Below, one piece after another: positions 1 through 64,000 of a stretch of DNA of 64,000 nt. The position numbers were made by a program, and so were the translations under genes. Source of the DNA: an uncultured Solirubrobacterales bacterium (GTDB lineage Bacteria; Actinomycetota; Thermoleophilia; Solirubrobacterales; 70-9); contig CAVZSH010000007.1 of the NCBI GenBank assembly GCA_963777915.1, positions 83,433 to 147,432 of the forward strand, given 5' to 3'. Numbering within the stretch: position 1 is the stretch's first letter; the number at the start of each line of letters is the position of its first letter. The notes beneath the pieces were generated by a model. The model saw only the letters and a list, made by a program, of their open reading frames with translations, ran no database searches and was not told the DNA's origin.

Positions 1-271
1 AGACCGTGTCATCGATCGTCTCGCCGCAGTCTTCGATCGACTGGCGGGCGTGAGCGCGGAGATCCTCGACCGTCCACTTGTCAACGGCTACGCCGAGGAT
101 CGGGCAGTCCAACAGGCCGCGCTTCTCGAGCCGGTACAGCGAGTTGAAGGTCATCACCTTCGCCAGGTCACCGCTGATTCCGAAGACGACGAAGACATCG
201 GCGGGGCGCGCGGCGCCGGCGCTCCGATCGCCTTGCGAAGGAGCCTGCTTCGGTGCCCTGGTTGCGGCCAT
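1..271 (-). CDS. zwf: glucose-6-phosphate dehydrogenase, N-terminal part (gene runs off the window start)
   Basis: Reverse-strand ATG at 271-269 is preceded by GGAAAGGA. The translation MAATRAPKQ...ADVFVVFGISGDLAKVMTFNSLYRLEKRGLLDCPILGVAVDKW matches the G6PD N-terminal GxxGDLA dinucleotide-binding motif. It is absent from the ORF track because there is no stop inside the window. Confidence 0.75.
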   Translation of the reverse strand, partial: MAATRAPKQAPSQGDRSAGAARPADVFVVFGISGDLAKVMTFNSLYRLEKRGLLDCPILGVAVDKWTVEDLRAHARQSIEDCGETIDDTV

Positions 272-489
272 TGACTCGGTCCTTTCCTAGGTCTGCTCCG
301 CCTTGCGGATCGCTCTGCCTAGGGCGGGCGCCGCGATCGACGCTCCCGAAGCTCGCGTCCTCGGTCCGATCGACTGTGTGGCGATCCTAGCCGGGTTCTG
401 ATGCTGCTTGTTAAGAGATCTGGCAGGGCTGTCCCAGGCCTGGGCGTGAAAAAGGGGCGGATCGGCGCCCCGCCTACAATTTCGGGCCG

Positions 490-2628
490 ATGACGACTCA
501 GAGGCGGAGGCGGCGAAGGTCGCACAGTTTGAGCTGGAAGAAGAAGCTCCTGCTCGCGGCGGCGTTCGCCGGCGGATTGCTCGTGGTCGCAGGAGGAGTG
601 GCGGCGAGCTGGGCGATCAAGGTGTATGACTCCGCGCCGCCGCTCTCCAGCCTCAAACCGGTGCAGAAGGGCCGCTCGTCGGCGATCTACGCAGCGAACG
701 GCAGCCTGATCGGCTTCATCCCTTCCAGCAACATCCGCCAGCCGGTTTCCTCGCTTGCCCTGCCTCAGGTTCTGAAGGACGCCACGATTGCGATCGAGGA
801 CAAGAACTTCTACCACCATGGCGGCATTGACCCGGCAGGCATCGCCCGCGCCGCCTGGAAGGACCTGCTGGCCGGGGGCAAGCCCGTCCAAGGGGCATCG
901 ACGATCACCCAGCAGCTGGTTCGCGATCTCTACATCCAGCACCCTGAAGACACGATCAGGCGCAAGCTGATCGAAGCGCACCTCGCCGAAGAGGAGGAGG
1001 AAGCCCACCCCAAGAACTGGATCCTCACCGCTTACCTCAACACGGCGCCCTACGGGACCGTGGAGGGGGAGACCGCGGTCGGCGCCGAGGCGGCGGCGCA
1101 GACCTACTTCGGCAAGCCCGCGCGAGATCTGACCCTGACCGAGGCGTCGATGATCGCCGGCCTGCCGCAGGCGCCCTCCGAATACAACCCCTTCATCGAC
1201 CCAAAGGCGGCGCTCGAACGGCGCAACGAGGTCCTCAAGGTGATGGAAGAACAGGGCTACATCACCTCCGCACAGTACGAAGGCGCCGTTCACCGTGGCC
1301 TCGGGTTGCGCCCCGGCCACAAGTACCAGGTCATCCGGGACCCGTTCCTCTTTGACCTCGTCGAGCAGGAACTGATCCGCAAGTACGGGATCAACACCGT
1401 TCGCTACGGCGGGCTCAAGGCCTACACGACGATCGACCCCACGCTGCAGGAACACGCTCAGGAAGCGGTCGACGCCTGCGCGGTCTGCTACTCCGGCGGC
1501 GGTCCCGCCGCAGCGCTGGCGTCAGTCAATCCGACCAACGGCGAGATCGTCGCTCTCGCCTCTACGCAGAGCTACTCGAACGAAAATCAGTTCAACTACG
1601 CCTGGCAGGCGCACCGCCAGCCCGGCTCCTCGTTCAAGACGTATGTCCTCGCGACGGCGATCAAGCAGGGAATCGACCCTTACACGACCTACTACAACGG
1701 CACCGCTCCTCTGACACTGCAGATACCGGGAGGGGGCACCTGGACCGTCAACAACGCCGAGCCGGGCCAGGGAGTGATGTCGCTGGCCACCGCGACCTGG
1801 AACTCGGTGAACGCGGTCTTTGCCCAGCTCGACCTCGATGTCGGCCCCGAAAACGTGACCAAGACCGCCCACGAAATGGGGATCATGGCGCCGCTGGAAT
1901 CGGTGCCGGCAGAGGCCATCGGCGGCCTGCGCATCGGCGTCACGCCGCTGGAAATGGCCGATGGCTACGCGACCCTCGCCGACGGCGGCATCCACCACGA
2001 CGCGACCGCGGTCAGCAAGGTCGAGTTCCCCAACGGCAAGGTCGATGAACCCAATCCCCAGTCGGGCGACCGCGTGCTGAGCCCCGGGCAGGCCTACGAC
2101 GTGACCAAACTGCTGGAGGGGGTGATCACCCAGGGCACCGGCGCCGGTTATACATCGATCGGCTGCTCCTCGGAGGCGGGGAAGACCGGCACCTCCGAAG
2201 GAGAGTCCGACGCCTGGTTCGTCGGCTACACGCCGCTGTACTCGACAGCGGTCTGGGTTGGGCACCCCGAGTCGCGCGAAGCGACCGGCTTCGGCGGGCC
2301 GACGGCAGGCCCGATCTGGCGCTCCTACATGGAGTCAGCCACGAACGGCAACTGCCCCGAATTCCCAGTTCCATCCAGTCTTCCGACCCTCTCCAGCCTG
2401 CACAGCGAACACACCGCGGGTGGCTCCGCCTCGAGCTCGACGACCGACAGTCCCGAAGCCTTCGGGACGACCAAGCCGGGCAGGGCGCCGTCGAACAAGA
2501 ACCAGGCCCCAGCGGCGGCTCAGGCCCCCAGTCCCGCGCCGAACCCAGCCCCATCTCCCACCCCACATCCGAGTCCGACGCCGAGCCGCCCGGTCGGCGT
2601 GGGCGGTGGCGTGCCGAGCCCCCACTGA
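490..2628 (+). CDS. bifunctional class A penicillin-binding protein (GT51 transglycosylase + transpeptidase) with Pro/Ser-rich tail
   Basis: Shows an N-terminal TM segment, the GT51 motifs EDKNFYHHGGID and QGASTITQQL, and the transpeptidase SxxK motif (GSSFKTY). Confidence 0.9.
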   Translation: MTTQRRRRRRSHSLSWKKKLLLAAAFAGGLLVVAGGVAASWAIKVYDSAPPLSSLKPVQKGRSSAIYAANGSLIGFIPSSNIRQPVSSLALPQVLKDATIAIEDKNFYHHGGIDPAGIARAAWKDLLAGGKPVQGASTITQQLVRDLYIQHPEDTIRRKLIEAHLAEEEEEAHPKNWILTAYLNTAPYGTVEGETAVGAEAAAQTYFGKPARDLTLTEASMIAGLPQAPSEYNPFIDPKAALERRNEVLKVMEEQGYITSAQYEGAVHRGLGLRPGHKYQVIRDPFLFDLVEQELIRKYGINTVRYGGLKAYTTIDPTLQEHAQEAVDACAVCYSGGGPAAALASVNPTNGEIVALASTQSYSNENQFNYAWQAHRQPGSSFKTYVLATAIKQGIDPYTTYYNGTAPLTLQIPGGGTWTVNNAEPGQGVMSLATATWNSVNAVFAQLDLDVGPENVTKTAHEMGIMAPLESVPAEAIGGLRIGVTPLEMADGYATLADGGIHHDATAVSKVEFPNGKVDEPNPQSGDRVLSPGQAYDVTKLLEGVITQGTGAGYTSIGCSSEAGKTGTSEGESDAWFVGYTPLYSTAVWVGHPESREATGFGGPTAGPIWRSYMESATNGNCPEFPVPSSLPTLSSLHSEHTAGGSASSSTTDSPEAFGTTKPGRAPSNKNQAPAAAQAPSPAPNPAPSPTPHPSPTPSRPVGVGGGVPSPH

Positions 2629-2651
2629 AGGGCGCCGCGGAAGGCGAGCAG

Positions 2652-3392
2652 GTGAGCGGCGAGCTGGTACAGCGGTTTCGCAGGGCCCGCCGCGACCCGG
2701 GGCTGGTCGTGCTGGAGGGCTTTCATGCGCTGAAGCACGCGCTGCGCTTCGGCGCCGAGGTGATCGAGGCGGTCGCAGCCGACCCCGCGGAGTTGGGGCA
2801 GCTGGTGGCGGAGCTTGCCCCCGACCTATCTGCCTCGATGCCGGCGCGGGTCAGCCCGGCAGAGGAGGAGGCCTTGGAGGAGTTGGTCCCGCAGGCGCCC
2901 CGCACCGGGGTGGTGGCGATCGCCCGCCGCCCGGTGATCGACGTGGAGACGACGCTGGGCGACCCGAGGGCCGCACCGCTCGTGCTGCTCGAGGACCCCC
3001 GCAGCATGGGCAACCTGGGGGCATGCGTGCGGGTGGCGGCGGCTGCCGACGCGGCAGGTGTGTTCACCACCGGCCGCAACGACCCCTGGAACCCCGAGGC
3101 GGTGCGCGGGGCGGCGGGACTGCACTTCGCCCTGCCGGTGGCGGCACTTGAGCGGCTGCCCGACAGCGACCGGCCGCTGATCGCCATCGACCCTGGCGGC
3201 GAGGAGCTGCGCCCGGGAGAGCTACCGTCCCGCGCAGTGCTCGCCTTCGGCACCGAGCGCCACGGGCTCAGCGCCGAGCTGCTCGGGCGCGCCGATGCAC
3301 GCCTCGGCATCCCGATGCGACCCGGAGTCTCCAGTCTCAACCTCGCCACCTCGGTGGCCGCCCTGCTCTTCTCCCAGCGCCTCACCGGATAG
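2652..3392 (+). CDS. TrmH/SpoU family RNA 2'-O-methyltransferase
   Basis: SpoU motifs NLGACVRVAAAADAAGV, LAFGTERHGLS and IPMRPGVSSLNLATSVAALLF. GTG start. Confidence 0.8.
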   Translation: MSGELVQRFRRARRDPGLVVLEGFHALKHALRFGAEVIEAVAADPAELGQLVAELAPDLSASMPARVSPAEEEALEELVPQAPRTGVVAIARRPVIDVETTLGDPRAAPLVLLEDPRSMGNLGACVRVAAAADAAGVFTTGRNDPWNPEAVRGAAGLHFALPVAALERLPDSDRPLIAIDPGGEELRPGELPSRAVLAFGTERHGLSAELLGRADARLGIPMRPGVSSLNLATSVAALLFSQRLTG

Positions 3393-3495
3393 CCGAAAAA
3401 TACGGATGCGCCGGGCAGGTGCCGGGGTTAGCGTGGGGAACACCTGAGCGCGGCGTCTTGCCGCCTCCCGTTCAATCAACCGAAAGGACGCCGCT

Positions 3496-3885
3496 TTGCT
3501 GCTCGCCAACTTCAGTTTCGGTGACGCGCTTCTGCTCGCCCTCGAGATCTTCTTCTTCGTGATCTGGATCTGGATCCTGATCACGATCCTCACAGACCTC
3601 TTCCGTGACCATGAACTGTCCGGCTGGTGGAAGGCGGTCTGGGTCCTATTCCTCGTTTTCATCCCGTTCGTGACCGCGCTGATCTACCTGATAGCCCGCG
3701 GCAGTGGCATGCGCGACCGGGCGCTCAAGGCGCAGGCGGATGCGAAAAAGCACATGGACGCCTACATCCAGCAACAGGCCCACAGCTCGCCCGCCGATGA
3801 GCTGCACAAACTCAATGACCTGAAAGAAAAGGGCGCGATCTCCAGCGAGGACTTCGAGAAGGCGAAGACCAAACTGCTCGCTTAG
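3496..3885 (+). CDS. membrane protein with PLDc_N-like N-terminus and C-terminal SHOCT domain
   Basis: Two TM helices followed by ELHKLNDLKEKGAISSEDFEKAKTKLL, which is the SHOCT signature. TTG start. Confidence 0.65.
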   Translation: MLLANFSFGDALLLALEIFFFVIWIWILITILTDLFRDHELSGWWKAVWVLFLVFIPFVTALIYLIARGSGMRDRALKAQADAKKHMDAYIQQQAHSSPADELHKLNDLKEKGAISSEDFEKAKTKLLA

Positions 3886-4559
3886 AGGACTCCGACCAGG
3901 CCACGCCCGATCAGATAGAGACCGGCCACGATCGCGACGGCTATCACTATCTGGCGGGCGTGGTGGGCCATCCAGGCGTTGAGCGCCTCGACTTTGGCCC
4001 GCGTCGCCTCCGGCGCGATCGAGTAGCCCAGCAGCGGCACCTCGGCCAGCACGAACATGATCGCGTTGAAGAGGAGGATCGCGAAGGCCTGCTCGCCTAT
4101 CCCGTGCTGGTTCTCGGCGATGTCCTTGAGGGCGACGAGGTAAAAGGCGCCGGGAAGATTGAGCGCTACGCCAACGGCGAAGGCGATTGGAACGTTTCCA
4201 CGGCTGAGGATCCGCTCCGACCACGGGTCGCGGGGAGGCCGTGAAGCGCGCCGCTCCCGACGGCGCTCCTCGAGGCGCGCGTCGCGGTCGGTGGCCAGCA
4301 CGTAGGCGACGATCAGCGCCAGCGCCCCGACCGTGAAATTGACGATCGGGTCGGTGGCGGGGCTGGAGCCGGAGAGCAGCTGCGATTCGTTCAGGGAGAG
4401 GACGACGGCAAAGCCGACGGCGATGCTGGCCAGCATCCCGCCGATCAGGTAGGCGAGCAACAGTCGCCTCGGATTGGGCCGGCTGAGGACGACGATGACG
4501 ACGGCGAGGATCGCCGGCGAGATCGCCGAGATGACCGCCAGGACCAAGATGTTGATCAC
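3882..4559 (-). CDS. GAP-family integral membrane protein
   Basis: Multi-TM ORF. The track ORF extends to 4652, but its N-terminal 31 aa are Cys/Gly-rich. A GTG at 4559 preceded by GGGAGG gives a hydrophobic N-terminus (VINILVLAVISAISP). Confidence 0.5.
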   Translation of the reverse strand: MINILVLAVISAISPAILAVVIVVLSRPNPRRLLLAYLIGGMLASIAVGFAVVLSLNESQLLSGSSPATDPIVNFTVGALALIVAYVLATDRDARLEERRRERRASRPPRDPWSERILSRGNVPIAFAVGVALNLPGAFYLVALKDIAENQHGIGEQAFAILLFNAIMFVLAEVPLLGYSIAPEATRAKVEALNAWMAHHARQIVIAVAIVAGLYLIGRGLVGVL

Positions 4560-4728
4560 AGCGCTGACCCTAGCCTCCCAGTCAGTCAACGCTTGTTCGA
4601 TTCCTCCTCCTTGCAGGCACAATCTGCAACCGAAGTTGCAAGTTATTAGCAACTCCTAACATTTGCGAGGCGATTTCGCTAGCCTGCGCGACCCTGCCAA
4701 CGCCCTGCGAGGGCCTTGGGCGGGATCG

Positions 4729-5973
4729 ATGCGGGCCTTCTTCTCTCACACACATCCGAGCGCGACCCGGCGGGGGTTGCTGTTGGCGGCGGCGCTGCTG
4801 TTCGCCGTCCTCTGCGCGCTGACCGTCGCCGACGGCCGCGCTCCCGCCCAAGACCTCCAGCAGCAGCTCCAAGACACCCAGGGCAAGCTCGCCCACGTGC
4901 GGGCCTCCCAGAACTCGCTCTCGGCGACGATCGCCGAACAGAACGCCGCCATCAACTCGATGATCGGCGAAGTCTCGACTCTGCGCCAGCGCCAGGCCGA
5001 GGTCCAGGCTCAGCTCGCCGCCAAGCAATCCGAACTGGAGAAGGCGACCGCCGAACTCGTCAAGGAGCGACATCACCTCGCGGAAGTCAGGGCGCAGCTG
5101 GGTCGCGCCCTGAAGGTGCTGCGCGGGCGGCTGGTGGCGATCTATGAGTCGGGCAGCCCCGACGTCCTCAATGCGATTGTCGAATCGGCGAGCTGGTCCG
5201 AACTTGCGACCCAGACCGAATACCTGAACCGGATCCAGAGCTATGACGACTCGGTTGTCAGCCGAGTCAAGACGCTGCGCAACCAGGTGCGGAGCACGGT
5301 GCAAAGCCTTGCAGCGGCCCGCGCCCGCATCCGTTCCGCCCGCAACGCGATCGCCGCCAACGAGCGCGAAATCGCCGCGGCCCGCGCCGCGGCAGAGGCT
5401 CGCTTCGCCAAGCTGAAGGCCGCACAGTCCCAGCGCCGCCAGGTACTCGAATCGCTGGAGTCCCGCGAACAGGCGCTGAGCAACAACCTCGCCTCGATCA
5501 CCTCGCAGATGGTGACCCCGGGAGGGCCGATTGGGCCCACCTCGGCACCGGCCCCGCTCACCCCCGGCGAGAGCGCCCACTTCATCTCTGAAAGCGAGGC
5601 AAGCGCCCCGGCCTCGGCTCCCGCGGCAGTGCGGGCGGCGATCGCCGCGGCAAACTCGATCGCCACTACCCCATACATCTGGGGGGGTGGCCACGCCTCC
5701 TTCGAATCGTCGGGGTATGACTGCTCCGGAGCAGTGAGTTTTGCCCTGCACGGCGGCGGTTTCCTCTCCAGCCCGCTCGACTCGACTGGGCTGGAGACCT
5801 GGGGCGATCCCGGGCCGGGACGCTGGATCACCGTCTACGCGAACGCCGAACACGCCTGGATGACGATTGCCGGTCTGGCCTTCGACACCGTCGGCGGGCC
5901 GGGCCCGCGCTGGCATCCCTCGCTGGTCGATTCCCCTGCGGGCTTCATCGCCCGCCACCCGCCCGGCTATTAG
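4729..5973 (+). CDS. secreted coiled-coil protein with C-terminal NlpC/P60-type cell-wall hydrolase domain
   Basis: Signal/TM segment LLLAAALLFAVLCALTVA, a long Gln/Ala-rich coiled coil, and the C-terminal motif YIWGGGH...GYDCSGAVSF. ATG 4729 was chosen over the upstream TTG of the track ORF. Confidence 0.7.
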   Translation: MRAFFSHTHPSATRRGLLLAAALLFAVLCALTVADGRAPAQDLQQQLQDTQGKLAHVRASQNSLSATIAEQNAAINSMIGEVSTLRQRQAEVQAQLAAKQSELEKATAELVKERHHLAEVRAQLGRALKVLRGRLVAIYESGSPDVLNAIVESASWSELATQTEYLNRIQSYDDSVVSRVKTLRNQVRSTVQSLAAARARIRSARNAIAANEREIAAARAAAEARFAKLKAAQSQRRQVLESLESREQALSNNLASITSQMVTPGGPIGPTSAPAPLTPGESAHFISESEASAPASAPAAVRAAIAAANSIATTPYIWGGGHASFESSGYDCSGAVSFALHGGGFLSSPLDSTGLETWGDPGPGRWITVYANAEHAWMTIAGLAFDTVGGPGPRWHPSLVDSPAGFIARHPPGY

Positions 5974-6304
5974 GCGCGCCATCAAGCCCGACTGTCTACG
6001 GTCCCACGCTCCAAGGACGGCGGCGAGGGAGGGAGACAAGAAATGGACAGAGGTTGCAGTCGTGACGATCGACGCCGCGCGCTCTGACGACGGCGGGTCC
6101 TGCGCACCGCAACCACCGCGCCTTCCCGGCCGGAGCTGCGGGGCGCTGGGAGCTGAGCGGCTCGGGAGCGGTGATCTGGGCACTGGAGAAGCTGGGCCTG
6201 GCCGGTGGACCTGCGCGCGGACTGACGCGCGAGGACGGCGGAGAGGGCGACGAGCCCGTAGGCGGCGCTAAGGCCGCTCCTGCAGGTACGGTTTAGCCGC
6301 TTCC

Positions 6305-6541
6305 ATGACAAAGCGTCGAAACCTGATCGTGCCGGCCGTCCTGCTCGGCATCGTCTTCGTCGTCATCGCGGTGGTCTACTGGATCGAGCCGGCCGGCTCG
6401 CTGCCGGCTTTCTTCCCCGGACACGAAGCGGGATCCAGCCACCACCACGCCAAGCACGGGATCGCAGCCTTCGTGGTGGCCCTGGCCTGCTTCGTCTTCG
6501 CATGGTTTCAGAGCGGCCCGGCGGGGAAGGCCCCGGCGTAG
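6305..6541 (+). CDS. small two-TM membrane protein (conserved hypothetical)
   Basis: 78-aa ORF with two hydrophobic helices flanking LPAFFPGHEAGSSHHHAKHG. Confidence 0.5.
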   Translation: MTKRRNLIVPAVLLGIVFVVIAVVYWIEPAGSLPAFFPGHEAGSSHHHAKHGIAAFVVALACFVFAWFQSGPAGKAPA

Positions 6542-6553
6542 GCCGCTCCCCCG

Positions 6554-7420
6554 ATGGAACCCATTTCTTACTTTCAGGCGCTCGTCCTCGGCGCCCTGCA
6601 GGGCATCGCCGAGCCATTTCCGATCTCCAGCCTCGGCCATGCGGTGATCGCACCGCAGCTGTTCGGCTGGAACATCCACCAAAACGACTCCTTCTTCCTC
6701 GCCTTCTTGGTCGCCACCCACTGCGCGACGGCGATCGTGCTCTTCTTCTTCTTCTTCAAGGACTGGATGCGGATCTTCCGGGGGATGGGGCGCTCCCTAC
6801 GCGACCGCCAGATCGGCGCCACCGACAGCGATGCGCGGCTTGGTTGGCTGCTCGTGGCCGGGACGATCCCCGCCGGGGTGATCGGGGTGCTGTTAGAGGA
6901 ACCGCTGCAAAGCCTCTTTGCCTCGGCCCAGGCGGCGGCGATCTTTCTCACTCTCAACGGGGTGTTGCTGCTCGTCTTCGAGCGCTTCCGACGGCGCCCG
7001 CCGCGGCCCGGCGACTACCGCGGCGACTCCGACAAGCGGATCTCGAAGATGGGCTTCAAACAGGCCTTTGCTATCGGAGTCGCGCAGGCGGCGGCGCTGG
7101 TGCCGGGGATCTCGCGCTCGGGTGTCACCATGGGCGGCGGGCTCCTCACCGGCCTCTCCAACGAGGACGCTGCCCGCTACGCCTTCCTGTTGGCGACGCC
7201 GATCATCGGCGCCGCCGGGGTCCTGAAGCTGCCGGAACTTCTCGGCTCGGCCGGGAACGGGGTGCGCTCCCAGGCGCTGGTCGGCGCCCTGGCGGCGGCG
7301 CTCACGACCTACCTCGCGGTCAGATTCCTGCTCCGCTTCTTTGAGACCAACCGTCTGACGCCATTCGGCATTTACTGCATCCTCGCCGGCATCGCCAGCA
7401 CGCTAATCATCGCCTTCTGA
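6554..7420 (+). CDS. uppP: undecaprenyl-diphosphate phosphatase
   Basis: BacA/UppP signatures LVLGALQGIAEPFPISSLGH and PGISRSGVTMGGGLL. Confidence 0.9.
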   Translation: MEPISYFQALVLGALQGIAEPFPISSLGHAVIAPQLFGWNIHQNDSFFLAFLVATHCATAIVLFFFFFKDWMRIFRGMGRSLRDRQIGATDSDARLGWLLVAGTIPAGVIGVLLEEPLQSLFASAQAAAIFLTLNGVLLLVFERFRRRPPRPGDYRGDSDKRISKMGFKQAFAIGVAQAAALVPGISRSGVTMGGGLLTGLSNEDAARYAFLLATPIIGAAGVLKLPELLGSAGNGVRSQALVGALAAALTTYLAVRFLLRFFETNRLTPFGIYCILAGIASTLIIAF

Positions 7421-7465
7421 GTCGCCGCGGGTTGTTGTTCGCGTCGGCCGGGTACGGTAGGGGCG

Positions 7466-9454
<1,989 letters not shown>

Positions 9455-9691
9455 GCCGGCGCCTATTTACCGGCGGTGCGCTCATTGGCGATGCGCTCGA
9501 CCGCAACGGCCAGAGTCTGCAGCTGTTCCTGCACGCTGCGCAGTTCCCGCAAGGCAAGCGCCTCGGCTGAGATCTGCTCGCTCTCCAGCTCGGTCTCGAC
9601 TTCGACGATCTGGGGGGCGAGGAAGCGTTGCGCGAAGATTCGACGCGACGGCGTCTGTGCCTACCTCTGCTCGGTCCGCGGTCCGCGGCCC

Positions 9692-10480
9692 TCAGCCACG
9701 GGCGGACTGCGGTTCCCAGTGGAAGCGGCGGGCGGCGGTGAAGAGCGCGGCGACCCCCCAGATGCCGAGCACGGCGATGTTGTCGGCACTGAGCCCGAGC
9801 CCGCTCGCACCGGGCGCCAGCGTGGTCTGCAGGCCGTCGGCCAAATGGAACAGCGGGAAGATGCGGCCGATCTGTTCCAACCAGCTGGGCAGGGTGTCGA
9901 TCGGGACGAAGACCCCGGAGATGAAGGAGAGGACGACGACGCTGAAGGGGCCGATCGCCCCGGCGGCGTCGGGGCTGGGGGTAAAGACCGTCAGCGCCAT
10001 ACCCATCGCGCAGAAGGTGGCGGCGCCAAGCAGCACGTAGACGACGAAGCCGACCGCGGTGCTACCCGGCAGCGAGACCCCGTAGGCGATGCTGCCGATC
10101 GCCATCAGTACGACGGTCATTGCCGTTACCTGGACGATCGCCGCGCCGATCTGTCCGACGACAAAGGTCCAGGGCGGCATCGGGGTGCCGCGAAAGCGCT
10201 TCAGCTGCCCGCTCTCCCGCTGGGTGGTGAGGACCATTGCCAGGGTGGTGAAGGTCGACAGGGCGGTTGCGTAGGCGATGATCCCGGCGGTGAAGTAGGC
10301 CTTCGGGTCCAGCTTCAATCCGCCGCCGAGGTTGATTTCGTGGGTGGTGGAGAAGATCGAGTTGAAGATCACCAGGAAGAAGATCGGGAAGGCGACGGTG
10401 AAGATGATCGCCCGCGGCTCGCGCGAGCGGGCAAGCAGGATGTAGCGGGCCTGCACGAGGACCAACCTGGCGTCGCTCAT
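9692..10480 (-). CDS. ABC-2 type transporter permease
   Basis: Six-TM ORF that overlaps the upstream ATPase stop by 4 nt. Confidence 0.75.
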   Translation of the reverse strand: MSDARLVLVQARYILLARSREPRAIIFTVAFPIFFLVIFNSIFSTTHEINLGGGLKLDPKAYFTAGIIAYATALSTFTTLAMVLTTQRESGQLKRFRGTPMPPWTFVVGQIGAAIVQVTAMTVVLMAIGSIAYGVSLPGSTAVGFVVYVLLGAATFCAMGMALTVFTPSPDAAGAIGPFSVVVLSFISGVFVPIDTLPSWLEQIGRIFPLFHLADGLQTTLAPGASGLGLSADNIAVLGIWGVAALFTAARRFHWEPQSARG

Positions 10481-11424
10481 CTCTCGCCTCCCTCCTCGGT
10501 GGTCAGCTCGAGGAAGATGTCCTCGAGGCTGGGGCGACGGACCTCGAGCGCGCCGAGCTCGATGCCCTTCCCATCGGCCCAGCCGAGCAGGCGATAGACG
10601 TCGCGCTGGGGCTGGTCGGTCGCAAAGCTGGCCTCGTTGCCTGACAGCTCCACCTGCGCTGAGACCTGTGAGTCGAGCTCCGCGGCGAGGATTCCGTCTG
10701 GAAGCTGGAAGCGGACCACGGTCCGCTGGCCGAGCGAGGACCCCAGCTCCTCGGTACTTCCTTCGGCGACCAGCATCCCGTCCCGAAGGATCGCCACCCG
10801 GTCGGCGAGATGCTGCGCCTCGTCCATGTAGTGGGTGGTGAGGAAGACCGTCTTGCCTAGTTCCTTGAGGCCCTCGATCATGTTCCAGGCGTCGCGGCGG
10901 GCCGAGGGATCAAAGCCCGTGGTCGGCTCGTCGAGGAAGATCAAGTCGGGGTCGCCGATGATCCCGCAGGCGACGTCGACGCGACGTTTCTGGCCGCCGG
11001 AGAGGGTGCCGATCCGCGCGTCGCGTTTCTCGGCGATGCCGACTAACTCGATCGTCTCGTCGACCGGCCGGGGGGCACTAAAGAAGCTGGAGAAGAGCGT
11101 CACCGTCTCGCGCACGGTCAGCACCGGGTTCATCTCACACTCCTGGAGGACCAGCCCGACCCGGTTGCGCCACTCTCTACTTGGCGCGCCGGGATCGACG
11201 CCCAGGACCGAGATCTCGCCGCCGCTGCGAGGTCGGTAGCCCTCGAGGATCTCGATCGTCGTCGTCTTGCCGGCGCCGTTGGGGCCGAGAAAGCCGAAGA
11301 CTTCGCCGGCGGCGACCTCGAAGTCGATCCCACGCACGGCCTCATACTCACCATAGGACTTGCGCAGCCCTTTGACGGTGATCGCCGTTTCGCTCACCGC
11401 GTGCACACTACGCAAAATTTGCAC
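10477..11424 (-). CDS. ABC transporter ATP-binding protein (DrrA/CcmA-like)
   Basis: Walker A GPNGAGKTT, signature LSGGQKRR, Walker B LIFLDEPT. Confidence 0.9.
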   Translation of the reverse strand: MQILRSVHAVSETAITVKGLRKSYGEYEAVRGIDFEVAAGEVFGFLGPNGAGKTTTIEILEGYRPRSGGEISVLGVDPGAPSREWRNRVGLVLQECEMNPVLTVRETVTLFSSFFSAPRPVDETIELVGIAEKRDARIGTLSGGQKRRVDVACGIIGDPDLIFLDEPTTGFDPSARRDAWNMIEGLKELGKTVFLTTHYMDEAQHLADRVAILRDGMLVAEGSTEELGSSLGQRTVVRFQLPDGILAAELDSQVSAQVELSGNEASFATDQPQRDVYRLLGWADGKGIELGALEVRRPSLEDIFLELTTEEGGER

Positions 11425-11436
11425 CGGGGATCTGGC

Positions 11437-12579
11437 CTAAGCGATGCGGTCCAATGTGCTCAAACCGTGGGTGTGGCGGTCGGAGTGGGCCGCGCCGCGC
11501 CGCGCCAGGGCCATCAGCACGGAGAAGACGGCGAGCCCGAGCAGGTTCAGCCACAGCTTGTAGTCGAGCTGAACCGAGCCGAAGATGTCGCTGCGGCTGG
11601 GCCGGGCGGTCGGGATCAGGCCCGCGAGGCCGAAGAGGAGGTCGACGATCAGCGCCGCCAGCACCATCGTCACAAACATCAGGGCGACGATCCGGATCGC
11701 GAACTCCCAACCGTAGAACTTCCTGTAGGCGAGCACGATCGGGATCACGATCAGGTCGGCGAAGATGAAGGCGATCACGCCGGCGAAGCTGATCCCCCCC
11801 GACCACAGCACCGCGGCGAGGGGCGCGTTGCCGACCGAACAGACGAAGCTGAGCACGGCAATCAGGGGACCGACCAGCACATTCTCGAGCGTCTTCACCG
11901 TCGCGGGCGCGTGCTCGATGAAGAGGACGTTGAAGAAGCCGTTGCCGAGCAGGCCGATGAAGCCGGCGAGCAGGAAGCCGATCGCGATCTCCTTCCACAG
12001 CATCCGCCAGTCGCCGCGGAAGTTGTAGGCGACGTCGGTCCAGGCCTCGCTGGAGGCGAGGCGCTTGCGCCACGACGTCCGCCGGCCCCCGGTCTGGTGC
12101 TGGTGAGCGGCTTGGGCCCGCTGTGCGTTGGCGCGGGCCTGCTGCTCGAGCCTGGGGGAGACGAAGAAGCGCAGCAGCGTCACCATCAGGGCGATCAGGA
12201 CGATGCCGCCGACGAACTCGGCGAGGGTGAACTGCCAGCCGATCAGGACCCAGATAACCAGCCCAAGCTCCCAGACGAGGTTGGTCGAGGCGAACTGGAA
12301 GGCGAGCGCAGCCCTCGCCGAGGCGCCCTTCTGGAAGAGCGACTTGGCGATCGCGATTGCGGCGTAGGAGCACGAGGACGAGGCGGCGCCGAGCCCCGTC
12401 GCCTTGGCGATCGGGCCGACCCCGGTGCCCGAGAGGGCGCCCTCGACCCGCTCGCGCGGCACCCAGGCCTGGACGATCGCGGAGATCGCGAAGCCCAGCA
12501 CCAGCGCCCACCAGACCTCGTAGGCCATCAGGAAGGACTGCTTCAAGCCTTCGCCGACCGTGCTCAATACCCCGTTCAT
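11437..12579 (-). CDS. permease of the COG0701/DUF318 (ArsP-like) family
   Basis: 380-aa polytopic ORF with SSSCSYAAIAIAKSLFQKGA and a second Cys-containing half (VCSVGNAPLAAVLW). Confidence 0.6.
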   Translation of the reverse strand: MNGVLSTVGEGLKQSFLMAYEVWWALVLGFAISAIVQAWVPRERVEGALSGTGVGPIAKATGLGAASSSCSYAAIAIAKSLFQKGASARAALAFQFASTNLVWELGLVIWVLIGWQFTLAEFVGGIVLIALMVTLLRFFVSPRLEQQARANAQRAQAAHQHQTGGRRTSWRKRLASSEAWTDVAYNFRGDWRMLWKEIAIGFLLAGFIGLLGNGFFNVLFIEHAPATVKTLENVLVGPLIAVLSFVCSVGNAPLAAVLWSGGISFAGVIAFIFADLIVIPIVLAYRKFYGWEFAIRIVALMFVTMVLAALIVDLLFGLAGLIPTARPSRSDIFGSVQLDYKLWLNLLGLAVFSVLMALARRGAAHSDRHTHGLSTLDRIA

Positions 12580-12621
12580 GGCGCCACCGTATCAAATACC
12601 CCCTGGGGGTATAGCGTGGCA

Positions 12622-13888
12622 TCACCCAAGCCCGAGGCGACGCGCCCGTTCGACCGCGCGGGCCACGATCTCCTCGCTGCCGAGGAGCTCTCCGCCGCGC
12701 ATCAGTACTCGGCCGGCGACCACCGTGGTGTCGACGATCTGCCCAGAGGCGGCGTAGACGAGATCGTCGGCCAGTTTCCCGAGGCTCAGCTCCGGCGCCC
12801 CGCGGCGCAACAGCAAGAAGTCGGCCGGCGCGTCGGCGGCGAGCGGCGTGCCCGCCCCGAGCAGCGGGGCGCGGTGGCCCGTCGCTATCTCCCAGGCTTC
12901 TGCGGCGCAGATCGCCGCCGGGTCGCCCGCCGCGTGCTTTTGCGCCAGGGCAAAGGTCTTCAGGTCGGAGAGGAGGTCGAGCGAGTCGTTGGAGCCGGCG
13001 CCGTCGGTGCCAAGGCCCACCGCGACGCCGGCCTCGCGCGCGGCGGGGTAGGGGAAGACGCCGCCGACCGCCAGCTTCAGGTTCGCCACCGGGTTAGTAA
13101 TCACGGTGGCGCCGCGCTCGGCGATTAGCTCCAGCTCGGAGCGATCGAGCCAGACGCCGTGGGCGAGCACGGTGCGCTCGCCCAGCATCCCGAGCCGGTC
13201 CAGGTAGGCGGCGGGGCGCAGCCCGTGCTCTTTGATGCAGTCGGCCACCTCCTGCTCGGTCTCGGAGAGGTGGATCTGGATCGGCAGGCCGCGCTCGCCC
13301 GCCAGCTGGCCCGCCCAGCGCAGCAGCTCTTCGCTGACCGTGTAGATCGAGTGGGGGGCGAGGGTGCGCCCGACATCCGACTCGAGTCCCTCCAGCTGAT
13401 CGAGGTCTCGCAGCGCCGTCTCGCGCACCCTCTTCGTGTCGCCGCCGACGTCGAGCAGCGGCCCGCCGATCGTCGCTCGCAGACCGGCGTCGCGGACTGC
13501 GCGGGCGCTCTGCAGCGGGTGCCAGTACATGTCCCAGAAGCGGGTGGTGCCGGTGCGAATCATCTCGAGGCAGGCGAGGCGGGCGCCCCAGTAGACATCC
13601 TCGGGCTGAAGCTTCGCCTCGATCGGCCAGACCCGCTCCCGCAGCCAGCGCGGCAGCGGCAGCTCGCCGCCGCTGCCGCGGAACAGCGTCATCGCCGCGT
13701 GGGTATGGCCGTTTATCAGCGGCGCGATCAGCAGCGCCCCGGCCGCGTCGAGCGTCTGCCTCGCCAGGCCGGGGCTCGACCCCCGGGCCGAGCTCGGCGA
13801 TGCGGCCGTCCTCGCAGCGCAGGCCCACTGTCTCGCCGTCGAAGATGGCGCCGGTGACCGCCAGCGGCGCCGCGGCCTTGGGGCTCAC
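12622..13888 (-). pseudogene. MtaD-like amidohydrolase (5-methylthioadenosine/SAH deaminase family) with one frameshift near 13760
   Basis: Codons from GTG 13888 (VSPKAAAPLAVTGAIFDGETVGLRCEDGRIAELGPG) are in one frame. The segment from LDAAGALLIAPLINGHTHAAM onward (HxH metal site, track ORF 12622..13692) is in another frame. The span is 1267 nt, which is 3n+1. Confidence 0.75.
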
Positions 13889-14562
13889 GGCCCTACGGCG
13901 CCCAGCCTCGGCAGCACCGCCACCAGGGCCTTGCGCAGGCGCTCGGCGTTGGCGTCGCGGTCGGCTTCCAGCTCGGTGAGGGCGAGCGATTCCGACCCGA
14001 TCCCGTTGGCGAGGTTGTCGACCACGCAGATTGCCGCGTAGGCGAGCCCCAGCTCGGCGGCGACGATGCACTCCGCCGCGATCGTCATCCCGACCACGTC
14101 GGCGTGCGCAGCGATCAGCCGGATCTCCGCTGGGGTCTCGAACCGCGGCCCGATCGTCTGCCAGTAGACGCCCCCATCGCGCAGGGCGGGCTCGTCTCCT
14201 CCCCAGGCCGAGACGACCTCGGCACGCCAGCGGCGGTCGAACCCGGGGGCCGTGTGGGCGTGCTCGTCCTCGAGGCTGGTGATGCCGAGGTGCAGGGCGA
14301 TGAAGTCGTCGGGGCAGATGAGACTGCCGACCGGGAGACTCGGGGCCAGCGAGCCGACCGAGCCGACCGCGAGCACACGGTCACAGCCCAGCTCGCCCAG
14401 GCCTCTGAGGTTGGCGGCGTGGTCGATCTCGTGCGGCAGGCGATAACGCTCGGCGCCGTGGCGCTGCACGACCGCGGCCCCATGCTCCGCGGCCGCCCCG
14501 GCGAGCGCCTCGCCCCGCGAGCCGAGCGCGTTGCTGCCAAGCACTACCGCCAGCCGTCCCAT
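13885..14562 (-). CDS. S-methyl-5'-thioadenosine phosphorylase / purine nucleoside phosphorylase family
   Basis: Contains VVGMTIAAECIVAAELGLAYAAICVVDNLANG, typical of MTAP-type PNP. Its stop overlaps the next gene's GTG (GTGA). Confidence 0.75.
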   Translation of the reverse strand: MGRLAVVLGSNALGSRGEALAGAAAEHGAAVVQRHGAERYRLPHEIDHAANLRGLGELGCDRVLAVGSVGSLAPSLPVGSLICPDDFIALHLGITSLEDEHAHTAPGFDRRWRAEVVSAWGGDEPALRDGGVYWQTIGPRFETPAEIRLIAAHADVVGMTIAAECIVAAELGLAYAAICVVDNLANGIGSESLALTELEADRDANAERLRKALVAVLPRLGAVGP

Positions 14563-14604
14563 CCCGCCGATCCTATGTCGAGGCCCGAGGGCGAGGCGAT
14601 CCGC

Positions 14605-15222
14605 TCAGCCGCGCGCCGCGAGCGCGGCGGCTGCCGCCCGATCGGCCCTCAATCCCGCCAGCTGAGCCTCCAGTTCGCCGAGGAAGGGGAGTTCGGGGGC
14701 CTCGCGGGCGAGCAGGTCGAGGTCGGCATCCCAGACCGCGACCTTGACGTCCAGCGGCGCCTTCAGCTCCTCGCCGACCGCCTCGCCCTGGTTGGCGTAG
14801 ACCCGGCGCAGCGCCCGGATATTGGCGAGCTTGTCGGCCGCGTAGATCGCCAGTGCGCTCGGGCCCGCCTGCTCGACCTGGGCGCGATGTAGGTCCTTGC
14901 GTCGCTCGTAGAGCTCGATCTCTTCCGGGTCGGTCAGCGCCTCAACCAGGCCGCCGACCGGCTCGCCGAAGCGCGCCCGGATCTCGTCGAACTCGGCGGA
15001 GCTCTCCTCGACCACGTCGTGCAGGAGCGCTGCCGCCAGCACCTCGTCGGGAAAGTCGTGCTCGGCGAGCAGCTCGGCGACCGCGATCGGGTGCTCGATG
15101 TAGGGCCTGCCGCCGCTGCCGTTGCGAATCTGACCGGCGTGTGCTTCCCTCGCCGCTTCGAGTGCGCCCCGGACCAGATCCGAGCGGTCCGCGGCGGCCT
15201 CGATCCGAGGGGACGACGACAT
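14605..15222 (-). CDS. HD-domain phosphohydrolase (RelA/SpoT-hydrolase-like)
   Basis: Contains YIEHPIAVAELL...ALLHDVVEES (H..HD). Confidence 0.65.
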   Translation of the reverse strand: MSSSPRIEAAADRSDLVRGALEAAREAHAGQIRNGSGGRPYIEHPIAVAELLAEHDFPDEVLAAALLHDVVEESSAEFDEIRARFGEPVGGLVEALTDPEEIELYERRKDLHRAQVEQAGPSALAIYAADKLANIRALRRVYANQGEAVGEELKAPLDVKVAVWDADLDLLAREAPELPFLGELEAQLAGLRADRAAAAALAARG

Positions 15223-15259
15223 CTCCCAGGAGCGTAGCGGGCGGGAAGGGGCGGCCGGC

Positions 15260-16141
15260 TCAGCCAGCGGCGATCGGGCTCGGCGCCAGCACCGGCAGCT
15301 CGTACTCGGCTCGCTCTGCGCCCAGCTCGATCATGCCTTCGGCCCCGCCCTGTTCCGCCCACCGCTCCCGCGTCTCCTGGCCGAAGCCGTCAAGGAACTC
15401 GTCGCTGTGCAGCGGGTCGTGGTGAAAGAGAACGGTGCGCTCAGCACCGGTGCGGTGGGCGAAGGAGAGGGCGTGAGAGAGGGAGGAGTGCCCCCAACCG
15501 ACGTGCTCGGGATACTCGTGATCGGCGTACTGGCCGTCGTGGATCAACAGCGAGGTCTCGTGGGCCAGGGCGAAGCCGGAGATCCAGTCCTCATCGAGCG
15601 CCTCGAGGTCGGCGCCGAGTGCCGGCTCGTGGTCTGGGATGTAGGCGAGCGAGCTGCCGCCGTCGTCGATTCGGTAGCCGAGGGTCGGGCCGCGATGGGC
15701 GACAGAGGCGGCACGGATCCGGGCCGGACCGATCTCCCACTCGGTCTGCGGGCAGTGGCGGAAGGAGACGTCGCAGGGCAGCTCGCGGACCTCGACCGGG
15801 GAGAGCGGGGCAGAGATATAGCGGGCGATGCGGTCGCGTAGCGAGGCCTCTGGAGAAGCCGGCCCCCAGATCACGATCTCCGTCTGCGGGCAGAAGGCGG
15901 GGGCGAAGAAGACGAGCCCCTGGATGTGGTCGAGGTGAAGGTGAGTGAGGAGGATGTTGAGTCGGGCCGGCTTTTCGGCCAGCGCCAGGCCGAGGCTGCG
16001 AATGCCGGTGCCGGCGTCGAGCGCCAGCAGCGAGCCGTCGGAGAGGGTGACGCCAACGCAGGAAGTGTTACCGCCGTAGCGGATCGTCTCCGGCCCCGGG
16101 GACGGGATCGAGCCGCGCGTGCCCCAGAGTTTTATTTTCAT
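15260..16141 (-). CDS. MBL-fold metallo-hydrolase
   Basis: Contains MKIKLWGTRGSIP...LLTHLHLDHIQG (HxHxDH). The ATG at 16141 lies 1 nt after the PAS gene stop. An alternative start is at 16159. Confidence 0.75.
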   Translation of the reverse strand: MKIKLWGTRGSIPSPGPETIRYGGNTSCVGVTLSDGSLLALDAGTGIRSLGLALAEKPARLNILLTHLHLDHIQGLVFFAPAFCPQTEIVIWGPASPEASLRDRIARYISAPLSPVEVRELPCDVSFRHCPQTEWEIGPARIRAASVAHRGPTLGYRIDDGGSSLAYIPDHEPALGADLEALDEDWISGFALAHETSLLIHDGQYADHEYPEHVGWGHSSLSHALSFAHRTGAERTVLFHHDPLHSDEFLDGFGQETRERWAEQGGAEGMIELGAERAEYELPVLAPSPIAAG

Positions 16142-16142
16142 C

Positions 16143-16559
16143 TCAGTGCCCAGCCCCATTGCTCGGCGCGGTTGGCCAGAAGACGGCGATTGCGCCCTGA
16201 GATCCGTGCGGGGTGAGGATCGGGAAGGCAGAGACCTCGACCGAGTGGCGCGCTCCGTCGGCGGAGCTGATCTCGAAGTTCGCATGCGCTGGGCGGCCGT
16301 TGCGGACTGCGACGACCAGCGGCAGATCGTCGTAGGGGATCGGCTCACCGTCCTCATCGAAAGGGCCGAACAGCGAGCCCCACTCGGCAGGGCCGACGGT
16401 GCCGAGCTCCTCGAAGCGCTTGCCGAGCAGCATTCCGGCGGCCTCGTTGTAGAAGACGAGCAATCCGCCCTCGTCGACCAGGAAGGCCGGCGTCGAGAGC
16501 GCCGACATAAGATTGCGAGCGAGGATCAACTCGAGAGGCCTCTGCGACACAGATGACAC
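16143..16559 (-). CDS. single PAS-domain protein
   Basis: 138 aa. The pattern FLVDEGGLLVFYNEAAGMLLGKRFEELG...VAVRNGRPAHANFEISSADGARHSVEV is PAS-like. Confidence 0.55.
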   Translation of the reverse strand: MSSVSQRPLELILARNLMSALSTPAFLVDEGGLLVFYNEAAGMLLGKRFEELGTVGPAEWGSLFGPFDEDGEPIPYDDLPLVVAVRNGRPAHANFEISSADGARHSVEVSAFPILTPHGSQGAIAVFWPTAPSNGAGH

Positions 16560-16834
16560 TTTAGATAGTCGAGTTTGGCGTTGTGACTCGATTGCCGGGC
16601 TGATCGCTGCAGAAGCCAGACGACCACCCTCGCGCCTTTACCTGGGCGACTGCGTGACATCCGTCACGTATGCCGCGAGTGCGTCCACCTCAGCTTTGGT
16701 CCTCTTGCGGGCCATCAAGCCAGCCGCCGGGGTGACTCTCATGGCCCCCAGCTCGCGTTCAGCGTGCCCGATGTGCCCTCTGCTGCGCAAGGCGGTCGAG
16801 TAGAACTCATCTCCTTGTGAAGGAGCCGAGCGGT

Positions 16835-17440
16835 ATGTATAGGTTGGCGATGGCCGTCTGCCGGCCGGCCGCCGCGTGGGGGCGGCTGCGGGTGGAGGGC
16901 CTTGACGCCCTGCCGGCGAGCGGGCCCGTGCTGCTGGTCGGCAATCACGACAGCCATTGGGACTCGGTGATGATCGGCGTCGCGGCGATCCGGCGCCGCC
17001 AGATCAAGGCGCTCGCCAAAGCCCAGCTCTGGGACGTGCGGGGACTGAGTCCGGTGCTGAACGGGATGGGCCAGATCCCGATCGAGCGAGGCGCGGGGGA
17101 TGCGGGCGCCCTTTCCCGTGCGGTCGAGGAACTGCGCGCCGGCGCCTGCATCGGCGTTTTCCCCGAAGGGACTCGCTCGCGGGGCAAGGTGCTGCGGGCG
17201 CGCAGCGGCGTCGGTCGTCTCGCGCTGGATGTCCCGGAGGCGAGGCTTGTGTGCGTCGCGATCGAGGGGACGACCGCCTTTACTGGCTTTCCGAGCCGCC
17301 CTCGGGTGTGGGCCCGCTTCTTTGATCCGGCCGGTGGTCAGGCCCAACCGGGGGAGGAGCCGGGGGCGATCGCGTCGCGGCTCCTGACGGAGATCCGCGA
17401 GCTCGTCCCGCCGAGTGCCGCGGGCCGAAAGCGCCGTTAG
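16835..17440 (+). CDS. plsC: 1-acyl-sn-glycerol-3-phosphate acyltransferase family protein
   Basis: HX4D motif GNHDSHWD and FPEGTRS. ATG 16835 sits 9 nt after AAGGAG. Confidence 0.8.
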   Translation: MYRLAMAVCRPAAAWGRLRVEGLDALPASGPVLLVGNHDSHWDSVMIGVAAIRRRQIKALAKAQLWDVRGLSPVLNGMGQIPIERGAGDAGALSRAVEELRAGACIGVFPEGTRSRGKVLRARSGVGRLALDVPEARLVCVAIEGTTAFTGFPSRPRVWARFFDPAGGQAQPGEEPGAIASRLLTEIRELVPPSAAGRKRR

Positions 17441-17556
17441 CTGCCCGCCCTTCTCCGCTGGCGTGCAGACTGCCCGCGCAGCGAGGGATCCACGGCTGTC
17501 CGGGGCACGGACAACCCGCGGGCCGGGTTCAGGCCCGGTCCGGCAAATGCAGCGAC

Positions 17557-17585
17557 CCCGGCGCCGGCAGAGCGCCGGCGCCGGG
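17557..17585. terminator. 12-bp GC hairpin between convergent plsC and the DUF5679 gene (candidate bidirectional terminator)
   Basis: CCCGGCGCCGGC-agagc-GCCGGCGCCGGG is a perfect 12-bp stem with a 5-nt loop. It has no clear U-tract. Confidence 0.45.
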
Positions 17586-17610
17586 AGGCGGCAGCTTCAG
17601 GGACCGGCTC

Positions 17611-17754
17611 CTAGAGTTTGCCGATCTTGAAGATCTTCGTGCCGCAGTCGGGGCACACACCCTGGATCGCCGGGCGACCGTTTTTCATGGTCACCTGTTT
17701 CGCGTCTCTGATCTCGACCTTCTTGCGCTCTTTGACGCAGTAGCCCTCGGGCAT
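17611..17754 (-). CDS. DUF5679-type small Cys-pair protein (47 aa)
   Basis: MPEGYCVKERKKVEIRDAKQVTMKNGRPAIQGVCPDCGTKIFKIGKL has the conserved actinobacterial CxK...CPxCG layout. It forms the tail of track ORF 17611..18039, whose upstream part is Arg/Pro-rich shadow sequence. Confidence 0.7.
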   Translation of the reverse strand: MPEGYCVKERKKVEIRDAKQVTMKNGRPAIQGVCPDCGTKIFKIGKL

Positions 17755-17878
17755 GAGGGGGCCTCCTTTCGCTGCCGCTTCGCGGCAAAGCTCGCGGTTG
17801 CTCGCGAGGTGGATTGAGGCGAATGTAACGCAGGGCGTGGACGATGACCACGCACATACGTGCGCTTCATCACAAGCG

Positions 17879-18232
17879 CTATTTCTTCGCGCCGCTCGCC
17901 TTGGAGCCCTTCGAGTGCGCCTGGAGTGCTTTGACCTGGGCCTCAAGCCTGGCGACTTCCGTCTGCGCTCCTTTGGCCTCGGCTTCAGCCGAGGCCACCC
18001 GGCTTTCCAGCTGAGCGCTCTGCGAGGAGCTGCCGCCAAGCTGGTCTACCTGAGTCTGAACCTGCCGGATTTCGGCCTTGCTGGCGCTCTTTTCGGCGCT
18101 GTCCAGCGCCAGGTAGATGGCTGCGCCCGCACCGCCGACGGCGATCGCCACCAACACCAAGCCCACCCGCGTGCGGGAACCGAGCTTGCGCTCCAGCTCT
18201 CCGATCCAGGCCCGCAAACCGTCCAGCGGCAT
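17879..18232 (-). CDS. membrane-anchored coiled-coil protein (hypothetical)
   Basis: One TM segment (VGLVLVAIAVGGAGAAIYLAL) followed by heptad-like Ala/Gln/Glu-rich sequence. Confidence 0.45.
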   Translation of the reverse strand: MPLDGLRAWIGELERKLGSRTRVGLVLVAIAVGGAGAAIYLALDSAEKSASKAEIRQVQTQVDQLGGSSSQSAQLESRVASAEAEAKGAQTEVARLEAQVKALQAHSKGSKASGAKK

Positions 18233-18325
18233 CGATCTAACCTAGCCTAGAAAGGCGGCCGCGAGTCGCGTCAACTACCCTGCGGCCCGCACTTTCGCAC
18301 CCAAGCTCCCAAGGAGATAGACCGC

Positions 18326-19486
18326 ATGCCCGAAGCAGTGATCGTCGACACCCTCCGCACGCCGATCGGCCGCGCCTTCAAGGGCTCCCTCGCCCAGCTT
18401 CGCCCCGACGAGATGGGCGCCTTTGTCGTCGACCGCCTGCTTGAGCGAACCCCCGAGCTCGACCCGGCCACGGTCGAGGAGGTCTTCTGCGGCTGCGGCA
18501 TGCCGCAGGGCCTTCAGGCCTTCAACATCGGCCGCATCATCTCGCTTCTCTCCGAGAAGCTGCCGCAGACCGTCACCGGGGTCACCATCTCCCGCTACTG
18601 CTCCTCCAGCCTCGACGCGATCCGCCACGCGGGCAACGCGATCAAGGCCGGCGAGGGCGATGTCTACATCGCCGCCGGAGTCGAGTGGGTGAGCCGCTAC
18701 AACGAGCGCACCGAGCCGGCCGGCGCCGACGATCAGAACGAGAGCCTGCAGGGCAATAACGGCCAGCCAAACGCCTACATAGAGATGGGTAAGACGGCGG
18801 TCAACGTCGCCAAGAAATACGAGGTCAGCCGGGCCGATATGGACAAGTTCGCGCAGCGCTCCCAGGAACTGGCGGTGAAATCCCAGGAGGACGGCTTCTT
18901 TGAGCGCGAGATCGTCCCGGTGAGGCTGCCGGACGGCACCGAGGTCGCCAAGGACGACGGGCCGCGCGCCTCCTCGACCCTGGAGAAGCTCTCAGAGCTG
19001 CCCGAGGCCTTTGGCGGCGGCGGCGTCACCGCCGGTAACTCCTGCCCGCTCAACGACGGTGCTGCCGCGGTCTTGTTGATGAGTGACACCAAGGCCGAGG
19101 AGCTTGGCCTGACCCCGCGGGCGCGGATCATCACCGCCGCCACCTGGGGCAACGAGCCCGAGTACATGGGAGTCGCCCCGATCGGCGCGATCAAGAAGGT
19201 GCTGGACCGGGCCGGGATGACGATCTCCGACGTCGATGCGGTCGAGCTGAATGAGGCCTTCGCCGCCCAGGTGATCCCGATCATGGACCAATGCGGGATC
19301 ACGATCGAGAAGCTCAACACCCACGGCGGCGCGATCGCCCTCGGCCATCCCTTCGGGATGACCGGAGCCCGCATCATGGGCACTCTGCTCAACGCGATGG
19401 AGACCGACGACCACCAGGTCGGGCTGGAGACGATGTGCGTCGCCGGGGGACAGGGCAAGGCGATGATCGTCGAGCGCCTCAACTAG
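18326..19486 (+). CDS. acetyl-CoA C-acyltransferase (thiolase)
   Basis: Active-site context YCSSSLDAI, plus NEAFAAQ, GGAIALGHPFGMTGAR and CVAGGQG. Confidence 0.9.
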   Translation: MPEAVIVDTLRTPIGRAFKGSLAQLRPDEMGAFVVDRLLERTPELDPATVEEVFCGCGMPQGLQAFNIGRIISLLSEKLPQTVTGVTISRYCSSSLDAIRHAGNAIKAGEGDVYIAAGVEWVSRYNERTEPAGADDQNESLQGNNGQPNAYIEMGKTAVNVAKKYEVSRADMDKFAQRSQELAVKSQEDGFFEREIVPVRLPDGTEVAKDDGPRASSTLEKLSELPEAFGGGGVTAGNSCPLNDGAAAVLLMSDTKAEELGLTPRARIITAATWGNEPEYMGVAPIGAIKKVLDRAGMTISDVDAVELNEAFAAQVIPIMDQCGITIEKLNTHGGAIALGHPFGMTGARIMGTLLNAMETDDHQVGLETMCVAGGQGKAMIVERLN

Positions 19487-19497
19487 GAGGCTCCGGC

Positions 19498-20415
19498 TTG
19501 GCCCGACTTGAGACGCTGACCTACGAGACCGGCGATCGAGTCGCCCGCATCACCCTGAACCGGCCCGAGCGGGGCAACGGGATCACGCCGCAGATGCCGA
19601 CCGAGATCGCCGCCTGCGTCGAGCGGGCGAATCTCGACCCCGCTGTCCACGCGATCGCGTTGGCCGGCAACGGCAGCGGCTTTTGCGGTGGCTATGACCT
19701 GGTCGCCTCGGCCGAGGGAGAGATGGCGGAGCTCGGCGGGGCGCAGGCGCCGGCCGGCTCTCCCCTTGACCCGGCGACGATCGCCGCCAACCATGCGCCG
19801 GACTCCAACTGGGACCCCGTCACCGACTATCAGTTCATGTCGCGCAACGTCCGCGGCTTCATGAGCCTCTTTCACTCCGAGAAGCCGGTGCTCTGCAAGG
19901 TCCACGGCTTCTGCGTCGCCGGCGGCACCGACATGGCGCTCTGTGCGGATCTGCTGGTAATCGCCTCCAACGCCAAGATCGGCTACCCGCCGGCCCGGGT
20001 TTGGGGCTCGCCGACGACTGCGATGTGGGCGGTGAGGCTCGGCGCGATGCGGGCCAAGCGGTTGCTGCTGACCGGCGACTCGCTGACCGGCGAGGAGGCG
20101 GCGGAGTGGGGCCTGGCGACAGAGGCGGCCCCCGCAGCTGAGCTGGACGAGCGCTTTGAGCGGTTGCTCGCCCGGGTCGCGCGGATGCCGGTCAACCAGC
20201 TGGTGATGATGAAGCTGCTGGTCAACCAGTCGATCCTCGCGCAGGGCCTCCAGCAGTCCCAGGCCCTGGGTACCTTCTTCGACGGCATCGCCCGCCACAC
20301 CGAGGAGGGACATGCCTTCGTGCGGCGCGCCGCCGAGGCCGGCTTCCGCGAGGCGGTGCGGGAGCGCGACGAGCCCTTCGGCGACCACGGCATGGAGGGC
20401 TTCGGAGTCGGTTAG
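19498..20415 (+). CDS. enoyl-CoA hydratase/isomerase (crotonase) family protein
   Basis: Contains ARITLNRPERGNGI and GNGSGFCGGYDL. TTG 19498 is 7 nt after AGGAGG. The upstream part of track ORF 19291.. overlaps the thiolase gene. Confidence 0.8.
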   Translation: MARLETLTYETGDRVARITLNRPERGNGITPQMPTEIAACVERANLDPAVHAIALAGNGSGFCGGYDLVASAEGEMAELGGAQAPAGSPLDPATIAANHAPDSNWDPVTDYQFMSRNVRGFMSLFHSEKPVLCKVHGFCVAGGTDMALCADLLVIASNAKIGYPPARVWGSPTTAMWAVRLGAMRAKRLLLTGDSLTGEEAAEWGLATEAAPAAELDERFERLLARVARMPVNQLVMMKLLVNQSILAQGLQQSQALGTFFDGIARHTEEGHAFVRRAAEAGFREAVRERDEPFGDHGMEGFGVG

Positions 20416-20427
20416 GGTGCCGAGCCG

Positions 20428-20871
20428 ATGAGCGACCGCCCTACCCTCACTCCGGAGACCGTCCGCGCCTTCATCGGCGACAGCTTCCCGGGCGACCTTG
20501 GGATCGAGCCGCTGGAGATCGAGGACGGCCACGCCCGCGGCAGGATCCTCGTCGATCGCCGCCACCTTCACCCGGGCGGCTACGTCCACGGCGGCGTGTG
20601 GACCGCGCTTGGCGACACCGTCGCCGCCTGGGCGACCTTCCGCAACATCCCCCCCGGGCACGACTTCACGACGATCGAGCTGAAGCTGAATGTCTTCTCC
20701 GCCGGGCTTCCGGGCGATGAGATCGTTGCCGTCGCAGAGCCCCTCCACGTCGGCCGTAGCACCGTGGTGATCGAGGTGAAGATCGAGCGCAGCCCGGCCG
20801 GTGGCGGCGAGCCGCGCCTCGCCGCCAACCTGATCGTCACCCAGTTCGTCCTTTCCCCCCGCCAGGGCTGA
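20428..20871 (+). CDS. PaaI-family hotdog thioesterase
   Basis: 147 aa with HPGGYVHGGVWTALGDTVA and VGRSTVVIEVKI, typical of the PaaI/YbgC hotdog fold. Confidence 0.75.
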   Translation: MSDRPTLTPETVRAFIGDSFPGDLGIEPLEIEDGHARGRILVDRRHLHPGGYVHGGVWTALGDTVAAWATFRNIPPGHDFTTIELKLNVFSAGLPGDEIVAVAEPLHVGRSTVVIEVKIERSPAGGGEPRLAANLIVTQFVLSPRQG

Positions 20872-23275
20872 AGGCCCCGATTCCCTCCACTTCGACGGTT
20901 GTCTCCAGCCGTTCGATCTGGGGCAGCCTCCACAGCAGGCTGGCGAAGGTGAGGCCGATTGCGGCGGAGAGCAGCGCCAAAAACCATTGGGTGGCGCTGA
21001 GCAGGACCAACTGAAAGAAGTCGCGCACCGGGGCGGCGGCGAGGCCGAGGGCGAAGAGGGCGCCGAGCCCGGCGATCAGGGCGAGCATGTAGCTCTGGAT
21101 CGCGATGTGCTCGCGACCAGGCCCGCGCTCCAGCAACAAGACGAAGCTGAGGCCGAGCACGATCAGGGTCGTCGTCGCGGCGGTGCGCCCTGCTTCCAGC
21201 GTTCCGCCGAAGACTGTGTCGACCAAGAAGAAGGAGAGGATCGAGCCGAGCGCCGTCGCCAGCCCCGCCGGTACCGCAAAGGCGGCCAGGGCCGGGATCA
21301 GCCGCCCCCTGTAAAGCGGCCCATCCGAGGGGGCAAGGGCGAGGACGAAGGAGGGGATGCCGATCGTCAGCAGCGCGGCCAGGGTCAGGTGTCGTGGCAA
21401 GAACGGAAAGGCGAACCCCGGTACCGCGACCAGGAGGATCAGCGCCGCCGCGTAGACCGTCTTGGTCAGGTACAGCCGGCCGAGCCGGTGGATGTTGCGG
21501 GCGATCCGCCTTCCTTCCCCGACCGCCTCCGGCAGCCGCGCGAACTCGTCCTTCAACAGCACCACGTCGGCGACACCCTTGGTCACCTGGGCGCCCGAGC
21601 CCATCGCAACCGCGATCCGCGCCCGCTTCAGAGCCGGCACGTCGTTGACGCCGTCGCCGAGCATCGCCGTGTAGCGCCCCGACTCCGAGAGCGCCGCGAC
21701 CAGCGCTTTCTTCTGCTCGGGCTTGATCCGGCAGAAGATCGTGTGGCGCTGCGCCGCCGCGGCCAGCCCCTCGGGGTCCTCGGGGAGCTCTGGCCCCTCG
21801 ATCACCCCGGCCTCACGCGGTACTCCGACCGCATAGGCGACCGCGGTCACGGTCGCCCGGGCATCGCCGGAGATCAGCTTCAGGTCGACGTCCTGCTCGC
21901 GCATGAAGGCGATCGTCTCGGCCGCGTCGGGGCGCAGCGTCTCCTCCAGCACGATGAGCGCGACGGGGGAGATTCGCGGCGGCGCCTGCGCCGAGGGGTT
22001 GACCGGGAGCGCCTCCTTGGATTCGCCGAAGGCGACGACGCGCCGCCCGGCCGCCGTCTCCTCCTCCAGCTTGCGGGCCAGCCCCACAGGCAGGGTCAGC
22101 GCACCGGCCTCGGTCAGGACATCGGGGGCGCCCAGCACATAGGCGGTCGCCCCCAGAGCGATCCCGCTCCACTTCCACTCCGAGGAGAAGGGGACCTCGG
22201 CGCTCACCCGAGCGGCCCGGCCCGCGAAGCGCTCGGCGATCGTCTCCAGGGTCCGGTTGCGATCGCCGGCGCTCGCCGCGAAGCGCCCCAGCGCGGCGTG
22301 GGCGGCCGCCTCGTCGACCCCCTCGGCAACCTCGACGCCGACCAGCCGCAGCTCGCCGTCGGTCAGGGTTCCGGTCTTATCGATGCAGATCGTGTCGACC
22401 GCGGCGAGGCTCTCGGTCGCGCTCATCTGCTGGACCAGGGTGTTCTTGCGGGCCAGCCGCACCGCCGCCACCGCAAAGGTGACGCTCATCAGCAGCACCA
22501 TTCCCTCCGGGATCAGCGTCACCAGGCCCGCCGTCGCCGTCTGCGCCGCTTCTTCGAGGCTGACGTTGCGCAACTTCAGGGTGAGGAGCAGGATCGCCGC
22601 CAGCGGGATCATCACGTAGACGCAGACGACGATCACCCGGTTGACCTCTTCTTGCAGCGGCGAGGGGGGATGGCGGAAGGCCTGCGCCTCGCCGGCCAGC
22701 CGTCCCGCGTAGCTCTCCTCGCGGACCGCGTCGGCGAGGTAGTAGCCAGAGCCGGCGATGCAGAAGGAGCCCGACAGGGCCCGCTCCCCCAGCCCCTTGC
22801 GAACCCCGTCGGCCTCGCCGGTCAGCATCGACTCGTCGAGGATCATGCCCCGGGTGTGGATCACCTCGCCGTCGGCGACGAGCTGGTCGCCGGGCTCGAT
22901 GTGGACGACGTCGCCGGGCACCACTTCGCTCGCCACCAGCTCGACCACCGCGCCGTCCCGTGCCACCTTCGCGTGCGGAGCGATCAGCACCGCCAGCTCG
23001 TCGAGGGTCGCCTTTGCCTTCAGCTCCTGGCGGATCCCGATGTAGGAGTTGATCACCGCGATCAGCCCGAACAGCGAGTCCGCATACAGCCCGAGCGCCA
23101 TGTCGAGGACGAAGAAGACGCCGATGATCGCGTTGAACAGCGTGAAGACGTTGCCGGCGACGATGCTTGAGACCGAGCGCGAGGAGCTTTCGGGAGGCGG
23201 CCCGAGCCTGTGCAGCCGGGCAGCCGCCTCGGCGCTGGAGAGGCCGCGCCTCAAGGCGGTGTCGGTCGTGCTCAT
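20837..23275 (-). CDS. cation-translocating P-type ATPase (HAD-IC)
   Basis: Contains LTGEADGV (TGE), the phosphorylation site DKTGTLT and the hinge MLGDGVNDVPAL. About 10 TM segments. Confidence 0.9.
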   Translation of the reverse strand: MSTTDTALRRGLSSAEAAARLHRLGPPPESSSRSVSSIVAGNVFTLFNAIIGVFFVLDMALGLYADSLFGLIAVINSYIGIRQELKAKATLDELAVLIAPHAKVARDGAVVELVASEVVPGDVVHIEPGDQLVADGEVIHTRGMILDESMLTGEADGVRKGLGERALSGSFCIAGSGYYLADAVREESYAGRLAGEAQAFRHPPSPLQEEVNRVIVVCVYVMIPLAAILLLTLKLRNVSLEEAAQTATAGLVTLIPEGMVLLMSVTFAVAAVRLARKNTLVQQMSATESLAAVDTICIDKTGTLTDGELRLVGVEVAEGVDEAAAHAALGRFAASAGDRNRTLETIAERFAGRAARVSAEVPFSSEWKWSGIALGATAYVLGAPDVLTEAGALTLPVGLARKLEEETAAGRRVVAFGESKEALPVNPSAQAPPRISPVALIVLEETLRPDAAETIAFMREQDVDLKLISGDARATVTAVAYAVGVPREAGVIEGPELPEDPEGLAAAAQRHTIFCRIKPEQKKALVAALSESGRYTAMLGDGVNDVPALKRARIAVAMGSGAQVTKGVADVVLLKDEFARLPEAVGEGRRIARNIHRLGRLYLTKTVYAAALILLVAVPGFAFPFLPRHLTLAALLTIGIPSFVLALAPSDGPLYRGRLIPALAAFAVPAGLATALGSILSFFLVDTVFGGTLEAGRTAATTTLIVLGLSFVLLLERGPGREHIAIQSYMLALIAGLGALFALGLAAAPVRDFFQLVLLSATQWFLALLSAAIGLTFASLLWRLPQIERLETTVEVEGIGAFSPGGGKGRTG

Positions 23276-23303
23276 GGGAAGTATTCAATAGGGTGCGAGC
23301 CGG

Positions 23304-24365
23304 ATGTCTTTGAAGCTAGGACTCAACCTCGGCTACTGGGGGATCGGCCCTGCCGGAGAGGACGCCGTCGATCTGGTCAAGGCCGCCGAGGGCGCCGGCT
23401 TTGAGTCTGTATGGGTGGCCGAGTCATACGGATCTGACGTAATCAGCGTCCTCGCCTGGCTCGCCCCGCAGACCAAGACGATCAAGCTCGGCGCGGCGAT
23501 CATGCAGGTCCCCGCCCGCCCGCCCGCCGCCGCGGCGATGGCCGGCGCCACGATCGACAAGCTCTCCGACGGCCGCTTCATCTTCGGCTTCGGACCGTCG
23601 GGACCGCAGGTCTCTGAGGGCTGGTACGGGGTGCCCTACGCGAAGCCCTGGGGGCGGACCCGTGAGTACGTCGAAGTGGTGCGGGAGATCGTCTCCCGCG
23701 AGGGGCCGCTGGAGCACCAGGGCGAGCACTACCAGCTGCCCCTGCCCGGAGGCGAGGGCAAGGCGCTGAAGCTCAACTTCCACCCACTGCGCAACGGCAT
23801 CCCCGTCTTCCTCGGCGCGATCGGGCGTAAATCTGTCGAGCTGGCTGCCGAGATCGCCGACGGCTGGATCCCGATCTTCTTCAGCGTCGATGCCTTTGAG
23901 CAGACCTGGGGCGAGCACCTGCAGGCAGGCTTCGCCAAAGGCGGGCGGCAGCGCTCAGACCTTGAGGTCTCCCCGTCGCTTCAGGTCGCGATCGACGGCG
24001 ACCAGGAGGCGGCGAAGAGCGTCGTCAAGGCGGGCCTCGTCCTCTACTTCGGCGGCATGGGCAGCCGCAAGACCAACTTCTACGTCGACCTCGCCCACCG
24101 CTTCGGCTTCGGCGAGGTAGCCGACGAGGTGCAGCGACGCTTCCAGGAGGGCGACCGGGCCGGCGCCTTTGAGGCGATGCCCGACGAGATCGTCGAGGCG
24201 ACCTCGCTGGTCGGCAGCGAGGAAGAGGTGGCGGAGCGGATCGAGCGATTCCGCGGCGCCGGCATCGACCGGCTGATCGTCTCGCCGGTCCACGTCGAGC
24301 GTGGCGAGCAGCTGCACACGATCGAGCGCCTGGCGGCGTTGACCGGCGTCTCGACGCCGGTCTGA
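23304..24365 (+). CDS. LLM-class F420-dependent oxidoreductase
   Basis: Luciferase-like TIM-barrel pattern: LGYWGIGP..., FESVWVAESYGSD, GRFIFGFGPSGPQVSEGW. Confidence 0.75.
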   Translation: MSLKLGLNLGYWGIGPAGEDAVDLVKAAEGAGFESVWVAESYGSDVISVLAWLAPQTKTIKLGAAIMQVPARPPAAAAMAGATIDKLSDGRFIFGFGPSGPQVSEGWYGVPYAKPWGRTREYVEVVREIVSREGPLEHQGEHYQLPLPGGEGKALKLNFHPLRNGIPVFLGAIGRKSVELAAEIADGWIPIFFSVDAFEQTWGEHLQAGFAKGGRQRSDLEVSPSLQVAIDGDQEAAKSVVKAGLVLYFGGMGSRKTNFYVDLAHRFGFGEVADEVQRRFQEGDRAGAFEAMPDEIVEATSLVGSEEEVAERIERFRGAGIDRLIVSPVHVERGEQLHTIERLAALTGVSTPV

Positions 24366-24394
24366 GCGGTTGCCATAGGCTCTCGCGGCTTTCG

Positions 24395-25513
24395 ATGAAG
24401 ATCGGAGTTCCGAAAGAGACCGTCGAGGGGGAGCGCCGGGTCGCGCTGGTCCCTGACGTAGTCAAGTCGTTGAAGCGCAACGAGCACGTCGACGTCGTGG
24501 TCGAGTCCGGCGCCGGGGTGGCCGCCGGTCATCCCGACTCCCACTACACCGAGGCCGGGGCGGCGCTCGCCGAGGCCGCCGCTGCCTGGGGCGCTGATCT
24601 AGTTCTTCGAGTCGCCGTCCCGTCCACCGAGGAGATCGGCAAGCTCAGCCCCAACCAGATCCTGATCGGCCACCTCGCTCCCTGGACCTCGGCCGAGACA
24701 AACCGGGCGCTCGCCGAGGCCGGCTTGACCAGCTTTGCGATGGAGGCGATCCCGCGCACCACCCGCGCCCAGGCGATGGACGCGCTCTCCTCGCAGGCCT
24801 CCGCCGCCGGCTACGCCGCGACCCTGATCGCCGTGCGAGAGTCGGGCCGCTTCTTCGGGATGATGACCACCGCAGCGGGCACCGTCCCGCCGGCCAAGGT
24901 CCTCGTCCTCGGCGCCGGCGTAGCCGGCCTGCAGGCGGTCGCCACCGCCAAGCGGCTGGGGGCGATCGTCACCGGCTTTGACATCCGTCGCGCCGCCTGG
25001 GAGCAGATCGCCTCGCTCGGCGGCCGCCCGCTTGAGCTCGACTTCATCCCCGACGCCGAGGGCGAGGGCGGCTACGCCCGCCCGCTCACCGAGGAGGAGA
25101 ACCAGCAGGTCCGCGAGGCGCTTGGTGAGAACGCCGCCAAGCAGGACGTGATCCTCACCACCGCGGCGATCCCCGGCCGCCCGGCGCCGCTGTTGATCAC
25201 CGCCGCGGCGGTGGGGGCGATGCAGCCCGGTTCGGTGATCGTCGACGTCGCCGCCGAGACCGGCGGCAACTGCGAGCTGACCCGGGTCGGGGAGACGGTG
25301 CTCGAAAACGGGGTGAGGGTGCTCGGCCCGCGCAACCTGGCGAGCGAGATGCCGGCACCGGCCTCCCAGCTCTACGCGAAGAACCTGGAGAACCTGCTCG
25401 GCCTGCTGATCACAGAGGAGGGCCAGGTCAAGGTCGACTTCGAGGACGACATCCTCGCCGCGGCCTGCATCACCCGTGATGGGCAGATCCGCAACGAGAG
25501 GGCGGCGAAATGA
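24395..25513 (+). CDS. pntAA: NAD(P) transhydrogenase subunit alpha part 1
   Basis: AlaDH/PNT fold with MKIGVPKE and VLVLGAGVAGLQAVATAKRLGA. Confidence 0.9.
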   Translation: MKIGVPKETVEGERRVALVPDVVKSLKRNEHVDVVVESGAGVAAGHPDSHYTEAGAALAEAAAAWGADLVLRVAVPSTEEIGKLSPNQILIGHLAPWTSAETNRALAEAGLTSFAMEAIPRTTRAQAMDALSSQASAAGYAATLIAVRESGRFFGMMTTAAGTVPPAKVLVLGAGVAGLQAVATAKRLGAIVTGFDIRRAAWEQIASLGGRPLELDFIPDAEGEGGYARPLTEEENQQVREALGENAAKQDVILTTAAIPGRPAPLLITAAAVGAMQPGSVIVDVAAETGGNCELTRVGETVLENGVRVLGPRNLASEMPAPASQLYAKNLENLLGLLITEEGQVKVDFEDDILAAACITRDGQIRNERAAK

Positions 25514-25824
25514 CCCTGATGGCCGAGATCACGATCTTCGTGCTTGCCGCCTTCGTCGGCTTCGAGGTGATCTCGAAGGTGCCGACCACCCTGCACACGC
25601 CGCTGATGTCGCAGACCAACGCGATCCACGGGATCGTGATGCTGGGTGGGCTGATCGTCGTCGGCTACGCCAACGACCCGCTCGAGTACGTGATCGGCAC
25701 GATCGCGATCGCCTTCGGCACGATCAACATCGTCGGCGGTTTCCTGGTCACCGACCGGATGCTCGGCATGTTTGCCAAGAAGCCGAAGCCGAAGGACGAT
25801 GCCGACCCGAAAGGCGAGCGGTGA
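25510..25824 (+). CDS. pntAB: NAD(P) transhydrogenase subunit alpha part 2 (membrane)
   Basis: 104-aa three-TM ORF, overlapped by 4 nt with both flanking pnt genes. Confidence 0.85.
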   Translation: MTLMAEITIFVLAAFVGFEVISKVPTTLHTPLMSQTNAIHGIVMLGGLIVVGYANDPLEYVIGTIAIAFGTINIVGGFLVTDRMLGMFAKKPKPKDDADPKGER

Positions 25825-27236
25825 TCGAGATCGCCCTGCTGAAGCCGGGCGGCAGCGCCGCCACGGCGCTCTACATCGTCGCCTTCTCGATGTTCATCCT
25901 CGGGGTAAAACGCGGCACCCACCCGACTACCGCCAAACAGGGGAACATGGTCGCCGCCGCCGGCATGCTGATCGCCGTCGCGACGACGCTTCTCCTCAAC
26001 GGGATCGGCAACTGGGGCCTGATCGTGGCGGGCATCGCGATCGGCGCGACGATCGGCGTCGTCGCCTCGATCCGCGTCCAGATGACCGCGATGCCGCAGA
26101 TGGTCGCCCTCTACAACGGGGTCGGCGGCGGCGCGGTCGCGCTGATCGCCTGGTCTGAGATCCGCCACGGCATCTCGCTCGGCGAGACGATCCCGCTCGA
26201 AACGCTGATCCCCACCCTGTTTGCCGCGGTGGTCGGCTCGGTCTCCTTCTGGGGCTCGAGCATCGCCTTCGGCAAGTTGCAGGAAGTGATCCCGACCCGG
26301 CCGATGAAGATCCCCGGCCAGCAGGTGATCAACGCCCTGCTGCTGGCCGGCATCCTTGCCGCCTGCGTCGACATCGCCGCCAACAACAGCGACGCCTCCC
26401 AGGGCCTCTTCATCGCGGTCCTCTGCGCCGCGGCCCTGCTCGGCATCCTCGTCGTGCTGCCGATCGGCGGCGCCGACATGCCGGTTGTGATCTCGCTGCT
26501 TAACGCTTTCACCGGGCTCTCGGCCGCGGCGGCCGGCTTCGCGCTGGATAACGTCGCGCTGATCGTCGCCGGCACCCTGGTCGGCTCCTCGGGAACGATC
26601 CTGACGATGGAGATGGCGACCGCGATGAACCGCTCGGTCGCCAATGTCCTCTTTGCGGGCTTTGGTGGGGCCCCGGCCGCCGGCCCGGGAACGGTCGAGG
26701 AGCGCCCGGTCACCTCGATCGGCGCCGAGGACGCGGCGATCAAGCTCGCTTACGCCGACTCGGTCGTGATCGTGCCCGGTTACGGACTCGCAGTCGCCCA
26801 GGCCCAGCATGCGGTCAAGGAGATGGCAGGCGAGCTGGAAAAGCGCGGGGTCACGGTCAGCTACGCGATCCACCCGGTCGCCGGGCGCATGCCGGGGCAC
26901 ATGAACGTGCTGCTGGCCGAGGCCGACGTGCCCTACGAGCAGCTGAAGGAGATGGACGAGATCAACCCCGAGATGCCGCGCACCGATGTCGCCGTGGTGA
27001 TCGGTGCCAACGACGTCACCAACCCCGCCGCCAAGAACGACCCCAACAGCCCGATCGCCGGGATGCCGATCATCGAAGTCGATCAGGCCCAGCAGGCGAT
27101 CGTGATCAAGCGCTCGCTCAGCCCCGGCTTCGCCGGCATCGACAACGACCTCTTTTATGAGCCCAACACCTCGATGCTGTTCGGCGACGCCAAGAAAGCT
27201 GCGGCGGAAATCGCCGCCGAGATCCAGAACCTCTGA
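25821..27236 (+). CDS. pntB: NAD(P) transhydrogenase subunit beta
   Basis: GTG 25821 overlaps the pntAB stop (GTGA). C-terminal dIII motifs GYGLAVAQAQH, YAIHPVAGRMPGHMNVLLAEA and GANDVTNPAA are present. Confidence 0.9.
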   Translation: MIEIALLKPGGSAATALYIVAFSMFILGVKRGTHPTTAKQGNMVAAAGMLIAVATTLLLNGIGNWGLIVAGIAIGATIGVVASIRVQMTAMPQMVALYNGVGGGAVALIAWSEIRHGISLGETIPLETLIPTLFAAVVGSVSFWGSSIAFGKLQEVIPTRPMKIPGQQVINALLLAGILAACVDIAANNSDASQGLFIAVLCAAALLGILVVLPIGGADMPVVISLLNAFTGLSAAAAGFALDNVALIVAGTLVGSSGTILTMEMATAMNRSVANVLFAGFGGAPAAGPGTVEERPVTSIGAEDAAIKLAYADSVVIVPGYGLAVAQAQHAVKEMAGELEKRGVTVSYAIHPVAGRMPGHMNVLLAEADVPYEQLKEMDEINPEMPRTDVAVVIGANDVTNPAAKNDPNSPIAGMPIIEVDQAQQAIVIKRSLSPGFAGIDNDLFYEPNTSMLFGDAKKAAAEIAAEIQNL

Positions 27237-27331
27237 GCGCGCTCGGGGGCCTCTGCGTCGGCGCGCCCTTGCGCCGGGAGGCGTCAAGGGAGGGGTAGGG
27301 GTGCCGGTCCTGCGCCGAGTCGGCTGAGGCG

Positions 27332-28099
27332 TCAGCTCGGCGGCATCCGCAGGGCGCCGTCGAGGCGGATCGTCTCGCCGTTCAGCATCGGGTTGGCGAC
27401 GATCTGGCCGACCAGCTGCGCGTACTCTGCGGGTTGGCCGAGCCGGGAGGGGAAGGGAATGCCGGCGCCGAGCGCCTCTCGCGCTGCTGCGGGGAGGGCG
27501 GCGAGCAGTGGCGTATCGAAGAGCCCGGGGGCGATCGTGACCACGCGGACGCCGCGGGAGGCCATGTCGCGCGCCGCCGGCAGGGTCATGCCGACGATGC
27601 CGCCCTTGGAGGCCGAGTAGGCGGTTTGGCCGACCTGGCCGTCGTAGGCGGCGATCGAGGCGGTGTTGACGCAAACGCCGCGCTCCCCGCCCGCGTCGGG
27701 CTCGTTCTCGCTCATCGCCGCCGCGGCGAGGCGTAGCACGTTGAAGGTGCCGATCAGGTTGACCTTGATCAGGTTGGAGAACGATTCGAGGTCGTGGGGG
27801 CCGCGCCGGTGCGAAAGCCGCTCGGCCCAGCCGATCCCCGCGCAGCAGACCGAGACGCGAAGGCCGTCCTGCGCCGAGGCCGCCCGCTCAACCGCGGCGG
27901 AGGTCGCCCTCTCATCGCTGACGTCGGCCTTCACGAAGGTCGCGCTCGGTCCCAGCTCCGCCGCCAGCGCTTCGCCCTGCTCGGCATTGAGGTCGGCGAT
28001 CGTCACGCTGGCGCCAGCCTCGGCGAGTGCCCGCGCGCTCGCCTCGCCGAGTCCGGAGGCTCCGCCCGCGACCAACGCCCCAACAGCCTCGAGCTTCAT
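27332..28099 (-). CDS. SDR-family oxidoreductase (3-hydroxyacyl-CoA dehydrogenase type-2-like)
   Basis: Contains GGASGLGEA and the [12 protein letters not shown] (YxxxK) motif. Confidence 0.8.
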
Positions 28100-28212
28100 A
28101 GAGCGAGCAGCCTACCGGCGGCCCCGCGCCTCCCGACGGCGCGCTCGTTCGGCCTCCTTCACTTCTCACACCGAAGGTTCGACCCCGCTAGGGTCTTCGG
28201 ATCGCCACCGAG

Positions 28213-29418
28213 GTGACGGCAAGCTCCAAGGAAGCGATTGCGCTGCGCCTCGCCGAGGCGCGGGAGCGGACCCTGGAGCTGATCGAGTCGCTCGATGACG
28301 CTCAGCTCAACCGCGTCTACTCGCCGATCCTCAGCCCGCTGGCCTGGGACCTCGGCCACATCGCCAACTTCGAGGAGCTCTGGCTGGTGCAGACTGTCGG
28401 TCACCGCGAGCCGCTGCACGGCGAACTCGGCCACTTCTACGACGCGATCGAGAATCCGCGGCGTAGCCGCGGCGAGCTGCCGATCCTGCGCGACGCCGAG
28501 CTGCGCGCCTACCTGGCCGAGGTGCGTGAGCGCACCCTGGAGGTGCTCGCCGGCGTCGATCTGAGCGAGGAAGCCGCCGACCCCCTGCTCCGCGGCGGCT
28601 TCGTCTACGAGATGCTGCTCGCCCACGAGCACCAGCACAACGAGACGATGCTGCAGCTGCTGCAGATGGTCGAGCGCTATGAGCCGGCGCGGCGAGATCC
28701 CGGCCCGGCGGCTGAGCCGGCCCCAGACGGCCCGGAGATGGTCGCGGTAGCCGGAGGAGAGTGGGCGATCGGCACCTCGCCCGAGGGCTTTGCCTATGAC
28801 AACGAGCGCCCCCGCCACACGGTCGAGCTGGGCGCCTTTGAGATCGACCGCACGCCGGTCACAAACGGCGCCTACGCAGAGTTTGTCGAGGCGGGTGGCG
28901 CCGAGCCACCGATGTACTGGGAGCGCGACGGGGAGGGGGGCTGGGTCCGCACCGCGATGGGCCACTGCGAGCCGCTTGAGCTCGCCCACCCGGTCATCCA
29001 TGTCTCCTGGCATGAGGCCGACGCCTTCGCCCGCTGGGCCGCCAAGCGGCTGCCCAGCGAGCAGGAGTGGGAGGCGGCCTGCGCCGGAGCGAGCGCCGAG
29101 CGCGCCAACCTCGACCAGCTCGGCTTCGGCACCGCCCCCGCCGGCGCCTATGCCGACGGGGCAGCCGCCAGCGGCGCGGTGCAGATGCTCGGCGACGTCT
29201 GGGAGTGGACCGCCTCGGACTTCCTCGCCTATCCCGACTTTGAGCCCTTCCCCTACCCTGAGTACTCCCAGGTCTTCTTCGGCGATGCTCACAAGGTGCT
29301 GCGCGGCGGCGCCTGGGCTACCCGGCGCAACACGATCCGCCCCAGTTTCCGCAACTGGGACCTTCCCCAACGCCGCCAGATCTTCGCCGGCTTTCGCTGC
29401 GCGCGGGACCTGGACTGA
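28213..29418 (+). CDS. egtB: ergothioneine biosynthesis sulfoxide synthase EgtB
   Basis: DinB-like N-terminus (LAWDLGHIANFEELW, HEHQHNETM) and FGE-sulfatase C-terminus (RGGAWATRRNTIRPSFRNW, FAGFRCARD). Confidence 0.85.
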   Translation: MTASSKEAIALRLAEARERTLELIESLDDAQLNRVYSPILSPLAWDLGHIANFEELWLVQTVGHREPLHGELGHFYDAIENPRRSRGELPILRDAELRAYLAEVRERTLEVLAGVDLSEEAADPLLRGGFVYEMLLAHEHQHNETMLQLLQMVERYEPARRDPGPAAEPAPDGPEMVAVAGGEWAIGTSPEGFAYDNERPRHTVELGAFEIDRTPVTNGAYAEFVEAGGAEPPMYWERDGEGGWVRTAMGHCEPLELAHPVIHVSWHEADAFARWAAKRLPSEQEWEAACAGASAERANLDQLGFGTAPAGAYADGAAASGAVQMLGDVWEWTASDFLAYPDFEPFPYPEYSQVFFGDAHKVLRGGAWATRRNTIRPSFRNWDLPQRRQIFAGFRCARDLD

Positions 29419-29459
29419 TCCGAGCCGAGACCGAGCGCGCAAGGACTGAGAGGACCGAC

Positions 29460-30455
29460 TTGAGCTCTGAGACCACCGCAGATCAGATCGCGATCGAGGT
29501 CCACCTCGCCGCCGACGGCGGCGCGGCGATGGAGCACGACATCCGCGCTGGCCTCTCCTCTGAGCCCAAGGAGCTGGCCCCGAAGTACTTCTACGACGAG
29601 CGCGGCTCTCAGCTGTTTGAGCAGATCACCGAGCTGCCCGAGTACTACCCGACCCGCGCCGAGCGCGCGATCCTCGCCGAGCGCTCCGCCGAGATCCTCG
29701 CCGCCGCCGGCGAACCGGGGGTGCTCGTCGAGTTGGGCTCGGGCTCGGCGGCGAAGACTCGCCACCTGTTGAGCGCGATGCGCGACGCCGGCTGCCTGGA
29801 GACCTACGTCCCGGTCGACATCTCCGAGGAGATCACCCACGAGACGGCGGAGAGCCTGGTCGAGGAGTACCCCGGCCTCGCCGTCCGCGGCCTTGTCTGC
29901 GACTTCGAGCACGACCTGGAGCGCATCCCGAACGACGCCGGCGGCAGGCTGATTGCCTTTCTCGGCGGGACGATCGGCAACCTCTACCCACAGGCACGCC
30001 GCGACTTCCTCGCCCGACTGGCGGGCCTGCTCGGCCCCGAGGACCGCCTCCTGTTGGGGACCGACCTGGTCAAGGAGCCCGCCCGCCTCGAGGCCGCCTA
30101 CGACGACGCCGGCGGCGTCACCGCCGAGTTCAACAAGAACGTCTTGGCGGTCCTAAACCGCGAGCTGGGAGCCGACTTCGACCTGGCCGCCTTCGAGCAC
30201 GTCGCCCGCTATGACGGCGCCGAGGCGCGGATGGACATCCGCTTGCGCTCGCTCGCCGAGCAGACGGTCCGCGTCGAGGGCCTCGACCTGGAGGTGGCCT
30301 TCGCCAGCGGCGAGGAGATGCGTACCGAGATCTCGGCCAAGTTCACCCGCGAGCGGCTGGAGCGGGTCTATGAGGAAGCGGGCCTTGAGCTGGCCGGCTG
30401 GTTCACCGATCCCGCCGGCGACTACGCCCTAAGCCTTGCCCAGCGCGCCGATTAG
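29460..30455 (+). CDS. egtD: L-histidine N-alpha-methyltransferase EgtD
   Basis: Contains PKYFYDERGSQLFEQITELPEYYPTRAE and ELGSGSAAKT. TTG start. Confidence 0.85.
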   Translation: MSSETTADQIAIEVHLAADGGAAMEHDIRAGLSSEPKELAPKYFYDERGSQLFEQITELPEYYPTRAERAILAERSAEILAAAGEPGVLVELGSGSAAKTRHLLSAMRDAGCLETYVPVDISEEITHETAESLVEEYPGLAVRGLVCDFEHDLERIPNDAGGRLIAFLGGTIGNLYPQARRDFLARLAGLLGPEDRLLLGTDLVKEPARLEAAYDDAGGVTAEFNKNVLAVLNRELGADFDLAAFEHVARYDGAEARMDIRLRSLAEQTVRVEGLDLEVAFASGEEMRTEISAKFTRERLERVYEEAGLELAGWFTDPAGDYALSLAQRAD

Positions 30456-31364
30456 CTCACCCACCTTCTCGGGCGAGGTGATCGGGGTGAGGATCGGCAG
30501 GGTTATGCCGCCCTCGACGAAAGCCGCGATCCGCTCCCTCATCTCCTCCGGCGTCCCGAAGACGAACGTCTCCTCGATCAGCTCCCAGGGCGCGGCCGCC
30601 GCGGCGCCCTGGCGGTCGCCGGACTCCCAGGCCGCGAGCATCGCGTCGATCTGCTCGCCGTAGCCGAGCCAGCGATAGAAGGCGGCGTAGACCGGGACGG
30701 TGATGTAGGAGGAGAACATGAAGCGCGCCAGCGGCTCGACCGCCGCGCGCTCGCCCGGCAGGCAGAAGAAGCGGCAGAGCAGCTCGAAGCCCTCCGCCGC
30801 GCCCTCGAGCTGGGCGGTCACTTTGGGCAGGCCGCCGAGCGGCAGGAAGTTGGTGAAGGCGCCGTCGGCGCGCTCCACCGCGAGGTCGAGCATCTTGCCG
30901 CGCAGCGCCGCCAAGACGATCGGCACCCGCTGCGCCGGCGCGCTTTCCAGCTTGAAGCCGCTCGCCGTCCGCTCGCCGCCGAGCGCCGCTTGCAGGAACT
31001 CGAGCGTCTCGCGCACCTTGCTCAGCGGTCGCTCGAAGGGGATGCCGTTCCAGCCCTCGACGATCCGATCCGAGGAGGAGCCGATCCCCAGCGCGAAGCG
31101 CCCCCGCGAGGCATCGGCCAGCGCCGCAGCCTCCTGGGCCAGCAGCGCCGGCCCGCGCTGGAACACCCCGACGATCCCGGTTCCCAGGCGCGCCTTCTGC
31201 GTCCAGGCGGCGCTCAGCGCCAGCGGCGTGAACCCGTCCGGCCCGTTCGTCTCCCCGCTCCAGAGGTCTGTGTAGCCCGCCGCCTCGGCTCGCCGCACGT
31301 GCTCCTCGTGATCGGCGAGGCTCAATCCCGGCAGCGGCAATGTCAGACCCCAGCGCTCGGCCAC
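30429..31364 (-). CDS. LLM-class F420-dependent oxidoreductase
   Basis: Luciferase-like pattern with GYTDLWSGE and GRFALGIGSSSDRIVEGWNG. Confidence 0.7.
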   Translation of the reverse strand: MAERWGLTLPLPGLSLADHEEHVRRAEAAGYTDLWSGETNGPDGFTPLALSAAWTQKARLGTGIVGVFQRGPALLAQEAAALADASRGRFALGIGSSSDRIVEGWNGIPFERPLSKVRETLEFLQAALGGERTASGFKLESAPAQRVPIVLAALRGKMLDLAVERADGAFTNFLPLGGLPKVTAQLEGAAEGFELLCRFFCLPGERAAVEPLARFMFSSYITVPVYAAFYRWLGYGEQIDAMLAAWESGDRQGAAAAAPWELIEETFVFGTPEEMRERIAAFVEGGITLPILTPITSPEKVGELIGALGKA

Positions 31365-31662
31365 CTCTCGACCCTACCGGTCGAGCGGCGTCAGATCTCC
31401 GGCCCCGCTGGTCTGAGCGCGGGTCGGCTTTGCGCCGACTCCACGGTGAGCGCCTGGAGGTCCAAGCGGCGCTCGACAGAGGGAAGGATCGAACCCCGAA
31501 AGCCATGCCTTGGGGAGGGTCGATCTGGACTTGGACGGATCTGGCGGCGAAGCGACTGCAGAGCGCGCCGCCGTCGGACCTCACCGAACCTTTACCTAAT
31601 TTTGACCTGACGCCAATCTGGAGTCGAGATGCTGCACGCGTCACCAAACGAAGGAGGCAGCC

Positions 31663-31905
31663 ATGCCGCAGATACTCGTAGTGGCCGACACCCCGGAGGA
31701 GGCGCCGAGCACGGTCGTTTACCGGGAGCGGATCGCCCTCACCGATCTCGAGTCAGAGCACTTCTCGGGCCAGCTGGTCGAGCGCGTCGGCTGGGCCGTG
31801 CTGGACGCCGATGAGCTTGAGCATCGGGGTGGCGCCGACCTCGCACCCGATCGCCATGCCGGCTCAGCCCTCCCGAGCAGGGAGAGCGAAGCGCCCGCGG
31901 CTTGA
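31663..31905 (+). CDS. hypothetical acidic protein (80 aa)
   Basis: ATG preceded by GGAGGCAGCC. I recognise no family. Confidence 0.35.
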   Translation: MPQILVVADTPEEAPSTVVYRERIALTDLESEHFSGQLVERVGWAVLDADELEHRGGADLAPDRHAGSALPSRESEAPAA

Positions 31906-32086
31906 GCAAGGCGGTGGCGAGCAGGCCGAAGCCCTCCCGGCCGGCTCCTCGCATGGTCGACCGAGGCCATGTCGCAGGAGCCGCTCGGGGCCGGGTAGGA
32001 ATATCCTTGCGCTGCACGGCCGGGCGCCCTCCCGACGACGCCTGCGATAGCCAGGCCGCCTGAGCCGAACTCGGCCCACCGCCCAA

Positions 32087-33098
32087 ATGCAAGCCGCTGC
32101 TGCGCCAGACCACCACCCCGAGGCCGGCTCTACGGAGCCGGCGATCGAGACGCGCGGTCTGACCAAGCGCTTCGGCGAGCGCACCGCACTCGACGCAGTC
32201 GACCTGCGGGTGCCGGGCGGCGTCGCCTTCGGCTTCCTCGGACCCAACGGCGCCGGCAAGACGACGCTGATCCGCATGCTGCTCGGTCTCACGCACGCGA
32301 GCGCCGGCGCCATGAGCGTCCTCGGCCATCCGGTCCCGGCCGAGCGCGGTCTGGCCCTGGAGTCGGTTGGCGCGATCGTCGAGGAGCCGCGCTTTCATCC
32401 GCAGCTCAGCGGCCGCGAGAACCTGCTGATCATCGCCGCTGCGCGCGGGCCCCAGGCCCAAGCCCGGATCGATCCGGCGCTCGCCCGCGTCGGCCTGGCC
32501 GAGCGCGCCGGTGAGAGGGTCAAGAAGTACTCGCTTGGGATGCGCCAGCGCCTCGGCGTGGCGCGCTGCCTGCTCGCCGACCCGAAGCTGCTGATCCTCG
32601 ACGAGCCGACCAACGGGCTCGACCCGGCCGGCATCCAGGAGTTCCGGATGATGATCCGGGCGATGGTCGAGCAGGAGGGACGCACTGTGTTCCTCTCCTC
32701 CCACCTGCTCGACGAGGTCGAAAAGACCTGCGACGCCGCCGCGATCGTCGATCGCGGCAAGATCGTCACCCAGGGCTCGATCTCCGAGCTGGCCTCCGGC
32801 GGGGCGCAGTATCGAGCTGATCCTCGGGGTCGACGATGTCGAGCTGGCGCTGCGCACGCTGGGCGAAAGCGAGCTGGTGCGTGAGGCTCATCGCTCAGAG
32901 GAAGGGCTTCGCGTCGTGCTCGCCGGCGAGCCGGCGAGCACAGCGGCGCTGAACGCGAGCCTGGTGGGCGCCGGAGTGGGGGTGATGCGCCTCGAGCCGG
33001 CCCGCCAGAGCCTCGAGCGGCGCTTCCTGGAGGTCACCGCGCGCCTGGAGGAGACCCCCGCCGACCTCACCCGCCCAGCCCGCCGAGGTCCAAAGATG
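32087..33098 (+). pseudogene. ABC transporter ATP-binding protein with a frameshift near 32801 (G-run); 3' boundary unresolved
   Basis: Walker A GPNGAGKTT, signature YSLGMRQRLGVA, Walker B LLILDEPTNGLD. The C-terminal regulatory domain (IELILGVDDVELALRTLGES...SLERRFLEVTA) continues in another frame (track ORF 32877..). Confidence 0.8.
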
Positions 33099-33881
33099 AC
33101 CGCGATCGCGCTGCGCATGACGGGCGCCGATTTCCTGAAGCTGCGCAAGAAGCGCGGGACCCTCGTCTGGACGCTCGTGCTGGCACTCGGGCCGCTGCTC
33201 GTCTTCTTCATCGTGCGGGCGATCCAGCACTCCTCTGACCCGGCCAAATACGGGCCGGCGGGAGGGCTCGGTTGCTATCCCGACGCCCTACGCTTGCTGG
33301 CGGTCTTCTTCGGCCCGCTCGCGGCGATCTTGATCGGCGTCGAGGCGGGCGCCGGCGACGTGTCCTCCGGCGTCTTTCGCGATCTGGTCGTCACCGGTCG
33401 CTCCCGGGTGGCGCTCTTCGCCTCGCGGGTGCCCGCCGCGCTGGGTCTGTGCTGGCTGGTGATCTGCTCCGGCTACGCGCTGCTCGTGGTCGGCGTCTTC
33501 GCCTTCGCCGCCGGCTCGCCGACCCCCGATCTGAGCCTGCTCCTCAACGGCCTCGGCTTCTCGCTGCTCTCGACCGGCGTGGTCTGCGCCGTTGCGGTTG
33601 GCTTTGCCTCGCTCACCGCCTCGCGGACGGTGGCGCTGACCGTGCTGATCGGCTGGCAGCTCGTGGCCAGCCCGATCCTTGCGAACATCACCTCGCTGGG
33701 CGGCATACGCAAGGGCGTCCTCAGCCAGGCGCTCGTGCACTTCAGCCCGGTGAGCCTCGGCGGCGGCATGCACGGCACGACGGTGACCATGTCCCTGGGG
33801 GTGGCGCTTGTCGTGCTCTTGGCCTGGCTCGCCCTCTTCCTCTCACTCGGCGCCTGGCGCACGAGCCGGATGGACGCCTGA
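33096..33881 (+). CDS. ABC-2 type permease
   Basis: MTAIALRMTGADFLKLRKKRGT followed by 6 TM segments. It is in the same open frame as the ATPase C-terminal domain, with no intervening stop. Confidence 0.7.
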   Translation: MTAIALRMTGADFLKLRKKRGTLVWTLVLALGPLLVFFIVRAIQHSSDPAKYGPAGGLGCYPDALRLLAVFFGPLAAILIGVEAGAGDVSSGVFRDLVVTGRSRVALFASRVPAALGLCWLVICSGYALLVVGVFAFAAGSPTPDLSLLLNGLGFSLLSTGVVCAVAVGFASLTASRTVALTVLIGWQLVASPILANITSLGGIRKGVLSQALVHFSPVSLGGGMHGTTVTMSLGVALVVLLAWLALFLSLGAWRTSRMDA

Positions 33882-34175
33882 GCAGAAGGGAGGCACCCGC
33901 CGGAGGCCGTCTGCAGTCCGGGGCAGATGCCCGGGTGGGCTCTCATAGCAAGATCATCGACCCCGATCGCCTCGTGGCAGGCGATGGATCTGGCGGCCCT
34001 CAAGATCCATGGGTCTAGACCGGTGTGACCAGCGCCGCTTGGCGCTCAGCGGCGAGACGAAGCCGAGGTCATTACCCGGCCGGCAGGATTTGGACGCGCC
34101 AATGGGCCGATCCTTCGAGCGAGTCCGTAGCTCTCGCGCTGTAGGTCGATCGCGGTATTGCCGATCTCTTCAGAG

Positions 34176-35620
34176 ATGGCGATACCCCAGTCGCAGCAAA
34201 GCCCCACCGCCGAGCCGCAGTCAGAGCGGAGCGTTACGCCCGTGCTCGCTGACGAGTCGGCAGGGGAGCTGGAGGGTCTCGTTCAGCTCAAAGAGCTCGA
34301 GCGCACCCCGCAGGAACGCAAGCAGCTCTACGTCGCGCTTCATCTCAAGCTGGCGTTGGTGATCGCGATCGCGATCGCCTGGGCCGGCTTCTCGCTCTGG
34401 CTCTCCCTCCCCTGGATTAATACCCTGGGCCAGTCGATCACGATGCCCCTCGCGATCGCGGTGATCTTCGGCATCGCGATCATCCCCGGCTACCTCAACG
34501 CCAACCTGATCGCCTCGCTGCTGATCGACCGCCCGCCGCCGCTTCGCTTCGACCTCGACTTTCCGGCACTCACCGTCGTGATCGCCTGCTTTAACGAGGA
34601 GGAGACGATCGAGGAGACGCTCGACTACGTCGTCAAACAGGAGTACCCCGGCGAGCTGAGGATCCTCGTGGCCGACGACGGCTCTAAAGACCGCACAGCC
34701 GAGCTGGCTCGCAAGCGCCGAGCAGACGACGCTCGGATCACTGTCCTCACCGTTCCCCACGGAGGTAAGGCAAACACGCTTACCGCGGCCCTGAAGCACG
34801 TACGGACCCCGCTGATGGCGACTGTTGATGCCGACACGCTGTTGATGCCCGACTCCCTGCGGCGCATCGTCGCTCGGCTGTTGATCTCCCCGCCCGACAC
34901 GGTGGCGGTAGCCGGGCGCGGTCTTCGTGCGCAATTCGCGCAGCAACTTCATCACCCGCGCCCAGGAGTGGGACTACTTCCTCGGCATCGCCTCGGTGAA
35001 GCGCCAGCAGGGCCTTTTCCAGGGGACGATGGTCGCCCAGGGGGCCTTCAGCGTCTACCGGGCCGCCGCGCTCAATGAGGTCGGCGGCTGGCCGGACAGG
35101 ATCGGCGAGGACATCGTCCTCACCTGGGCGATGATGCGCGAGGGCGGTCGGGTCGGCTATGAGCGCACCGCGATCGCCTTTACCGGAGCGCCCGAAGACG
35201 CCAAGGCATTCGCCCGACAGCGACGCCGCTGGGCACGGGGGATGATCGAGGGGCTGCGCGAGCACGGCGGGGCGCTTTTGGCCGAGGGCCGCTCGAACAT
35301 CCACGCCGTCCTCGTCAACTTCATCTTCCCCTATATCGATCTCGTCTACTCGATCGCCTTCCCGATCGGGATCGTGCTGGCGCTGTTCGGCAATTTCGCG
35401 ATCGTCGGGCCGATGACCCTGGCGGTCCTGCCGCTCAACTTGGTGCTGGCGGGGATCATGTTCCACTTCAGCCGGCGCTCCTTTCGAGGAGGTCGGCCTG
35501 AAGGTCCGCCGCAACCGGTTCGGCTACCTCGGCTACCTGCTGACCTATCAGCTCTTCATGTCGCCGGTCTCGGTCGCCGGGTACGTGCAGGAGCTGTTCG
35601 GCGCGGCGCGCCGCTGGTAG
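34176..35620 (+). pseudogene. processive family-2 glycosyltransferase (PgaC/IcaA/cellulose-synthase-like) with two frameshifts (about 34917 and about 35484)
   Basis: Contains LTVVIACFNEEE, DDGSKD, VDADT, EDIVLTW and QRRRWARG (QxxRW). The protein is spread over three frames (track ORFs 34158.. and 34927.., plus the tail FEEVGLKVRRNRFGYLGYLLTYQLFMSPVSVAGYVQELFGAARRW* ending at 35620). Confidence 0.8.
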
Positions 35621-35795
35621 CTCCTGTCGTCGTGCTTCTTCGAGATGGCCATCCAACCTCATGCATTGGGTCAATCCCTCCCCCCAGAAGGATGCGTCTT
35701 CTGCCTGGGCCTCGCCTGACCGTCAAAACCATTCCGCGGGTGCGGCGGGCCGACCCAGGTTTCCAACGATCAGCCCTCCCAGGGGGCCTCGACGC

Positions 35796-36302
35796 CTACT
35801 CCTCGGCGTCGGCCGCGAGGCGCTCGCTCTCCTCGGAGAGCACGCGCAGGCCCTGCATAAAGTTGGCGCGGGTGCGAGGCGAAAGGCGCTCGAGCGCGCG
35901 CCGCATCGGCTCCACCACCTGGCTCACCCAGACTCCCACCGATTCCCGGTACTCCTCGTGGATCGTGACGATCGTGCGGCGGCGGTCGGCCTCATCCTCG
36001 GTCCGCGTGATCAGGCCGGCCCGGCTCAGCTCTCCCACCAGGAGGCTGGTGGTGGCCACGCTCAGGCCCACCCGCTCGGCGAGCTCGCTGACGCTGAGCC
36101 CGCCATCGAGCGCAACGGCAAAGAGGACCGGCGCATGGCGAGGGCCGAGCTGCTCGCGTTCGGCCGCCTCCCTCAGCGCTGGAGACGGCGTGCCGCTGCG
36201 ACGCTTGGCAGAGTGGATTACCTCGGCCAGTAGGGTGGCGAGTTCGAAAGCGCTCTCATCGAGCCCTTGCTCCTGCTTCGGCTTGGTCGCGATCGTCGCC
36301 AC
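35796..36302 (-). CDS. MarR-family transcriptional regulator
   Basis: Winged-helix core LFAVALDGGLSVSELAERVGLSVATTSLLVGELSRAGLITRTEDEADRRR. It is divergent from the MMPL gene. Confidence 0.8.
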   Translation of the reverse strand: MATIATKPKQEQGLDESAFELATLLAEVIHSAKRRSGTPSPALREAAEREQLGPRHAPVLFAVALDGGLSVSELAERVGLSVATTSLLVGELSRAGLITRTEDEADRRRTIVTIHEEYRESVGVWVSQVVEPMRRALERLSPRTRANFMQGLRVLSEESERLAADAEE

Positions 36303-36336
36303 GTCTGTGCTAAAAATCCGTCGGGAATCAAAGTAT

Positions 36337-36358
36337 TTGAAATCTAAAAGATTTGCAA
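36337..36358. promoter_or_regulatory. AT-rich near-palindrome in the MarR/MMPL divergent promoter region (candidate MarR operator)
   Basis: TTGAAATCT-aaa-AGATTTgCAA. AAATCT occurs three times within 36340-36362, and this is the only AT-rich stretch nearby. Confidence 0.4.
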
Positions 36359-36386
36359 ATCTAGTCTATCGGGCGGTGAAAGCCAC

Positions 36387-38611
36387 ATGAATACCCAGAT
36401 AACTCCGCCAAAGGCCGGCGCCCTGGCCCGTATGGCGGGCTGGACGATCGCCCACCGCCGCCTCACCCTCCTCTCCTGGGTCGGGATCCTGATCGCTGTC
36501 TCGATCGGCGCCGGCGCGGTCGGCACCCGCCAGGCCACCAACTTCACACTGCCGGGGACCGACACGCAGCGGGCCATCGATCTGCTGCAGCGCGAATTCC
36601 CCTCACAGGCGGGCGACCATGACCAGATAGTGATGCGCGCCAGTGGAGGACGAATCGATACCCCGGCGCTGCGCGCCCAGATCTCGCCGATGCTTCGCGA
36701 AGTCGCAAAGGCGCCCCACGTCAGCGGTGTAGTCAGCCCCTTCAGCCCGCCGGGCTCAAACGAGGTCTCAAAGGGCGGCCGGATCGCCTTTGCGACGGTC
36801 GACTTCGACCAGCGCGCCAACGAACTCCCCAAATCTGCGATCGAAAGGGTCATCTCGCTCGCCGAGGCGGCCCGCTCGAGCCAGCTTCAGGTCGAGCTGG
36901 GCGGCCAGGCGATCGAACAGGCCCAGCAGCCCTCCTTCGGTCTGACCACCGCGATCGGTGTGCTCGCGGCGATCGTCGTGCTGCTGATCAGCTTCGGCTC
37001 GCTGGTGGCGATGGGCCTGCCGATTATCACCGCGCTACTCGGCCTGGGGACGGGCGTCGGGCTGATCGCCTTCGGCTCCCAGCTGGTCGACATGCCCAAC
37101 TTCGCCACCGAGCTGGCGGTAATGATCGGCCTTGGAGTCGGCATCGACTACTCGCTGTTCATCCTCACCCGCTTTCGGGAGAACCACCGCCGTGGCGACG
37201 ACGTCGACGCAGCGGTGATCGCGGCGATGGACACCGCTGGGCGGGCGGTGGTCTTCGCCGGCTGCACGGTGATCATCGCCCTGATGGGCATGTTCGCGCT
37301 CGGTGTCAGCTTTCTCTACGGCGTCGCAATTGCCGCCTCCCTTGCGGTGCTGCTGACCCTGCTGGCAGCGCTTACCGTCTTACCGGCGCTCCTCTCGCGC
37401 TTCGGCGAGCGAATCGCGGGCCCCGGTCGCCGCCGCGAGGGGCCGCGCAAGTGTCGGCTGCCAGCCCTCCTACGGCCGGCGGTGAGGCCGCCTCCTCGGG
37501 CTTCTGGCCTCGCTGGGCGCTGTTCATCCAGCGCCATCCCTGGCCGGCGGCGATCACCGGGGCCGCGATCATGCTTGTGTTGATGGCGCCGGTGCTCTCG
37601 ATCCGCCTCGCGAGCAGCGACGCCGGCAACGATCCGACCAGCCAGACCACGCGCCGGGCCTTTGACCTGCTCGCCGAAGGCTTCGGCAAGGGCTTCAACG
37701 GTCCTCTGCAGTTGGTGGCGAGCCTGCCGCGGCCAGTCGATCGGCCCGCCCTTGATCGCATCTCGGCAAGGGTGGGTTCCGACCCCGATATCGCCTCCGT
37801 CTCACCACCGCAACTGACTCCGAACGGGCGCACCGCCGTACTGATCGCCTACCCCCGCTCGGCACCTCAGGACCAGGCGACCACCGAACTCGTCAACCGC
37901 CTCCGCGGCACCGGCCTGCCACAGGTCGCGGCGAGCACCGGCACCTCGATCCTGGTCGGCGGCGTGACCGCCGGTCAGATCGACTTCAGCCACGTGCTCA
38001 GCGCCAAGCTGCCGTTGTTCATCGCGATCGTCGTGCTGCTCTCGGCGCTGCTCCTGATGGTCGTCTTCCGCTCGTTGCTGATCCCCCTGCAGGCAGCGCT
38101 GATGAACCTTCTCTCGATCGGCGCCTCGCTGGGCGTCGTCGTGGCGATCTTCCAGCACGGTTGGCTGGGCGGTATTTTCGGGGTCGAACCGGGCCCGATA
38201 GACGCCTTCATCCCGGTGATGCTATTTGCGATCGTCTTCGGCCTCTCGATGGACTACGAGGTGTTCCTGATCTCTCGCGTTCACGAGGAGTGGAAGCACA
38301 GCCATGATCCCTCGCTGGCCGTGGTGCGTGGCCTGGGCTCGACCGGCCGGGTGATCACCGCCGCCGCGACGATCATGGTCTGCGTCTTTCTCTCCTTCGT
38401 CTTGATCGACGAGCGGGTCGTGAAACTGTTCGGCCTCAGCCTCGCCAGCGCCGTCTTCCTCGACGCCTTTGTCGTGCGCTGCCTGCTGGTGCCGGCGACC
38501 CTGGAGCTGATGGGCCGGGCGAGCTGGATATTCCCCTCATGGCTGGAGCGGCGGCTGCCGCACCTTGCGATCGAGCCACCCGAGCCGCAGGTCGAGGCGC
38601 AGGAGGCATAG
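36387..38611 (+). pseudogene. MMPL-family (RND superfamily) transporter with a frameshift near 37430-37445
   Basis: Two halves sit in different frames (track ORFs 36387..37583 and 37451..38611). Each half has a periplasmic domain plus a 5-6 TM bundle, and the junction LLSRFGERIAG / GFWPRWALFIQRHPW is typical of MMPL proteins. Confidence 0.8.
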
Positions 38612-38707
38612 GCAGGGGCGCCAGCTGACCGGTTACGGGCGAGCGGTCCGGATCGTGGCCAGGCATGCCGCCTCTTCAGCGCGGAAATTTGGCTAGCCTC
38701 CGCGCCG

Positions 38708-39721
38708 ATGGCCGCGACTTCCGCCGACGCCGACCCTGGCGCAAAGCCCGATCGAAACCTGGCGCTGGAGCTGGTGCGGGTCACCGAGGCCGCCGCTCTG
38801 GCGGCCGCGCGCTGGGTCGGGCGCGGCGACAAGATCGCCGCCGATCAGGCCGCGGTCGACGCGATGCGCTATGTGCTCGACTCGGTCTCGATGGACGGCG
38901 TCGTCGTGATCGGCGAGGGCGAGAAGGACGAGGCCCCGATGCTCTACAACGGCGAGCAGATCGGCAATGGCAGCCCGCCGGTGGCCGATATCGCCGTCGA
39001 CCCGCTGGAGGGCACCCGCCTCTGTGCTCTCGGCATGCCCAGCGCGCTCGCCGTGATCGCCCTCGCCGAGCGCGGCACGATGTTTGACCCCGGCCCCTGC
39101 GTCTACATGGAGAAGATGGCCGGCGGCGAGGAGATCGCTGACCTGCTCGATCTCGACCGCCCCCTCCCGGAGACCTTGAGACTGATCGCCGAGCGCAAGG
39201 GCTCAAGCGTCGGCGACGTCACCGTCGTCATGCTCGACCGCCCCCGCCATGAGGCGGCGATGCGTGAGGTCCGCGAGGCCGGCGGCCGCATCCGTCTGAT
39301 CACCGACGGCGACGTCTCGGCCTCCCTGCTCGCGGTCAGCGACCGCTCCCCGGTCGACCTGCTCTGGGGCATCGGCGGCACCCCGGAGGGAGTTATCTCC
39401 GCGGCTGCATTGAAGTCGATGGGGGGCCAGCTCCTCGGCCGCCTCTGGGCGCGTGATGAGGCTGAGCGCCGGGCCGCGATCGACGCCGGCTATGACCTCG
39501 AGCGCGTCCTCACTGCCAACGACCTTTGCTCCGGTGAGGACGTCTTCTTCTCGGCGACCGGAGTTACCGACGGCGACGTCCTGCAGGGCGTCCGCTACCG
39601 CGGCCCCGGCGCCACGACCGAGTCCCTGGTCATGCGCTCGCGCTCGGGCACTGTCCGCCGCGTTCATGCCCGCCACGATCGCTCCAAGCTTCGCCAGATC
39701 ATCGGCGAGCGCTACGGCTGA
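38708..39721 (+). CDS. glpX: class II fructose-1,6-bisphosphatase
   Basis: Contains [39 protein letters not shown] and DPLEGT. Confidence 0.9.
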
Positions 39722-39836
39722 GATCCCCGCCGAGCGGAGAGATCCGCCTGTCCTTGGCTCATGGTCAAGTGCGCTTCAGCTGGCATGCGAGGAACGAGAT
39801 GAGGCTGAATGCGATCGGACCGGCCGACGTGGACAC

Positions 39837-40001
39837 GTGGCCATTTCTCGCCCGATCCAGTCAACCATCGATCATCGCGGCAACCGGCGCCTAATCGAGT
39901 TGGACGCCATGGGCCGTGCCATCATTGTTGTCATCGCCGATGACGATCCCGACTACGTCATCACAACGTTCCTAGATGGCTTAGATGCGAGCCGACTATG
40001 A
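39837..40001 (+). CDS. short ORF, possibly a DUF4258-like toxin remnant
   Basis: VAISRPIQSTIDHRGNRRLIELDAMGRAIIVVIADDDPDYVITTFL. The C-terminal ...vvv...viTtf pattern and a 17-nt overlap with the next ORF resemble DUF4258/DUF2283 pairs. The match is weak. Confidence 0.25.
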   Translation: MAISRPIQSTIDHRGNRRLIELDAMGRAIIVVIADDDPDYVITTFLDGLDASRL

Positions 40002-40274
40002 CAGCAAGGCTGAAGCGATCTCGATCGTGCTGATCTCCGGGACGGCGCTGAGCACGCCGATGAGGCGCACCCGCGAGCGATTGTTGCCCTCCGCGACGGC
40101 CGACCGCTAGAGCTGCAGCTCCTCTACCCTGATCTCGGCAGCGAGGAGCCGCTGCGAGTGGTGGCCGAGCGCTACGGTCTCGACCGCAAGGTGCTTCTCG
40201 CCGCCGCGCAGGCTGCCTTGGCCGCACCGGACCGCACGGTGACCGTTGAGGTAGGAGTGCGGGCGGTCGCATAA
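39985..40274 (+). pseudogene. DUF2283-like small protein with a frameshift near 40040-40055
   Basis: MRADYDSKAEAISIVLIS is in one frame. DEAHPRAIVALRDGRPLELQLLYPDLGSEEPLRVVAERYGLD...VRAVA* is in another. Confidence 0.35.
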
Positions 40275-40569
40275 GCACGGCTTGCAACCCAGCCGCCTCA
40301 GAGGCCTCTGCTGGCGCTCTGCTCTGCCGGAGGGCGCTACCGGGCCTTCGCGCCGCCGCCCCCGCAATCCGTGCAGCCAGCCTTCGCAGCAGTTCCCGGG
40401 TCCCAGTAGGGCAACCCGCCGGTGTAATCCAGTCCGTATCACCGCGCCGCACACTAGCATCAGGCTTAATTTCAGATGCCCGTCGAAAGACAACAAAAAG
40501 AGGCGTACCTGGTCGGCAACAACCCGTGCAATCCTCAGCGAAGCAATCCTGAGGGACGAATCCCCACTC

Positions 40570-41157
40570 ATGGAACCGGATGGCCTGGATTCTGGTCTCT
40601 TTGCGGGCGAAGACGATCTCCGGCTGCTCCGCGGGCTCCCTGACGAATGCATAGATCTGGTCTACCTTGACCCGCCAGTTTTTTCCAGCTGGGTCCATGA
40701 GGGCAGTTGGCAAGATCGAGCTGAACTGGGACCGGTCGAGGATCGCTGGCAGGGTGGGGTCCGGAACTACCTCGACTGGATCACCGCTCCGCTGGACGAC
40801 CTGCATCGCATCCTCACACCCACTGGTGCCCTTTTCCTCGTCTGCGATCAAGCAGTGGGTCTTTACATTAGGCTCATACTCGACGAACTGTTTAGTCGCC
40901 AGGACCCGCAAAATCGCATGGTCTGGTGGAAGGCCGATTCCGGACCCGAGCGCCACCACGTTTTCTACTACCGCAGATCGGACTTTACCGCCGCTCGCCA
41001 CGGTCGCTATTACACCGTAATCCACCGCGAGGGCAAAGCCGATTCGTCTCTGGTGGCATTCAGCTTTGTGCAGGGACGGCGGAGGCGGCAGCGCTCCAAC
41101 CACCTGCCTGGTTGCAATCGACCAGCCATCCGTTCGAGCCAGTCTGCCCAGCCCTAA
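40570..41157 (+). pseudogene. truncated N4/N6 DNA methyltransferase (beta-class) fragment
   Basis: Contains LRLLRGLPDECIDLVYLDPPVFSS (DPPY-type motif IV reading DPPV), DRWQGGVRNYLDWITAPLDDLHRILTPTGALFLVCD and NRMVWWK. The C-terminal AdoMet-binding FxGxG region is absent, because the ORF ends 36 nt before the next gene. Confidence 0.55.
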
Positions 41158-41192
41158 AGGAGCAAGCGCCGCTCGCCGATGCCTGGTGCTAT

Positions 41193-43124
41193 ATGAGCTC
41201 CGAGCGATCCCGATCGGCAATGAATCGGATAGGAGTACCAGCGCCGCCGTCCTTTGCGGTGACGCAGCACGAATGGGAGCTCCATCGCCTCGGCGAAGAG
41301 TTAAAGGGGCGCGCCGAGGACGTCCTGGAGCTGACGCTTGAGCGGACCACCGGTCCGGAGCACGAGGTCGACTCTTTGGTCCAGGACAGCTTCGAACGGA
41401 TCAGTCGCAACTCAACGATCGCTGTGGCTCGCTGGATCGCGGGGGAGAGCATGGAGGTGGCGATCGAGGCTGGACGAGAAACCTGGGAGATTTTTGGCGA
41501 GCTGGCAGTGCACCGGGCGGCCTCCCTTAACGAGGTGACCTGGCGCTGCTTTTGGTGGCGTAACGCGATGGCCGAGGTGATCAAGGAGAGTGCCTCCAAG
41601 CTGGAAATCCCGTCCGAAGCGCTGGTCGACGCACTCAACATCTTGCAGCTGAGTCTAGAGTTCAGCCTACTGCGGATGTGTGAGTGCTTTGAGAGCGAGC
41701 GCCAGCGCACCGACGAAAAACTCGCCCGGCGTGAGGACGAGCTCTCCTTCCTGGCGACACACGACCCGTTGACCGGTCTTCCCAACCGCACCTTGATCCT
41801 CGACCGGGTTGAGCAAATCCTCGCTCGCTCACGTCGCAAGCAATCCCCGGTGGCGGCGCTGTTCATCGACCTCGACAACTTCAAGGATATAAACGACACC
41901 CTCGGTCATGGCGTCGGAGATGAACTGCTGGAGGCCGTCGCGGCTCGGCTTAACGGCGTAATCCGCGACGCCGATGCGCTTGGACGTCTAGGTGGCGATG
42001 AGTTCGTCGTGATCTCAGAAGAGATCTCCCTGGCAGCCGGCCCTGAGCTCGTCGCTGAGCGACTGCTTGAAGCGCTCGAGCAGCCGTTCAAGCTCGGAGA
42101 GGGCAGAGAGACCCGCGTGACCGTAAGGGCGAGTATCGGGATCGCGATCGGCGAGCGAACCTCGGCCGAGGAGCTCCTGCGCCAAGCCGACATCGCGATG
42201 TACCGGGCAAAGTGGGACGGAAAGCATCGCTACGTCGTGTTCGAGACCGGAATGCAGGACTTCATCCAAAACCGCATGGAACTCGAGATGGACCTGCTCG
42301 AAGCTCTGGAGAAGGACGAGTTCTTTCTCGCCTATCAGCCGACGATTGACCTAAGTGATATGAGTCCCACCGGTGTGGAGGCCCTGATCCGCTGGGATCA
42401 TCCCAAGCGGGGGGTGATTCAACCAGAATGCTTCATCCCGCTGCTCGAGGAGTCAGGCCTGATCACGGAGATCGGCAAGTGGGTTCTGAACCAAGCCTGC
42501 GGTCAGTGTGCCGAATGGAGGAAGGCCGGATATCCGATCGGCATTGCAGTCAACGTCTCCGCACGCCAGCTCGACAGCGATCAGATCACGACCGACATCA
42601 AAGAGGCGCTCGATGAAAGCGGTCTGGAGCCCACAGAGCTGACCATCGAGGTTACCGAGACAGAGCTGATGCGAAATTTCGAGGAGACCTCGCGACGCCT
42701 CGGTGCGGTCAAGGCGCTTGGCGTGCGGATAGCGATCGATGATTTCGGGACGGGATATTCATCATTAGCCCACCTGCAGCGGTTCCCTGTGGATGCATTG
42801 AAGATCGACCAGTCCTTCATCTCAGGGTTGAGCCGCTATCAGGAGGGAGAGACTTTAATCCGCACCCTGGTGCAGTTAGGAAAGTCCCTTTCGATCCAGA
42901 CCATCGCCGAGGGTATCGAGCAACATCGCGAGCTCTCCCTGCTCAAGGACGAGGACTGCGACAACGGGCAAGGTTTCCTCTTCGCCCGGCCTCTTGACGT
43001 AGCCGCCACCGAGGCGTTCCTGCGGGACTGGCTCGACCGCTCGAATCCTACCTTCGCCGAAGCGCCAAAGGACACAAGTCAAGCAGTCCCTACCACGGTC
43101 GACGCCTCTCCAGGGAAGATCTGA
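41193..43124 (+). CDS. GGDEF-EAL protein (diguanylate cyclase/phosphodiesterase) with an uncharacterised helical N-terminal domain
   Basis: Contains HDPLTGLPNR, DLDNFKDINDTLGHGVGD, I-site RDAD followed by RLGGDEFVV, then EALIRW, DDFGTGYSSL and QGFLFARP. Confidence 0.9.
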   Translation: MSSERSRSAMNRIGVPAPPSFAVTQHEWELHRLGEELKGRAEDVLELTLERTTGPEHEVDSLVQDSFERISRNSTIAVARWIAGESMEVAIEAGRETWEIFGELAVHRAASLNEVTWRCFWWRNAMAEVIKESASKLEIPSEALVDALNILQLSLEFSLLRMCECFESERQRTDEKLARREDELSFLATHDPLTGLPNRTLILDRVEQILARSRRKQSPVAALFIDLDNFKDINDTLGHGVGDELLEAVAARLNGVIRDADALGRLGGDEFVVISEEISLAAGPELVAERLLEALEQPFKLGEGRETRVTVRASIGIAIGERTSAEELLRQADIAMYRAKWDGKHRYVVFETGMQDFIQNRMELEMDLLEALEKDEFFLAYQPTIDLSDMSPTGVEALIRWDHPKRGVIQPECFIPLLEESGLITEIGKWVLNQACGQCAEWRKAGYPIGIAVNVSARQLDSDQITTDIKEALDESGLEPTELTIEVTETELMRNFEETSRRLGAVKALGVRIAIDDFGTGYSSLAHLQRFPVDALKIDQSFISGLSRYQEGETLIRTLVQLGKSLSIQTIAEGIEQHRELSLLKDEDCDNGQGFLFARPLDVAATEAFLRDWLDRSNPTFAEAPKDTSQAVPTTVDASPGKI

Positions 43125-43271
43125 TCTGGCACACCCCGTAACGGCATGTTTCACCTTCGAGATCGACTGTCGTTGCAGTGGGATGGGCCTTCGCATGACA
43201 CGTATGCTCAACACCCAGAGTAGGTTCCCGGAGTCTTTCTGAGGCGTTTATCGCGGGTCGAGGCTAGTAGC

Positions 43272-43430
43272 TACCTGTCCTGCCCACGGACGTTGTGAAC
43301 GGGCCCGGCCTCGTTGTAGTCGCGGAGCCAATGGGGCAGGGCCAGTTGTGATAACGGTGTGAGGTGTAGGTCACCTGGTAGGCTCACTCAAGCAGCATCG
43401 CGCGGATGACCCGCACGCCTTGTTTGTTGA
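43272..43430 (-). mobile_element. short scar of an rve-type (IS3/IS481-like) integrase
   Basis: The reverse strand reads LNKQGVRVIRAMLLE* and, in another frame, ..LAPRLRDYNEAGPVHNVRGQ. The latter resembles the DYNxxRPHxxLG tail of DDE integrases. No intact ORF is present. Confidence 0.2.
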
Positions 43431-43647
43431 GTGATCCGGAGCAGGTCTCACTTTAAGTGGCAAGGCTGGGGCATGATTGCCGAGAAGGAGATGATTCCGC
43501 AGGCCTGGCACCTTTCGAGGACTCTAGCCAGGTGTTCGAGGCTGGCAGTGTCACCTGCAACCGCCACCTTGGCGGAGGAAGCCGGCACTCTGACACCTGA
43601 GCAGCACCAGACGAGTTAGCACTGTGCACAGCTTACGGTTCGGCGGG

Positions 43648-44325
43648 CTATGGGCTTGCGACCTGCTCGTCTTTTAGGACGCCTTGCAGCTCAGCAAGCT
43701 TCTCGGTTGCTGAGCTCGCGAGCTGAGCGGCTACCGGAACTTTGGATAGGCGTTCCTTCAGCGCATCGATCTTCTCGCCTGCCGCTTTAAGCTCGCTTTC
43801 CAACTGCTGCTCGCGCTCGACGCTCCGCTCCCGCTCGCGCTCAAACTCCTCACGCTGGTCGGCTAGCGTTGTCGCCGCCTGCTCTGCGCGGTCATCGACA
43901 TCGTGTAGCTCGCCGCGTGCCGCTTTAAGCTCGCTTTCCAACTGCTGCTCGCGCTCGACGCTCCGCTCCCGCTCGCGCTCAAACTCCTCACGCTGGTCGG
44001 CTAGCGTTGTCGCCGCCTGCTCTGCGCGGTCATCGACATCGTGTAGCTCGCCGCGTGCCGCTTTAAGCTCGCTTTCCAACTGCTGCTCGCGCTCGACGCT
44101 CCGCTCCCGCTCGCGCTCAAACTCCTCACGCTGGTCGGCTAGCGTTGTCGCCGCCTGCTCTGCGCGGTCATCGACATCGTGTAGCTCGCCGATCCGACGC
44201 TCCACCGTCTCGACTAGGCGGCCGACATTACGCATTTGCTCGTGCATGGCCGAGAGCGCCGTCGAGAGCTCTGCGAGCTCGCCCTCTTCGTCATTGCTGT
44301 TGGTTGGTCCCGTGCCTTCAGGCAT
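43648..44325 (-). CDS. acidic coiled-coil protein with three identical 46-aa repeats
   Basis: The unit ELHDVDDRAEQAATTLADQREEFERERERSVEREQQLESELKAARG occurs three times. ATG 44325 was chosen; an alternative GTG at 44379 would overlap the upstream gene. Confidence 0.7.
   Translation of the reverse strand: MPEGTGPTNSNDEEGELAELSTALSAMHEQMRNVGRLVETVERRIGELHDVDDRAEQAATTLADQREEFERERERSVEREQQLESELKAARGELHDVDDRAEQAATTLADQREEFERERERSVEREQQLESELKAARGELHDVDDRAEQAATTLADQREEFERERERSVEREQQLESELKAAGEKIDALKERLSKVPVAAQLASSATEKLAELQGVLKDEQVASP
43780..44191. repeat. three perfect tandem copies of a 138-bp unit (in frame, inside the coiled-coil gene)
   Basis: GCCGCTTTAAGCTCG... begins at 43781, 43919 and 44057, a period of exactly 138 bp. 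I saw no mismatch between copies. Confidence 0.95.
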
Positions 44326-44347
44326 GGGATTCGGCTTATCCACTGCC

Positions 44348-45097
44348 TCATCGAGGTTGCCCGCGGGCAACCTCGCCACCCCGTGAATCGTGCCCTCCCT
44401 GCGTTGCTGCCTCAGAGGGCGGTGGCTCAGCGATTTGCTCGGGGGCTGGCTCAGGAGGAGCCGCCAACTCCGGCGGCGGCTGTGGATGAAGTGTAGTCGT
44501 AGATCGAGGTTCCGGCTCTCCGTGCGGCTCGGTGGTCGTGGCGGGCAGCTCCGGTAATTCGGTCACCGTCGGACGCTCCTGCACGGGGAGAGTCTCGATC
44601 AGGCTCTGAATCTGCGTCCCAGTCGCGATCAGGGGTCGGACCTCGTTCCTGGTCATCACCTCGATGTCGTTGATGCCCAGCATGTTGAACGGGTCCTCGA
44701 TTGCGAGAAGTAGAGCTCCGTCGGAGGCGAAGGCGATCGGCAAGGCGGCATATCGGATTGCGGTGGACTTATCGATCAGGCTGGTGACCTCCAGATCGAC
44801 TTCGAACTGGTCGAGATCGACGTGGTTAAGGCAGTTTCGCTCGGCCACTGCGAGCGAGAGCTGCCGCTCGTCGATTACGCCATTTTCAAGCAGATAGCGC
44901 TCGGGAGTCTTCGCAGACTGGCGGGTTGCGTTGACGGCCTCCTCTACGGCGCCTTGATCGGCGAAGCCGAGCTCGGCGATTACGTCGGTCAGGAAGGCGC
45001 CCTGGCGATCGGGGTTGGATGGGGGGGTGATCCCCATCGCGCTCGGAGCGAGCCCTGAGACGCTCGGGCCGGGGTTGGTGGTGGCGGTCTCGCTCAT
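44348..45097 (-). CDS. stand-alone T2SSE_N / MshEN-like domain protein with Pro-rich C-terminal tail
   Basis: FLTDVIAELGFADQGAVEEAVNATRQSAKTPERYLLENGVIDERQLSLAVAERNCLNHVDL...ALPIAF...LLLAIEDPFN parallels the N-terminus of the local pilB (SELGYATPDSVREAIEVARTAGRSPEALLLEQGAVNSDQLSRAIAERYGLDHLD). There is no ATPase domain. Its ATG overlaps the upstream stop (ATGA). Confidence 0.7.
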   Translation of the reverse strand: MSETATTNPGPSVSGLAPSAMGITPPSNPDRQGAFLTDVIAELGFADQGAVEEAVNATRQSAKTPERYLLENGVIDERQLSLAVAERNCLNHVDLDQFEVDLEVTSLIDKSTAIRYAALPIAFASDGALLLAIEDPFNMLGINDIEVMTRNEVRPLIATGTQIQSLIETLPVQERPTVTELPELPATTTEPHGEPEPRSTTTLHPQPPPELAAPPEPAPEQIAEPPPSEAATQGGHDSRGGEVARGQPR

Positions 45098-46095
45098 CCG
45101 CTCACCTGTTGGTGGACGGCGTCCGACTTGCGACGCTCACCCGAGGCTCGGGCAGTCGCTTCTGCAAGCATGAATGCCTCTTCGGGAGACGGCGTTCCGG
45201 CCAACGCTTGAACACCTTCGGATAGTTCGATTCGCGGGCCGTGTCCCTCCGTCACCCGCCGCAGCGCGGCCTGGACGCGGTCGACGAAATCCGACGCATT
45301 CTCTACTCGACAGCCGACTAGGATTGCCGCAACTGTTGCCTCTCCGATCCGACCGAGGCGATCCGTCGCCCTGGCATTTGTTTCCAACACCTCCGCGACG
45401 ATCTTCATCGCCAGCTTGCTTCGCGGATCGCCATTTGGGGCCCGATCCGGCCCCGCGCCGATCCGGAAGGCCACGAGTACGGACTCGACGGTTCCCCGGC
45501 TCGTCAACGCCCACTCGTGGTCCAGCAGGTTGAGAAAACTGTCGCGGCTATGGAGGCCGGTGTCTACATCAATCTTCGCGCCCGCCGCCGAGCTTCTTCG
45601 AAGCCGTCGGAGCTCAGCTCGCTGCTCAACGCTCTCCCATTCGTGACTCAGCAGCCGAGCGGCGATCCCGAGCAATGCCCTGTGGGCGCTGTCGTAGACG
45701 TCGGCGCGTGTGTCAAGGACGGCGAGGATCCCGACAATCCTGCCGTCGCTGAACTCGAGGGGCATCCCAAGGTACGCAACTACACCCAGCGATTTGAGGT
45801 AATCGCAATCTAGCTCGGCGGGCGACGACAGATCCGGGCCGTCTCCCGAGGCCGGGCCAGCGCCGTTTGCACGTGTCCTCAGCGGCAAGACAGTGTCCTT
45901 GTCGATTCCGTTTACGCCAGGGCCCCGAACCTCGACAACCCGACAGCCCTGCCCGTCGGGTTCGAGCCGACCCAGGACGATCTCGCCGGGGATGACGTCG
46001 GCTATTGCGCTCAGCACCGGCTTTAGAGCATCCGAAAAGCTGCGGAAACGAGGATGCCCTAGGCGGATCAGCGCCTGGGCCTCAATGCCGTCCAT
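45094..46095 (-). CDS. GAF domain + degenerate GGDEF domain protein (active site lost, RxxD I-site kept)
   Basis: The GAF tail reads YLGMPLEFSDGRIVGILAVLD. The GGDEF-like region reads DVDTGLHSRDSF ... RATDRLGRIGEATVAAIL, which aligns position by position with the RxxD-xxx-R-x-GG(D/E)EF consensus, so the I-site is present and GGDEF is replaced by IGEAT. ATG 46095 was chosen within track ORF 45094..46263. Confidence 0.7.
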   Translation of the reverse strand: MDGIEAQALIRLGHPRFRSFSDALKPVLSAIADVIPGEIVLGRLEPDGQGCRVVEVRGPGVNGIDKDTVLPLRTRANGAGPASGDGPDLSSPAELDCDYLKSLGVVAYLGMPLEFSDGRIVGILAVLDTRADVYDSAHRALLGIAARLLSHEWESVEQRAELRRLRRSSAAGAKIDVDTGLHSRDSFLNLLDHEWALTSRGTVESVLVAFRIGAGPDRAPNGDPRSKLAMKIVAEVLETNARATDRLGRIGEATVAAILVGCRVENASDFVDRVQAALRRVTEGHGPRIELSEGVQALAGTPSPEEAFMLAEATARASGERRKSDAVHQQVSG

Positions 46096-46169
46096 ACGAT
46101 TCCTATCGGATCGAGATCGAAATATCTGAGTCTGGGCTGAATGCTTCCGAGTTGGAGGGCGAAAAAGAA

Positions 46170-46183
46170 GGCCATTTATGGCC
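46170..46183. promoter_or_regulatory. perfect palindrome GGCCAT-TT-ATGGCC about 75 nt upstream of the GAF-GGDEF operon start
   Basis: 6+2+6 inverted repeat seen directly in the sequence. Its function is unknown. Confidence 0.25.
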
Positions 46184-46311
46184 ATACTCAGAGGCAGTGG
46201 AGCGGTTTCCAAGTTTCGTTCGCGGCCGACATTGGGAACCTCAAGTCGGTCCCGCTTGGGCACCGGTACCGATTCGCTTGCCTTTCTCCGAGCCCGGTTT
46301 GACTGCGAACT

Positions 46312-46330
46312 GCGCTGCTGCTCGCAGCGC
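46312..46330 (-). terminator. hairpin downstream of yihY
   Basis: GCGCTGC-tgctc-GCAGCGC (7-bp stem) lies about 25 nt past the yihY stop. Confidence 0.3.
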
Positions 46331-46354
46331 CAGCGCTGGCGTCGCCTTGCTCCC

Positions 46355-47257
46355 TCACCGGATCCTCTCGCCGGCGCAATCTGCGCAGCCGCCGTTTTGC
46401 TTTGCCTCGCCGTAGGGCATCTCGCCGGTGTCTTGCAACTCGAAGCGTAGCGAGTTGATCACCGCGCCGGAAAGCAGCGCCAAGCTCAGTAGATAGAACC
46501 AGAGCAGGGCGATGAGGGCGAAGCCAAGAGTGGAACCGAGGTGGGAGAGGCTTGAGATGTTGTTCAGGTAGATCGGGAAGAGCCAGTTGGCGAGGCCGGT
46601 CGTGACGGTGACGAAGAGCGCTCCCGGCCAGACTGCGCGCCACGGCATATGACCTTTGGGCACTGCCCAGAAGATCACGGAGCAGACCCAAAAGCTGATC
46701 AGAAGGGCCGCGCCGAGCAGTAGCGCCGTGTCGATCGCCCTGATGTGGGAGAGCCCGAAGGGGAGTCGGTCGGTGCCGGAGGCGATGGCGCTCTCAAGTG
46801 CCGGCAGGAAGATGCTGGCGGCGATGAAGAGGATGACGACTGCGAGCATCACGAAGGAAAAGCGCTTTTGCTCAACCCAGCCGCGGCACTCGACGTGGTA
46901 AATGCGACAAAAGGCGGTGTCCATCGCCCCCCAGAAAGAGGCGCCGATCCACAGCGAGCCGAAAAAGGCGGCGATTCCGATCGTGGTCGAGTTATCCACG
47001 ATCCGGTTGAGCACGTCGGTCAGAGTGCCCTGGTCGACGTTCGGGAAGAGGCGCTTGAGGTCGCCCAGGACGCTGCTCTCGACGCCGCCGATCTTCAGTA
47101 CCTGCCCAAAGACGAAGAGGACCAGCAGGGCGAAGGGGAAGATCGCCAGCATCAGGTTGTAGGCGACCATTGCGGAGAGCCCGGTGACGTTCTCGCGGTA
47201 GGCGCGTTGCCAGAAGGCGCGGAGCCAGGGGCGGGGGTGGCGCATCGATTTGGGCAT
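46355..47257 (-). CDS. YihY/BrkB (virulence factor BrkB / RNase BN-like) family membrane protein
   Basis: Contains ENVTGLSAMVAYNLMLAIFPF, followed by six TM segments and a C-terminal tail. Confidence 0.8.
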   Translation of the reverse strand: MPKSMRHPRPWLRAFWQRAYRENVTGLSAMVAYNLMLAIFPFALLVLFVFGQVLKIGGVESSVLGDLKRLFPNVDQGTLTDVLNRIVDNSTTIGIAAFFGSLWIGASFWGAMDTAFCRIYHVECRGWVEQKRFSFVMLAVVILFIAASIFLPALESAIASGTDRLPFGLSHIRAIDTALLLGAALLISFWVCSVIFWAVPKGHMPWRAVWPGALFVTVTTGLANWLFPIYLNNISSLSHLGSTLGFALIALLWFYLLSLALLSGAVINSLRFELQDTGEMPYGEAKQNGGCADCAGERIR

Positions 47258-47452
47258 TAGGTTGACTTCACAAACTGAAGCGACTACCATACGAACAGAC
47301 GTTTGAGCGCCCAGTGATAGGCGATCGGCGCAGACTTACCTTCGCGGACCAGCTCTCCGGTCCGCTTTTTGTCGCCTTCCGCGACTTTTGGTCTGCGGTC
47401 GCATTTCAGTGGCAGGACTAAACCATCTAGCGCAAGGGAACGAGTTGACAGG

Positions 47453-48559
47453 ATGCTGGTAGCAGAGCTTCAAGAGATGGAGGAGGTCAAAGGCCTCATC
47501 ACGCGCGGGCAGCAGCTCGGCGTGCTCACCTTCGGTGACGTCGCCTCGGCGGTCTCCGAGGTCGACTTGGACGAGTCCGACGTCGAGGACCTGTACGGGC
47601 ACCTCGAGAAGTCGGGGATCGAGCTCGTCGAGGACATGGATCCGGCCCAGAAAGCCGCAGCCGACGCAATGCCCGTAGACACCGGCAAAAAAGGCCGTCG
47701 ACGCCCCAAACAGGCGCTCGACCTCAAACCTGACATGACGACCGATTCCTTGCAGTTGTTCCTCAAGGACATAGGCAAGGTGCGGCTTCTTACCGCCCAG
47801 GAGGAGGTCGAACTGGCGAAGCGGATCGAGCGTGGCGACCTCGACGCGAAGCAGAAAATGGTCGAGTCCAACCTACGCCTGGTCGTCTCGATTGCCAAGA
47901 ACTATCGAAATCAGGGCCTTCCCTTCCTCGACCTGATTCAGGAGGGGACGTTGGGACTGGTCCGCGCGGCGGAGAAGTTCGACTACCGCAAGGGATTTAA
48001 GTTCTCGACCTATGCAACCTGGTGGATCCGCCAGGCGATCGCCCGCGCGCTCGCCGATAAGGCAAGGACTATCCGCATCCCGGTCCACGTGGTCGAGAAG
48101 CTGAATAAGATCGGCCGCGCCGAGCGAAAGCTGGTCACCGAGCTGGGCCGGGAGCCCACCCCGGAGGAGATCGCCGAGGTGACCGGGATCGATCCCGAGG
48201 AGGTCGACTCGATCAAGCGCTCCGCGCAGGCCCCGGTTTCCCTCGAGAAGCCGGTCGGCGATGAGGAGGAGTCCGAGTTCGGCCAGTTCATCGCCGATGA
48301 GAAGGCTGAGTCCCCGTTTGATCGGGCGGCCGACCTGCTCACCAAAGAGGCGCTGAAGGAAGCACTGGAGAACCTCTCCTACCGCGAGCGTCGCGTGCTG
48401 GAGTTGCGCTACGGCCTCGGTGGCGAGCACCCGCGCACCCTGGACGAGGTCGGACGGACCTTCAATGTGACCCGCGAGCGGATCCGCCAGATCGAGAACC
48501 AGAGCCTGAAGAAGCTGCAGAGCCTGGGCGAGGCCCAGAAGCTGCGTGAGATCGCTTAA
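47453..48559 (+). CDS. rpoD: principal RNA polymerase sigma factor (SigA/RpoD)
   Basis: Acidic region 1.1, region 2 ([56 protein letters not shown]), region 3 and region 4.2 ([20 protein letters not shown]). Confidence 0.9.
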
Positions 48560-48604
48560 GAGCGCCACTTAAGGCATCGATCGTCCCGGCCGATAGAGAT
48601 CGGG

Positions 48605-49720
48605 ATGTTCGACATTGACTCAGCTTTGAGCACGCTCGTCGAGCGGCAGGGGTCCGACCTCCACGTCAAAGTCTCCTCGCCGCCGATCCTTCGCGTCCAC
48701 GGTCAGCTCTCCTACCTTGAGGGCCACGCGCCGCTCACCGCCGAAGACACGGAGAAGGCATTCCACGACATCGCCGAGGTGCGCTCCCTGACCGAGTTCG
48801 AGGAGGACGGGGAGGCCGATTATTCATACGCGATCCCCGGCGTCGCTCGCTTTCGCGTCAATACCTTCAAACAGCGTGGTTCGATCTCGATCGTCTGCCG
48901 CGCCATCCCCTTCGAGATTCGCTCGATCGACCAGCTCGGCCTACCTGAGGGGTCCGCTCGCTGGCCAAGGAACCGCGGGGGATCATTCTCGTAACCGGCA
49001 CCACCGGTTCGGGCAAGTCGACGACGCTGGCTGCGATGATCGACCACGTCAATCGACCCGGGCCCGGCACATCGTGACGCTCGAGGATCCGATTGAGTAC
49101 CTGCACCCCGACAAACTCTCGATCATCAACCAGCGCGAGGTAGGGGCTGACACCAAGAGCTTTGGTCGGGCGATGAGGCGGGTCCTGCGCCAGGACCCCG
49201 ATGTGATCTTAATCGGGGAGATGCGAGACGAGGAGACGGTGCGTACGGCGCTCTCGGCCGCGGAGACCGGCCACCTCGTCCTCTCAACGGTCCACACCCT
49301 CGATGCGACCGAGACGATCAACCGGATCATCGACTTCTTCCCGCCACACCTCCAACAGCAGGCGAGGGTGATGCTCTCCGCGACGCTTAAGGGGGCTATC
49401 GCCCAGCGTCTGGTTCCCGACCTTAGCGGCACGGCAGAGTCGCCGCGGCCGAGGTGATGGTAGTTACAGGGCGCATCCAGGACCTGATCCTCAACCCGGA
49501 TGAAACCGGCAAGATCACTGAGGTCATCGCCGAGGGGGAGTACTACGGGATGCGGACCTTCGACCAGTCGCTGCTCGGCTATGTGATGGAGGGTCGCATC
49601 TCCGAGCAGGTGGCGTTGGAGTACGCGTCCAGCCCCCACGATTTCAGGCTGATGCTCGCGGCTGGAGGGCAGCGGGCGAGCGGTATCGAGCAGCTCGACG
49701 CGGAGCCGGTGCCCCAGTGA
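48605..49720 (+). pseudogene. pilT: type IV pilus retraction ATPase PilT, copy 1, interrupted by 3 single-nt frameshifts (about 48950, 49053 and 49430)
   Basis: Contains [88 protein letters not shown] and EVMVVTGRIQDLI. The pieces sit in frames 2, 1, 0 and 2. Confidence 0.85.
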
Positions 49721-50374
49721 GGGAGAAGCTGAACGACAATCCGATCGCCCAGGTCGCCCTGGTAGGTGTTCTCGTAGTTGCGGCTGCGTTTCTACTGCTC
49801 AAAGGGGGTGGCGAAAGCAGCGAAGGATCCAAGGCGACGACTTCGACCAGGCCGAAGCGAGCTCCGGCGCAGGGTCCGCGGGCGAAGATTCTTCCAGCGC
49901 ATCCGCTGGGGGAGAAGCGTCCAGTGTCTCCAGCGGCGAAGAAGGCTCGAGCGCCACGGGTGGTGTAGCGGGCAGCGTAAGCCAAGCCGCTTCCCTACGA
50001 TCCCAGTCTCGGTGCCGGCGCCGCCGTACCGCGGTTTCGGGCGCCTATGCAGCAGATAAGACCATTGTCCTGCTCATCGTTCATCGCGGTGGAATCGAAG
50101 ATCGGATCGTCACCAGGGCGGTAGATCGGCTGAAAAATGACTCCGGGCTCGCCGTCTTTGTCATCCCGGCCAAGCAGATCGCCCGCTATGCGGCGATCAC
50201 GGTTGGAGTCGAAGTCGAGCAGGTGCCGGCGCTGGTTGTGATGCGTCCACGCCGCCTAGCGCCGGTACTCCCCAAGCCTCGAGTGACCTGGCTTCCCAGA
50301 CCCCCCAAAGCGTCGTGCAGGCGGTTCACGGCGCTACCTACAAGGGCCCCGAAATCGCCTATCACCCCAATTGA
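49717..50374 (+). pseudogene. membrane-anchored protein with acidic Ser/Gly linker and alpha/beta C-terminal domain (hypothetical); at least 2 frameshifts
   Basis: The GTG overlaps the pilT stop (GTGA). The pieces are: an N-terminal TM segment (IAQVALVGVLVVAAAFLLL); DDFDQAEASSGAGSAGEDSSSASAGGEASSVSSGEEGSS; KTIVLLIVHRGGIEDRIVTRAVDRLKNDSGLAVFVIPAKQIARYAAITVGVEVEQVPALVVM; and the tail SQTPQSVVQAVHGATYKGPEIAYHPN* in a third frame. Confidence 0.45.
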
Positions 50375-50383
50375 ACTGGTCAC

Positions 50384-52208
<1,825 letters not shown>

Positions 52209-52222
<14 letters not shown>

Positions 52223-53359
52223 CTTTGACTTCGCCGAGGTGGCTGCGCCGCATGGTGGAGGCGCGGGCCTCCGACGTCCACCTCACCGCTGGGTTTCCCG
52301 CCGGCGATCCGCGACCGGGGCAGGATCATCCCCGATGGAGGGCTTTCCGGTGCTCGGTGGGGCAGCAGACCCGGGAAGTCGTTTACGGCATCCTCAACGA
52401 TGACCAGCGCAAGCGCTTCGAGAACGATAAAGCAGCTCGATTTCGCCTACGCGATCCCCAGCGTTGCCCGTTTCCGCGTCAACTGCTTCTTTCAGCGTTG
52501 GTTCGGTCAGCGCCGCTTTTCGCCTGGTTCCGCAGGAGATCCCTGGCTCTCGACACGCTCGGGGTGCCGCAGGTGCTGCGCGAACTGACCCAAAAGCCGC
52601 GCGGCTTTGTTTTGGTGACCGGCCCCACCGGCAGGGGTAAGTCGACGACGCTAGCGGCGATGATCGACGTGATCAACGCGAGCGCGAGGATCACATCCTG
52701 ACGCTCGAGGACCCGATCGAGTTCCTGCACCTCTCACAAACGCGCCCTCGTCAACCAGCGAGAGGTCGGCTCCGACGCGCCGGACTTCGCACTAGGACTT
52801 CGGGGCTGCGCTGCGCCAGGACCCGGACGTGATCCTGGTCGGAGAGATGCGCGACCTGGAGACCATATCCCCGGCGCTGACCGCCGCCGAGACCGGACAC
52901 CTGTGTTTTCGCGACCCTGCACACCAGTCGAGCGCCCAGACGGTCGACCGGTCATTGACGTCTTTCCCATCTCAGCAGCAAGGTCAGGTGCGCACACAGC
53001 TCTCGATCGCCCTGCAGGGGATCGTCACCCAGCAACTCTCGCCGACCGCCGACGGGAGGGGACGGGTCGTCGCCTGTGAGGTACTGATCCCGACCCCGGC
53101 GTTTTCGAACCTGATCCGCGAGGGCAAGACCCACCAGATCTATGCCGCGGTGCAGACTTCCGGTGCGGTTGGGATGCAGACAATGGATGCTGACTTGGCT
53201 CGCCTGGTGCGCTCGGGGAAGATCACCCGCGCACTTGCCGAGCAGCGTGCTTCGGTGCCTGAGGAGCTGAAGCTGCATGCTGGTTGGCGGCGCGGCGCAG
53301 ATGCCGGGCGGCGGTCTGGCGGGTCAGAGCCTGGCGCCTCCGGCGCCCGTCTACACTAA
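52209..53359 (+). pseudogene. pilT: PilT-type retraction ATPase, copy 2, about 14 frame changes
   Basis: Contains [132 protein letters not shown] and IIDVFP, followed by an intact C-terminal third (track ORF 52829..53359). Confidence 0.8.
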
Positions 53360-53373
53360 GGAAGCCTAGGACG

Positions 53374-54619
53374 ATGGCCGGCGCCACGACGTTTGCCTTC
53401 CGCGCCATGGACCTCGCCGGGGTCGCCTCGTCTGGTGAGCTGGAGGCTGAATCAAAGGCCCAGGTCTCCGAGCAGATCCGCCAGCGTGGCCTGATCGTGC
53501 TCGACGTTTCCGAGAAGCATGAGCCTTTTAAGGTCGAGGACCTTTTCAAGCGCTGGCAGGCGGTCGACATGCGCGAGCTGGCAGTATTCTCGCGCCAATT
53601 CGCGACCCTTGTCGCCTCCGGGATGCCAATGCTTCGCACCCTGCAAACGCTCGAAGAGCAGACTCAGGATGAAGAGATCCGCGACGCGGTTGCCAGCTTG
53701 CGGGGGGATGTCGCGGCGGGCAGCTCACTCGAGCAGGCGATGGAGCGGCACCCGAAGGTCTTCGATCGCCTGTTCCGGGCAATGGTGCGCTCGGGTGAGC
53801 AGTCGGGCCGCCTTGAGGAGGCGCTCGACCGGATCGCCTACCAGGTGGAGAAGGCCGATTCCCTGCGCCGGCAGATTAAATCGGCTCTGATGTATCCGGC
53901 ACTTGTCTTCACCTTCGCGGTAATAGTGCTGGTTGCGATAGTCGTCATCGTCATCCCCGTCTTCGTCAAGATCTTCCAAGAACTCGCCGCCGAAAACCCA
54001 GAAGAAGCTACCGGGTTGCCGGCGCCCACCCAGCTTTGCGTCGACGTCTCCAACGCGCTGACCGGCTACTGGTACCTGATCATCCCAGGTCTGGCGCTCG
54101 CCATCTTCGGCTTTATCAAATGGAAGAAGACCGATGGCGGCCATGCACAGTGGGACCGCCTCAAGCTGAAGATTCCATTCAAAATCGGCGACGTGATCCA
54201 AAAAGTCTCGCTGGCCCGCTGGTCACGCACCTTTGCGGGCTCGGTCTCCTCAGGGGTGCCGATGCTGCAGTCGATCAAATTGACCGGACAGACGGCCGGC
54301 AACATCGTGGTCGAGCAGGCGATGGAAGACGTCTACGCCTCGGTCAAGCGTGGCGGCTCGCTTGCCGGACCAATTGAGAAAAACCCGATCTTTCCCTCGA
54401 TGGTTGGTCACATGATCTCGGTGGGCGAGGAATCTGGCCAGCTGAGAGCACATGCTGAGCAAGATCGCCGACTTCTATGAAGCCGAGGTCGATGCCAAGA
54501 TCAAGGCTCTGACCGCTTTGATCGAGCCGCTGATGATCGTCTTCGTAGGCGGCATCGTCGGGTTCATCGTCATCTCGATGTACTTGCCGCTGTTTAGTAT
54601 CTACGAACACATCCGTTAA
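53374..54619 (+). pseudogene. pilC: type IV pilus platform protein PilC (GspF family) with one frameshift near 54445
   Basis: Two T2SSF repeats (FSRQFATLVASGMPML...GEQSGRLEE and WSRTFAGSVSSGVPML...GEESGQL). The last 55 aa (MLSKIADFYEAEVDAKIKALTALIEPLMIVFVGGIVGFIVISMYLPLFSIYEHIR*) are in the next frame. Confidence 0.85.
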
Positions 54620-54665
54620 GCTGCGTTTTGTCTGGAGTGACGTAAGACGCTGAGCCGCGCTTGAG

Positions 54666-54688
54666 CTGGTTCGCCTGAGCCGAACCAG
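54666..54688 (+). terminator. weak hairpin after pilC
   Basis: CTGGTTCG-cctgagc-CGAACCAG (8-bp stem), with no U-tract. Confidence 0.25.
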
Positions 54689-54885
54689 GTTGCGATTTGG
54701 ACGTTCGTTCGGCCAGCTGACGGCGGCCGTCCACTGCCGGATCGATTGTCCGTACTTTTTGGTATCAGTGAGGCGAGTTCTCGGCTCCCACATACGGAAA
54801 AATCGGTCTCTTTCAAAATCGGGCTAAATTCACTAAAGGTGGCCTGGTAGGGGTCGATTAGTGACCTGTAATGAAACTGCCAGTG

Positions 54886-54973
54886 CCTCGGTTCAAAAGG
54901 CAAACCCGTCGTCAGGCGGGGGCGCACAGCTCTCGGGGGCTCCTAGCTAGGAGCCGCCGGGCTACCACCGGGG
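54886..54973 (+). promoter_or_regulatory. candidate c-di-GMP-I (GEMM-I-like) riboswitch aptamer in the pilA1 leader
   Basis: AAAAGGCAAACC-CGTC-GTCA-GGCG-GGGGCGCACAGC has the same segment lengths as the Vc2 core GGCAAACC-AUUC-GAAA-GAGU-GGGACGCAAAGC, with a compensated 4-bp helix. A second 13-bp hairpin lies at 54932-54961. The closing helix pairs CCTCGGT (54886-92) with ACCGGGG (54967-73). This was a hand alignment only, and there are two mismatches in the most conserved block. Confidence 0.35.
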
Positions 54974-55041
54974 TCAGAGGACACCACGTGGCCATACGCG
55001 ACGGGGCTCTGGCGCAAACGATAGGTCCATAGGAGGTACCT

Positions 55042-55479
55042 ATGTTTCTCCAGAATCTCCGGGCCAAGGTTGGTGCCCGGCTAAATGGCGAGAGCGAGGC
55101 CGGCTTTACGCTGATCGAGCTTCTCGTTGTGATGCTGATTATGGGTATCCTGGCCGCGATCGCGCTGCCGGCGTTCTTCAATCAGCGTGAAAAGGCAAAC
55201 GACGCAAAGGCCAAGGAGTACGCCCATTCCGCCCAGGTCGCGATAGAGACATTTGCGACCGAACACGAAGGCGAATACACTGCGGCCACCATAGGTGCTC
55301 TGCAGACAATCGAGCCGACTCTGAAAAGCGCGACCATCGCACTCTCAGGGCTAGGTAAAACGACATACACAATCACATCTGAATCAAGCACTGGAGACAA
55401 ATTCCAGATTGTCAACAATGCAGGCGAACTCTCGTTCCCCTGTACGCCGAAAGAACATGGCGGGCTGCCCCGCATCTGA
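55042..55479 (+). CDS. pilA: type IV pilin (prepilin with class III signal peptide), paralogue 1; the 3' end is probably frameshifted near 55460
   Basis: AGGAGG lies 5 nt upstream of the ATG. The leader ends ...GESEAG followed by [25 protein letters not shown] (G-1, F+1, E+5). The +1 frame after ...FPCTPKEH reads [11 protein letters not shown] (stop 55496-55498), matching the tail of pilA2. Confidence 0.85.
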
Positions 55480-55552
55480 AAGCTGGGCCCACGGTTAATC
55501 AGCTCTACTGAGCATCGTTTGGCCCTAACAGGTCATGCGTGATCGCATCTTT

Positions 55553-55579
55553 GAGGGGCGGGCCTTGCGCCCGCCCCTC
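55553..55579 (+). terminator. 11-bp GC hairpin after pilA1
   Basis: GAGGGGCGGGC-cttgc-GCCCGCCCCTC is a perfect stem located 74 nt after the annotated pilA1 stop. Confidence 0.5.
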
Positions 55580-55624
55580 ATGCGTTCGTCCAGATTTCAT
55601 AAGTCGCCTCAAAAGCTGGCGAAG

Positions 55625-55650
55625 AAAAGTCGAAACCAAAAGTCGAAACC
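55625..55650 (+). repeat. direct tandem 13-mer AAAAGTCGAAACC x2 upstream of the Ig-repeat protein gene
   Basis: Two exact adjacent copies lie 30 nt upstream of ATG 55680. Confidence 0.8.
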
Positions 55651-55679
55651 ATTAGCTGGATAGCCCTCACTTGAGACTC

Positions 55680-57065
55680 ATGGCAGCCATCTCAAAACAA
55701 GCGCCGGTGCGGACCTTCGGCAAAACGAGCCGCCTTGGGCTGCTCACTCTGGGGTTCCTCGCCTCACTAGCTGTGTTAGCGTCCTCGGCGCGGGCCAATC
55801 CGGCGCCTCCAGCGCTGACTTTTACGTTTCCCGCGTCTCCTGGCACCTCCCTGACACCTCGGATCCAGGGCGAGGCAGAAGGAGTAATTACCGCGGCTGT
55901 TGGACCGAGGTTGATCGAGCGCTCCGACGGTGCGACGACGATGGCGAGCGAACCACCCGGCATGGTCACGATCTACGCAAACGAATCCAATTGCAGCGAT
56001 TCCGAAGCGATCGCCGCAGAAGGTAGCGCGGCCGAACTTGAAGGCGCTGGGATCGAAGTGAAAGTCGAGCCCGACTCGATCACGACCTTCTATGCCTCGC
56101 TTACCAAGGAAAGTGGCTCTTCACCATGCTCCCGCCAAGGTATTAAGTACCGTCAGGTGACTACTCCCCCCGGACCGCCTACCTTCAGCTCGATCAACCC
56201 AGCCTCACCGGCCAACGACAATACCCCGCACCTGATCGGCAACGGAGAATCTGAATCGGTCGTCTCGATCTACACGACCGCGGATTGCTCGGGTCAGCCA
56301 GTCGGAGTCGGATCGGCGGCCACCTTCGCGGCCGAAGGCATTCAGGTCTCGGTACCCGACAATTCTTTGACCACATTTTACGCAAGGGCGACGCTGGCAG
56401 AAACTGTGTCCTCGCCCTGCTCGGAGTCATCGATCGAATACCAGGATGTAGCTCCGGTGGAAGAAGAAGAAGAGCAGGGCCAGGGCGGATCTCCGGGCTC
56501 CGGCGGAACGGTACGACCGCCTGCCCCCGAACTGCATACTGACCCCAGCGGGCTTTCCAACGATAGTGCGGTTCTGGTGACGGGCTCAGCCCCCGATGCG
56601 ATGTCGGTTGAAATTTTCGAGAACGCCGCTTGTACGGGTGCCCCAGTGACCAACGGATCGGCAGCCCAGTTCGCTTCTGGCCTGCGGGTCCAGGTCGCCG
56701 TCAATACCTCGACGAGCTTTTACGGTGACTCACTGGGGGCAGACGGCGGCCGCTCGACGTGCTCGGCACCCGTCGTATACAGGGAGGACTCGACTCCGCC
56801 CCACACCAGGTTCACGATGGCGCCTGGCGCAGTGACCCACAAACGCAAGGCGGTGTTCCGCTTCATCGATACAACCGAGGATCCTTTTGGGGTCACTTTC
56901 CTCTGCAAAGTCAATCGGGGAAAGTGGAGGTCATGCCACACGCCGCTTCGTCTGCACCATCTCCACTTCAGGTCCTATCTCGTGCATGTGAAAGGGATCG
57001 ACTCGGTCGGCAATGCGGAGGTTAGAGGGGCCAGTCGCCGCTTCAGGGTGGTCCACCGCAGTTGA
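55680..57065 (+). CDS. secreted protein with three Cys-pair Ig-like repeats and a C-terminal FxC..(w)..C / GN-type Ig domain
   Basis: Signal peptide LGLLTLGFLASLAVLASSARA. Three modules of about 95 aa share ..SP.N..P...G.......V.IY....C.G.....GSAA.F...GI.V.V...S.T.FYA......G.SS.CS...I.Y. The C-terminus reads VFRFIDTTEDPFGVTFLCKVNRGKWRSCHTP...VHVKGIDSVGNAE. Confidence 0.7.
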   Translation: MAAISKQAPVRTFGKTSRLGLLTLGFLASLAVLASSARANPAPPALTFTFPASPGTSLTPRIQGEAEGVITAAVGPRLIERSDGATTMASEPPGMVTIYANESNCSDSEAIAAEGSAAELEGAGIEVKVEPDSITTFYASLTKESGSSPCSRQGIKYRQVTTPPGPPTFSSINPASPANDNTPHLIGNGESESVVSIYTTADCSGQPVGVGSAATFAAEGIQVSVPDNSLTTFYARATLAETVSSPCSESSIEYQDVAPVEEEEEQGQGGSPGSGGTVRPPAPELHTDPSGLSNDSAVLVTGSAPDAMSVEIFENAACTGAPVTNGSAAQFASGLRVQVAVNTSTSFYGDSLGADGGRSTCSAPVVYREDSTPPHTRFTMAPGAVTHKRKAVFRFIDTTEDPFGVTFLCKVNRGKWRSCHTPLRLHHLHFRSYLVHVKGIDSVGNAEVRGASRRFRVVHRS

Positions 57066-57109
57066 CTTGCTAGACGGCAGCCGGCGCTTGGGGTACAACT
57101 TCGGCCCCA

Positions 57110-57859
57110 ATGGTTGGTGTCGTCTTGATTGGATTCCTGGCCGGCCTAATCGCCGGCAGCTTCGCTACCGCAGTCGCGTACCGCGTACCGCGGGGGATTT
57201 CGATTATTGGTCCCCGCTCGAAATGCCCTGTCTGCGGGGCGCGGATCGCCGCTTATGACAACGTCCCGGTCTTCTCCTGGCTTCTGCTGCGGGGCAGGGC
57301 CCGTTGCTGTGCTGCTCGAATATCCCCGCGTTACCCGCTCAGCGAGCTGATCGTCGGAACGGCCTTCGGCGTTACCGTGCTTGTCCACCGAGAAACATCT
57401 GCACCGGAGCTCGCGATCGACCTCGTCTTTGTGACGATGCTTGCCGCGATCACCCTCACCGATCTTGAGCGGCGAATAATCCCTAACAAGATCTTGCTTG
57501 CCGGCGCTGTAATCTGCATCGCGATTGCGGCGCCCAGCGACCCGGGTGGATTAGCCGAGCGCGCAGCGGCGGCCGCGGCTGCTGGCGGGGTGCTCTTCCT
57601 CATTGTGTTTGCCTATCCGGCCGGGATGGGCCTCGGCGATGCCAAGCTGGCGGCCGTGATGGGTCTGTTCCTGGGCTGGGCCGTGGCGCCGGCGATTCTC
57701 GTCGGGTTGCTGACCGCTACGGTCGCTGGCCTCACGCTGATCGCACGACATGGGGCGCAAGCTCGCAAGATGGCGATCCCATTTGGTCCTTTCCTAGCGC
57801 TCGGCGGGTTGGTGGGGATGCTTGTAGGCAACCAATTAATCGCTCTATATCTGCACTAA
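57110..57859 (+). CDS. pilD: prepilin peptidase (A24 family) PilD
   Basis: Contains SKCPVCGARIAAYDNVPVFSWLLLRGRARCC, ITLTDLERRIIPN and AGMGLGDAKLAAVMGLFLGW. The ORF is uninterrupted. Confidence 0.9.
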   Translation: MVGVVLIGFLAGLIAGSFATAVAYRVPRGISIIGPRSKCPVCGARIAAYDNVPVFSWLLLRGRARCCAARISPRYPLSELIVGTAFGVTVLVHRETSAPELAIDLVFVTMLAAITLTDLERRIIPNKILLAGAVICIAIAAPSDPGGLAERAAAAAAAGGVLFLIVFAYPAGMGLGDAKLAAVMGLFLGWAVAPAILVGLLTATVAGLTLIARHGAQARKMAIPFGPFLALGGLVGMLVGNQLIALYLH

Positions 57860-58137
57860 ACCCAATGCTGAATCGGCCTTCGGCCGCCGCGGAAGGTCAT
57901 CTGCGGCATCGAATCCGAGCCGCTGTTGAGGCGTCCGACGCCGTCCCTAGCGTCCTGCTCCCGAGTTTGGGGCTCCGGGGAGAAACGCAAGCGGGCATTT
58001 CGTGCTGGTTATGGGCTGAGAGCCCGCTGGTGTATCTGGACACCCCTTGCGACTGACCAGGTGCGCTGCGAGCGCGAATCGGTAGGTGTCGTTTTGCCCG
58101 CCTCGTCTCCCACGCAATCAGACGAGATGAAGACAAG

Positions 58138-59110
58138 ATGAGATTGATCGGTTTGGACGTGCGCCGCGACTTCTACGAGATCGAGATCGCCGGGGCGGTA
58201 GCGCTCGCTCGGCGGGTCGCATTGCCACCGACCCCGAAGAGCTGGAGCTCGTCGCCCAGAGTCTCGGGAATGAAGACCGGGCGCCCTACGTGCTGGAAAT
58301 CGTGATTACCAATTCCGCCCAGGTGCGGTGATCATCCACGCAAAGGAGAAGTCCACAAGCTCGACGCCTCGAAGCTTGCCGAGCTCTTGTCCGCCGGCCT
58401 GTACCCGAGGTCTGGATTCCCGACCAGGCCACTCGGGCACTGCGGCGACCCATCATCCCTGCCCCGCAGCCTGGTCGCCGAACACGCGATGGAAGAACGA
58501 GGTCCACGCGATCCTTCACCGCAACCTGATCCGCGCGGCCCCGGCCACTGACCTGTTCGGCCAGCCGGTCGTGTTTGGCTCACCCGGCTCGCGCAGCCGG
58601 TGGACGAGGCAAGAGACGCTCGATGCCTGCCTGCCGGCTCGATTTCGGCGTTTCGGAGTTGAAGTGCGCAGAGCAGGAAATCGCCAGGGCGGTGGTCCCC
58701 TCGCAGGAGATCCGTCACCGATGACGATCCCTGGTATCGATGTAATCACAGCGGCGACCCTGGTAGCGGCGATCGGCGACATCTCGCGCTTTCCGAGTAC
58801 TCGCCACATGGTTGGCTATCGAGGCCTTTGCCCTCGTTCGCGTCAAACCGGGTCAAAGGCATCCCAGCACGGAGGGACCTCCAGGATGGATCTCGAGTTG
58901 CCCGCCACGTTCTGGGTCACGCAGACTGGTCAGCAGCTCGCACTCCAGGTCCGCTTCACGGCTTCGCGGTGCGGGTAGCGGCACGGCGCACCAAGCAGAT
59001 GGCAACTATTACGGTCGCCCGCAAGCACTAGCGATGCTTGGCACCGACTCACCCGCGAAGAGGATGATGCCTTTAAGCGTCCGCTGACGGTGCCCGCAAA
59101 CTGCGAGCGA
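58138..59110 (+). mobile_element. IS110-family transposase remnant (many frameshifts/stops)
   Basis: Fragments spread across frames: MRLIGLDVRRDF, ..PEELELVAQSLGNEDRA, VWIPDQATRALRR, KNEVHAILHRNLI, MTIPGIDVITAATLVAAIGDISRFPSTRHMVGY.GL.PR..QSG, VARHVLG...AARTPGPLHGF..RVAARR.KQMATITVARK. The 3' end is approximate, and I identified no terminal repeats. Confidence 0.6.
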
Positions 59111-59763
59111 GGGAGTCAAGGTGGGCGCTCCGCGCCTGCGGCTAGGAACGCGTAGGGGCCGGCAGTGTGAGGCTCGGAGGCTGACATTCAGCGTGATCGT
59201 GAGGTGCTCGAGCAAGTTGACATGGACAGCCGTCGCTTTGTCGCCGACCGGCAGCCGAGTGCACCGAAGAAGCCGGGCGCCGGCGCGCCCATCTAACGGA
59301 TCCTCAGGCGCAGTAGCGGCAGGACCCCGCCCCTGATGCTGCTCTTTAGCTCTTCGTCAGGACCAGCACGCTGGAGAAACCTTCCAAGGACGAAGCGTCC
59401 AGTTCCCAATTGCCATTCTGTAACTAGCTCGCGATCACCGGAGGCGGCTCCGCAGAGCAGCCCAGAGAATGCTCCGACCACTGTCGGACTAAGGCTCGTC
59501 GGCTATCACCAAATCGAACCACGAAAGGGCGCCACGATGGCCGAGAGCTAGAGCATGACGACCCGCGCGGTGGTCGCCAAGACCCTAATCGAAGAGCGCG
59601 CTGGATACCGGAAGAGGAGGGATGGCGCTGGTCGTGGCTGAACCGAGCCAGTCCGGCGTCGAATTACCTCAAACAGTCGGTCCCCTGGCGGAGTTTCCCA
59701 CACTGGACTCGCACCGCGGAATTTATCTGGGCTCAGGCATACTGCGGTCATATGCACAGATTG

Positions 59764-60213
59764 TCAGCCGCCTTTCCAGCTGCCGCTGTGGGGGCAAGCG
59801 CCCTGTTCAGATGGCGAGCACGGATAGGTCAATGCGCCTTCCTTGGAGCGGTCGATTCCGAATGAGTGCCCAGTGGTTTCCGCTTCGACCGTGATTTCGT
59901 AGCCTTCACCTGCTTCGGTGGGAGTGACCGTGAATTTGGGGCCACCGCTCAGGCTCGGCTCGATTTGTTTGACGGCCGCTTGATTACATTTGGCGTAGCT
60001 TCCGTCGTTATCTGTAAAGCAGGACTCCACCGAGATCTGGACAGTTTGCGCCGTTTCCTCGGCCTTGGCGTCATCGGCCTTTTGCTTTTGATTGAAAAAT
60101 GATGGTAGAGCGATCGAGGCCAGCACTGCGATAATAACCATCACGACGAGAAGCTCAATCAGCGTAAAACCGGCCTCGTCACTGTCGTTCGGCTGGGTCG
60201 GAAGCCGCTGCAT
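59764..60213 (-). CDS. pilA: type IV pilin, paralogue 2
   Basis: MQRLPTQPNDSDEAG followed by [38 protein letters not shown]. It has two Cys pairs (SCFTDNDGSYAKC and PCSPSEQGAC). The track ORF extends to 60366; ATG 60213 (or 60243) gives a normal leader length. Confidence 0.8.
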   Translation of the reverse strand: MQRLPTQPNDSDEAGFTLIELLVVMVIIAVLASIALPSFFNQKQKADDAKAEETAQTVQISVESCFTDNDGSYAKCNQAAVKQIEPSLSGGPKFTVTPTEAGEGYEITVEAETTGHSFGIDRSKEGALTYPCSPSEQGACPHSGSWKGG

Positions 60214-60637
60214 GGACGTACGGAACTGTAAGGCTCTATGCATGCCATATCCGCGGCGCGGACAGCCGAAGAGCGTCTCCTTTTGACCTTGGGAACCGTG
60301 ACCGACCTGCTCTTCGGCATGATGGTGGGGCCGTCCGCTAGGCCGCAGGGCTCGTAGACTCATCACTTGGGCTTAATCGACTCAGAGGCCACGATCTTTA
60401 ACTCTTCCTACCCAACCCTCGGCTGACTGAGGTCTCATGATCACCAGCCAAGACCTTGGTCTAGCTCACAAAGAAAGTGAAATGGACAGGCGGCACCCAC
60501 TGGCTGCCTACATCGAGTTATGGGCTGCCATGGGTACACCGACGCCCGCTCCACAGGCGGGAGATCCCGAGGCGAACCGGGGCAAGCCGAGGCGGGGAAT
60601 ATTGGCAGGCCCGCGATGAGACTCTGCTCAGTTAGTA

Positions 60638-61527
60638 TTACCCCGTCCCTCTCAGCGGGGCGCGGTGCGGCGTTTTTGAGATAACGAAGTGGACCTTCAA
60701 GAGCTCGATCTTAAAGCTACGATCTCTTGGGCCGTAGACGAGAGTCTCCGGAGACCCGGGTTCAAGCGCAAGTAGCTGGCAGTTCGCCGAACCGAGCAGG
60801 CACTGCCCTTCGCCGAAAATCGAATCGACTTCGGAAGAGAGCAAAAGCAGGGCCTTGTCGCCGTCCTTGCTGACCCCCATGAAGATCGCCGCCGGTGTCT
60901 TGCGGCTGGGGAGCATGGTCAGCTCCGGGACGTTACGGCGCACCGATGGCTTGCTCTTCTTGGTTGACGCGCCACCTTCACTTGGAGAGTGACCCGGCAC
61001 AACCCGAACATCGATCGCGTAGGAGAAGTAGGTCAGGCGACCTGTTGCCGGAGGTGAATGGCTTTCCGTCTCCGGCGATGTAGAGGTGCCCGGGCTAGAA
61101 GGAGGTGCTGAGGCGGTCGAGGTGCTTGATTCGCCGCCGCTGGGGGATCCAGAACCGAGCGAGGATCCTGTCGCGGACGTGGATTCGCTCTTGGTGTACT
61201 GCTGCTTGAAGGGGTCCTTGGCGCGCAGATTGGTGAGCCGGCGGCGGTAGACCCGTATCCCGGGGGTAGACTTCGCAACAACCAGTTGTCGTGTGGGGTT
61301 GGCAACGGAGCTGGGGAGCGCCAGCGCCATTCGGGTGTTCGCGGCAGAGTTTTCTGAGCCCGAGTTTTGGCTCAGCGCGATCGGCACGGCGACGATCGCC
61401 ACTGCCAGCACAGCGACCAGGGGTAGCAGATGGCGATCGCGAAGGTCATAGAAGAGGTCGACCAGCGCATCTGGGGACCCGCAGCGTCCGAAAGCTTTAT
61501 CTCTGGGCCTTTCTTGAGCATGTTCAT
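60638..61527 (-). pseudogene. membrane-anchored protein with Ser/Thr/Pro-rich linker and C-terminal globular domain, last gene of pilMNO operon (unknown family); start region frameshifted
   Basis: MNMLKKGPEIK is in one frame. PDALVDLFYDLRDRHLLPLVAVLAVAIVAVPIAL...STSATGSSLGSGSPSGGESSTSTASAPPSS...TYFSYAIDVRVV...LLLLSSEVDSIFGEGQCLLGSANCQLLALEPG... is in the frame of track ORF 60638..62647. Confidence 0.45.
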
Positions 61528-62359
61528 TTCGCGGGTTGGAGACTGGCGTGGAGGACGGGTCGGAGGACCGCTTGAGGATGTGGTGGCCGCCGTCAGTTCG
61601 CCGGTCGAGGCCGTGGGAGCGGCTGCGGTAGCACCGGCCGTGACGCCCTGGCTTGGTGGGGTCAGGTAGGTAGTCACAGAGAAGGTTGCATTCGAGGTAG
61701 GGGAAGCTGCGTTCTGGGTCTTCGTTCAGTGAAAACCCATTCAGAGTCACCAGACGGCCGTCAACGGCGACGTTTCGCCCGCCGCTGTGGACTAGCGAGT
61801 CGATACCCCTGATGAAGTCGGCGACGTCAGCGAAGTTGCCGCTGAAGGTGAGGTTGTAGGGCATCACGCCGAGCCCTGCGGGGCCGATTGTCGCGCCCAG
61901 CGGCAAAAGTGAGGCCGATGCCTCAGTGGGAGGCACGGTTGCAGCCGTCGCCTCTGCGCTGGGGGAACCGCCCGCCGGCGCCACCGGCGTTGTGGTCGCG
62001 GGCGGGCTTGCCGGCGCGCCGCCACCGGAGCCAGACCCGAGCGCGATGCTGTTGAACCTGAGGTTCGCATGGTTGGCGATCCGGTTCAGCACCACCAACA
62101 GCGAGGAGGTTTCGTCGCTGTTGGGTACGGCCTTGCCGAGGACTACCAGCTGCTGATAGTCGGTTGGGAAATCGCGACGAGCCGATACGGCCTCGGTCGC
62201 CTTGAGTTGCGATTTGGCCAGCGTGGCGCGCAGCTGGCCGACCTGGCCGGCGAGTGCGCTTGCTTCCTGTCGCTTGGGGCCAAGCGCGAGGACCCAAAAG
62301 GCGACGGCAAGGGCTGCGACCACCAGCATCGAGACAATCAGTCGGTTCGCGGAGCTCAT
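61524..62359 (-). pseudogene. pilO: PilO-like pilus assembly protein; 3' boundary and frame uncertain
   Basis: The ATG at 62359 lies 2 nt after the pilN stop. Contains a TM segment LIVSMLVVAALAVAFWVLAL, a coiled coil, DYQQLVVLGKAVPNSDETSSLLVVLNRIA and MPYNLTFSGNFADVADFIRGID. After ...FPYL the plausible reading (NATFSVTTYLTPPSQGVTAG..) moves to another frame. Confidence 0.55.
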
Positions 62360-62360
62360 C

Positions 62361-63191
62361 TCAGCCCCCCGCCGAGCTGGTCGAAGAGGCAGCGGGCGCC
62401 GAGGGCGTGGTCGAGGAGGCAGCGGGCGTCGTAGTTGTCGAAGAGGTCGTTGTCGACGGCGACGGGGGGCTCGCGGCTTCGGTTGAGCCAGCAGCATCGC
62501 TGGAGACTGGCGCCGCATCGAAAGCGGCGACGATCTGGAACTGGGCGATGAAGGTACGCGTCTGGCAGCTCGAGCTAGCCCCCCCGCCCGAGGCTGGTGT
62601 CGCGGAACCGCTGCTGACCGAGCCGCCGCTAGCTTGATTACTTCCAAGCGCCGAGGACTGCACGCCGACCCGGGTCACGCCGTCGATATCCTTCAACGCC
62701 TGGATGAATCCGGCGACAGCTTCCTGACTGCGGGCGCACCCGACCAGCTCCAGTGCCGGTCCCGGGACCGAGGCGCGTAGGGCTATGCTGGCTGCGCCTT
62801 CTGGGCTGACCTGGGGATTGTCGGTAGCGGTGAGGTTGGTAAGCCAGACGTCGCCCGGCAGGACGAGGGCAAGTTCACGCATCACCCGTTCCCAATCAAA
62901 GCGGCTGTCGGCGAGGCTGGTGACGGTCGCAACGCGCTGATCGTGGACGTTGTGAAACTGGGTATAGGCGTCAAAGCGGGCCGCGCGGGCTTTGGCGACG
63001 GCATTTTGTTGCTGGAGTTGGGCGACCTCCGTCTTGCGTTCGGAGATCTGGTTCTCGGAGATGACGAGCACGCTCACTCCAGCCAGGGCGGCGATTAGGG
63101 CTCCGATGACGATGTAGGCGAGCGGGCCGCCCCGCATCGGGGCGCGCCGTCCGTGGCGCTGGTTGATCGGAATGAGGTTGACGGGGCGCAT
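62361..63191 (-). CDS. pilN: PilN-like fimbrial assembly protein with Ser/Thr-rich tail
   Basis: Contains MRPVNLIPINQR, a TM segment LAYIVIGALIAALAGVSVLVI, a coiled coil, and DVWLTNLTAT...GCARSQEAVAGFIQALKDIDGV. Confidence 0.75.
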   Translation of the reverse strand: MRPVNLIPINQRHGRRAPMRGGPLAYIVIGALIAALAGVSVLVISENQISERKTEVAQLQQQNAVAKARAARFDAYTQFHNVHDQRVATVTSLADSRFDWERVMRELALVLPGDVWLTNLTATDNPQVSPEGAASIALRASVPGPALELVGCARSQEAVAGFIQALKDIDGVTRVGVQSSALGSNQASGGSVSSGSATPASGGGASSSCQTRTFIAQFQIVAAFDAAPVSSDAAGSTEAASPPSPSTTTSSTTTTPAASSTTPSAPAASSTSSAGG

Positions 63192-63193
63192 CT

Positions 63194-64000
63194 TTACTCG
63201 TCCAGTGCGAGGCCGTAGGAGAGCGTTAGGCGGGCGGCGGAGGCCGGGTCAAGGTTCGAGAGCGGCTCGGGGAGGCCGGTCGCGATCGGCAAGCCGAGGA
63301 TCGGCTCCATTTGCTCCCCGAGTCCGGGGATAATGCTGCCTGGTCCACTGAGGACGACGCGCTCGACTGGCACTGCCGCCTCCTGGGTGCCATAGAAATC
63401 GAGCGAGAGGCGAAGCTCATCGAGCAGGGAGGAGGTCCGCTCTCATTCGCTGCCCGTGCCTTGGCGATCGTCTCAGGGTCCCCCTCGATAGTCTCGATGC
63501 GGCTGGGTTAGGCCGACGTGGCCAAGCCACATCCGGGCGTGCTCTCGGCTTAACCCGCTCGCACCGGCGAGGACGTCGGCGACGCCCTCGAGGCCAACTG
63601 GCGAGACGCGGGTGAACAGGCACGAGCGTCCCTTGGCGATCGCCAGGTTGGTCGACGTCGCCGACGTTGCAGTAAAGGACGGCAGATTGGGCGGCGTTCA
63701 GGACGCTGTCGCCGTCGCCGGCTGGATCGGGTCCGGGAGTGGCTGGGCCGGCAAGAGCGCGGATCAGGCCAAAAGCCGAGAGGTCGACTCCGAACGGCTC
63801 CAGGCCGGCGTCGCGCAGGGGCTTCAGCGTGGCGGCGATCATGTCGCGGCGGGCGGCGACGACGATCACGTCGATTTGCGGCGGCACCGCCTTCGGCGGC
63901 CCGCACGCCGCCGATCACCCGGTGGTCGAGAACCGCCTGCTCGATCGGCATCGGGATCTGCTCCTGGGCCTCAGAAGCGCACGGCGGCCTCCAGCTCCTT
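63194..64000 (-). pseudogene. pilM: PilM (actin-like ATPase) pilus assembly protein, 3' two-thirds; runs off window end; at least 5 frame changes
   Basis: The pieces are FEAQEQIPMPIEQAVLDHRVIG, IDVIVVAARRDMIAATLKPLRDAGLEPFGVDLSAFGLIRAL, LYCNVGDV, TNLAIAKGRSCLFTRVSPVGLEGVADVLA and LLDELRLSLDFYGTQEAAVPVERVVLSGPGSIIPGLGEQMEPILGLPI...GLALDE*. They lie in different frames. Confidence 0.75.

Follow-up and report, generated by a model that had tools for sequence, protein, structure and literature searches.

In this study we describe a conserved, translationally coupled two-gene operon that is specific to uncultured soil Thermoleophilia. It probably encodes an undescribed pair of c-di-GMP effector proteins, and this pair may act on type IV pili. 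The operon was analysed in a 64,000-nucleotide stretch of DNA from an uncultured Solirubrobacterales bacterium (the window) and compared with related loci. The explanation that fits best as a whole, to which we give a probability of about one half, is that the gene 1 protein would be a c-di-GMP receptor controlling the gene 2 protein, a motorless scaffold that resembles the N-terminal domain (N1D) of PilB, and that the coupled pair would thereby adjust type IV pili. We found no description of a degenerate GGDEF receptor paired with a PilB-like scaffold in the literature searched, and NCBIfam contains no curated family for either protein, with all matches far under the cut-offs.

A preliminary description of the locus had proposed an operon of three genes. 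The reading frames and the ATGA overlap on which it was built are correct, the number of genes is not. The minus strand of the window carries ORFs of 333 and 249 aa (Table 1) and a further one of 225 aa (43648-44325) that had been counted as gene 3. All 66 database homologues of gene 2 are longer than the 249-aa ORF (265-430 aa) and run on into the sequence of gene 3; they are single ORFs, in which a PilB-like MshEN/GSPII domain at the N-terminus is followed by a Pro-rich linker and then by a coiled coil. The closest relative (locus L003) likewise has one protein of this kind, 552 aa long, whose match to the window runs through 45097-44495 in frame -1 and resumes at 44340-43654 in frame -2. 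Hence genes 2 and 3 form a single gene; a frameshift somewhere in the interval 44340-44495 splits it and causes the premature stop at the end of the 5' part, and the locus is a two-gene operon. The 22 nt at 44326-44347, taken before for an intergenic gap, lie inside this one gene, and gene 2 is thus not merely a T2SSE_N domain. The DNA alignment to L003 stops at 44496 and the Pro-rich linker is too divergent to place the frameshift exactly. A possible 49-nt insertion after 'HD' had been spotted by eye, but no alignment backed it and it was dropped. The overlap between the start of gene 2 and the stop of gene 1 suggests, as read from the sequence, that the two genes are translationally coupled. 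A promoter scan of 43200-46500 gave no sigma-70-like sites, and the sole terminator-like hairpin on the minus strand of this interval lies after brkB, at 46183-46170.

Table 1. Features of the operon and its surroundings, in window coordinates.
Feature	Position	Strand	Details
Gene 1	45094..46095	-	333 aa; GAF ~1-130, linker helix 136-169, degenerate GGDEF ~172-333
I-site R242-A-T-D245 (RxxD)	45361..45372	-	Five residues upstream of the signature position; aligned to local RDAD
Degenerate signature GEATV	45331..45345	-	At the GG(D/E)EF position; aligned to GGDEF of the local cyclase
R273, secondary I-site Arg	45277..45279	-	28 residues past D245
ATGA start/stop overlap, gene 1 / gene 2	45094..45097	-	Read off the sequence
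Gene 2, 5' part	44348..45097	- (frame -1)	249-aa ORF; extension, MshEN, Pro-rich linker
Interval holding the gene 2 frameshift	44340..44495	-	Frame switch relative to the L003 552-aa protein
Gene 2, 3' part (formerly 'gene 3')	43648..44340	- (frame -2)	Acidic coiled coil; alignment to homologues
Tandem repeat, 138 bp x 3.0	43776..44191	-	TRF and direct comparison of copies
GGDEF-EAL gene	41193..43124	+	Canonical RDAD...GGDEF and EAL motifs; Pfam GGDEF 152 bits, EAL 242 bits
Type IV pilus motor genes pilT, 220-aa ORF, pilB, pilT2, pilC	48605..54616	+	Pfam T2SSE and T2SSF fragments

The two genes have been kept together. We compared 82 loci from MAGs of Solirubrobacterales and Thermoleophilaceae and found gene 2 directly downstream of gene 1 in 81 of them, so that the neighbourhood conservation expected for a triad holds for the pair. 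In 63 of 76 related loci the stop of gene 1 and the start of gene 2 overlap by 4 nt (ATGA, GTGA or TTGA). The distance matrices of gene 1 and gene 2 correlate (r=0.92), and in four genomes with two paralogous pairs the types of gene 1 map one-to-one onto the types of gene 2.

The window's own copy of the module is a matter of its own, and what is said of its state is compatible with every other reading considered here. All pilus motor genes of the window are broken by frameshifts relative to the intact genes of L003, with many 1-bp indels. As gene 2 is frameshifted too, the local copies may be non-functional, or the assembly may be rich in errors. It is possible, although we are rather doubtful, that in this genome both the module and the pilus cluster beside it are pseudogenes in the course of decay, and that the split of gene 2 is a real mutation. 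This would agree with the concentration of indels in the pilus genes (∼40 between 50.4 and 53.4 kb) while sigma-70, brkB, gene 1 and the GGDEF-EAL gene are intact, and with an IS110-type transposase fragment at 58328-58978. However, the related MAGs, with contig_N names, are long-read assemblies. Of 76 gene 2 homologues in them, about 11 terminate in an Arg-rich stretch that is out of frame, as would be expected from random indel errors. The same is suggested by the MMPL and GT2 genes, which are split in other parts of the window.

The N-terminal part of gene 2 is clearly related to the pilus extension motor. Behind a conserved N-terminal extension (GITPPSNPDRQG) follows the MshEN/GSPII domain at about residues 35-172, which scores 51.4 bits with Pfam MshEN/T2SSE_N (PF05157), and the profile of the gene 2 family matches PilF GSPII domains, PilB N-termini and MshE. 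Paralogy to the N-terminus of PilB, proposed earlier, is borne out: gene 2 and residues 38-186 of the L003 PilB are 37% identical over 149 aa (E=9e-27), and the extension 'G(L/I)TPP...GF.xD..VELG' is common to both. The AF2 model of a gene 2 homologue (P0007) reaches a pLDDT >90 over residues 10-170 and matches 5HTL with a TM score of 0.78 and an rmsd of 2.9 Å; TM scores against MshE, PilF GSPII-B and X. citri PilB-N1D range from 0.69 to 0.78, with ∼0.7 for the X. citri domain from the PilZ complex (7LKM/7LKO). Profiles and model together place gene 2 in the MshEN/GSPII (T2SSE_N) fold, with a predicted four-helix bundle and an alpha/beta subdomain. The T2SSE ATPase domain (PF00437) is absent from the window's gene 2 and from eight homologues of 406-1398 aa, while the genuine PilB proteins of L003 and L067 score 434-455 bits. 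By these searches gene 2 does not belong to the PilB/GspE secretion ATPases. The T2SSE_N domain, the Pro-rich tail and the missing ATPase had thus been recognised correctly, and only the end of the protein had been set too early, as it continues into the coiled coil.

The Pro-rich linker, which forms the tail of the 249-aa ORF, contains 24% Pro. The 225-aa ORF is acidic (61 D+E vs 33 K+R) and holds three 46-aa units, as had been noted; there are 0-1 mismatches between the copies, and the units belong to gene 2 and not to a separate gene. The L003 protein has five copies of the homologous unit. The 3' part of gene 2 ends in ATEKLAELQ, the conserved C-terminal motif of the family. In the P0007 model the coiled-coil part is a single 90-residue helix. 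The profile matches of the 3' part of gene 2 are sub-threshold and of coiled-coil type only (SMC, Rad50, HmpF), reflecting nothing but composition. We therefore picture the gene 2 protein as a PilB N1D paralogue that would be followed by a disordered Pro-rich linker and a repeat-built coiled coil of variable length.

The tie to the nearby pilus motor that the preliminary description had drawn stands in part. Type IV pilus genes are found within 10 kb of the pair in 14 of the 82 loci, in several arrangements, and in none of the other 68. In L012 pilT starts 54 bp downstream of the pair, in L035 a pilB match starts 300 bp downstream, and both are co-directional with it. The 14 loci span at least six of 27 clusters (70% identity), and a rough estimate of what coincidence would give is <1% per locus; the pilus-linked loci are phylogenetically clustered, which leaves few independent events. 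In the window, the frameshifted motor genes are divergent from the operon, with brkB and sigma-70 in between. Linkage of the pair to pilus genes is hence recurrent but non-universal.

Most loci lie among housekeeping genes, in a large Thermoleophilaceae group next to miaB, rny, recX and dapF. This setting, together with the 68 loci without a pilus gene, would suit a c-di-GMP-controlled coiled-coil scaffold unrelated to pili, with a cytoskeletal, polar or envelope-organising role, in which the PilB-like N1D had been reused as a protein-binding domain. The long tails of gene 2 homologues, SMC-, Rad50- or crescentin-like in proteins of up to 1398 aa, and the fast evolution of tail length via tandem repeats would fit such a scaffold as well. 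We nevertheless regard a role outside pili as fairly unlikely: the first 170 residues, with the extension, resemble PilB specifically, and pilus genes adjoin the pair in several independent arrangements, far above the rough chance estimate.

Gene 1 is intact and of the same length as its homologues. Pfam confirms the GAF domain (30.0 bits, cut-off 22.4) and the GGDEF-like domain (27.7 bits, cut-off 23.8) that had been recognised before. In the AF2 model (pLDDT 81.6) the GAF domain begins right at the N-terminus, and the linker helix carries a conserved SHEWES...ELRRLR motif. Foldseek matched GAF-GGDEF cyclases, and isolated GGDEF domains with TM scores of 0.72-0.79 at an rmsd of ∼3 Å; the profile of the gene 1 family matched 34 PDB GGDEF chains (best E=2e-13). 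Profile and predicted structure thus agree in assigning gene 1 to the GGDEF fold (PF00990). An active diguanylate cyclase has a GG(D/E)EF signature and a metal-binding Asp, and neither is present in gene 1 or across the 177 unique members of its family: the signature position is variable (G/A/D/S, E/P/D, M/D/A/T, ...), and the position of the Asp is taken by R, H, S, Q or E. Aligned to RDAD-ALGRL-GGDEF of the local active cyclase, the signature of gene 1 reads GEATV and not IGEAT as first given, while RATD does occupy the position of the inhibitory site (I-site). Receptors of the I-site type have RxxD five residues before the signature and a secondary Arg ∼28-32 residues after its Asp. Both are found in gene 1, and R242, D245 and R273 are each invariant in 177/177 family members. 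In the alignments the counterparts of this triad lie in RDAD and AER for the local cyclase, and in RQSD and CER for PDB 3IGN, where R273 aligns with the Arg of 'ERIR'. Judged by its residues, gene 1 encodes a catalytically dead GGDEF domain with a conserved I-site, as had been supposed. As drift has affected the signature and the metal-binding Asp but has left the I-site triad invariant, the protein most likely acts as a c-di-GMP receptor, by analogy with PelD and PopA.

Alternatively, the GAF domain might sense another ligand, the GGDEF domain might be a dimerisation or partner-binding module, and the conserved Arg and Asp residues might be structural; D176, T179, E152-W153-E154 of the linker, R159 and R164 are likewise invariant. 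We consider this improbable, as the invariant trio is exactly the I-site triad at canonical spacing in a domain whose catalytic residues have drifted. In addition, an active-looking GGDEF-EAL enzyme adjoins the pair in two different arrangements. The GGDEF-EAL gene of the window had been described correctly and has both domains in full length. Its orthologue adjoins the pair in L003, L005-L007 and L025, and in another arrangement in L012. To go by its motifs, this protein may supply or remove c-di-GMP locally.

The MshEN domain of gene 2 had been put forward as a second c-di-GMP sensor, a claim that its residues speak against. MshEN domains bind c-di-GMP through two tandem 24-residue motifs, RLGxx(L/V/I)(L/V/I)xxG(L/V/I)(L/V/I)xxxxLxxxLxxQ, with a 5-residue spacer (PMC5013675). 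We ran a relaxed regular expression of this motif on 78 gene 2 sequences: one motif was found in two of them, both motifs in none, while PilF GSPII-B, the control, matches the expression. Where the canonical residues are R-L-G...Q, gene 2 has F-L-(S/T/A/D)...(A/T) in motif I and T-P-E...R in motif II, and in the alignment with 5HTL, F35 takes the place of R9. In PilF, GSPII-B and GSPII-C bind c-di-GMP and GSPII-A does not; measurable binding returned to GSPII-A only once Ser39, which stands in for the motif Arg, had been changed and H33Q and R62Q introduced. Gene 2 deviates from the motif more than this non-binding domain does. The case against binding comes from these motif residues and not from which PilF domain matches best, and on this basis gene 2 does not qualify as an MshEN-type c-di-GMP receptor. 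[quoted passage not shown] The PilB proteins of the lineage also lack the MshEN c-di-GMP motif, so that c-di-GMP could act on the motor only by way of another receptor.

For the coupled receptor-scaffold pair we propose the following mechanism. c-di-GMP would be sensed by the gene 1 protein only, via its I-site, and this protein would bind and control the gene 2 protein. The PilB-like N1D of the latter might dock at the place where the N1D of PilB itself docks, or onto PilB. As such the gene 2 protein would serve as a tether or decoy that adjusts the engagement of the type IV pilus motor to the level of c-di-GMP. More tentatively, and with some doubt on our side, the pair might represent a new class of pilus motor regulator: a coiled-coil 'ruler', its length variable through repeats, would hold a motorless paralogue of the PilB docking domain. 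[quoted passage not shown] This would replace the MshEN or FimX input that is missing from PilB in this lineage.

The proposed pair has parallels in several known systems. In PopA and SgmT, degenerate or accessory GGDEF domains bind c-di-GMP by the I-site and the proteins relocalise. A dead GGDEF domain with an intact I-site is thus a c-di-GMP-dependent switch for localisation or partner binding, the logic that we propose for gene 1 (for SgmT see PMC3509222). The input domains of these two are REC or a histidine kinase, whereas that of gene 1 is GAF, and neither is known to be encoded with an N1D-type partner. PelD likewise has a catalytically dead GGDEF domain behind its GAF domain, and its c-di-GMP binding depends on RxxD and an Arg further along the chain (in P. 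aeruginosa R367/D370/R402, in B. cereus R363/D366/R395); gene 1 keeps the triad as R242/D245/R273, and the spacings D370 to R402 and D366 to R395 are similar to that from D245 to R273 (PMC7112168). However, PelD is membrane-anchored and part of a pel polysaccharide operon, whereas gene 1 is soluble, starts at its GAF domain, has a 34-residue linker helix like dimeric cyclases and has a PilB-N1D coiled-coil protein as its conserved partner. PelD (4DMZ) ranks 41st in the Foldseek search with gene 1, behind GAF-GGDEF cyclases such as Dcsbis (4ZMU), and there are no pel genes among the neighbours scanned (brkB, sigma-70 and the GGDEF-EAL gene). With this rank, no transmembrane region and no pel context, membership of gene 1 in the PelD family was ruled out.

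In the FimX-PilZ-PilB system, too, a degenerate c-di-GMP-binding signalling protein is coupled in function to the N1D/MshEN domain of the extension motor (PMC11656802). FimX senses c-di-GMP via an EAL domain, in contrast to gene 1, whose Pfam content is GAF and GGDEF only, and gene 1 was accordingly discarded as a FimX-type regulator. In the pair described here the N1D belongs to a protein of its own, which has a coiled coil but lacks an ATPase, and no PilZ protein was found in the operon. The N-terminal domain of MshE and the GSPII domains of Thermus PilF have the same two-subdomain fold as gene 2, but the Arg, Gly and Gln of their motifs are replaced in gene 2 by F/(S,T)/(A,T) and T/E/R, and gene 2 is without their ATPase domain.

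To our knowledge, little has been learnt about c-di-GMP effectors in Actinomycetota other than Streptomyces and mycobacteria, and next to nothing in the soil Thermoleophilia, which are abundant and mostly uncultured. For the latter the pair provides a concrete, testable candidate. Gene 1, which by its sequence would retain of cyclase function solely the allosteric c-di-GMP site, is tied by a conserved 4-nt overlap to a stand-alone copy of the domain through which the pilus extension motor probably docks and is regulated. If the gene 2 protein is indeed a decoy or tether, it would offer c-di-GMP a third route to the pilus motor, beside binding to MshEN and FimX/PilZ, and it would mean that N1D domains can function apart from the ATPase. 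The locus also gives a caution for scans of long-read MAGs, in which neighbouring 'small genes' may be the halves of a single frameshifted gene.

The three minus-strand ORFs listed first in the table form a translationally coupled pair of genes: one encodes a dead cyclase with its I-site still in place (the RxxD c-di-GMP site of GGDEF domains), the other a motorless coiled-coil protein built on the N-terminal domain (N1D) of the pilus extension motor PilB. Much of the preliminary description was borne out. The ORFs lie where it had placed them (see table), the ATGA overlap joining ORF 1 and ORF 2 is seen directly in the sequence at 45094-45097, and Pfam supports its domain assignments: in ORF 1, GAF scores 30.0 bits against a cut-off of 22.4 and GGDEF 27.7 bits against 23.8 (model positions 58-144), and in ORF 2, MshEN/T2SSE_N, the same domain type as N1D, scores 51.4 bits. 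The tail of ORF 2 is indeed Pro-rich (24% proline). ORF 3 has no Pfam match above threshold, its sub-threshold matches being mostly to coiled-coil families; as reported, it is acidic (61 D+E vs 33 K+R) and has three 46-aa units, each encoded by one 138-bp copy of a tandem repeat (copy number 3.0, 0-1 mismatches).

Features of the window and PilB genes of related loci
Feature	Position	Strand	Remark
ORF 1 (gene 1)	45094-46095	-	333 aa
ORF 2 (gene 2, first part)	44348-45097	-	249 aa
ORF 3 (gene 2, second part)	43648-44325	-	225 aa
Split GT2 (chitin- or cellulose-synthase-like) glycosyltransferase gene	34158-35078 and 34927-36390		two overlapping ORFs
Split MMPL transporter gene	36387-37583 and 37451-38611		two overlapping ORFs
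GGDEF-EAL gene	41193-43124
Sigma-70 gene	47453-48556
Pilus motor genes pilT, 220-aa ORF, pilB, pilT2, pilC	48605-54616		many 1-bp indels vs L003
Pilin gene with N-methylation motif	55042-55479	+
464-aa repeat protein	55671-57065		no Pfam match
Prepilin peptidase	57110-57859
IS110-family transposase fragment	58328-58978
Pilin gene with N-methylation motif	59764-60366	-
PilO-like protein	60638-62647	-
Lineage PilB proteins	L003:3977-5803, L012:14560-16479, L035:12391-14187, L067:1805-3637		share gene 2 extension

ORF 2 and ORF 3 had been counted as separate genes with a 22-nt intergenic gap, ORF 2 being taken as a T2SSE_N domain only. This has to be revised: all database homologues of ORF 2 (66/66) are longer (265-430 aa) and run from MshEN through a Pro-rich linker into a helical region ending '...ATEKLAELQ.VL', which is ORF 3 sequence. 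In the closest relative found, a Solirubrobacterales MAG locus (L003; gene 1 identity 78%), the counterpart of both is a single 552-aa protein. Because this protein aligns to window frame -1 over 45097-44495 and to frame -2 over 44340-43654, a frameshift lies between 44340 and 44495, in the variable linker. The apparent gap results from this frameshift, and one gene (gene 2) is the ancestral and normal state, whatever the frameshift's cause. A two-gene structure is thus highly probable.

A survey of one genome per species yielded 80 loci, every one from a Solirubrobacterales, Thermoleophilaceae or unclassified Actinomycetota MAG, and exact-protein look-up added 2 (82 in total). An MshEN-domain gene lies directly downstream of the gene 1 homologue in 81/82 loci; the sole exception, L068, stops at a contig edge. 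The genes share a 4-nt overlap (ATGA, GTGA or TTGA) in 63 of 76 loci, and divergence between loci in gene 1 tracks that in the gene 2 N-domain (pairwise distances, r=0.92). Four Thermoleophilaceae MAGs carry two paralogous pairs each (L047/L065, L042/L067, L049/L070, L038/L074), 43-47% identical within one genome. Since gene 1 types match gene 2 types one-to-one in these genomes, the pair was duplicated and retained as a unit; such strict matching of partner types suggests specific cognate pairing. The three-gene operon proposed earlier is conserved as a pair, without a third gene: the next commonest neighbours, present in at most 33 loci, have housekeeping roles (miaB, rny, recX and dapF, for example). 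Five loci (L006, L062, L075, L079, L082) have gene 1 and gene 2 in one continuous ORF, perhaps through natural fusion, perhaps through an indel error within the 4-nt overlap.

The AF2 model of gene 1 (pLDDT 81.6) comprises a GAF-like domain (1-130) followed by a 34-residue helix (136-169) and then a GGDEF fold. With Foldseek its whole length matches GAF-GGDEF and phytochrome-linked cyclases, isolated GGDEF domains superpose with TM 0.72-0.79, and PelD ranks 41st. When 177 unique family members were aligned with the local active cyclase, the signature position read GEATV in the window, not IGEAT as previously given, and was variable in the family, with R/H/S/Q/E in place of the metal-binding Asp. 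All 177 members have R242 and D245, the RxxD pair five residues ahead of the signature, as well as R273, confirming a degenerate GGDEF domain with retained I-site. [quoted passage not shown] As the catalytic site has drifted while the triad is frozen, a c-di-GMP receptor is the simplest reading, and we put the probability that gene 1 binds c-di-GMP at about 0.7.

The gene 2 family profile matches Thermus PilF GSPII domains, several PilB N-termini and MshE. The AF2 model of P0007, an intact homologue (pLDDT 85.8), begins with an ordered extension, followed by a four-helix bundle with an alpha/beta subdomain, a disordered linker (~175-224) and one 90-residue helix; its N-terminal domain superposes on MshE (5HTL, TM 0.78), PilF GSPII-B and X. 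citri PilB-N1D. No T2SSE ATPase domain was found in homologues of 406-1398 aa. The suggestion that this MshEN-like protein binds c-di-GMP is not supported, as gene 2 lacks the two 24-residue RLG...Q motifs that define MshEN binding (PMC5013675). In the 5HTL alignment L36 falls on L10, so that the invariant F35 takes the Arg9 position; motif I reads F-L-(S/T)...(A/T) and motif II T-P-E...R. Under the relaxed pattern of PMC5013675, one half-site occurs in 2/78 gene 2 sequences and both in 0/78, while the control PilF GSPII-B matches. PilF GSPII-A, with fewer deviations than gene 2, is non-binding; for its binding to become measurable again, Ser39 (at the motif Arg position) had to be changed, along with H33Q and R62Q (PMC12002112).

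PilB proteins of the lineage (L003, L012, L035, L067) carry the same N-terminus as gene 2, 'G(L/I)TPP...GF.xD..VELG(F/Y)A', and are likewise without the MshEN motif. Given these shared traits and 37% identity to L003 PilB (E=9e-27), gene 2 is a full paralogue of the lineage PilB N1D, in line with the paralogy noticed earlier, and carries a coiled coil in place of the motor. The coiled coil has three 46-aa units in the window (43776-44191) and five in L003 (11839-12510 approx.). Near-identical tail repeats also occur in L006, L013, L025 and L035, unit and copy number varying by lineage, with periods of ~45-170 aa outside the window and L003; two homologues (P0002, P0003) differ by one 47-aa unit, and the whole protein is anywhere from 300 to 1398 aa long. 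These sequences point to a tail whose length changes fast by tandem duplication, although repeat collapse or expansion in assembly is possible.

The module belongs to none of the PelD, FimX-PilZ-PilB or PilB-motor families. With FimX-PilZ-PilB it shares a degenerate c-di-GMP protein coupled to N1D, but it has neither EAL domain nor PilZ protein; unlike PelD it lacks a transmembrane region and pel context; gene 2 shares the fold of MshEN receptors but not their c-di-GMP-binding motifs, and differs from PilB and secretion motors in having no ATPase. NCBIfam holds no model for either protein, and no description of the pairing was found in the literature searched, in agreement with its presumed novelty. 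Judged from sequence, the module is a real, conserved and uncharacterised predicted c-di-GMP effector confined to uncultured Thermoleophilia. The original observation is confirmed in part and its interpretation supported in part.

In the most likely mechanism, c-di-GMP would bind gene 1 protein at R242, D245 and R273, and this protein, probably a dimer via its conserved SHEWES...ELRRLR helix, would bind gene 2 protein. The gene 2 N1D would then engage the same partners as PilB's own N1D, a domain presumed to touch PilM and the platform; in other bacteria PilZ and FimX bind there (PMC11656802). As such gene 2 protein would serve as a tether or decoy, the coiled coil giving dimerisation and reach.

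In 14/82 loci, spread over at least 6 of 27 clusters (70% identity), the pair has pilus motor genes no more than 10 kb away. These diverge from the pair in the window, L003-L007 and L025, with brkB and sigma-70 in between, and are convergent with it in L013 and L014. In L012 a co-directional pilT begins 54 bp downstream, followed by pilB, pilT and pilC; in L035 a co-directional pilB match begins 300 bp downstream; four Thermoleophilaceae loci have a lone PilB-like gene 6-8 kb off. By a rough estimate that assumes a ~10-kb pilus cluster and a genome size of a few megabases, chance would bring the two this close in <1% of loci, so the association is real but far from universal. The regulation of the nearby pilus motor proposed earlier draws support from these loci, but most loci have no such genes at this distance and those of the window are broken; a pilus-related output remains tentative, at slightly less than even odds. 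The neighbouring GGDEF-EAL gene, called active-looking before, does have both domains at full length in Pfam, and its orthologue accompanies the pair both where the arrangement is that of the window and in L012, where it differs. The rest of the window's pilus cluster lies within 54900-62650.

In L003 the pilus genes are intact (pilB 608 aa, pilT 372, pilT2 383, pilC 414). Relative to it, window pilT has three frame changes, pilB, pilT2, pilC and the 220-aa ORF are likewise broken, and in the 50.4-53.4 kb interval DNA alignment reveals ~40 single-base indels. BrkB, gene 1, GGDEF-EAL and sigma-70 are intact, the last adjoining the pilus motor genes with 99.7% protein identity and no indels. Low coverage at this place, strain collapse or real decay might each explain the unevenness. 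The window frameshifts may be assembly errors, since many relatives are long-read MAG assemblies in which ~11/76 gene 2 homologues end in out-of-frame Arg-rich tails; real gene decay is the alternative. The GT2 and MMPL splits (34158-38611) have the appearance of frameshifts too; in L012 an intact GT2 gene adjoins the pair.

G+C falls from ~0.69-0.71 at 12-34 kb to 0.60-0.64, and to 0.58 at 54-56 kb (regions 40000-48000 and 54000-56000), which may mark a variable or acquired segment overlapping the broken-gene region; a weak DNA-methylase fragment lies at 40282-41157. Upstream, the housekeeping genes include transhydrogenase pntA and pntB (24395-27236) as well as egtB-like (28213-29418) and egtD-like (29460-30455) ergothioneine genes, in keeping with an actinobacterial origin.

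What the first reader, a model, noticed from the sequence alone, without database searches (positions are those of the whole stretch)
48900..64000. Pilus motor/assembly ATPase genes carry many single-nt frameshifts while neighbouring genes are clean
Seen in sequence by following conserved motifs across frames. The frame changes I count are: pilT1 3; the small gene after it at least 2; pilB about 12; pilT2 about 14; pilC 1; pilA1 1 (at its 3' end); pilO and the next gene 2-3; pilM at least 5; and the IS110 transposase many. In contrast rpoD (1.1 kb), the Ig-repeat gene (1.4 kb), pilD, pilA2 and pilN are uninterrupted. Despite the shifts, catalytic motifs (Walker A/B, Asp and His boxes) read perfectly in one frame or another, and I did not see any in-frame nonsense codon. 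Both +1 and -1 shifts occur. Several fall in or next to short mononucleotide runs (for example GAGGGG at 48947-52, TTT at 35482-84 and GGCGGGG at 32798-804). Isolated single shifts also occur further upstream (13760, 32801, 34917, 35484, 37440). Inference: the pattern fits indel-type consensus error, such as an unpolished long-read or mixed-strain assembly, better than ancient pseudogenisation. A very recent loss of twitching motility cannot be excluded, and its concentration in the ATPases is odd either way.
Basis: partly seen in the sequence, partly recalled or inferred. Interest (0 to 1): 0.6.

Follow-up and report, generated by a model that had tools for sequence, protein, structure and literature searches.

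The report
Frameshift-riddled pilus genes: assembly artefact
The many single-base frameshifts in the pilus motor genes are really in the sequence. They belong to several patches of poor consensus scattered over this long-read-style metagenome genome, one of which also shreds the only GMP synthase gene, so they are almost certainly assembly errors and not biology.

Summary
OBSERVATION: confirmed almost count for count. Frameshift-aware alignment to intact orthologues from three same-genus genomes gives these numbers of frameshifts:
- pilT1 3, pilB 13-15, pilT2 13, pilC 1, pilA1 1
- IS110 transposase about 12-16
- pilO and the next gene 2-4
- pilM 7, of which 5 are in the window
- rpoD, the Ig-repeat gene, pilD, pilA2 and pilN: 0
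No in-frame stops occur in pilT1, pilB, pilT2, pilC or pilM.

INTERPRETATION: the artefact reading is supported. The concentration in ATPases is not functional.
- The shifts fill a patchy 20-kb block (window 48,950 to about 68,850, past the window end).
- Equivalent blocks lie elsewhere in the genome. C3:34.3-43.9 kb has 67 frameshifts in eight consecutive genes, including the only guaA, GuaB3 and a metal ABC transporter. It has sharp edges and clean flanks. Smaller patches hit a malic enzyme, an ECF sigma region and ferritin.
- The genome carries about 0.1 isolated frameshift candidates per kb.
- Corrected pilT2 keeps dN/dS of 0.10, like intact orthologue pairs.
- The indels are mostly 1 nt, insertions are at least as common as deletions, and they are not enriched in homopolymers.

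No near-identical intact copy exists in public data.

VERDICT: local consensus failure in a Solirubrobacterales MAG; low interest.

The parts
47369..48559 (+). rpoD-type sigma-70 gene, uninterrupted. It marks the clean left flank of the block.
   Evidence: One open 396-aa frame. 364/364 residues identical to G001 with 0 shifts. dN/dS 0.011.
48605..49717 (+). pilT1 (PilT-type T2SSE ATPase), 3 frameshifts, all -1, near 48950, 49054 and 49431.
   Evidence: Alignment to G001, G002 and G003. Pfam T2SSE hit on a fragment. dN/dS 0.096 after masking the shift sites.
49717..50371 (+). Small conserved gene between pilT1 and pilB, 2-5 frameshifts. Conservation is low, so the count is uncertain.
   Evidence: G003, G002 and G001 references. 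Private indels at 49849, 49990, 50027 and 50257 in the DNA alignment.
50384..52222 (+). pilB (MshEN + T2SSE assembly ATPase), 13-15 frameshifts of mixed sign.
   Evidence: Pfam MshEN and T2SSE hits on fragments. 0 in-frame stops and dN/dS 0.22, against 0.15-0.18 for intact orthologue pairs.
52218..53369 (+). pilT2 (second PilT/PilU-type ATPase), 13 frameshifts (11 +1, 2 -1) plus at least one hidden compensating pair near 52951/52963.
   Evidence: dN/dS 0.103, against 0.115 and 0.098 for intact pairs. The read-through protein is 87% identical to same-genus PilT proteins.
53371..54619 (+). pilC (T2SSF platform protein), 1 frameshift near 54445.
   Evidence: Pfam T2SSF.
55042..55500 (+). pilA1 (type IV pilin with N-methylation motif), 1 frameshift near its 3' end.
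   Evidence: Pfam N_methyl. The alignments place a shift at 55462 or 55249 depending on the reference.
55671..57065 (+). Ig-repeat-like secreted protein gene, uninterrupted.
   Evidence: Open 464-aa frame. C-terminal 168 aa align to G003 with 0 shifts. No Pfam hit.
57110..57859 (+). pilD (prepilin peptidase A24), uninterrupted.
   Evidence: Pfam A24_N_bact and Peptidase_A24. 0 shifts against G003 and G001.
58020..59300 (+). IS110-family transposase, about 12-16 frameshifts. It is the only copy in the genome.
   Evidence: Pfam Transposase_20 on a fragment. Alignment to three intact homologues. No second copy by blastn.
59764..60366 (-). pilA2 (second pilin), uninterrupted.
   Evidence: Open frame. 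Pfam N_methyl.
60638..62386 (-). pilO-like gene and the gene downstream of it, 2-4 frameshifts between 61475 and 61690. The 669-aa ORF listed here is a fusion created by the shifts.
   Evidence: Pfam PilO and a weak T2SSM hit. Alignments.
62361..63191 (-). pilN, uninterrupted.
   Evidence: Pfam PilN. 0 shifts against G002 and G001.
63197..64000 (-). pilM, which runs on to about 64295 beyond the window. 7 frameshifts, 5 of them inside the window. The damaged block continues through minor-pilin-like genes to about 68,850 in window-equivalent coordinates.
   Evidence: G003 and G001 references. Weak Pfam PilM_2 hit on a fragment. Genes beyond the window.

Best explanation
The frameshifts are consensus errors of the assembly, not mutations of the organism.

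The genome is a 2.86-Mb, 11-contig, 94%-complete Solirubrobacterales MAG and looks like a long-read metagenome assembly. It has a low general background of residual 1-nt indels. It also has a handful of 1-20-kb patches in which the consensus was never properly polished. The likely cause is either very few reads supporting that path or reads from diverged co-occurring strains being collapsed together. In these patches random single-base insertions and deletions remain at about 0.7-1 per 100 bases.

The type IV pilus locus lies in one such patchy block, C7:132.4-152.3 kb, which is window 48,950 to about 68,850. The locus is structurally variable among congeners, has lower G+C than the rest of the genome and carries an IS110 element. 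In the living population the underlying genes are most likely intact and under purifying selection.

Shown: the block structure, its lack of any link to gene function, the retained selection signature and the type of indel. Inferred: the technical cause, that is, low depth as opposed to strain mixture.
For: 1. NOT PILUS-SPECIFIC. A genome-wide codon-usage Viterbi scan finds 332 frame switches that do not coincide with a stop codon, and they cluster strongly.
- The largest cluster is C3:34.3-43.9 kb. Alignment to intact G001 orthologues gives 67 frameshifts in eight consecutive genes. Flanking genes are clean and the edges are sharp.
- Those eight genes are a DacA-like carboxypeptidase, a 1-PFK-type hexose kinase, a GuaB3-family protein, glutamine-hydrolysing GMP synthase, and a metal ABC transporter (binding protein, ATPase, two permeases).
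- guaA and GuaB3 are single-copy in the genome.
- Further patches hit a malic enzyme (7 switches in 0.9 kb beside an intact 873-aa polA), an ECF sigma region, and an FAD oxidoreductase plus ferritin.

2. SELECTION SIGNATURE KEPT. After masking the shift sites, pilT2 has dN/dS 0.103 against G001. Intact G001-G003 and G001-G002 pairs give 0.115 and 0.098, and dN is 0.099 against 0.078-0.086. pilT1 gives 0.096.

3. NO NONSENSE CODONS. Zero in-frame stops along about 5 kb of pilT1, pilB, pilT2, pilC and pilM, despite about 37 shifts.

4. INDEL TYPE.
- Pilus block: 34 of 45 private non-3n indels are 1 nt, with 24 insertions and 10 deletions among the 1-nt events.
- C3 block: 78 of about 110 small indels are 1 nt, with 46 insertions and 32 deletions.
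- There is no homopolymer enrichment.
- Established knowledge of bacterial genome evolution says genuine decay is deletion-biased, produces indels of many sizes, and its frameshifts concentrate in runs and repeats.

5. GENERAL BACKGROUND. About 0.1-0.2 isolated frameshifts per kb lie outside the blocks. Three of them were confirmed against orthologues.

6. SISTER GENOMES. G003 and G002 are also assemblies of about 10 contigs. Each has 5 private non-3n indels in this same 7 kb, for example in pilT1 and pilC. A single-contig relative, G012, shows none in 20 kb.

7. ORTHOLOGUES ELSEWHERE ARE INTACT. The best 80 PilT loci recovered from short-read soil metagenomes, and 120 database homologues, encode this PilT as one uninterrupted protein.

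8. ALL THREE ATPASES LIE IN THE BLOCK. All three T2SSE ATPases of the genome lie inside the block. So the fact that the ATPases are hit follows from where they lie.

9. LITERATURE. Residual frameshifts in long-read MAGs, and patches that cannot be polished because of low depth or localised intra-population heterogeneity, are a described problem (proovframe preprint, 10.1101/2021.08.23.457338).
Against: - The artefact is therefore inferred, not seen.
- No near-identical intact copy of the locus was found in public proteins or JGI metagenomes. The best hits are 87-88% identical.
- The read-through PilT2 has 13 private changes at 240 columns that are at least 97% conserved in 120 homologues. The homologues have a median of 1 and a maximum of 5. 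This fits substitution errors and hidden indel pairs, but relaxed selection would also produce it.
- pilB dN/dS is slightly raised, 0.22 against 0.15-0.18.
- Inside the block the damage is patchy. pilC, the Ig-repeat gene, pilD, pilA2 and pilN are clean or nearly clean. I cannot explain this mechanistically without depth information.
- The lack of homopolymer bias is not the classic nanopore signature.
- In the C3 block the indels come with about 7% extra private substitutions. That points to a diverged or mixed haplotype more than to simple low depth.
Confidence: 0.88

Rival explanations
1. Genuine, very recent pseudogenisation of the type IV pilus machinery. The population has lost twitching motility, and pilT1, pilB, pilT2, pilM, the minor pilins and a dead IS110 are decaying.
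For: All three T2SSE ATPases of the genome are broken. The read-through PilT2 has excess private changes at conserved sites. pilB dN/dS is slightly raised. The locus has atypical G+C and an IS insertion. No intact near-identical allele was found elsewhere.
Against: Equally dense frameshift blocks hit the sole guaA, GuaB3, a metal ABC transporter and a malic enzyme. pilT2 dN/dS is 0.10, the same as intact orthologue pairs. Thirteen real indels would be expected to come with tens to hundreds of neutral substitutions and several stop codons, and none is seen. The indels are 1 nt, biased towards insertion and not at repeats. That is the opposite of what is known for bacterial gene decay.
Confidence: 0.06
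2. Same artefact class, specific mechanism: a chimeric consensus. In strain-variable regions the assembler or polisher merged reads from two or more populations diverged by 10-20%, or followed a minor-strain path. The indels arise from inconsistent alignments and not from plain low depth.
For: In the C3 block, G000-private substitutions jump to 93-119 per kb, against 14-57 per kb in its flanks, and they do so exactly where the indels are. For GuaB3 the excess is mostly synonymous: dS 0.51 against 0.18 and dN 0.05 against 0.008. This suggests real sequence from a diverged lineage. The pilus locus differs in gene content among G001, G002 and G003. The indels are not homopolymer-linked.
Against: pilT2 shows no comparable excess of private substitutions. 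No alternative haplotig of either block exists in the assembly. It cannot be separated from the low-depth case without reads.
Confidence: 0.4
3. Genuine localised bursts of indel mutation in the organism, for example patches of error-prone break repair. These would give kb-scale tracts of real frameshifts in a living lineage.
For: The block-wise distribution with sharp edges. The absence of homopolymer bias would fit a non-slippage mutational process.
Against: It would inactivate the only GMP synthase gene and seven neighbouring genes at about 1 indel per 100 bases. No known process gives such a density. The same genome has a uniform background of isolated shifts, and sister MAGs show their own. 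That is what a sequencing cause predicts.
Confidence: 0.02

Closest known systems
Residual indel and frameshift errors in long-read (meta)genome assemblies, the problem addressed by protein-guided frame correction and short-read polishing
   Same: Single-base insertions and deletions split otherwise conserved genes. They occur across the whole genome and are worse where depth is low or populations are heterogeneous. The protein sequence reads perfectly across frames, and there are no accompanying nonsense codons.
   Different: Here the errors are strongly clustered into 1-20-kb blocks at about 1% and are not tied to homopolymers. The sequencing platform and the depth are unknown to me.
Genuine bacterial pseudogenes in decaying genomes
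   Same: Multiple frameshifts per gene, with several neighbouring genes affected.
   Different: No relaxation of dN/dS in pilT2, no stop codons, no deletion bias and no repeat association. Essential single-copy genes are affected in the same way.
Actinobacterial and other Gram-positive type IV pilus clusters (pilB-pilT-pilC-pilA-pilD-pilMNO)
   Same: The gene set and order match: two PilT paralogues and PilB (T2SSE), PilC (T2SSF), two pilins with the N-methylation motif, an A24 prepilin peptidase, and PilM, PilN and PilO. The locus is syntenic in same-genus genomes.
   Different: Nothing functional can be concluded from this copy. As assembled, the reading frames of the ATPases, pilM and the minor pilins are broken.
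Phase-variable contingency loci (slipped-strand mispairing in simple repeats)
   Same: Frameshifts in surface-structure genes.
   Different: Each gene has 13-15 shifts, not one. None is in a repeat tract, and unrelated housekeeping genes are also affected.

Membership tests
Long-read assembly consensus (indel) artefact | Frameshifts occur irrespective of gene function, including in essential single-copy genes | tested here: met
   C3:34.3-43.9 kb has 67 shifts in 8 genes, including the sole guaA and GuaB3. Malic enzyme, ECF sigma and ferritin patches.
Long-read assembly consensus (indel) artefact | The coding sequence still shows purifying selection and no nonsense codons once the shifts are skipped | tested here: met
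   pilT2 dN/dS 0.103 against 0.098-0.115 for intact pairs. 0 stops in pilT1, pilB, pilT2, pilC and pilM. Weaker for pilB (0.22) and for the C3 block, where guaA gives 0.34 with 1 stop.
Long-read assembly consensus (indel) artefact | A genome-wide background of isolated 1-nt indels breaks otherwise conserved genes | tested here: met
   332 candidates, 0.116 per kb. The scan gives some false positives at overlapping genes. Three of the window's upstream candidates were confirmed against orthologues.
Long-read assembly consensus (indel) artefact | Raw reads disagree with the consensus, or depth or haplotype anomalies coincide with the dense zones | not testable with these tools
Genuine pseudogenes (gene decay) | Relaxed selection (dN/dS rising towards 1) and nonsense codons alongside the frameshifts | tested here: not met
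Genuine pseudogenes (gene decay) | Deletion bias, varied indel sizes, and indels concentrated in homopolymers or repeats | tested here: not met
   1-nt insertions against deletions are 24:10 in the pilus block and 46:32 in the C3 block. The run-length distribution equals the background.
Type IV pilus gene cluster | T2SSE ATPases, T2SSF platform protein, prepilin with N-methylation motif, A24 peptidase, and PilM, PilN and PilO | tested here: met
   Pfam hits above the curated cut-offs for T2SSE, MshEN, T2SSF, N_methyl, A24_N_bact, Peptidase_A24, PilN and PilO. PilM_2 is weak, on a fragment only. Synteny with G001, G002 and G003.
Phase-variable contingency locus | A single frameshift within a simple-sequence repeat tract | tested here: not met
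   13-15 shifts per gene and no repeat context.

The most novel reading that the evidence does not exclude
The indel blocks are real. A soil Solirubrobacterales lineage would then carry kb-scale tracts of dense, non-slippage single-base indels, a localised indel mutagenesis. These tracts have just destroyed its pilus motors and, elsewhere, guaA and its neighbours. Selection has not yet had time to leave substitutions or stop codons.
Probability: 0.03. Interest if true: 0.6.

Novelty: not a real feature. Interest (0 to 1): 0.1.

Why it matters
The main value is as a caution. About one gene in eight of this genome, and nearly every gene in a few blocks, would be mis-called as a pseudogene or split gene. 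Any inference of lost twitching motility, guanine auxotrophy, fused ORFs or novel small genes from this assembly would be wrong. The same risk applies to the sister MAGs, which show private frameshifts too. It also affects other first-stage notes on this window that rest on single frameshifts: the split GT2 synthase, the ABC-2 ATPase fused to its permease, and the pilA1 3' shift. If the indels were real the case would be of moderate interest, but the evidence is strongly against that.

Tried and rejected
- INDEPENDENT ASSEMBLY OF THE SAME POPULATION. An exact-protein look-up of pilD found nothing. A search of 5.8 billion protein clusters with the read-through PilT2 gave at best 87-88% identity, namely the same-genus MAGs. 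A scan of JGI metagenome contigs gave at best 87%. No direct comparison at the indel sites was therefore possible.
- IN-GENOME REFERENCE FOR THE IS110. The IS110 is single-copy. I used homologues about 50% identical instead, so its count is approximate.
- SECOND HAPLOTIG OR PARALOGUE. None was found for guaA, GuaB3, pilB or pilT2.
- HOMOPOLYMER-DRIVEN ERROR OR SLIPPAGE. Rejected, because run lengths at the indel sites equal the background.
- LINK TO CONTIG ENDS. Clusters are somewhat enriched within 50 kb of contig ends: 43% observed against 28% expected. One cluster lies 321 kb from an end, so this is suggestive only.
- VITERBI SCAN AS AN ABSOLUTE COUNTER. It under-counts in dense zones (18 in the window, against more than 60 by alignment). 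It also calls some gene overlaps longer than 18 nt as shifts, for example three in G001's clean guaA region. I therefore used it only for the distribution.
- A CALCULATION SLIP. A first pilB dN/dS run used an out-of-frame reference start. It was redone.
Full report
SETTING
The window is C7:83,433-147,432 of a 2.86-Mb, 11-contig genome with 67% G+C, 94% completeness and 1.4% contamination. Protein matches place it in Solirubrobacterales, and its closest PilT relatives come from soil metagenomes and MAGs. The decisive test, read pileups, was therefore not available, and everything below is comparative.

- Gene content. After an intact rpoD-type sigma gene, the plus strand carries pilT1, a small gene, pilB, pilT2, pilC, pilA1, an Ig-repeat-like gene, pilD and an IS110-family transposase. 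The minus strand carries pilA2, a pilO-like gene with a neighbour, pilN and pilM. Pfam confirms T2SSE, MshEN, T2SSF, N_methyl, the A24 peptidase domains, Transposase_20, PilO and PilN, with only a weak PilM_2 hit on a fragment.
- References. Three same-genus genomes (G001, G002, G003; 92-94% DNA identity in rpoD) have the syntenic locus. In G001 pilT1, pilB, pilT2 and pilC are single open frames.
- Counts. I aligned their proteins to the window with a frameshift-aware dynamic-programming aligner. All three references place the shifts at the same positions:
  - pilT1 3; small gene 2-5; pilB 13-15; pilT2 13; pilC 1; pilA1 1; pilO and neighbour 2-4; pilM 7, of which 5 lie before base 64,000.
  - IS110 transposase about 12-16, against three intact homologues.
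  - No shifts in rpoD, pilD, pilN or the aligned part of the Ig-repeat gene. pilA2 is a single open frame.
- DNA-level check. In a three-way DNA alignment of 47.5-54.6 kb, G000 has 45 private indels whose length is not a multiple of three. G003 and G002 have 5 each.
- Stops. No in-frame stop lies on the alignment path in pilT1, pilB, pilT2, pilC or pilM.
- Upstream shifts. Three of them were confirmed against orthologues.
- One detail fails. The indels are not enriched in mononucleotide runs.

2. THE DAMAGE IS A BLOCK, NOT A PROPERTY OF ATPASES
- The shifts continue beyond the window through pilM and three minor-pilin-like genes (6, 6 and 1 shifts). Two more follow near 68,594 and 68,850. After that, 11 kb to the contig end is clean.
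- The affected stretch is window 48,950 to about 68,850. It is patchy inside.
  - Dense zones, about 6-10 shifts per kb: 49.8-53.3, 58.0-59.3 and 63.4-66.7 kb.
  - Sparse zones, at most 1 shift per kb: 53.4-57.9 and 59.7-63.2 kb.
- All three T2SSE ATPases encoded by the genome lie in this stretch. So the fact that the ATPases are hit follows from where they lie.

3. THE SAME THING HAPPENS TO UNRELATED AND ESSENTIAL GENES
- The genome-wide Viterbi scan gives 332 frame switches that do not coincide with a stop codon (0.116 per kb). They are strongly over-dispersed: one 5-kb bin holds 20, against a Poisson mean of 0.57.
- The largest cluster is C3:34.3-43.9 kb. Alignment of G001's intact orthologues shows 67 frameshifts in eight consecutive genes. 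Five genes on one side and two on the other have none.
- NCBIfam names the eight genes:
  - a D-Ala-D-Ala carboxypeptidase-like protein;
  - a 1-PFK-type hexose kinase;
  - a GuaB3-family IMP-dehydrogenase-related protein;
  - glutamine-hydrolysing GMP synthase (775 bits, cut-off 400);
  - the four components of a metal ABC transporter.
- guaA and GuaB3 have no second copy.
- Smaller patches hit a malic enzyme next to an intact 873-aa polA, an ECF-sigma region, and an FAD oxidoreductase plus ferritin near a contig end. rpoB is intact.
- An organism cannot plausibly carry 12 real frameshifts in its only GMP synthase gene and dozens more in its neighbours. The same process explains the pilus block.

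4. SIGNATURES OF ERROR AS OPPOSED TO DECAY
- Selection. With shift sites masked, pilT2 of G000 against G001 has dN 0.099, dS 0.96 and dN/dS 0.103. The intact G001-G003 and G001-G002 pairs give 0.115 and 0.098. pilT1 gives 0.096, pilC 0.149 and pilB 0.224 (intact pairs 0.153-0.180).
- What real decay would predict. If thirteen real indels had accumulated in 1.15 kb, established knowledge of bacterial pseudogenes predicts a much larger number of unconstrained substitutions and several nonsense codons. Neither is seen.
- Indel spectrum. The spectrum is overwhelmingly 1 nt. Insertions are at least as common as deletions: 24:10 in the pilus block and 46:32 in the C3 block. The indels fall in homopolymers no more often than random positions do. 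Genuine frameshift mutations concentrate in runs and repeats, and bacterial decay is deletion-biased.
- Sister genomes. G003 and G002, which also have about 10 contigs, show their own private frameshifts in pilT1, pilC and elsewhere. A single-contig relative shows none in 20 kb.
- Homologues elsewhere. The 120 best database homologues, and the best 80 PilT loci recovered from soil metagenome contigs, encode this PilT as one uninterrupted protein.

5. WHAT DOES NOT FIT NEATLY
- The read-through PilT2 has 13 private changes at 240 columns that are at least 97% conserved in 120 homologues. The homologues have a median of 1 and a maximum of 5. Some of these come from a hidden compensating indel pair near 52951/52963. 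The rest could be substitution errors or relaxed selection.
- In the C3 block the indels coincide with about 7% extra private substitutions. For GuaB3 these are mostly synonymous. This suggests that the assembler followed, or mixed in, a diverged co-occurring strain there.
- I cannot explain the kb-scale patchiness inside the pilus block without depth data.
- These points bear on which technical mechanism applies (low depth or strain mixture) more than on whether the shifts are technical.

6. COMPARISON WITH WHAT IS KNOWN
- Residual frameshifts in long-read assemblies are a well-described problem. So are regions left unpolishable by low depth or localised intra-population heterogeneity (proovframe preprint 10.1101/2021.08.23.457338; see also PMC8103633 and PMC11017572, listed but not read in detail).
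- The pilus locus itself is an ordinary member of the type IV pilus clusters common in this order.

7. VERDICT
- The apparent targeting of pilus ATPases is an accident of location inside one of several low-quality blocks.
- Confidence in an assembly artefact is about 0.88. Genuine recent pseudogenisation is about 0.06 and genuine localised indel mutagenesis about 0.02-0.03.
- Interest is low.

NOTE ON METHOD
PilT2 was read through its shifts, with X at the -1 sites, for one protein search. For one locus scan the same read-through was used with the X positions left out. A pilB read-through was used only inside my own scripts, for counting and for a search of this genome.

Noticed in passing
G000 contig C3:34,300-43,900 (locus L015:4300-13900): A 9.6-kb block holds 67 frameshifts in eight consecutive housekeeping genes, including the sole guaA and GuaB3. 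Its edges are sharp. G000-private substitutions run at 93-119 per kb, against 14-57 per kb in the flanks. It looks like a poorly supported path from a diverged strain.
   Followed up: yes
G000 C5:1,242,800-1,243,700; C5:1,220,900-1,222,600; C9:163,500-166,800; C3:14,600-25,400: Further frameshift patches in a malic enzyme, an ECF sigma / anti-sigma region, an FAD oxidoreductase plus ferritin, and a looser series across amidase, ABC-transporter and alanine-racemase-like genes.
   Followed up: partly
L010 (G003) and L011 (G002), pilT1, pilC and other genes: The same-genus reference genomes carry their own private 1-nt frameshifts: G003 has 3 in pilT1 and 2 in pilC, and G002 has 1 in pilT1. These MAGs probably share the same data-quality problem.
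   Followed up: partly
window 54,000-62,000: G+C drops to 0.58-0.63 against 0.67-0.70 elsewhere. Codon usage is atypical, and the Viterbi model barely calls the Ig-repeat gene as coding. Gene content between pilT1 and pilO differs among G001, G002 and G003 (extra 461-aa gene, duplicated pilin, inserted transposase-like genes). The pilus locus is a strain-variable island.
   Followed up: partly
window 60,638-62,647 (-): The 669-aa ORF listed here is not a real protein. It fuses a pilO-like gene, its neighbour and an out-of-frame Pro/Arg-rich stretch overlapping pilN. The frameshifts and the scarcity of stops in high-G+C off-frames create it.
   Followed up: partly
They are part of the genome-wide background and should not be read as biology.
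   Followed up: yes
window 52,600-52,640 (pilT2 Walker A): The read-through PilT2 has GPTGRGKST where 120 homologues have GPTGSGKST. It is one of 13 private changes at conserved columns and is possibly a substitution error.
   Followed up: partly

Follow-up and report, generated by a model that had tools for sequence, protein, structure and literature searches.

The locus analyzed here lies in a 64,000-nt stretch of actinobacterial DNA (hereafter, the window). It carries a type IV pilus cluster in the order pilB, pilT, pilC, aptamer and pilin, pilD, second pilin (minus strand), pilO, pilN, and pilM. The type IV pilin gene following the aptamer (55042-55479, + strand) encodes a 145-aa protein with a class III signal peptide and an N_methyl match (PF07963, E = 9e-8). 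Its ATG at 55042 is located 422 nt past the pilC stop at 54619. A gene for a GGDEF-EAL protein lies 12 kb upstream (40926-43124). No sigma-70 promoter was found in 54400-55700. The elements of the putative aptamer in the pilin leader are as follows.

54885-54974, + strand: predicted c-di-GMP-I (GEMM-I) aptamer including P1; 40.0 bits with RF01051 and 87.6 bits with our own covariance model, R1.
54885-54893, + strand: 5' strand of P1, GCCUCGGUU, paired with 54966-54974; the apex (54893 U by C 54966) is mismatched.
54966-54974, + strand: 3' strand of P1, CACCGGGGU.
54899, + strand: G20 equivalent at the end of J1/2, placed by the cmscan alignment.
54900-54925, + strand: P2; 54900-01 pair with 54924-25, followed by an AAA internal loop, a 6-bp stem (54905-10 with 54915-20), and the loop GUCA (54911-14).
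54926-54928, + strand: J2/3, reading A-C-A; A47 equivalent at 54926, C at the A48 position (54927), and A49 equivalent at 54928.
54928-54963, + strand: P3 hairpin without a tetraloop receptor; its distal part is the palindrome 54938-54955.
54965, + strand: C92 equivalent, preceded by A in J3/1; in Vc2, C92 pairs with the second ligand guanine in Watson-Crick geometry.

The whole window was scanned against Rfam 15 at gathering thresholds, and a second, permissive scan was restricted to 54560-55120. The only match above a gathering threshold in the 64 kb was RF01051 (c-di-GMP-I) in the pilin leader (54889-54969, + strand). It covered the full model (1-87), and its score exceeded the gathering score of 35 (E = 2.4e-4). 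In the permissive scan, RF03167 (c-di-GMP-I-GGC), a family of the same clan, reached 41.4 bits on this copy, under its gathering score of 59. RF01786 (c-di-GMP-II) gave no match at E up to 10 in 54560-55120. The only match to another Rfam family in that scan was dauA, on the minus strand and well under threshold (E = 2.5). No second aptamer was found by Rfam or model R1 before the second pilin (59764-60366, minus strand).

The unconstrained MFE fold of 54880-55060 contained P1, the P2 stem, and P3 (z = -2.84). P1 encloses P2 (2 + 6 bp with a 3-nt internal loop) and P3, which is the architecture of RF01051. The aptamer is on the strand of the pilin and 73 nt upstream of it, a 5' regulatory configuration. 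The ligand-contacting positions are retained: G at 54899 (G20), A at 54926 (A47), and C at 54965 (C92). G20 of Vc2 contacts one guanine of the ligand (PMC5888326).

A GEMM-I aptamer in this leader had been proposed in an initial annotation made from the sequence alone. The proposal is borne out by the RF01051 match, by covariation in orthologous leaders (see below), and by the retention of the ligand contacts; the annotation had listed G20 and A47, and C92 is kept as well. Its readings of the sequence were all accurate, namely 54895-54930 (AAAAGGCAAACCCGTCGTCAGGCGGGGGCGCACAGC), the perfect palindrome GGCTCCTAGCTAGGAGCC within the P3 hairpin, the complementarity of 54886-92 (CCUCGGU) with 54967-73 (ACCGGGG), CUCCUA at 54940-45, and UAGGAG at 55030-35. 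Two helices need revision. The closing helix had been drawn with 7 bp; the pairing stands, and the extent does not, as P1 of the clade has 9 bp (54885-93 with 54966-74), with the mismatched apex in the window. The P2 helix had been given 4 bp instead of 6 bp.

The comparison set consisted of the best 80 of 245 PilC-anchored loci, all from Solirubrobacterales/Thermoleophilia MAGs with a PilC identity of 71-90%. By these PilC relatives, the window belongs to Solirubrobacterales (Thermoleophilia, Actinomycetota). Aptamers were searched for in these relatives by pattern search, then BLAST, and then model R1. Of the 80 loci, 49 have an aptamer ahead of the orthologous pilin (51 copies, with two each in L065 and L073), and in 46 of the 49 it lies approximately 205 nt before the pilin motif. 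Thirteen relatives were scanned with Rfam. Twelve copies scored above threshold, 11 of them on RF01051 at 40.6-57.2 bits. The L032 copy was assigned to RF03167 (60.7 bits), the sole scanned relative to reach that threshold. The L073 copies were under the Rfam gathering score.

A model-guided alignment of 53 distinct sequences, which was fitted to the structure and is therefore biased towards it, had 96.8% of cells paired and double-sided changes in 12 of 31 pairs. P3 (helix 5) showed compensatory change in six pairs. None of 500 shuffles reached any of these measures, and slid partners paired in only 33-50%. The compensatory changes in P2 and P3 were also plain in the raw MAFFT alignment. The segment 54885-54974 (+ strand) is very probably a class I c-di-GMP riboswitch aptamer (GEMM-I, RF01051) with a cis-regulatory role, and it is predicted to bind c-di-GMP. 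The element is ancestral to the pilin leader of this clade, and the window aptamer is its local copy.

The way in which such an aptamer could act on the pilin was sought in the region between it and the gene. No terminator-like site was found on the + strand between 54975 and 55042, and control by an intrinsic terminator between the aptamer and the ATG was rejected. The 3' flank of the aptamer is near-invariant in the 49 leaders. RNAalifold on these leaders returned an alternative fold, helices A and B, and not the aptamer. The elements outside the aptamer are as follows.

54879-54890, + strand: 5' strand of helix A, GCCAG-U-GCCUCG; it overlaps the 5' strand of P1 and is 100% paired in the 49 leaders.
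55002-55013, + strand: 3' strand of helix A, CGGGGC-U-CUGGC, invariant in the 49 leaders; CCAGA (55050-54) is an alternative partner of its UCUGG (55008-12).
54960-54993, + strand: helix B; GGCUAC (54960-65) with GUGGCC (54988-93), and GGGUC (54971-75) with GAC.CC (54980-85).
55016-55047, + strand: SD/start-codon hairpin, AAAC-G-AUAGGUCC / GG-U-ACCUAU-GUUU; the SD AGGAGG (55031-36) is in the loop and stem top, and the AUG (55042-44) is paired.
55553-55579, + strand: 11-bp G+C-rich hairpin without a U tract after the pilin stop, read from the sequence as the probable end of the transcription unit.

Helices A and B cannot coexist with P1 and the base of P3. Helix B sequesters the 3' end of P3, C92, and the 3' strand of P1, and it includes the invariant spacer GACACCACGUGG. 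The two helices were 98.8% paired, compared with 33-45% in slid controls. No compensatory changes were found in helices A and B among the 49 leaders, in which their pairs are invariant or vary on one side only; the support for them is therefore conservation, not covariation. Helix B varies among relatives only in its 4-nt loop (54976-79). Variation in the 5' strand of P1 is limited to C/U facing G, and either base suits P1 as well as helix A. Helix C (CCACGUGGC with GCGACGGGG) is plausible for the bound state and was not relied on because a 3-nt deletion breaks it in L018, L074, and L079.

The SD/AUG hairpin is conserved in aptamer-bearing and aptamer-less leaders. It occurs in two types that differ by a compensatory indel: AUAGGUCC...GGUACCUAU (AUAGG...CCUAU) in the window and AUUAGGACC...GGUCACUAAU (AUUAGG...CCUAAU) in the majority. 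In about 25 relatives, the aptamer is lost and the outer helix A is kept as a simple hairpin with one compensatory pair. This hairpin abuts the same SD/AUG hairpin. Remnants such as GGCAAACC are present in the aptamer-less leaders L038 and L072. The ancestral aptamer of the pilin leader has been lost repeatedly in the clade. UCUGG is invariant in all 49 aptamer-bearing leaders and is replaced by AAUGG or AACGG in 9 of the 17 aptamer-less leaders that keep helix A.

These elements suggest a relay of alternative pairings. In the absence of ligand, the RNA would adopt helices A and B, with a region near the RBS that resembles that of the aptamer-less relatives. When c-di-GMP is bound, P1 would form and helix A would open. 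The freed UCUGG (released as CUCUGG) could then pair with CCAGA in codons 4-5. Such a clamp would extend the SD/AUG hairpin, in which the AUG and part of the SD are buried already, and the longer hairpin would reduce translation initiation, giving an OFF switch.

The relay was modelled with constrained ensembles. The apo fold without ligand was more stable by 2.6 kcal/mol on average; the window is an exception, for which the model slightly favors the holo fold over the apo fold in the absence of ligand as well. The SD hairpin buries the AUG in both modelled states, and the equilibrium accessibility of the SD and AUG barely differs between them. The cost of opening positions -15 to +13 around the AUG had a mean of 14.1 kcal/mol in the holo state versus 11.1 kcal/mol in the apo state (18.3 versus 10.9 kcal/mol in the window), and the holo cost was higher by more than 1 kcal/mol in 47 of 48 leaders. 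The clamp effect of approximately 3 kcal/mol is the output of a nearest-neighbour model with an assumed 5' end. Since the aptamer-less relatives keep helix A and the SD hairpin, an apo-like architecture must permit expression. The relay, in which P1 competes with helix A and helix A with the clamp, taken together with the expressible aptamer-less leaders, therefore favors translational OFF. On this modelling, we lean towards OFF control at the level of translation. The predicted direction could be reversed by any of three factors: the assumed 5' end, the energy model, or a standby-site effect.

It is possible, though doubtful, that a functional aptamer here turns expression on, or that its effect runs through Rho or mRNA stability and not through translation initiation, for example with the spacer as a standby site or as an entry site for Rho or RNase. 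The invariant spacer (54975-55001, ...GACACCACGUGG...) would be freed from helix B when ligand is bound. As the bound state leaves it single-stranded, a standby-site argument predicts the direction opposite to OFF. The invariance of the spacer, including the CCACGUGG palindrome, also goes beyond what pairing alone requires. In C. difficile, the pilin operon is under a c-di-GMP-II riboswitch of the ON type (PMC11477304). Against these points stand the retention of helix A and the SD hairpin in expressible aptamer-less leaders and the higher opening cost of the RBS in the holo state. PilB of the window carries an MshEN domain, which could be counted for an ON direction. The canonical MshEN motif is RLG...Q; the motifs in this PilB look degenerate and are without the canonical residues, and the domain was set aside as a pointer to the switch direction.

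The initial annotation had placed the switch elsewhere, with the 5' arm of P3 (CUCCUA) acting as an anti-SD. The 6-nt complementarity is present in the window, but the distal part of P3 is closed in both constrained folds. In addition, CUCC is missing in 10 of the 52 copies with the SD unchanged. This switch was rejected.

The key positions of the window copy were compared with the clade (52 copies).

G20: G in 50 copies and A in 2 (L073); G in the window.
A47: A in 50 copies and G in 2 (L073); A in the window.
A48: A in 51 of 52 copies; C in the window, unique.
C92: C in 52 of 52 copies; C in the window.
Third base of the tetraloop: G in 49 of 52 copies (GYGA); C in the window (GUCA).
5' base of the P1 apex: G in 50 copies (G-C pair) and U in 2; U in the window, shared with L001.
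Position 43: G in 49 of 52 copies; G in the window.

The initial annotation had noted two substitutions in the conserved block GACGCAAAGC. Both are present, and they differ in standing. The change of GAC to GGC (A43 to G) occurs in 49 of the 52 copies and is therefore a clade trait; the change of AAA to ACA in J2/3 (A48 to C) is private to the window. A48 is one of four key interhelical nucleotides for ligand recognition, and the G14-C93 apex pair stacks on the ligand (PMC3764141). Weinberg et al. in 2007 reported AAA in J2/3 with 2 exceptions among 322 GEMMs and described the P2 loop as 'almost always a GNRA tetraloop' (PMC1950547). The window departs from both, with C at 54927 and the loop GUCA. 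The same study found GYRA loops to be almost never accompanied by a receptor (PMC1950547). The relatives have GYGA loops and no receptor, and the earlier assignment to the receptor-less subtype fits.

The deviations raise the question of whether the window copy is a decaying, non-functional relic with impaired binding or switching and a constitutive or silent pilin. We consider this unlikely. Three deviations fall at near-invariant positions (A48 to C, the GUCA loop, and the U by C apex of P1 shared with L001), and the copy is tied with that of L001 (40.0 and 40.6 bits) for the lowest RF01051 score above gathering, with relatives reaching 57.2 bits. The aptamer is wholly lost in the relatives described above, and frameshifts break the adjacent pilB, pilT, and pilC in the window but not in L001, the closest relative. 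However, G20, A47, C92, all helices, and both strands of the alternative helices are intact. Signs of frameshifts (overlapping same-strand, high-GC3 ORFs) are spread over the whole window, a distribution that points to assembly indels more than to decay confined to this locus. The single-base details of the window copy should be read with possible assembly errors in mind.

Metagenomes were also searched for the deviations. The exact GUCA and ACA combination gave no metagenome matches, and the deviations of the window are therefore without independent confirmation. A looser scan for GCACAGC returned mostly chance matches. It also returned at least nine distinct genuine aptamers (10 loci; L083 has the L113 sequence) above Rfam thresholds (43-71 bits). 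C at A48 is therefore tolerated in the family; the position is conserved and not defining. This also argues against the relic.

A shift of ligand specificity away from c-di-GMP was considered for the window copy and, more clearly, for the L073 copies. An A at position 20 is a feature of c-AMP-GMP riboswitches (GEMM-Ib), and the switch to c-AMP-GMP sensing involves this position. Rare variants of the class recognize c-AMP-GMP in place of c-di-GMP (PMC7266159). In L073, A at G20 and G at A47 occur together in both tandem copies, which are under the Rfam gathering score, and the window has C at A48. For the window, such a shift is very unlikely. Position 54899 is G, with A there only in L073, and A47 and C92 are retained. 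The A48 to C change is a single change in one imperfect assembly, and its combination with GUCA is in no metagenome contig. The window copy also differs from the RF03167 variant, in that it scores under 59 bits and has A, not G, at the position-47 equivalent (54926). A composite reading, in which a translational OFF switch was built into a pre-existing helix A and repeatedly deleted and pocket-drifted copies (C48 in the window, A20 and G47 in L073) sense another cyclic dinucleotide or none, appears quite improbable.

Overall, the locus is probably best explained as a receptor-less c-di-GMP-I riboswitch in the leader of a major type IVa pilin gene, predicted to be a translational OFF switch. 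It resembles Vc2 and RF01051 in its three-helix junction, the P2 of 2 + 6 bp with an AAA internal loop, the G20, A47, and C92 equivalents, and the ACC junction ahead of the 3' strand of P1. As in other members of the class, it is a 5' regulatory site before a surface or motility gene (PMC1950547). It differs in the lack of a tetraloop receptor, the GYGA loop of the clade (GUCA in the window), GGC for GAC in the P2 internal loop, and, in the window, C at A48 and the mismatched P1 apex. Weinberg et al. found a terminator overlapping P2 in 78 of 322 GEMMs (PMC1950547). Here, two invariant alternative helices and an SD/AUG hairpin are present instead of a terminator.

Three related systems are informative. 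C. difficile had been cited in the initial annotation as a precedent for riboswitch control of a pilin; the aptamer before its pilin operon CD3513-03 belongs to class II, not class I (PMC11477304). Both loci place a leader RNA that senses c-di-GMP (as predicted here) directly on a type IV pilin gene, and neither cluster has an outer-membrane secretin gene (PMC11477304). The C. difficile element is a transcriptional ON switch, whereas the present one is class I, terminator-less, and modelled as OFF. The GEMM-I aptamers of Geobacter share the aptamer class and the association with pilus genes (PMC1950547). They precede pili assembly genes, and the present copy precedes the major pilin of an actinobacterium. 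The c-AMP-GMP riboswitches also belong to this aptamer class; the window is unlike them in keeping G at position 20.

The GEMM-I class was already associated with pilus genes (PMC1950547), and Actinomycetota was not among the GEMM-rich phyla named in 2007. A 2019 review names Tad/Flp pili as the only kind studied in Actinobacteria (PMC6916266). What this study adds is fourfold: the lineage, the direct link to a major type IVa pilin, an expression platform without a terminator, and the repeated loss of the aptamer. None is categorically new, an annotation pipeline that runs Rfam would report the match, and knowledge of the riboswitch class itself is unchanged. The expression platform of this locus is compact, has no terminator, and uses alternative helices with clear boundaries. 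Together with its relatives, the locus forms a natural series for riboswitch gain, tuning, and loss: 49 loci carry the aptamer, about 25 show a clean deletion, and two to three are altered in the ligand pocket. For the organisms, the predicted riboswitch would tie c-di-GMP directly to type IVa pilin production in Thermoleophilia, which are abundant and largely uncultured soil actinobacteria.

The aptamer, a c-di-GMP-I riboswitch in the window's pilin leader, was absent from approximately 25 of the related loci compared, which carry the same pilin and the same hairpin enclosing its Shine-Dalgarno sequence and start codon (SD/AUG hairpin). These loci include L002, L003, L006, L010, L014, L015, L023, L031, L036, L038, L047, L049, L050, L055, L056, L059-L061, L071, L072, and L077, among others. 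In the aptamer-less loci, helix A, the outer alternative helix, survives as a plain hairpin, and a GGCAAACC...P2 remnant is retained in L038 and L072. The surviving helix and the two remnants point to repeated deletion of the riboswitch among the relatives.

A variant aptamer lies upstream of each of two tandem pilin genes in L073 (L073:6644-6737 and L073:7993-8089). Both copies have A at the G20 position and G at the A47 position (Vc2 numbering), and their loops are non-GNRA, being either AUCA or longer. They scored 75-79 bits on our clade covariance model, yet both fell below the Rfam gathering score. They are possibly variants of altered specificity. A degenerate second aptamer copy was found at L065:6947-7036, with C22 replaced by A and the P1 5' strand altered. 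No plus-strand gene lies downstream of this copy; therefore, it looks like a partial duplication.

Conserved sequence also occurs outside the aptamer. Blocks common to the relatives, including the aptamer-less ones, lie upstream of it:
within 54699-54865: GGACGTTCGT; the A/T-rich TTTTTGG and GGAAAAA; GCTAAA..AAAGG; and GTCGATTAG.
These blocks are candidate promoter or operator elements. Of these, GTCGATTAG is similar to ACGATAGG, which forms the 5' strand of the SD hairpin. The palindrome CCACGTGG, at 54984-54991, lies within a spacer whose sequence does not vary among the 49 leaders that carry the aptamer. The conservation of this spacer exceeds what pairing in the alternative helix B requires, and the palindrome may serve as a point of contact for a protein or an RNA. 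Beyond the pilin stop codon lies a G+C-rich hairpin of 11 bp that lacks a U tract (55553-55579); it suggests that the pilin transcript would be monocistronic.

The pilus ATPase and platform genes of the window (pilT, pilB, pilT, and pilC; 48600-54620) are broken by frameshifts but are intact in L001, the closest relative. Overlapping same-strand ORFs with high GC3 occur elsewhere in the window (e.g., 18251-20412, 23292-27233, and 28192-30452), which suggests indel errors across the whole window, perhaps from long-read assembly, rather than decay confined to the pil locus.

Neighboring genes are as follows:
40926-43124, plus strand: GGDEF-EAL protein of 732 aa, 12 kb upstream
50384-51432, plus strand: PilB with an MshEN domain (PF05157), also at L001:2024-3856
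58328-58978, plus strand: IS110-family transposase fragment (PF02371, E 5e-15), between pilD and the second pilin gene
59764-60366, minus (opposite) strand: second type IV pilin gene
No aptamer was detected upstream of the second pilin gene by Rfam or the clade model. Some pilus ATPases bind c-di-GMP through the MshEN fold. On visual inspection, the two 24-residue MshEN motifs of PilB lack the canonical RLG...Q residues. Since the GGDEF-EAL protein is encoded, the organism has c-di-GMP turnover enzymes.
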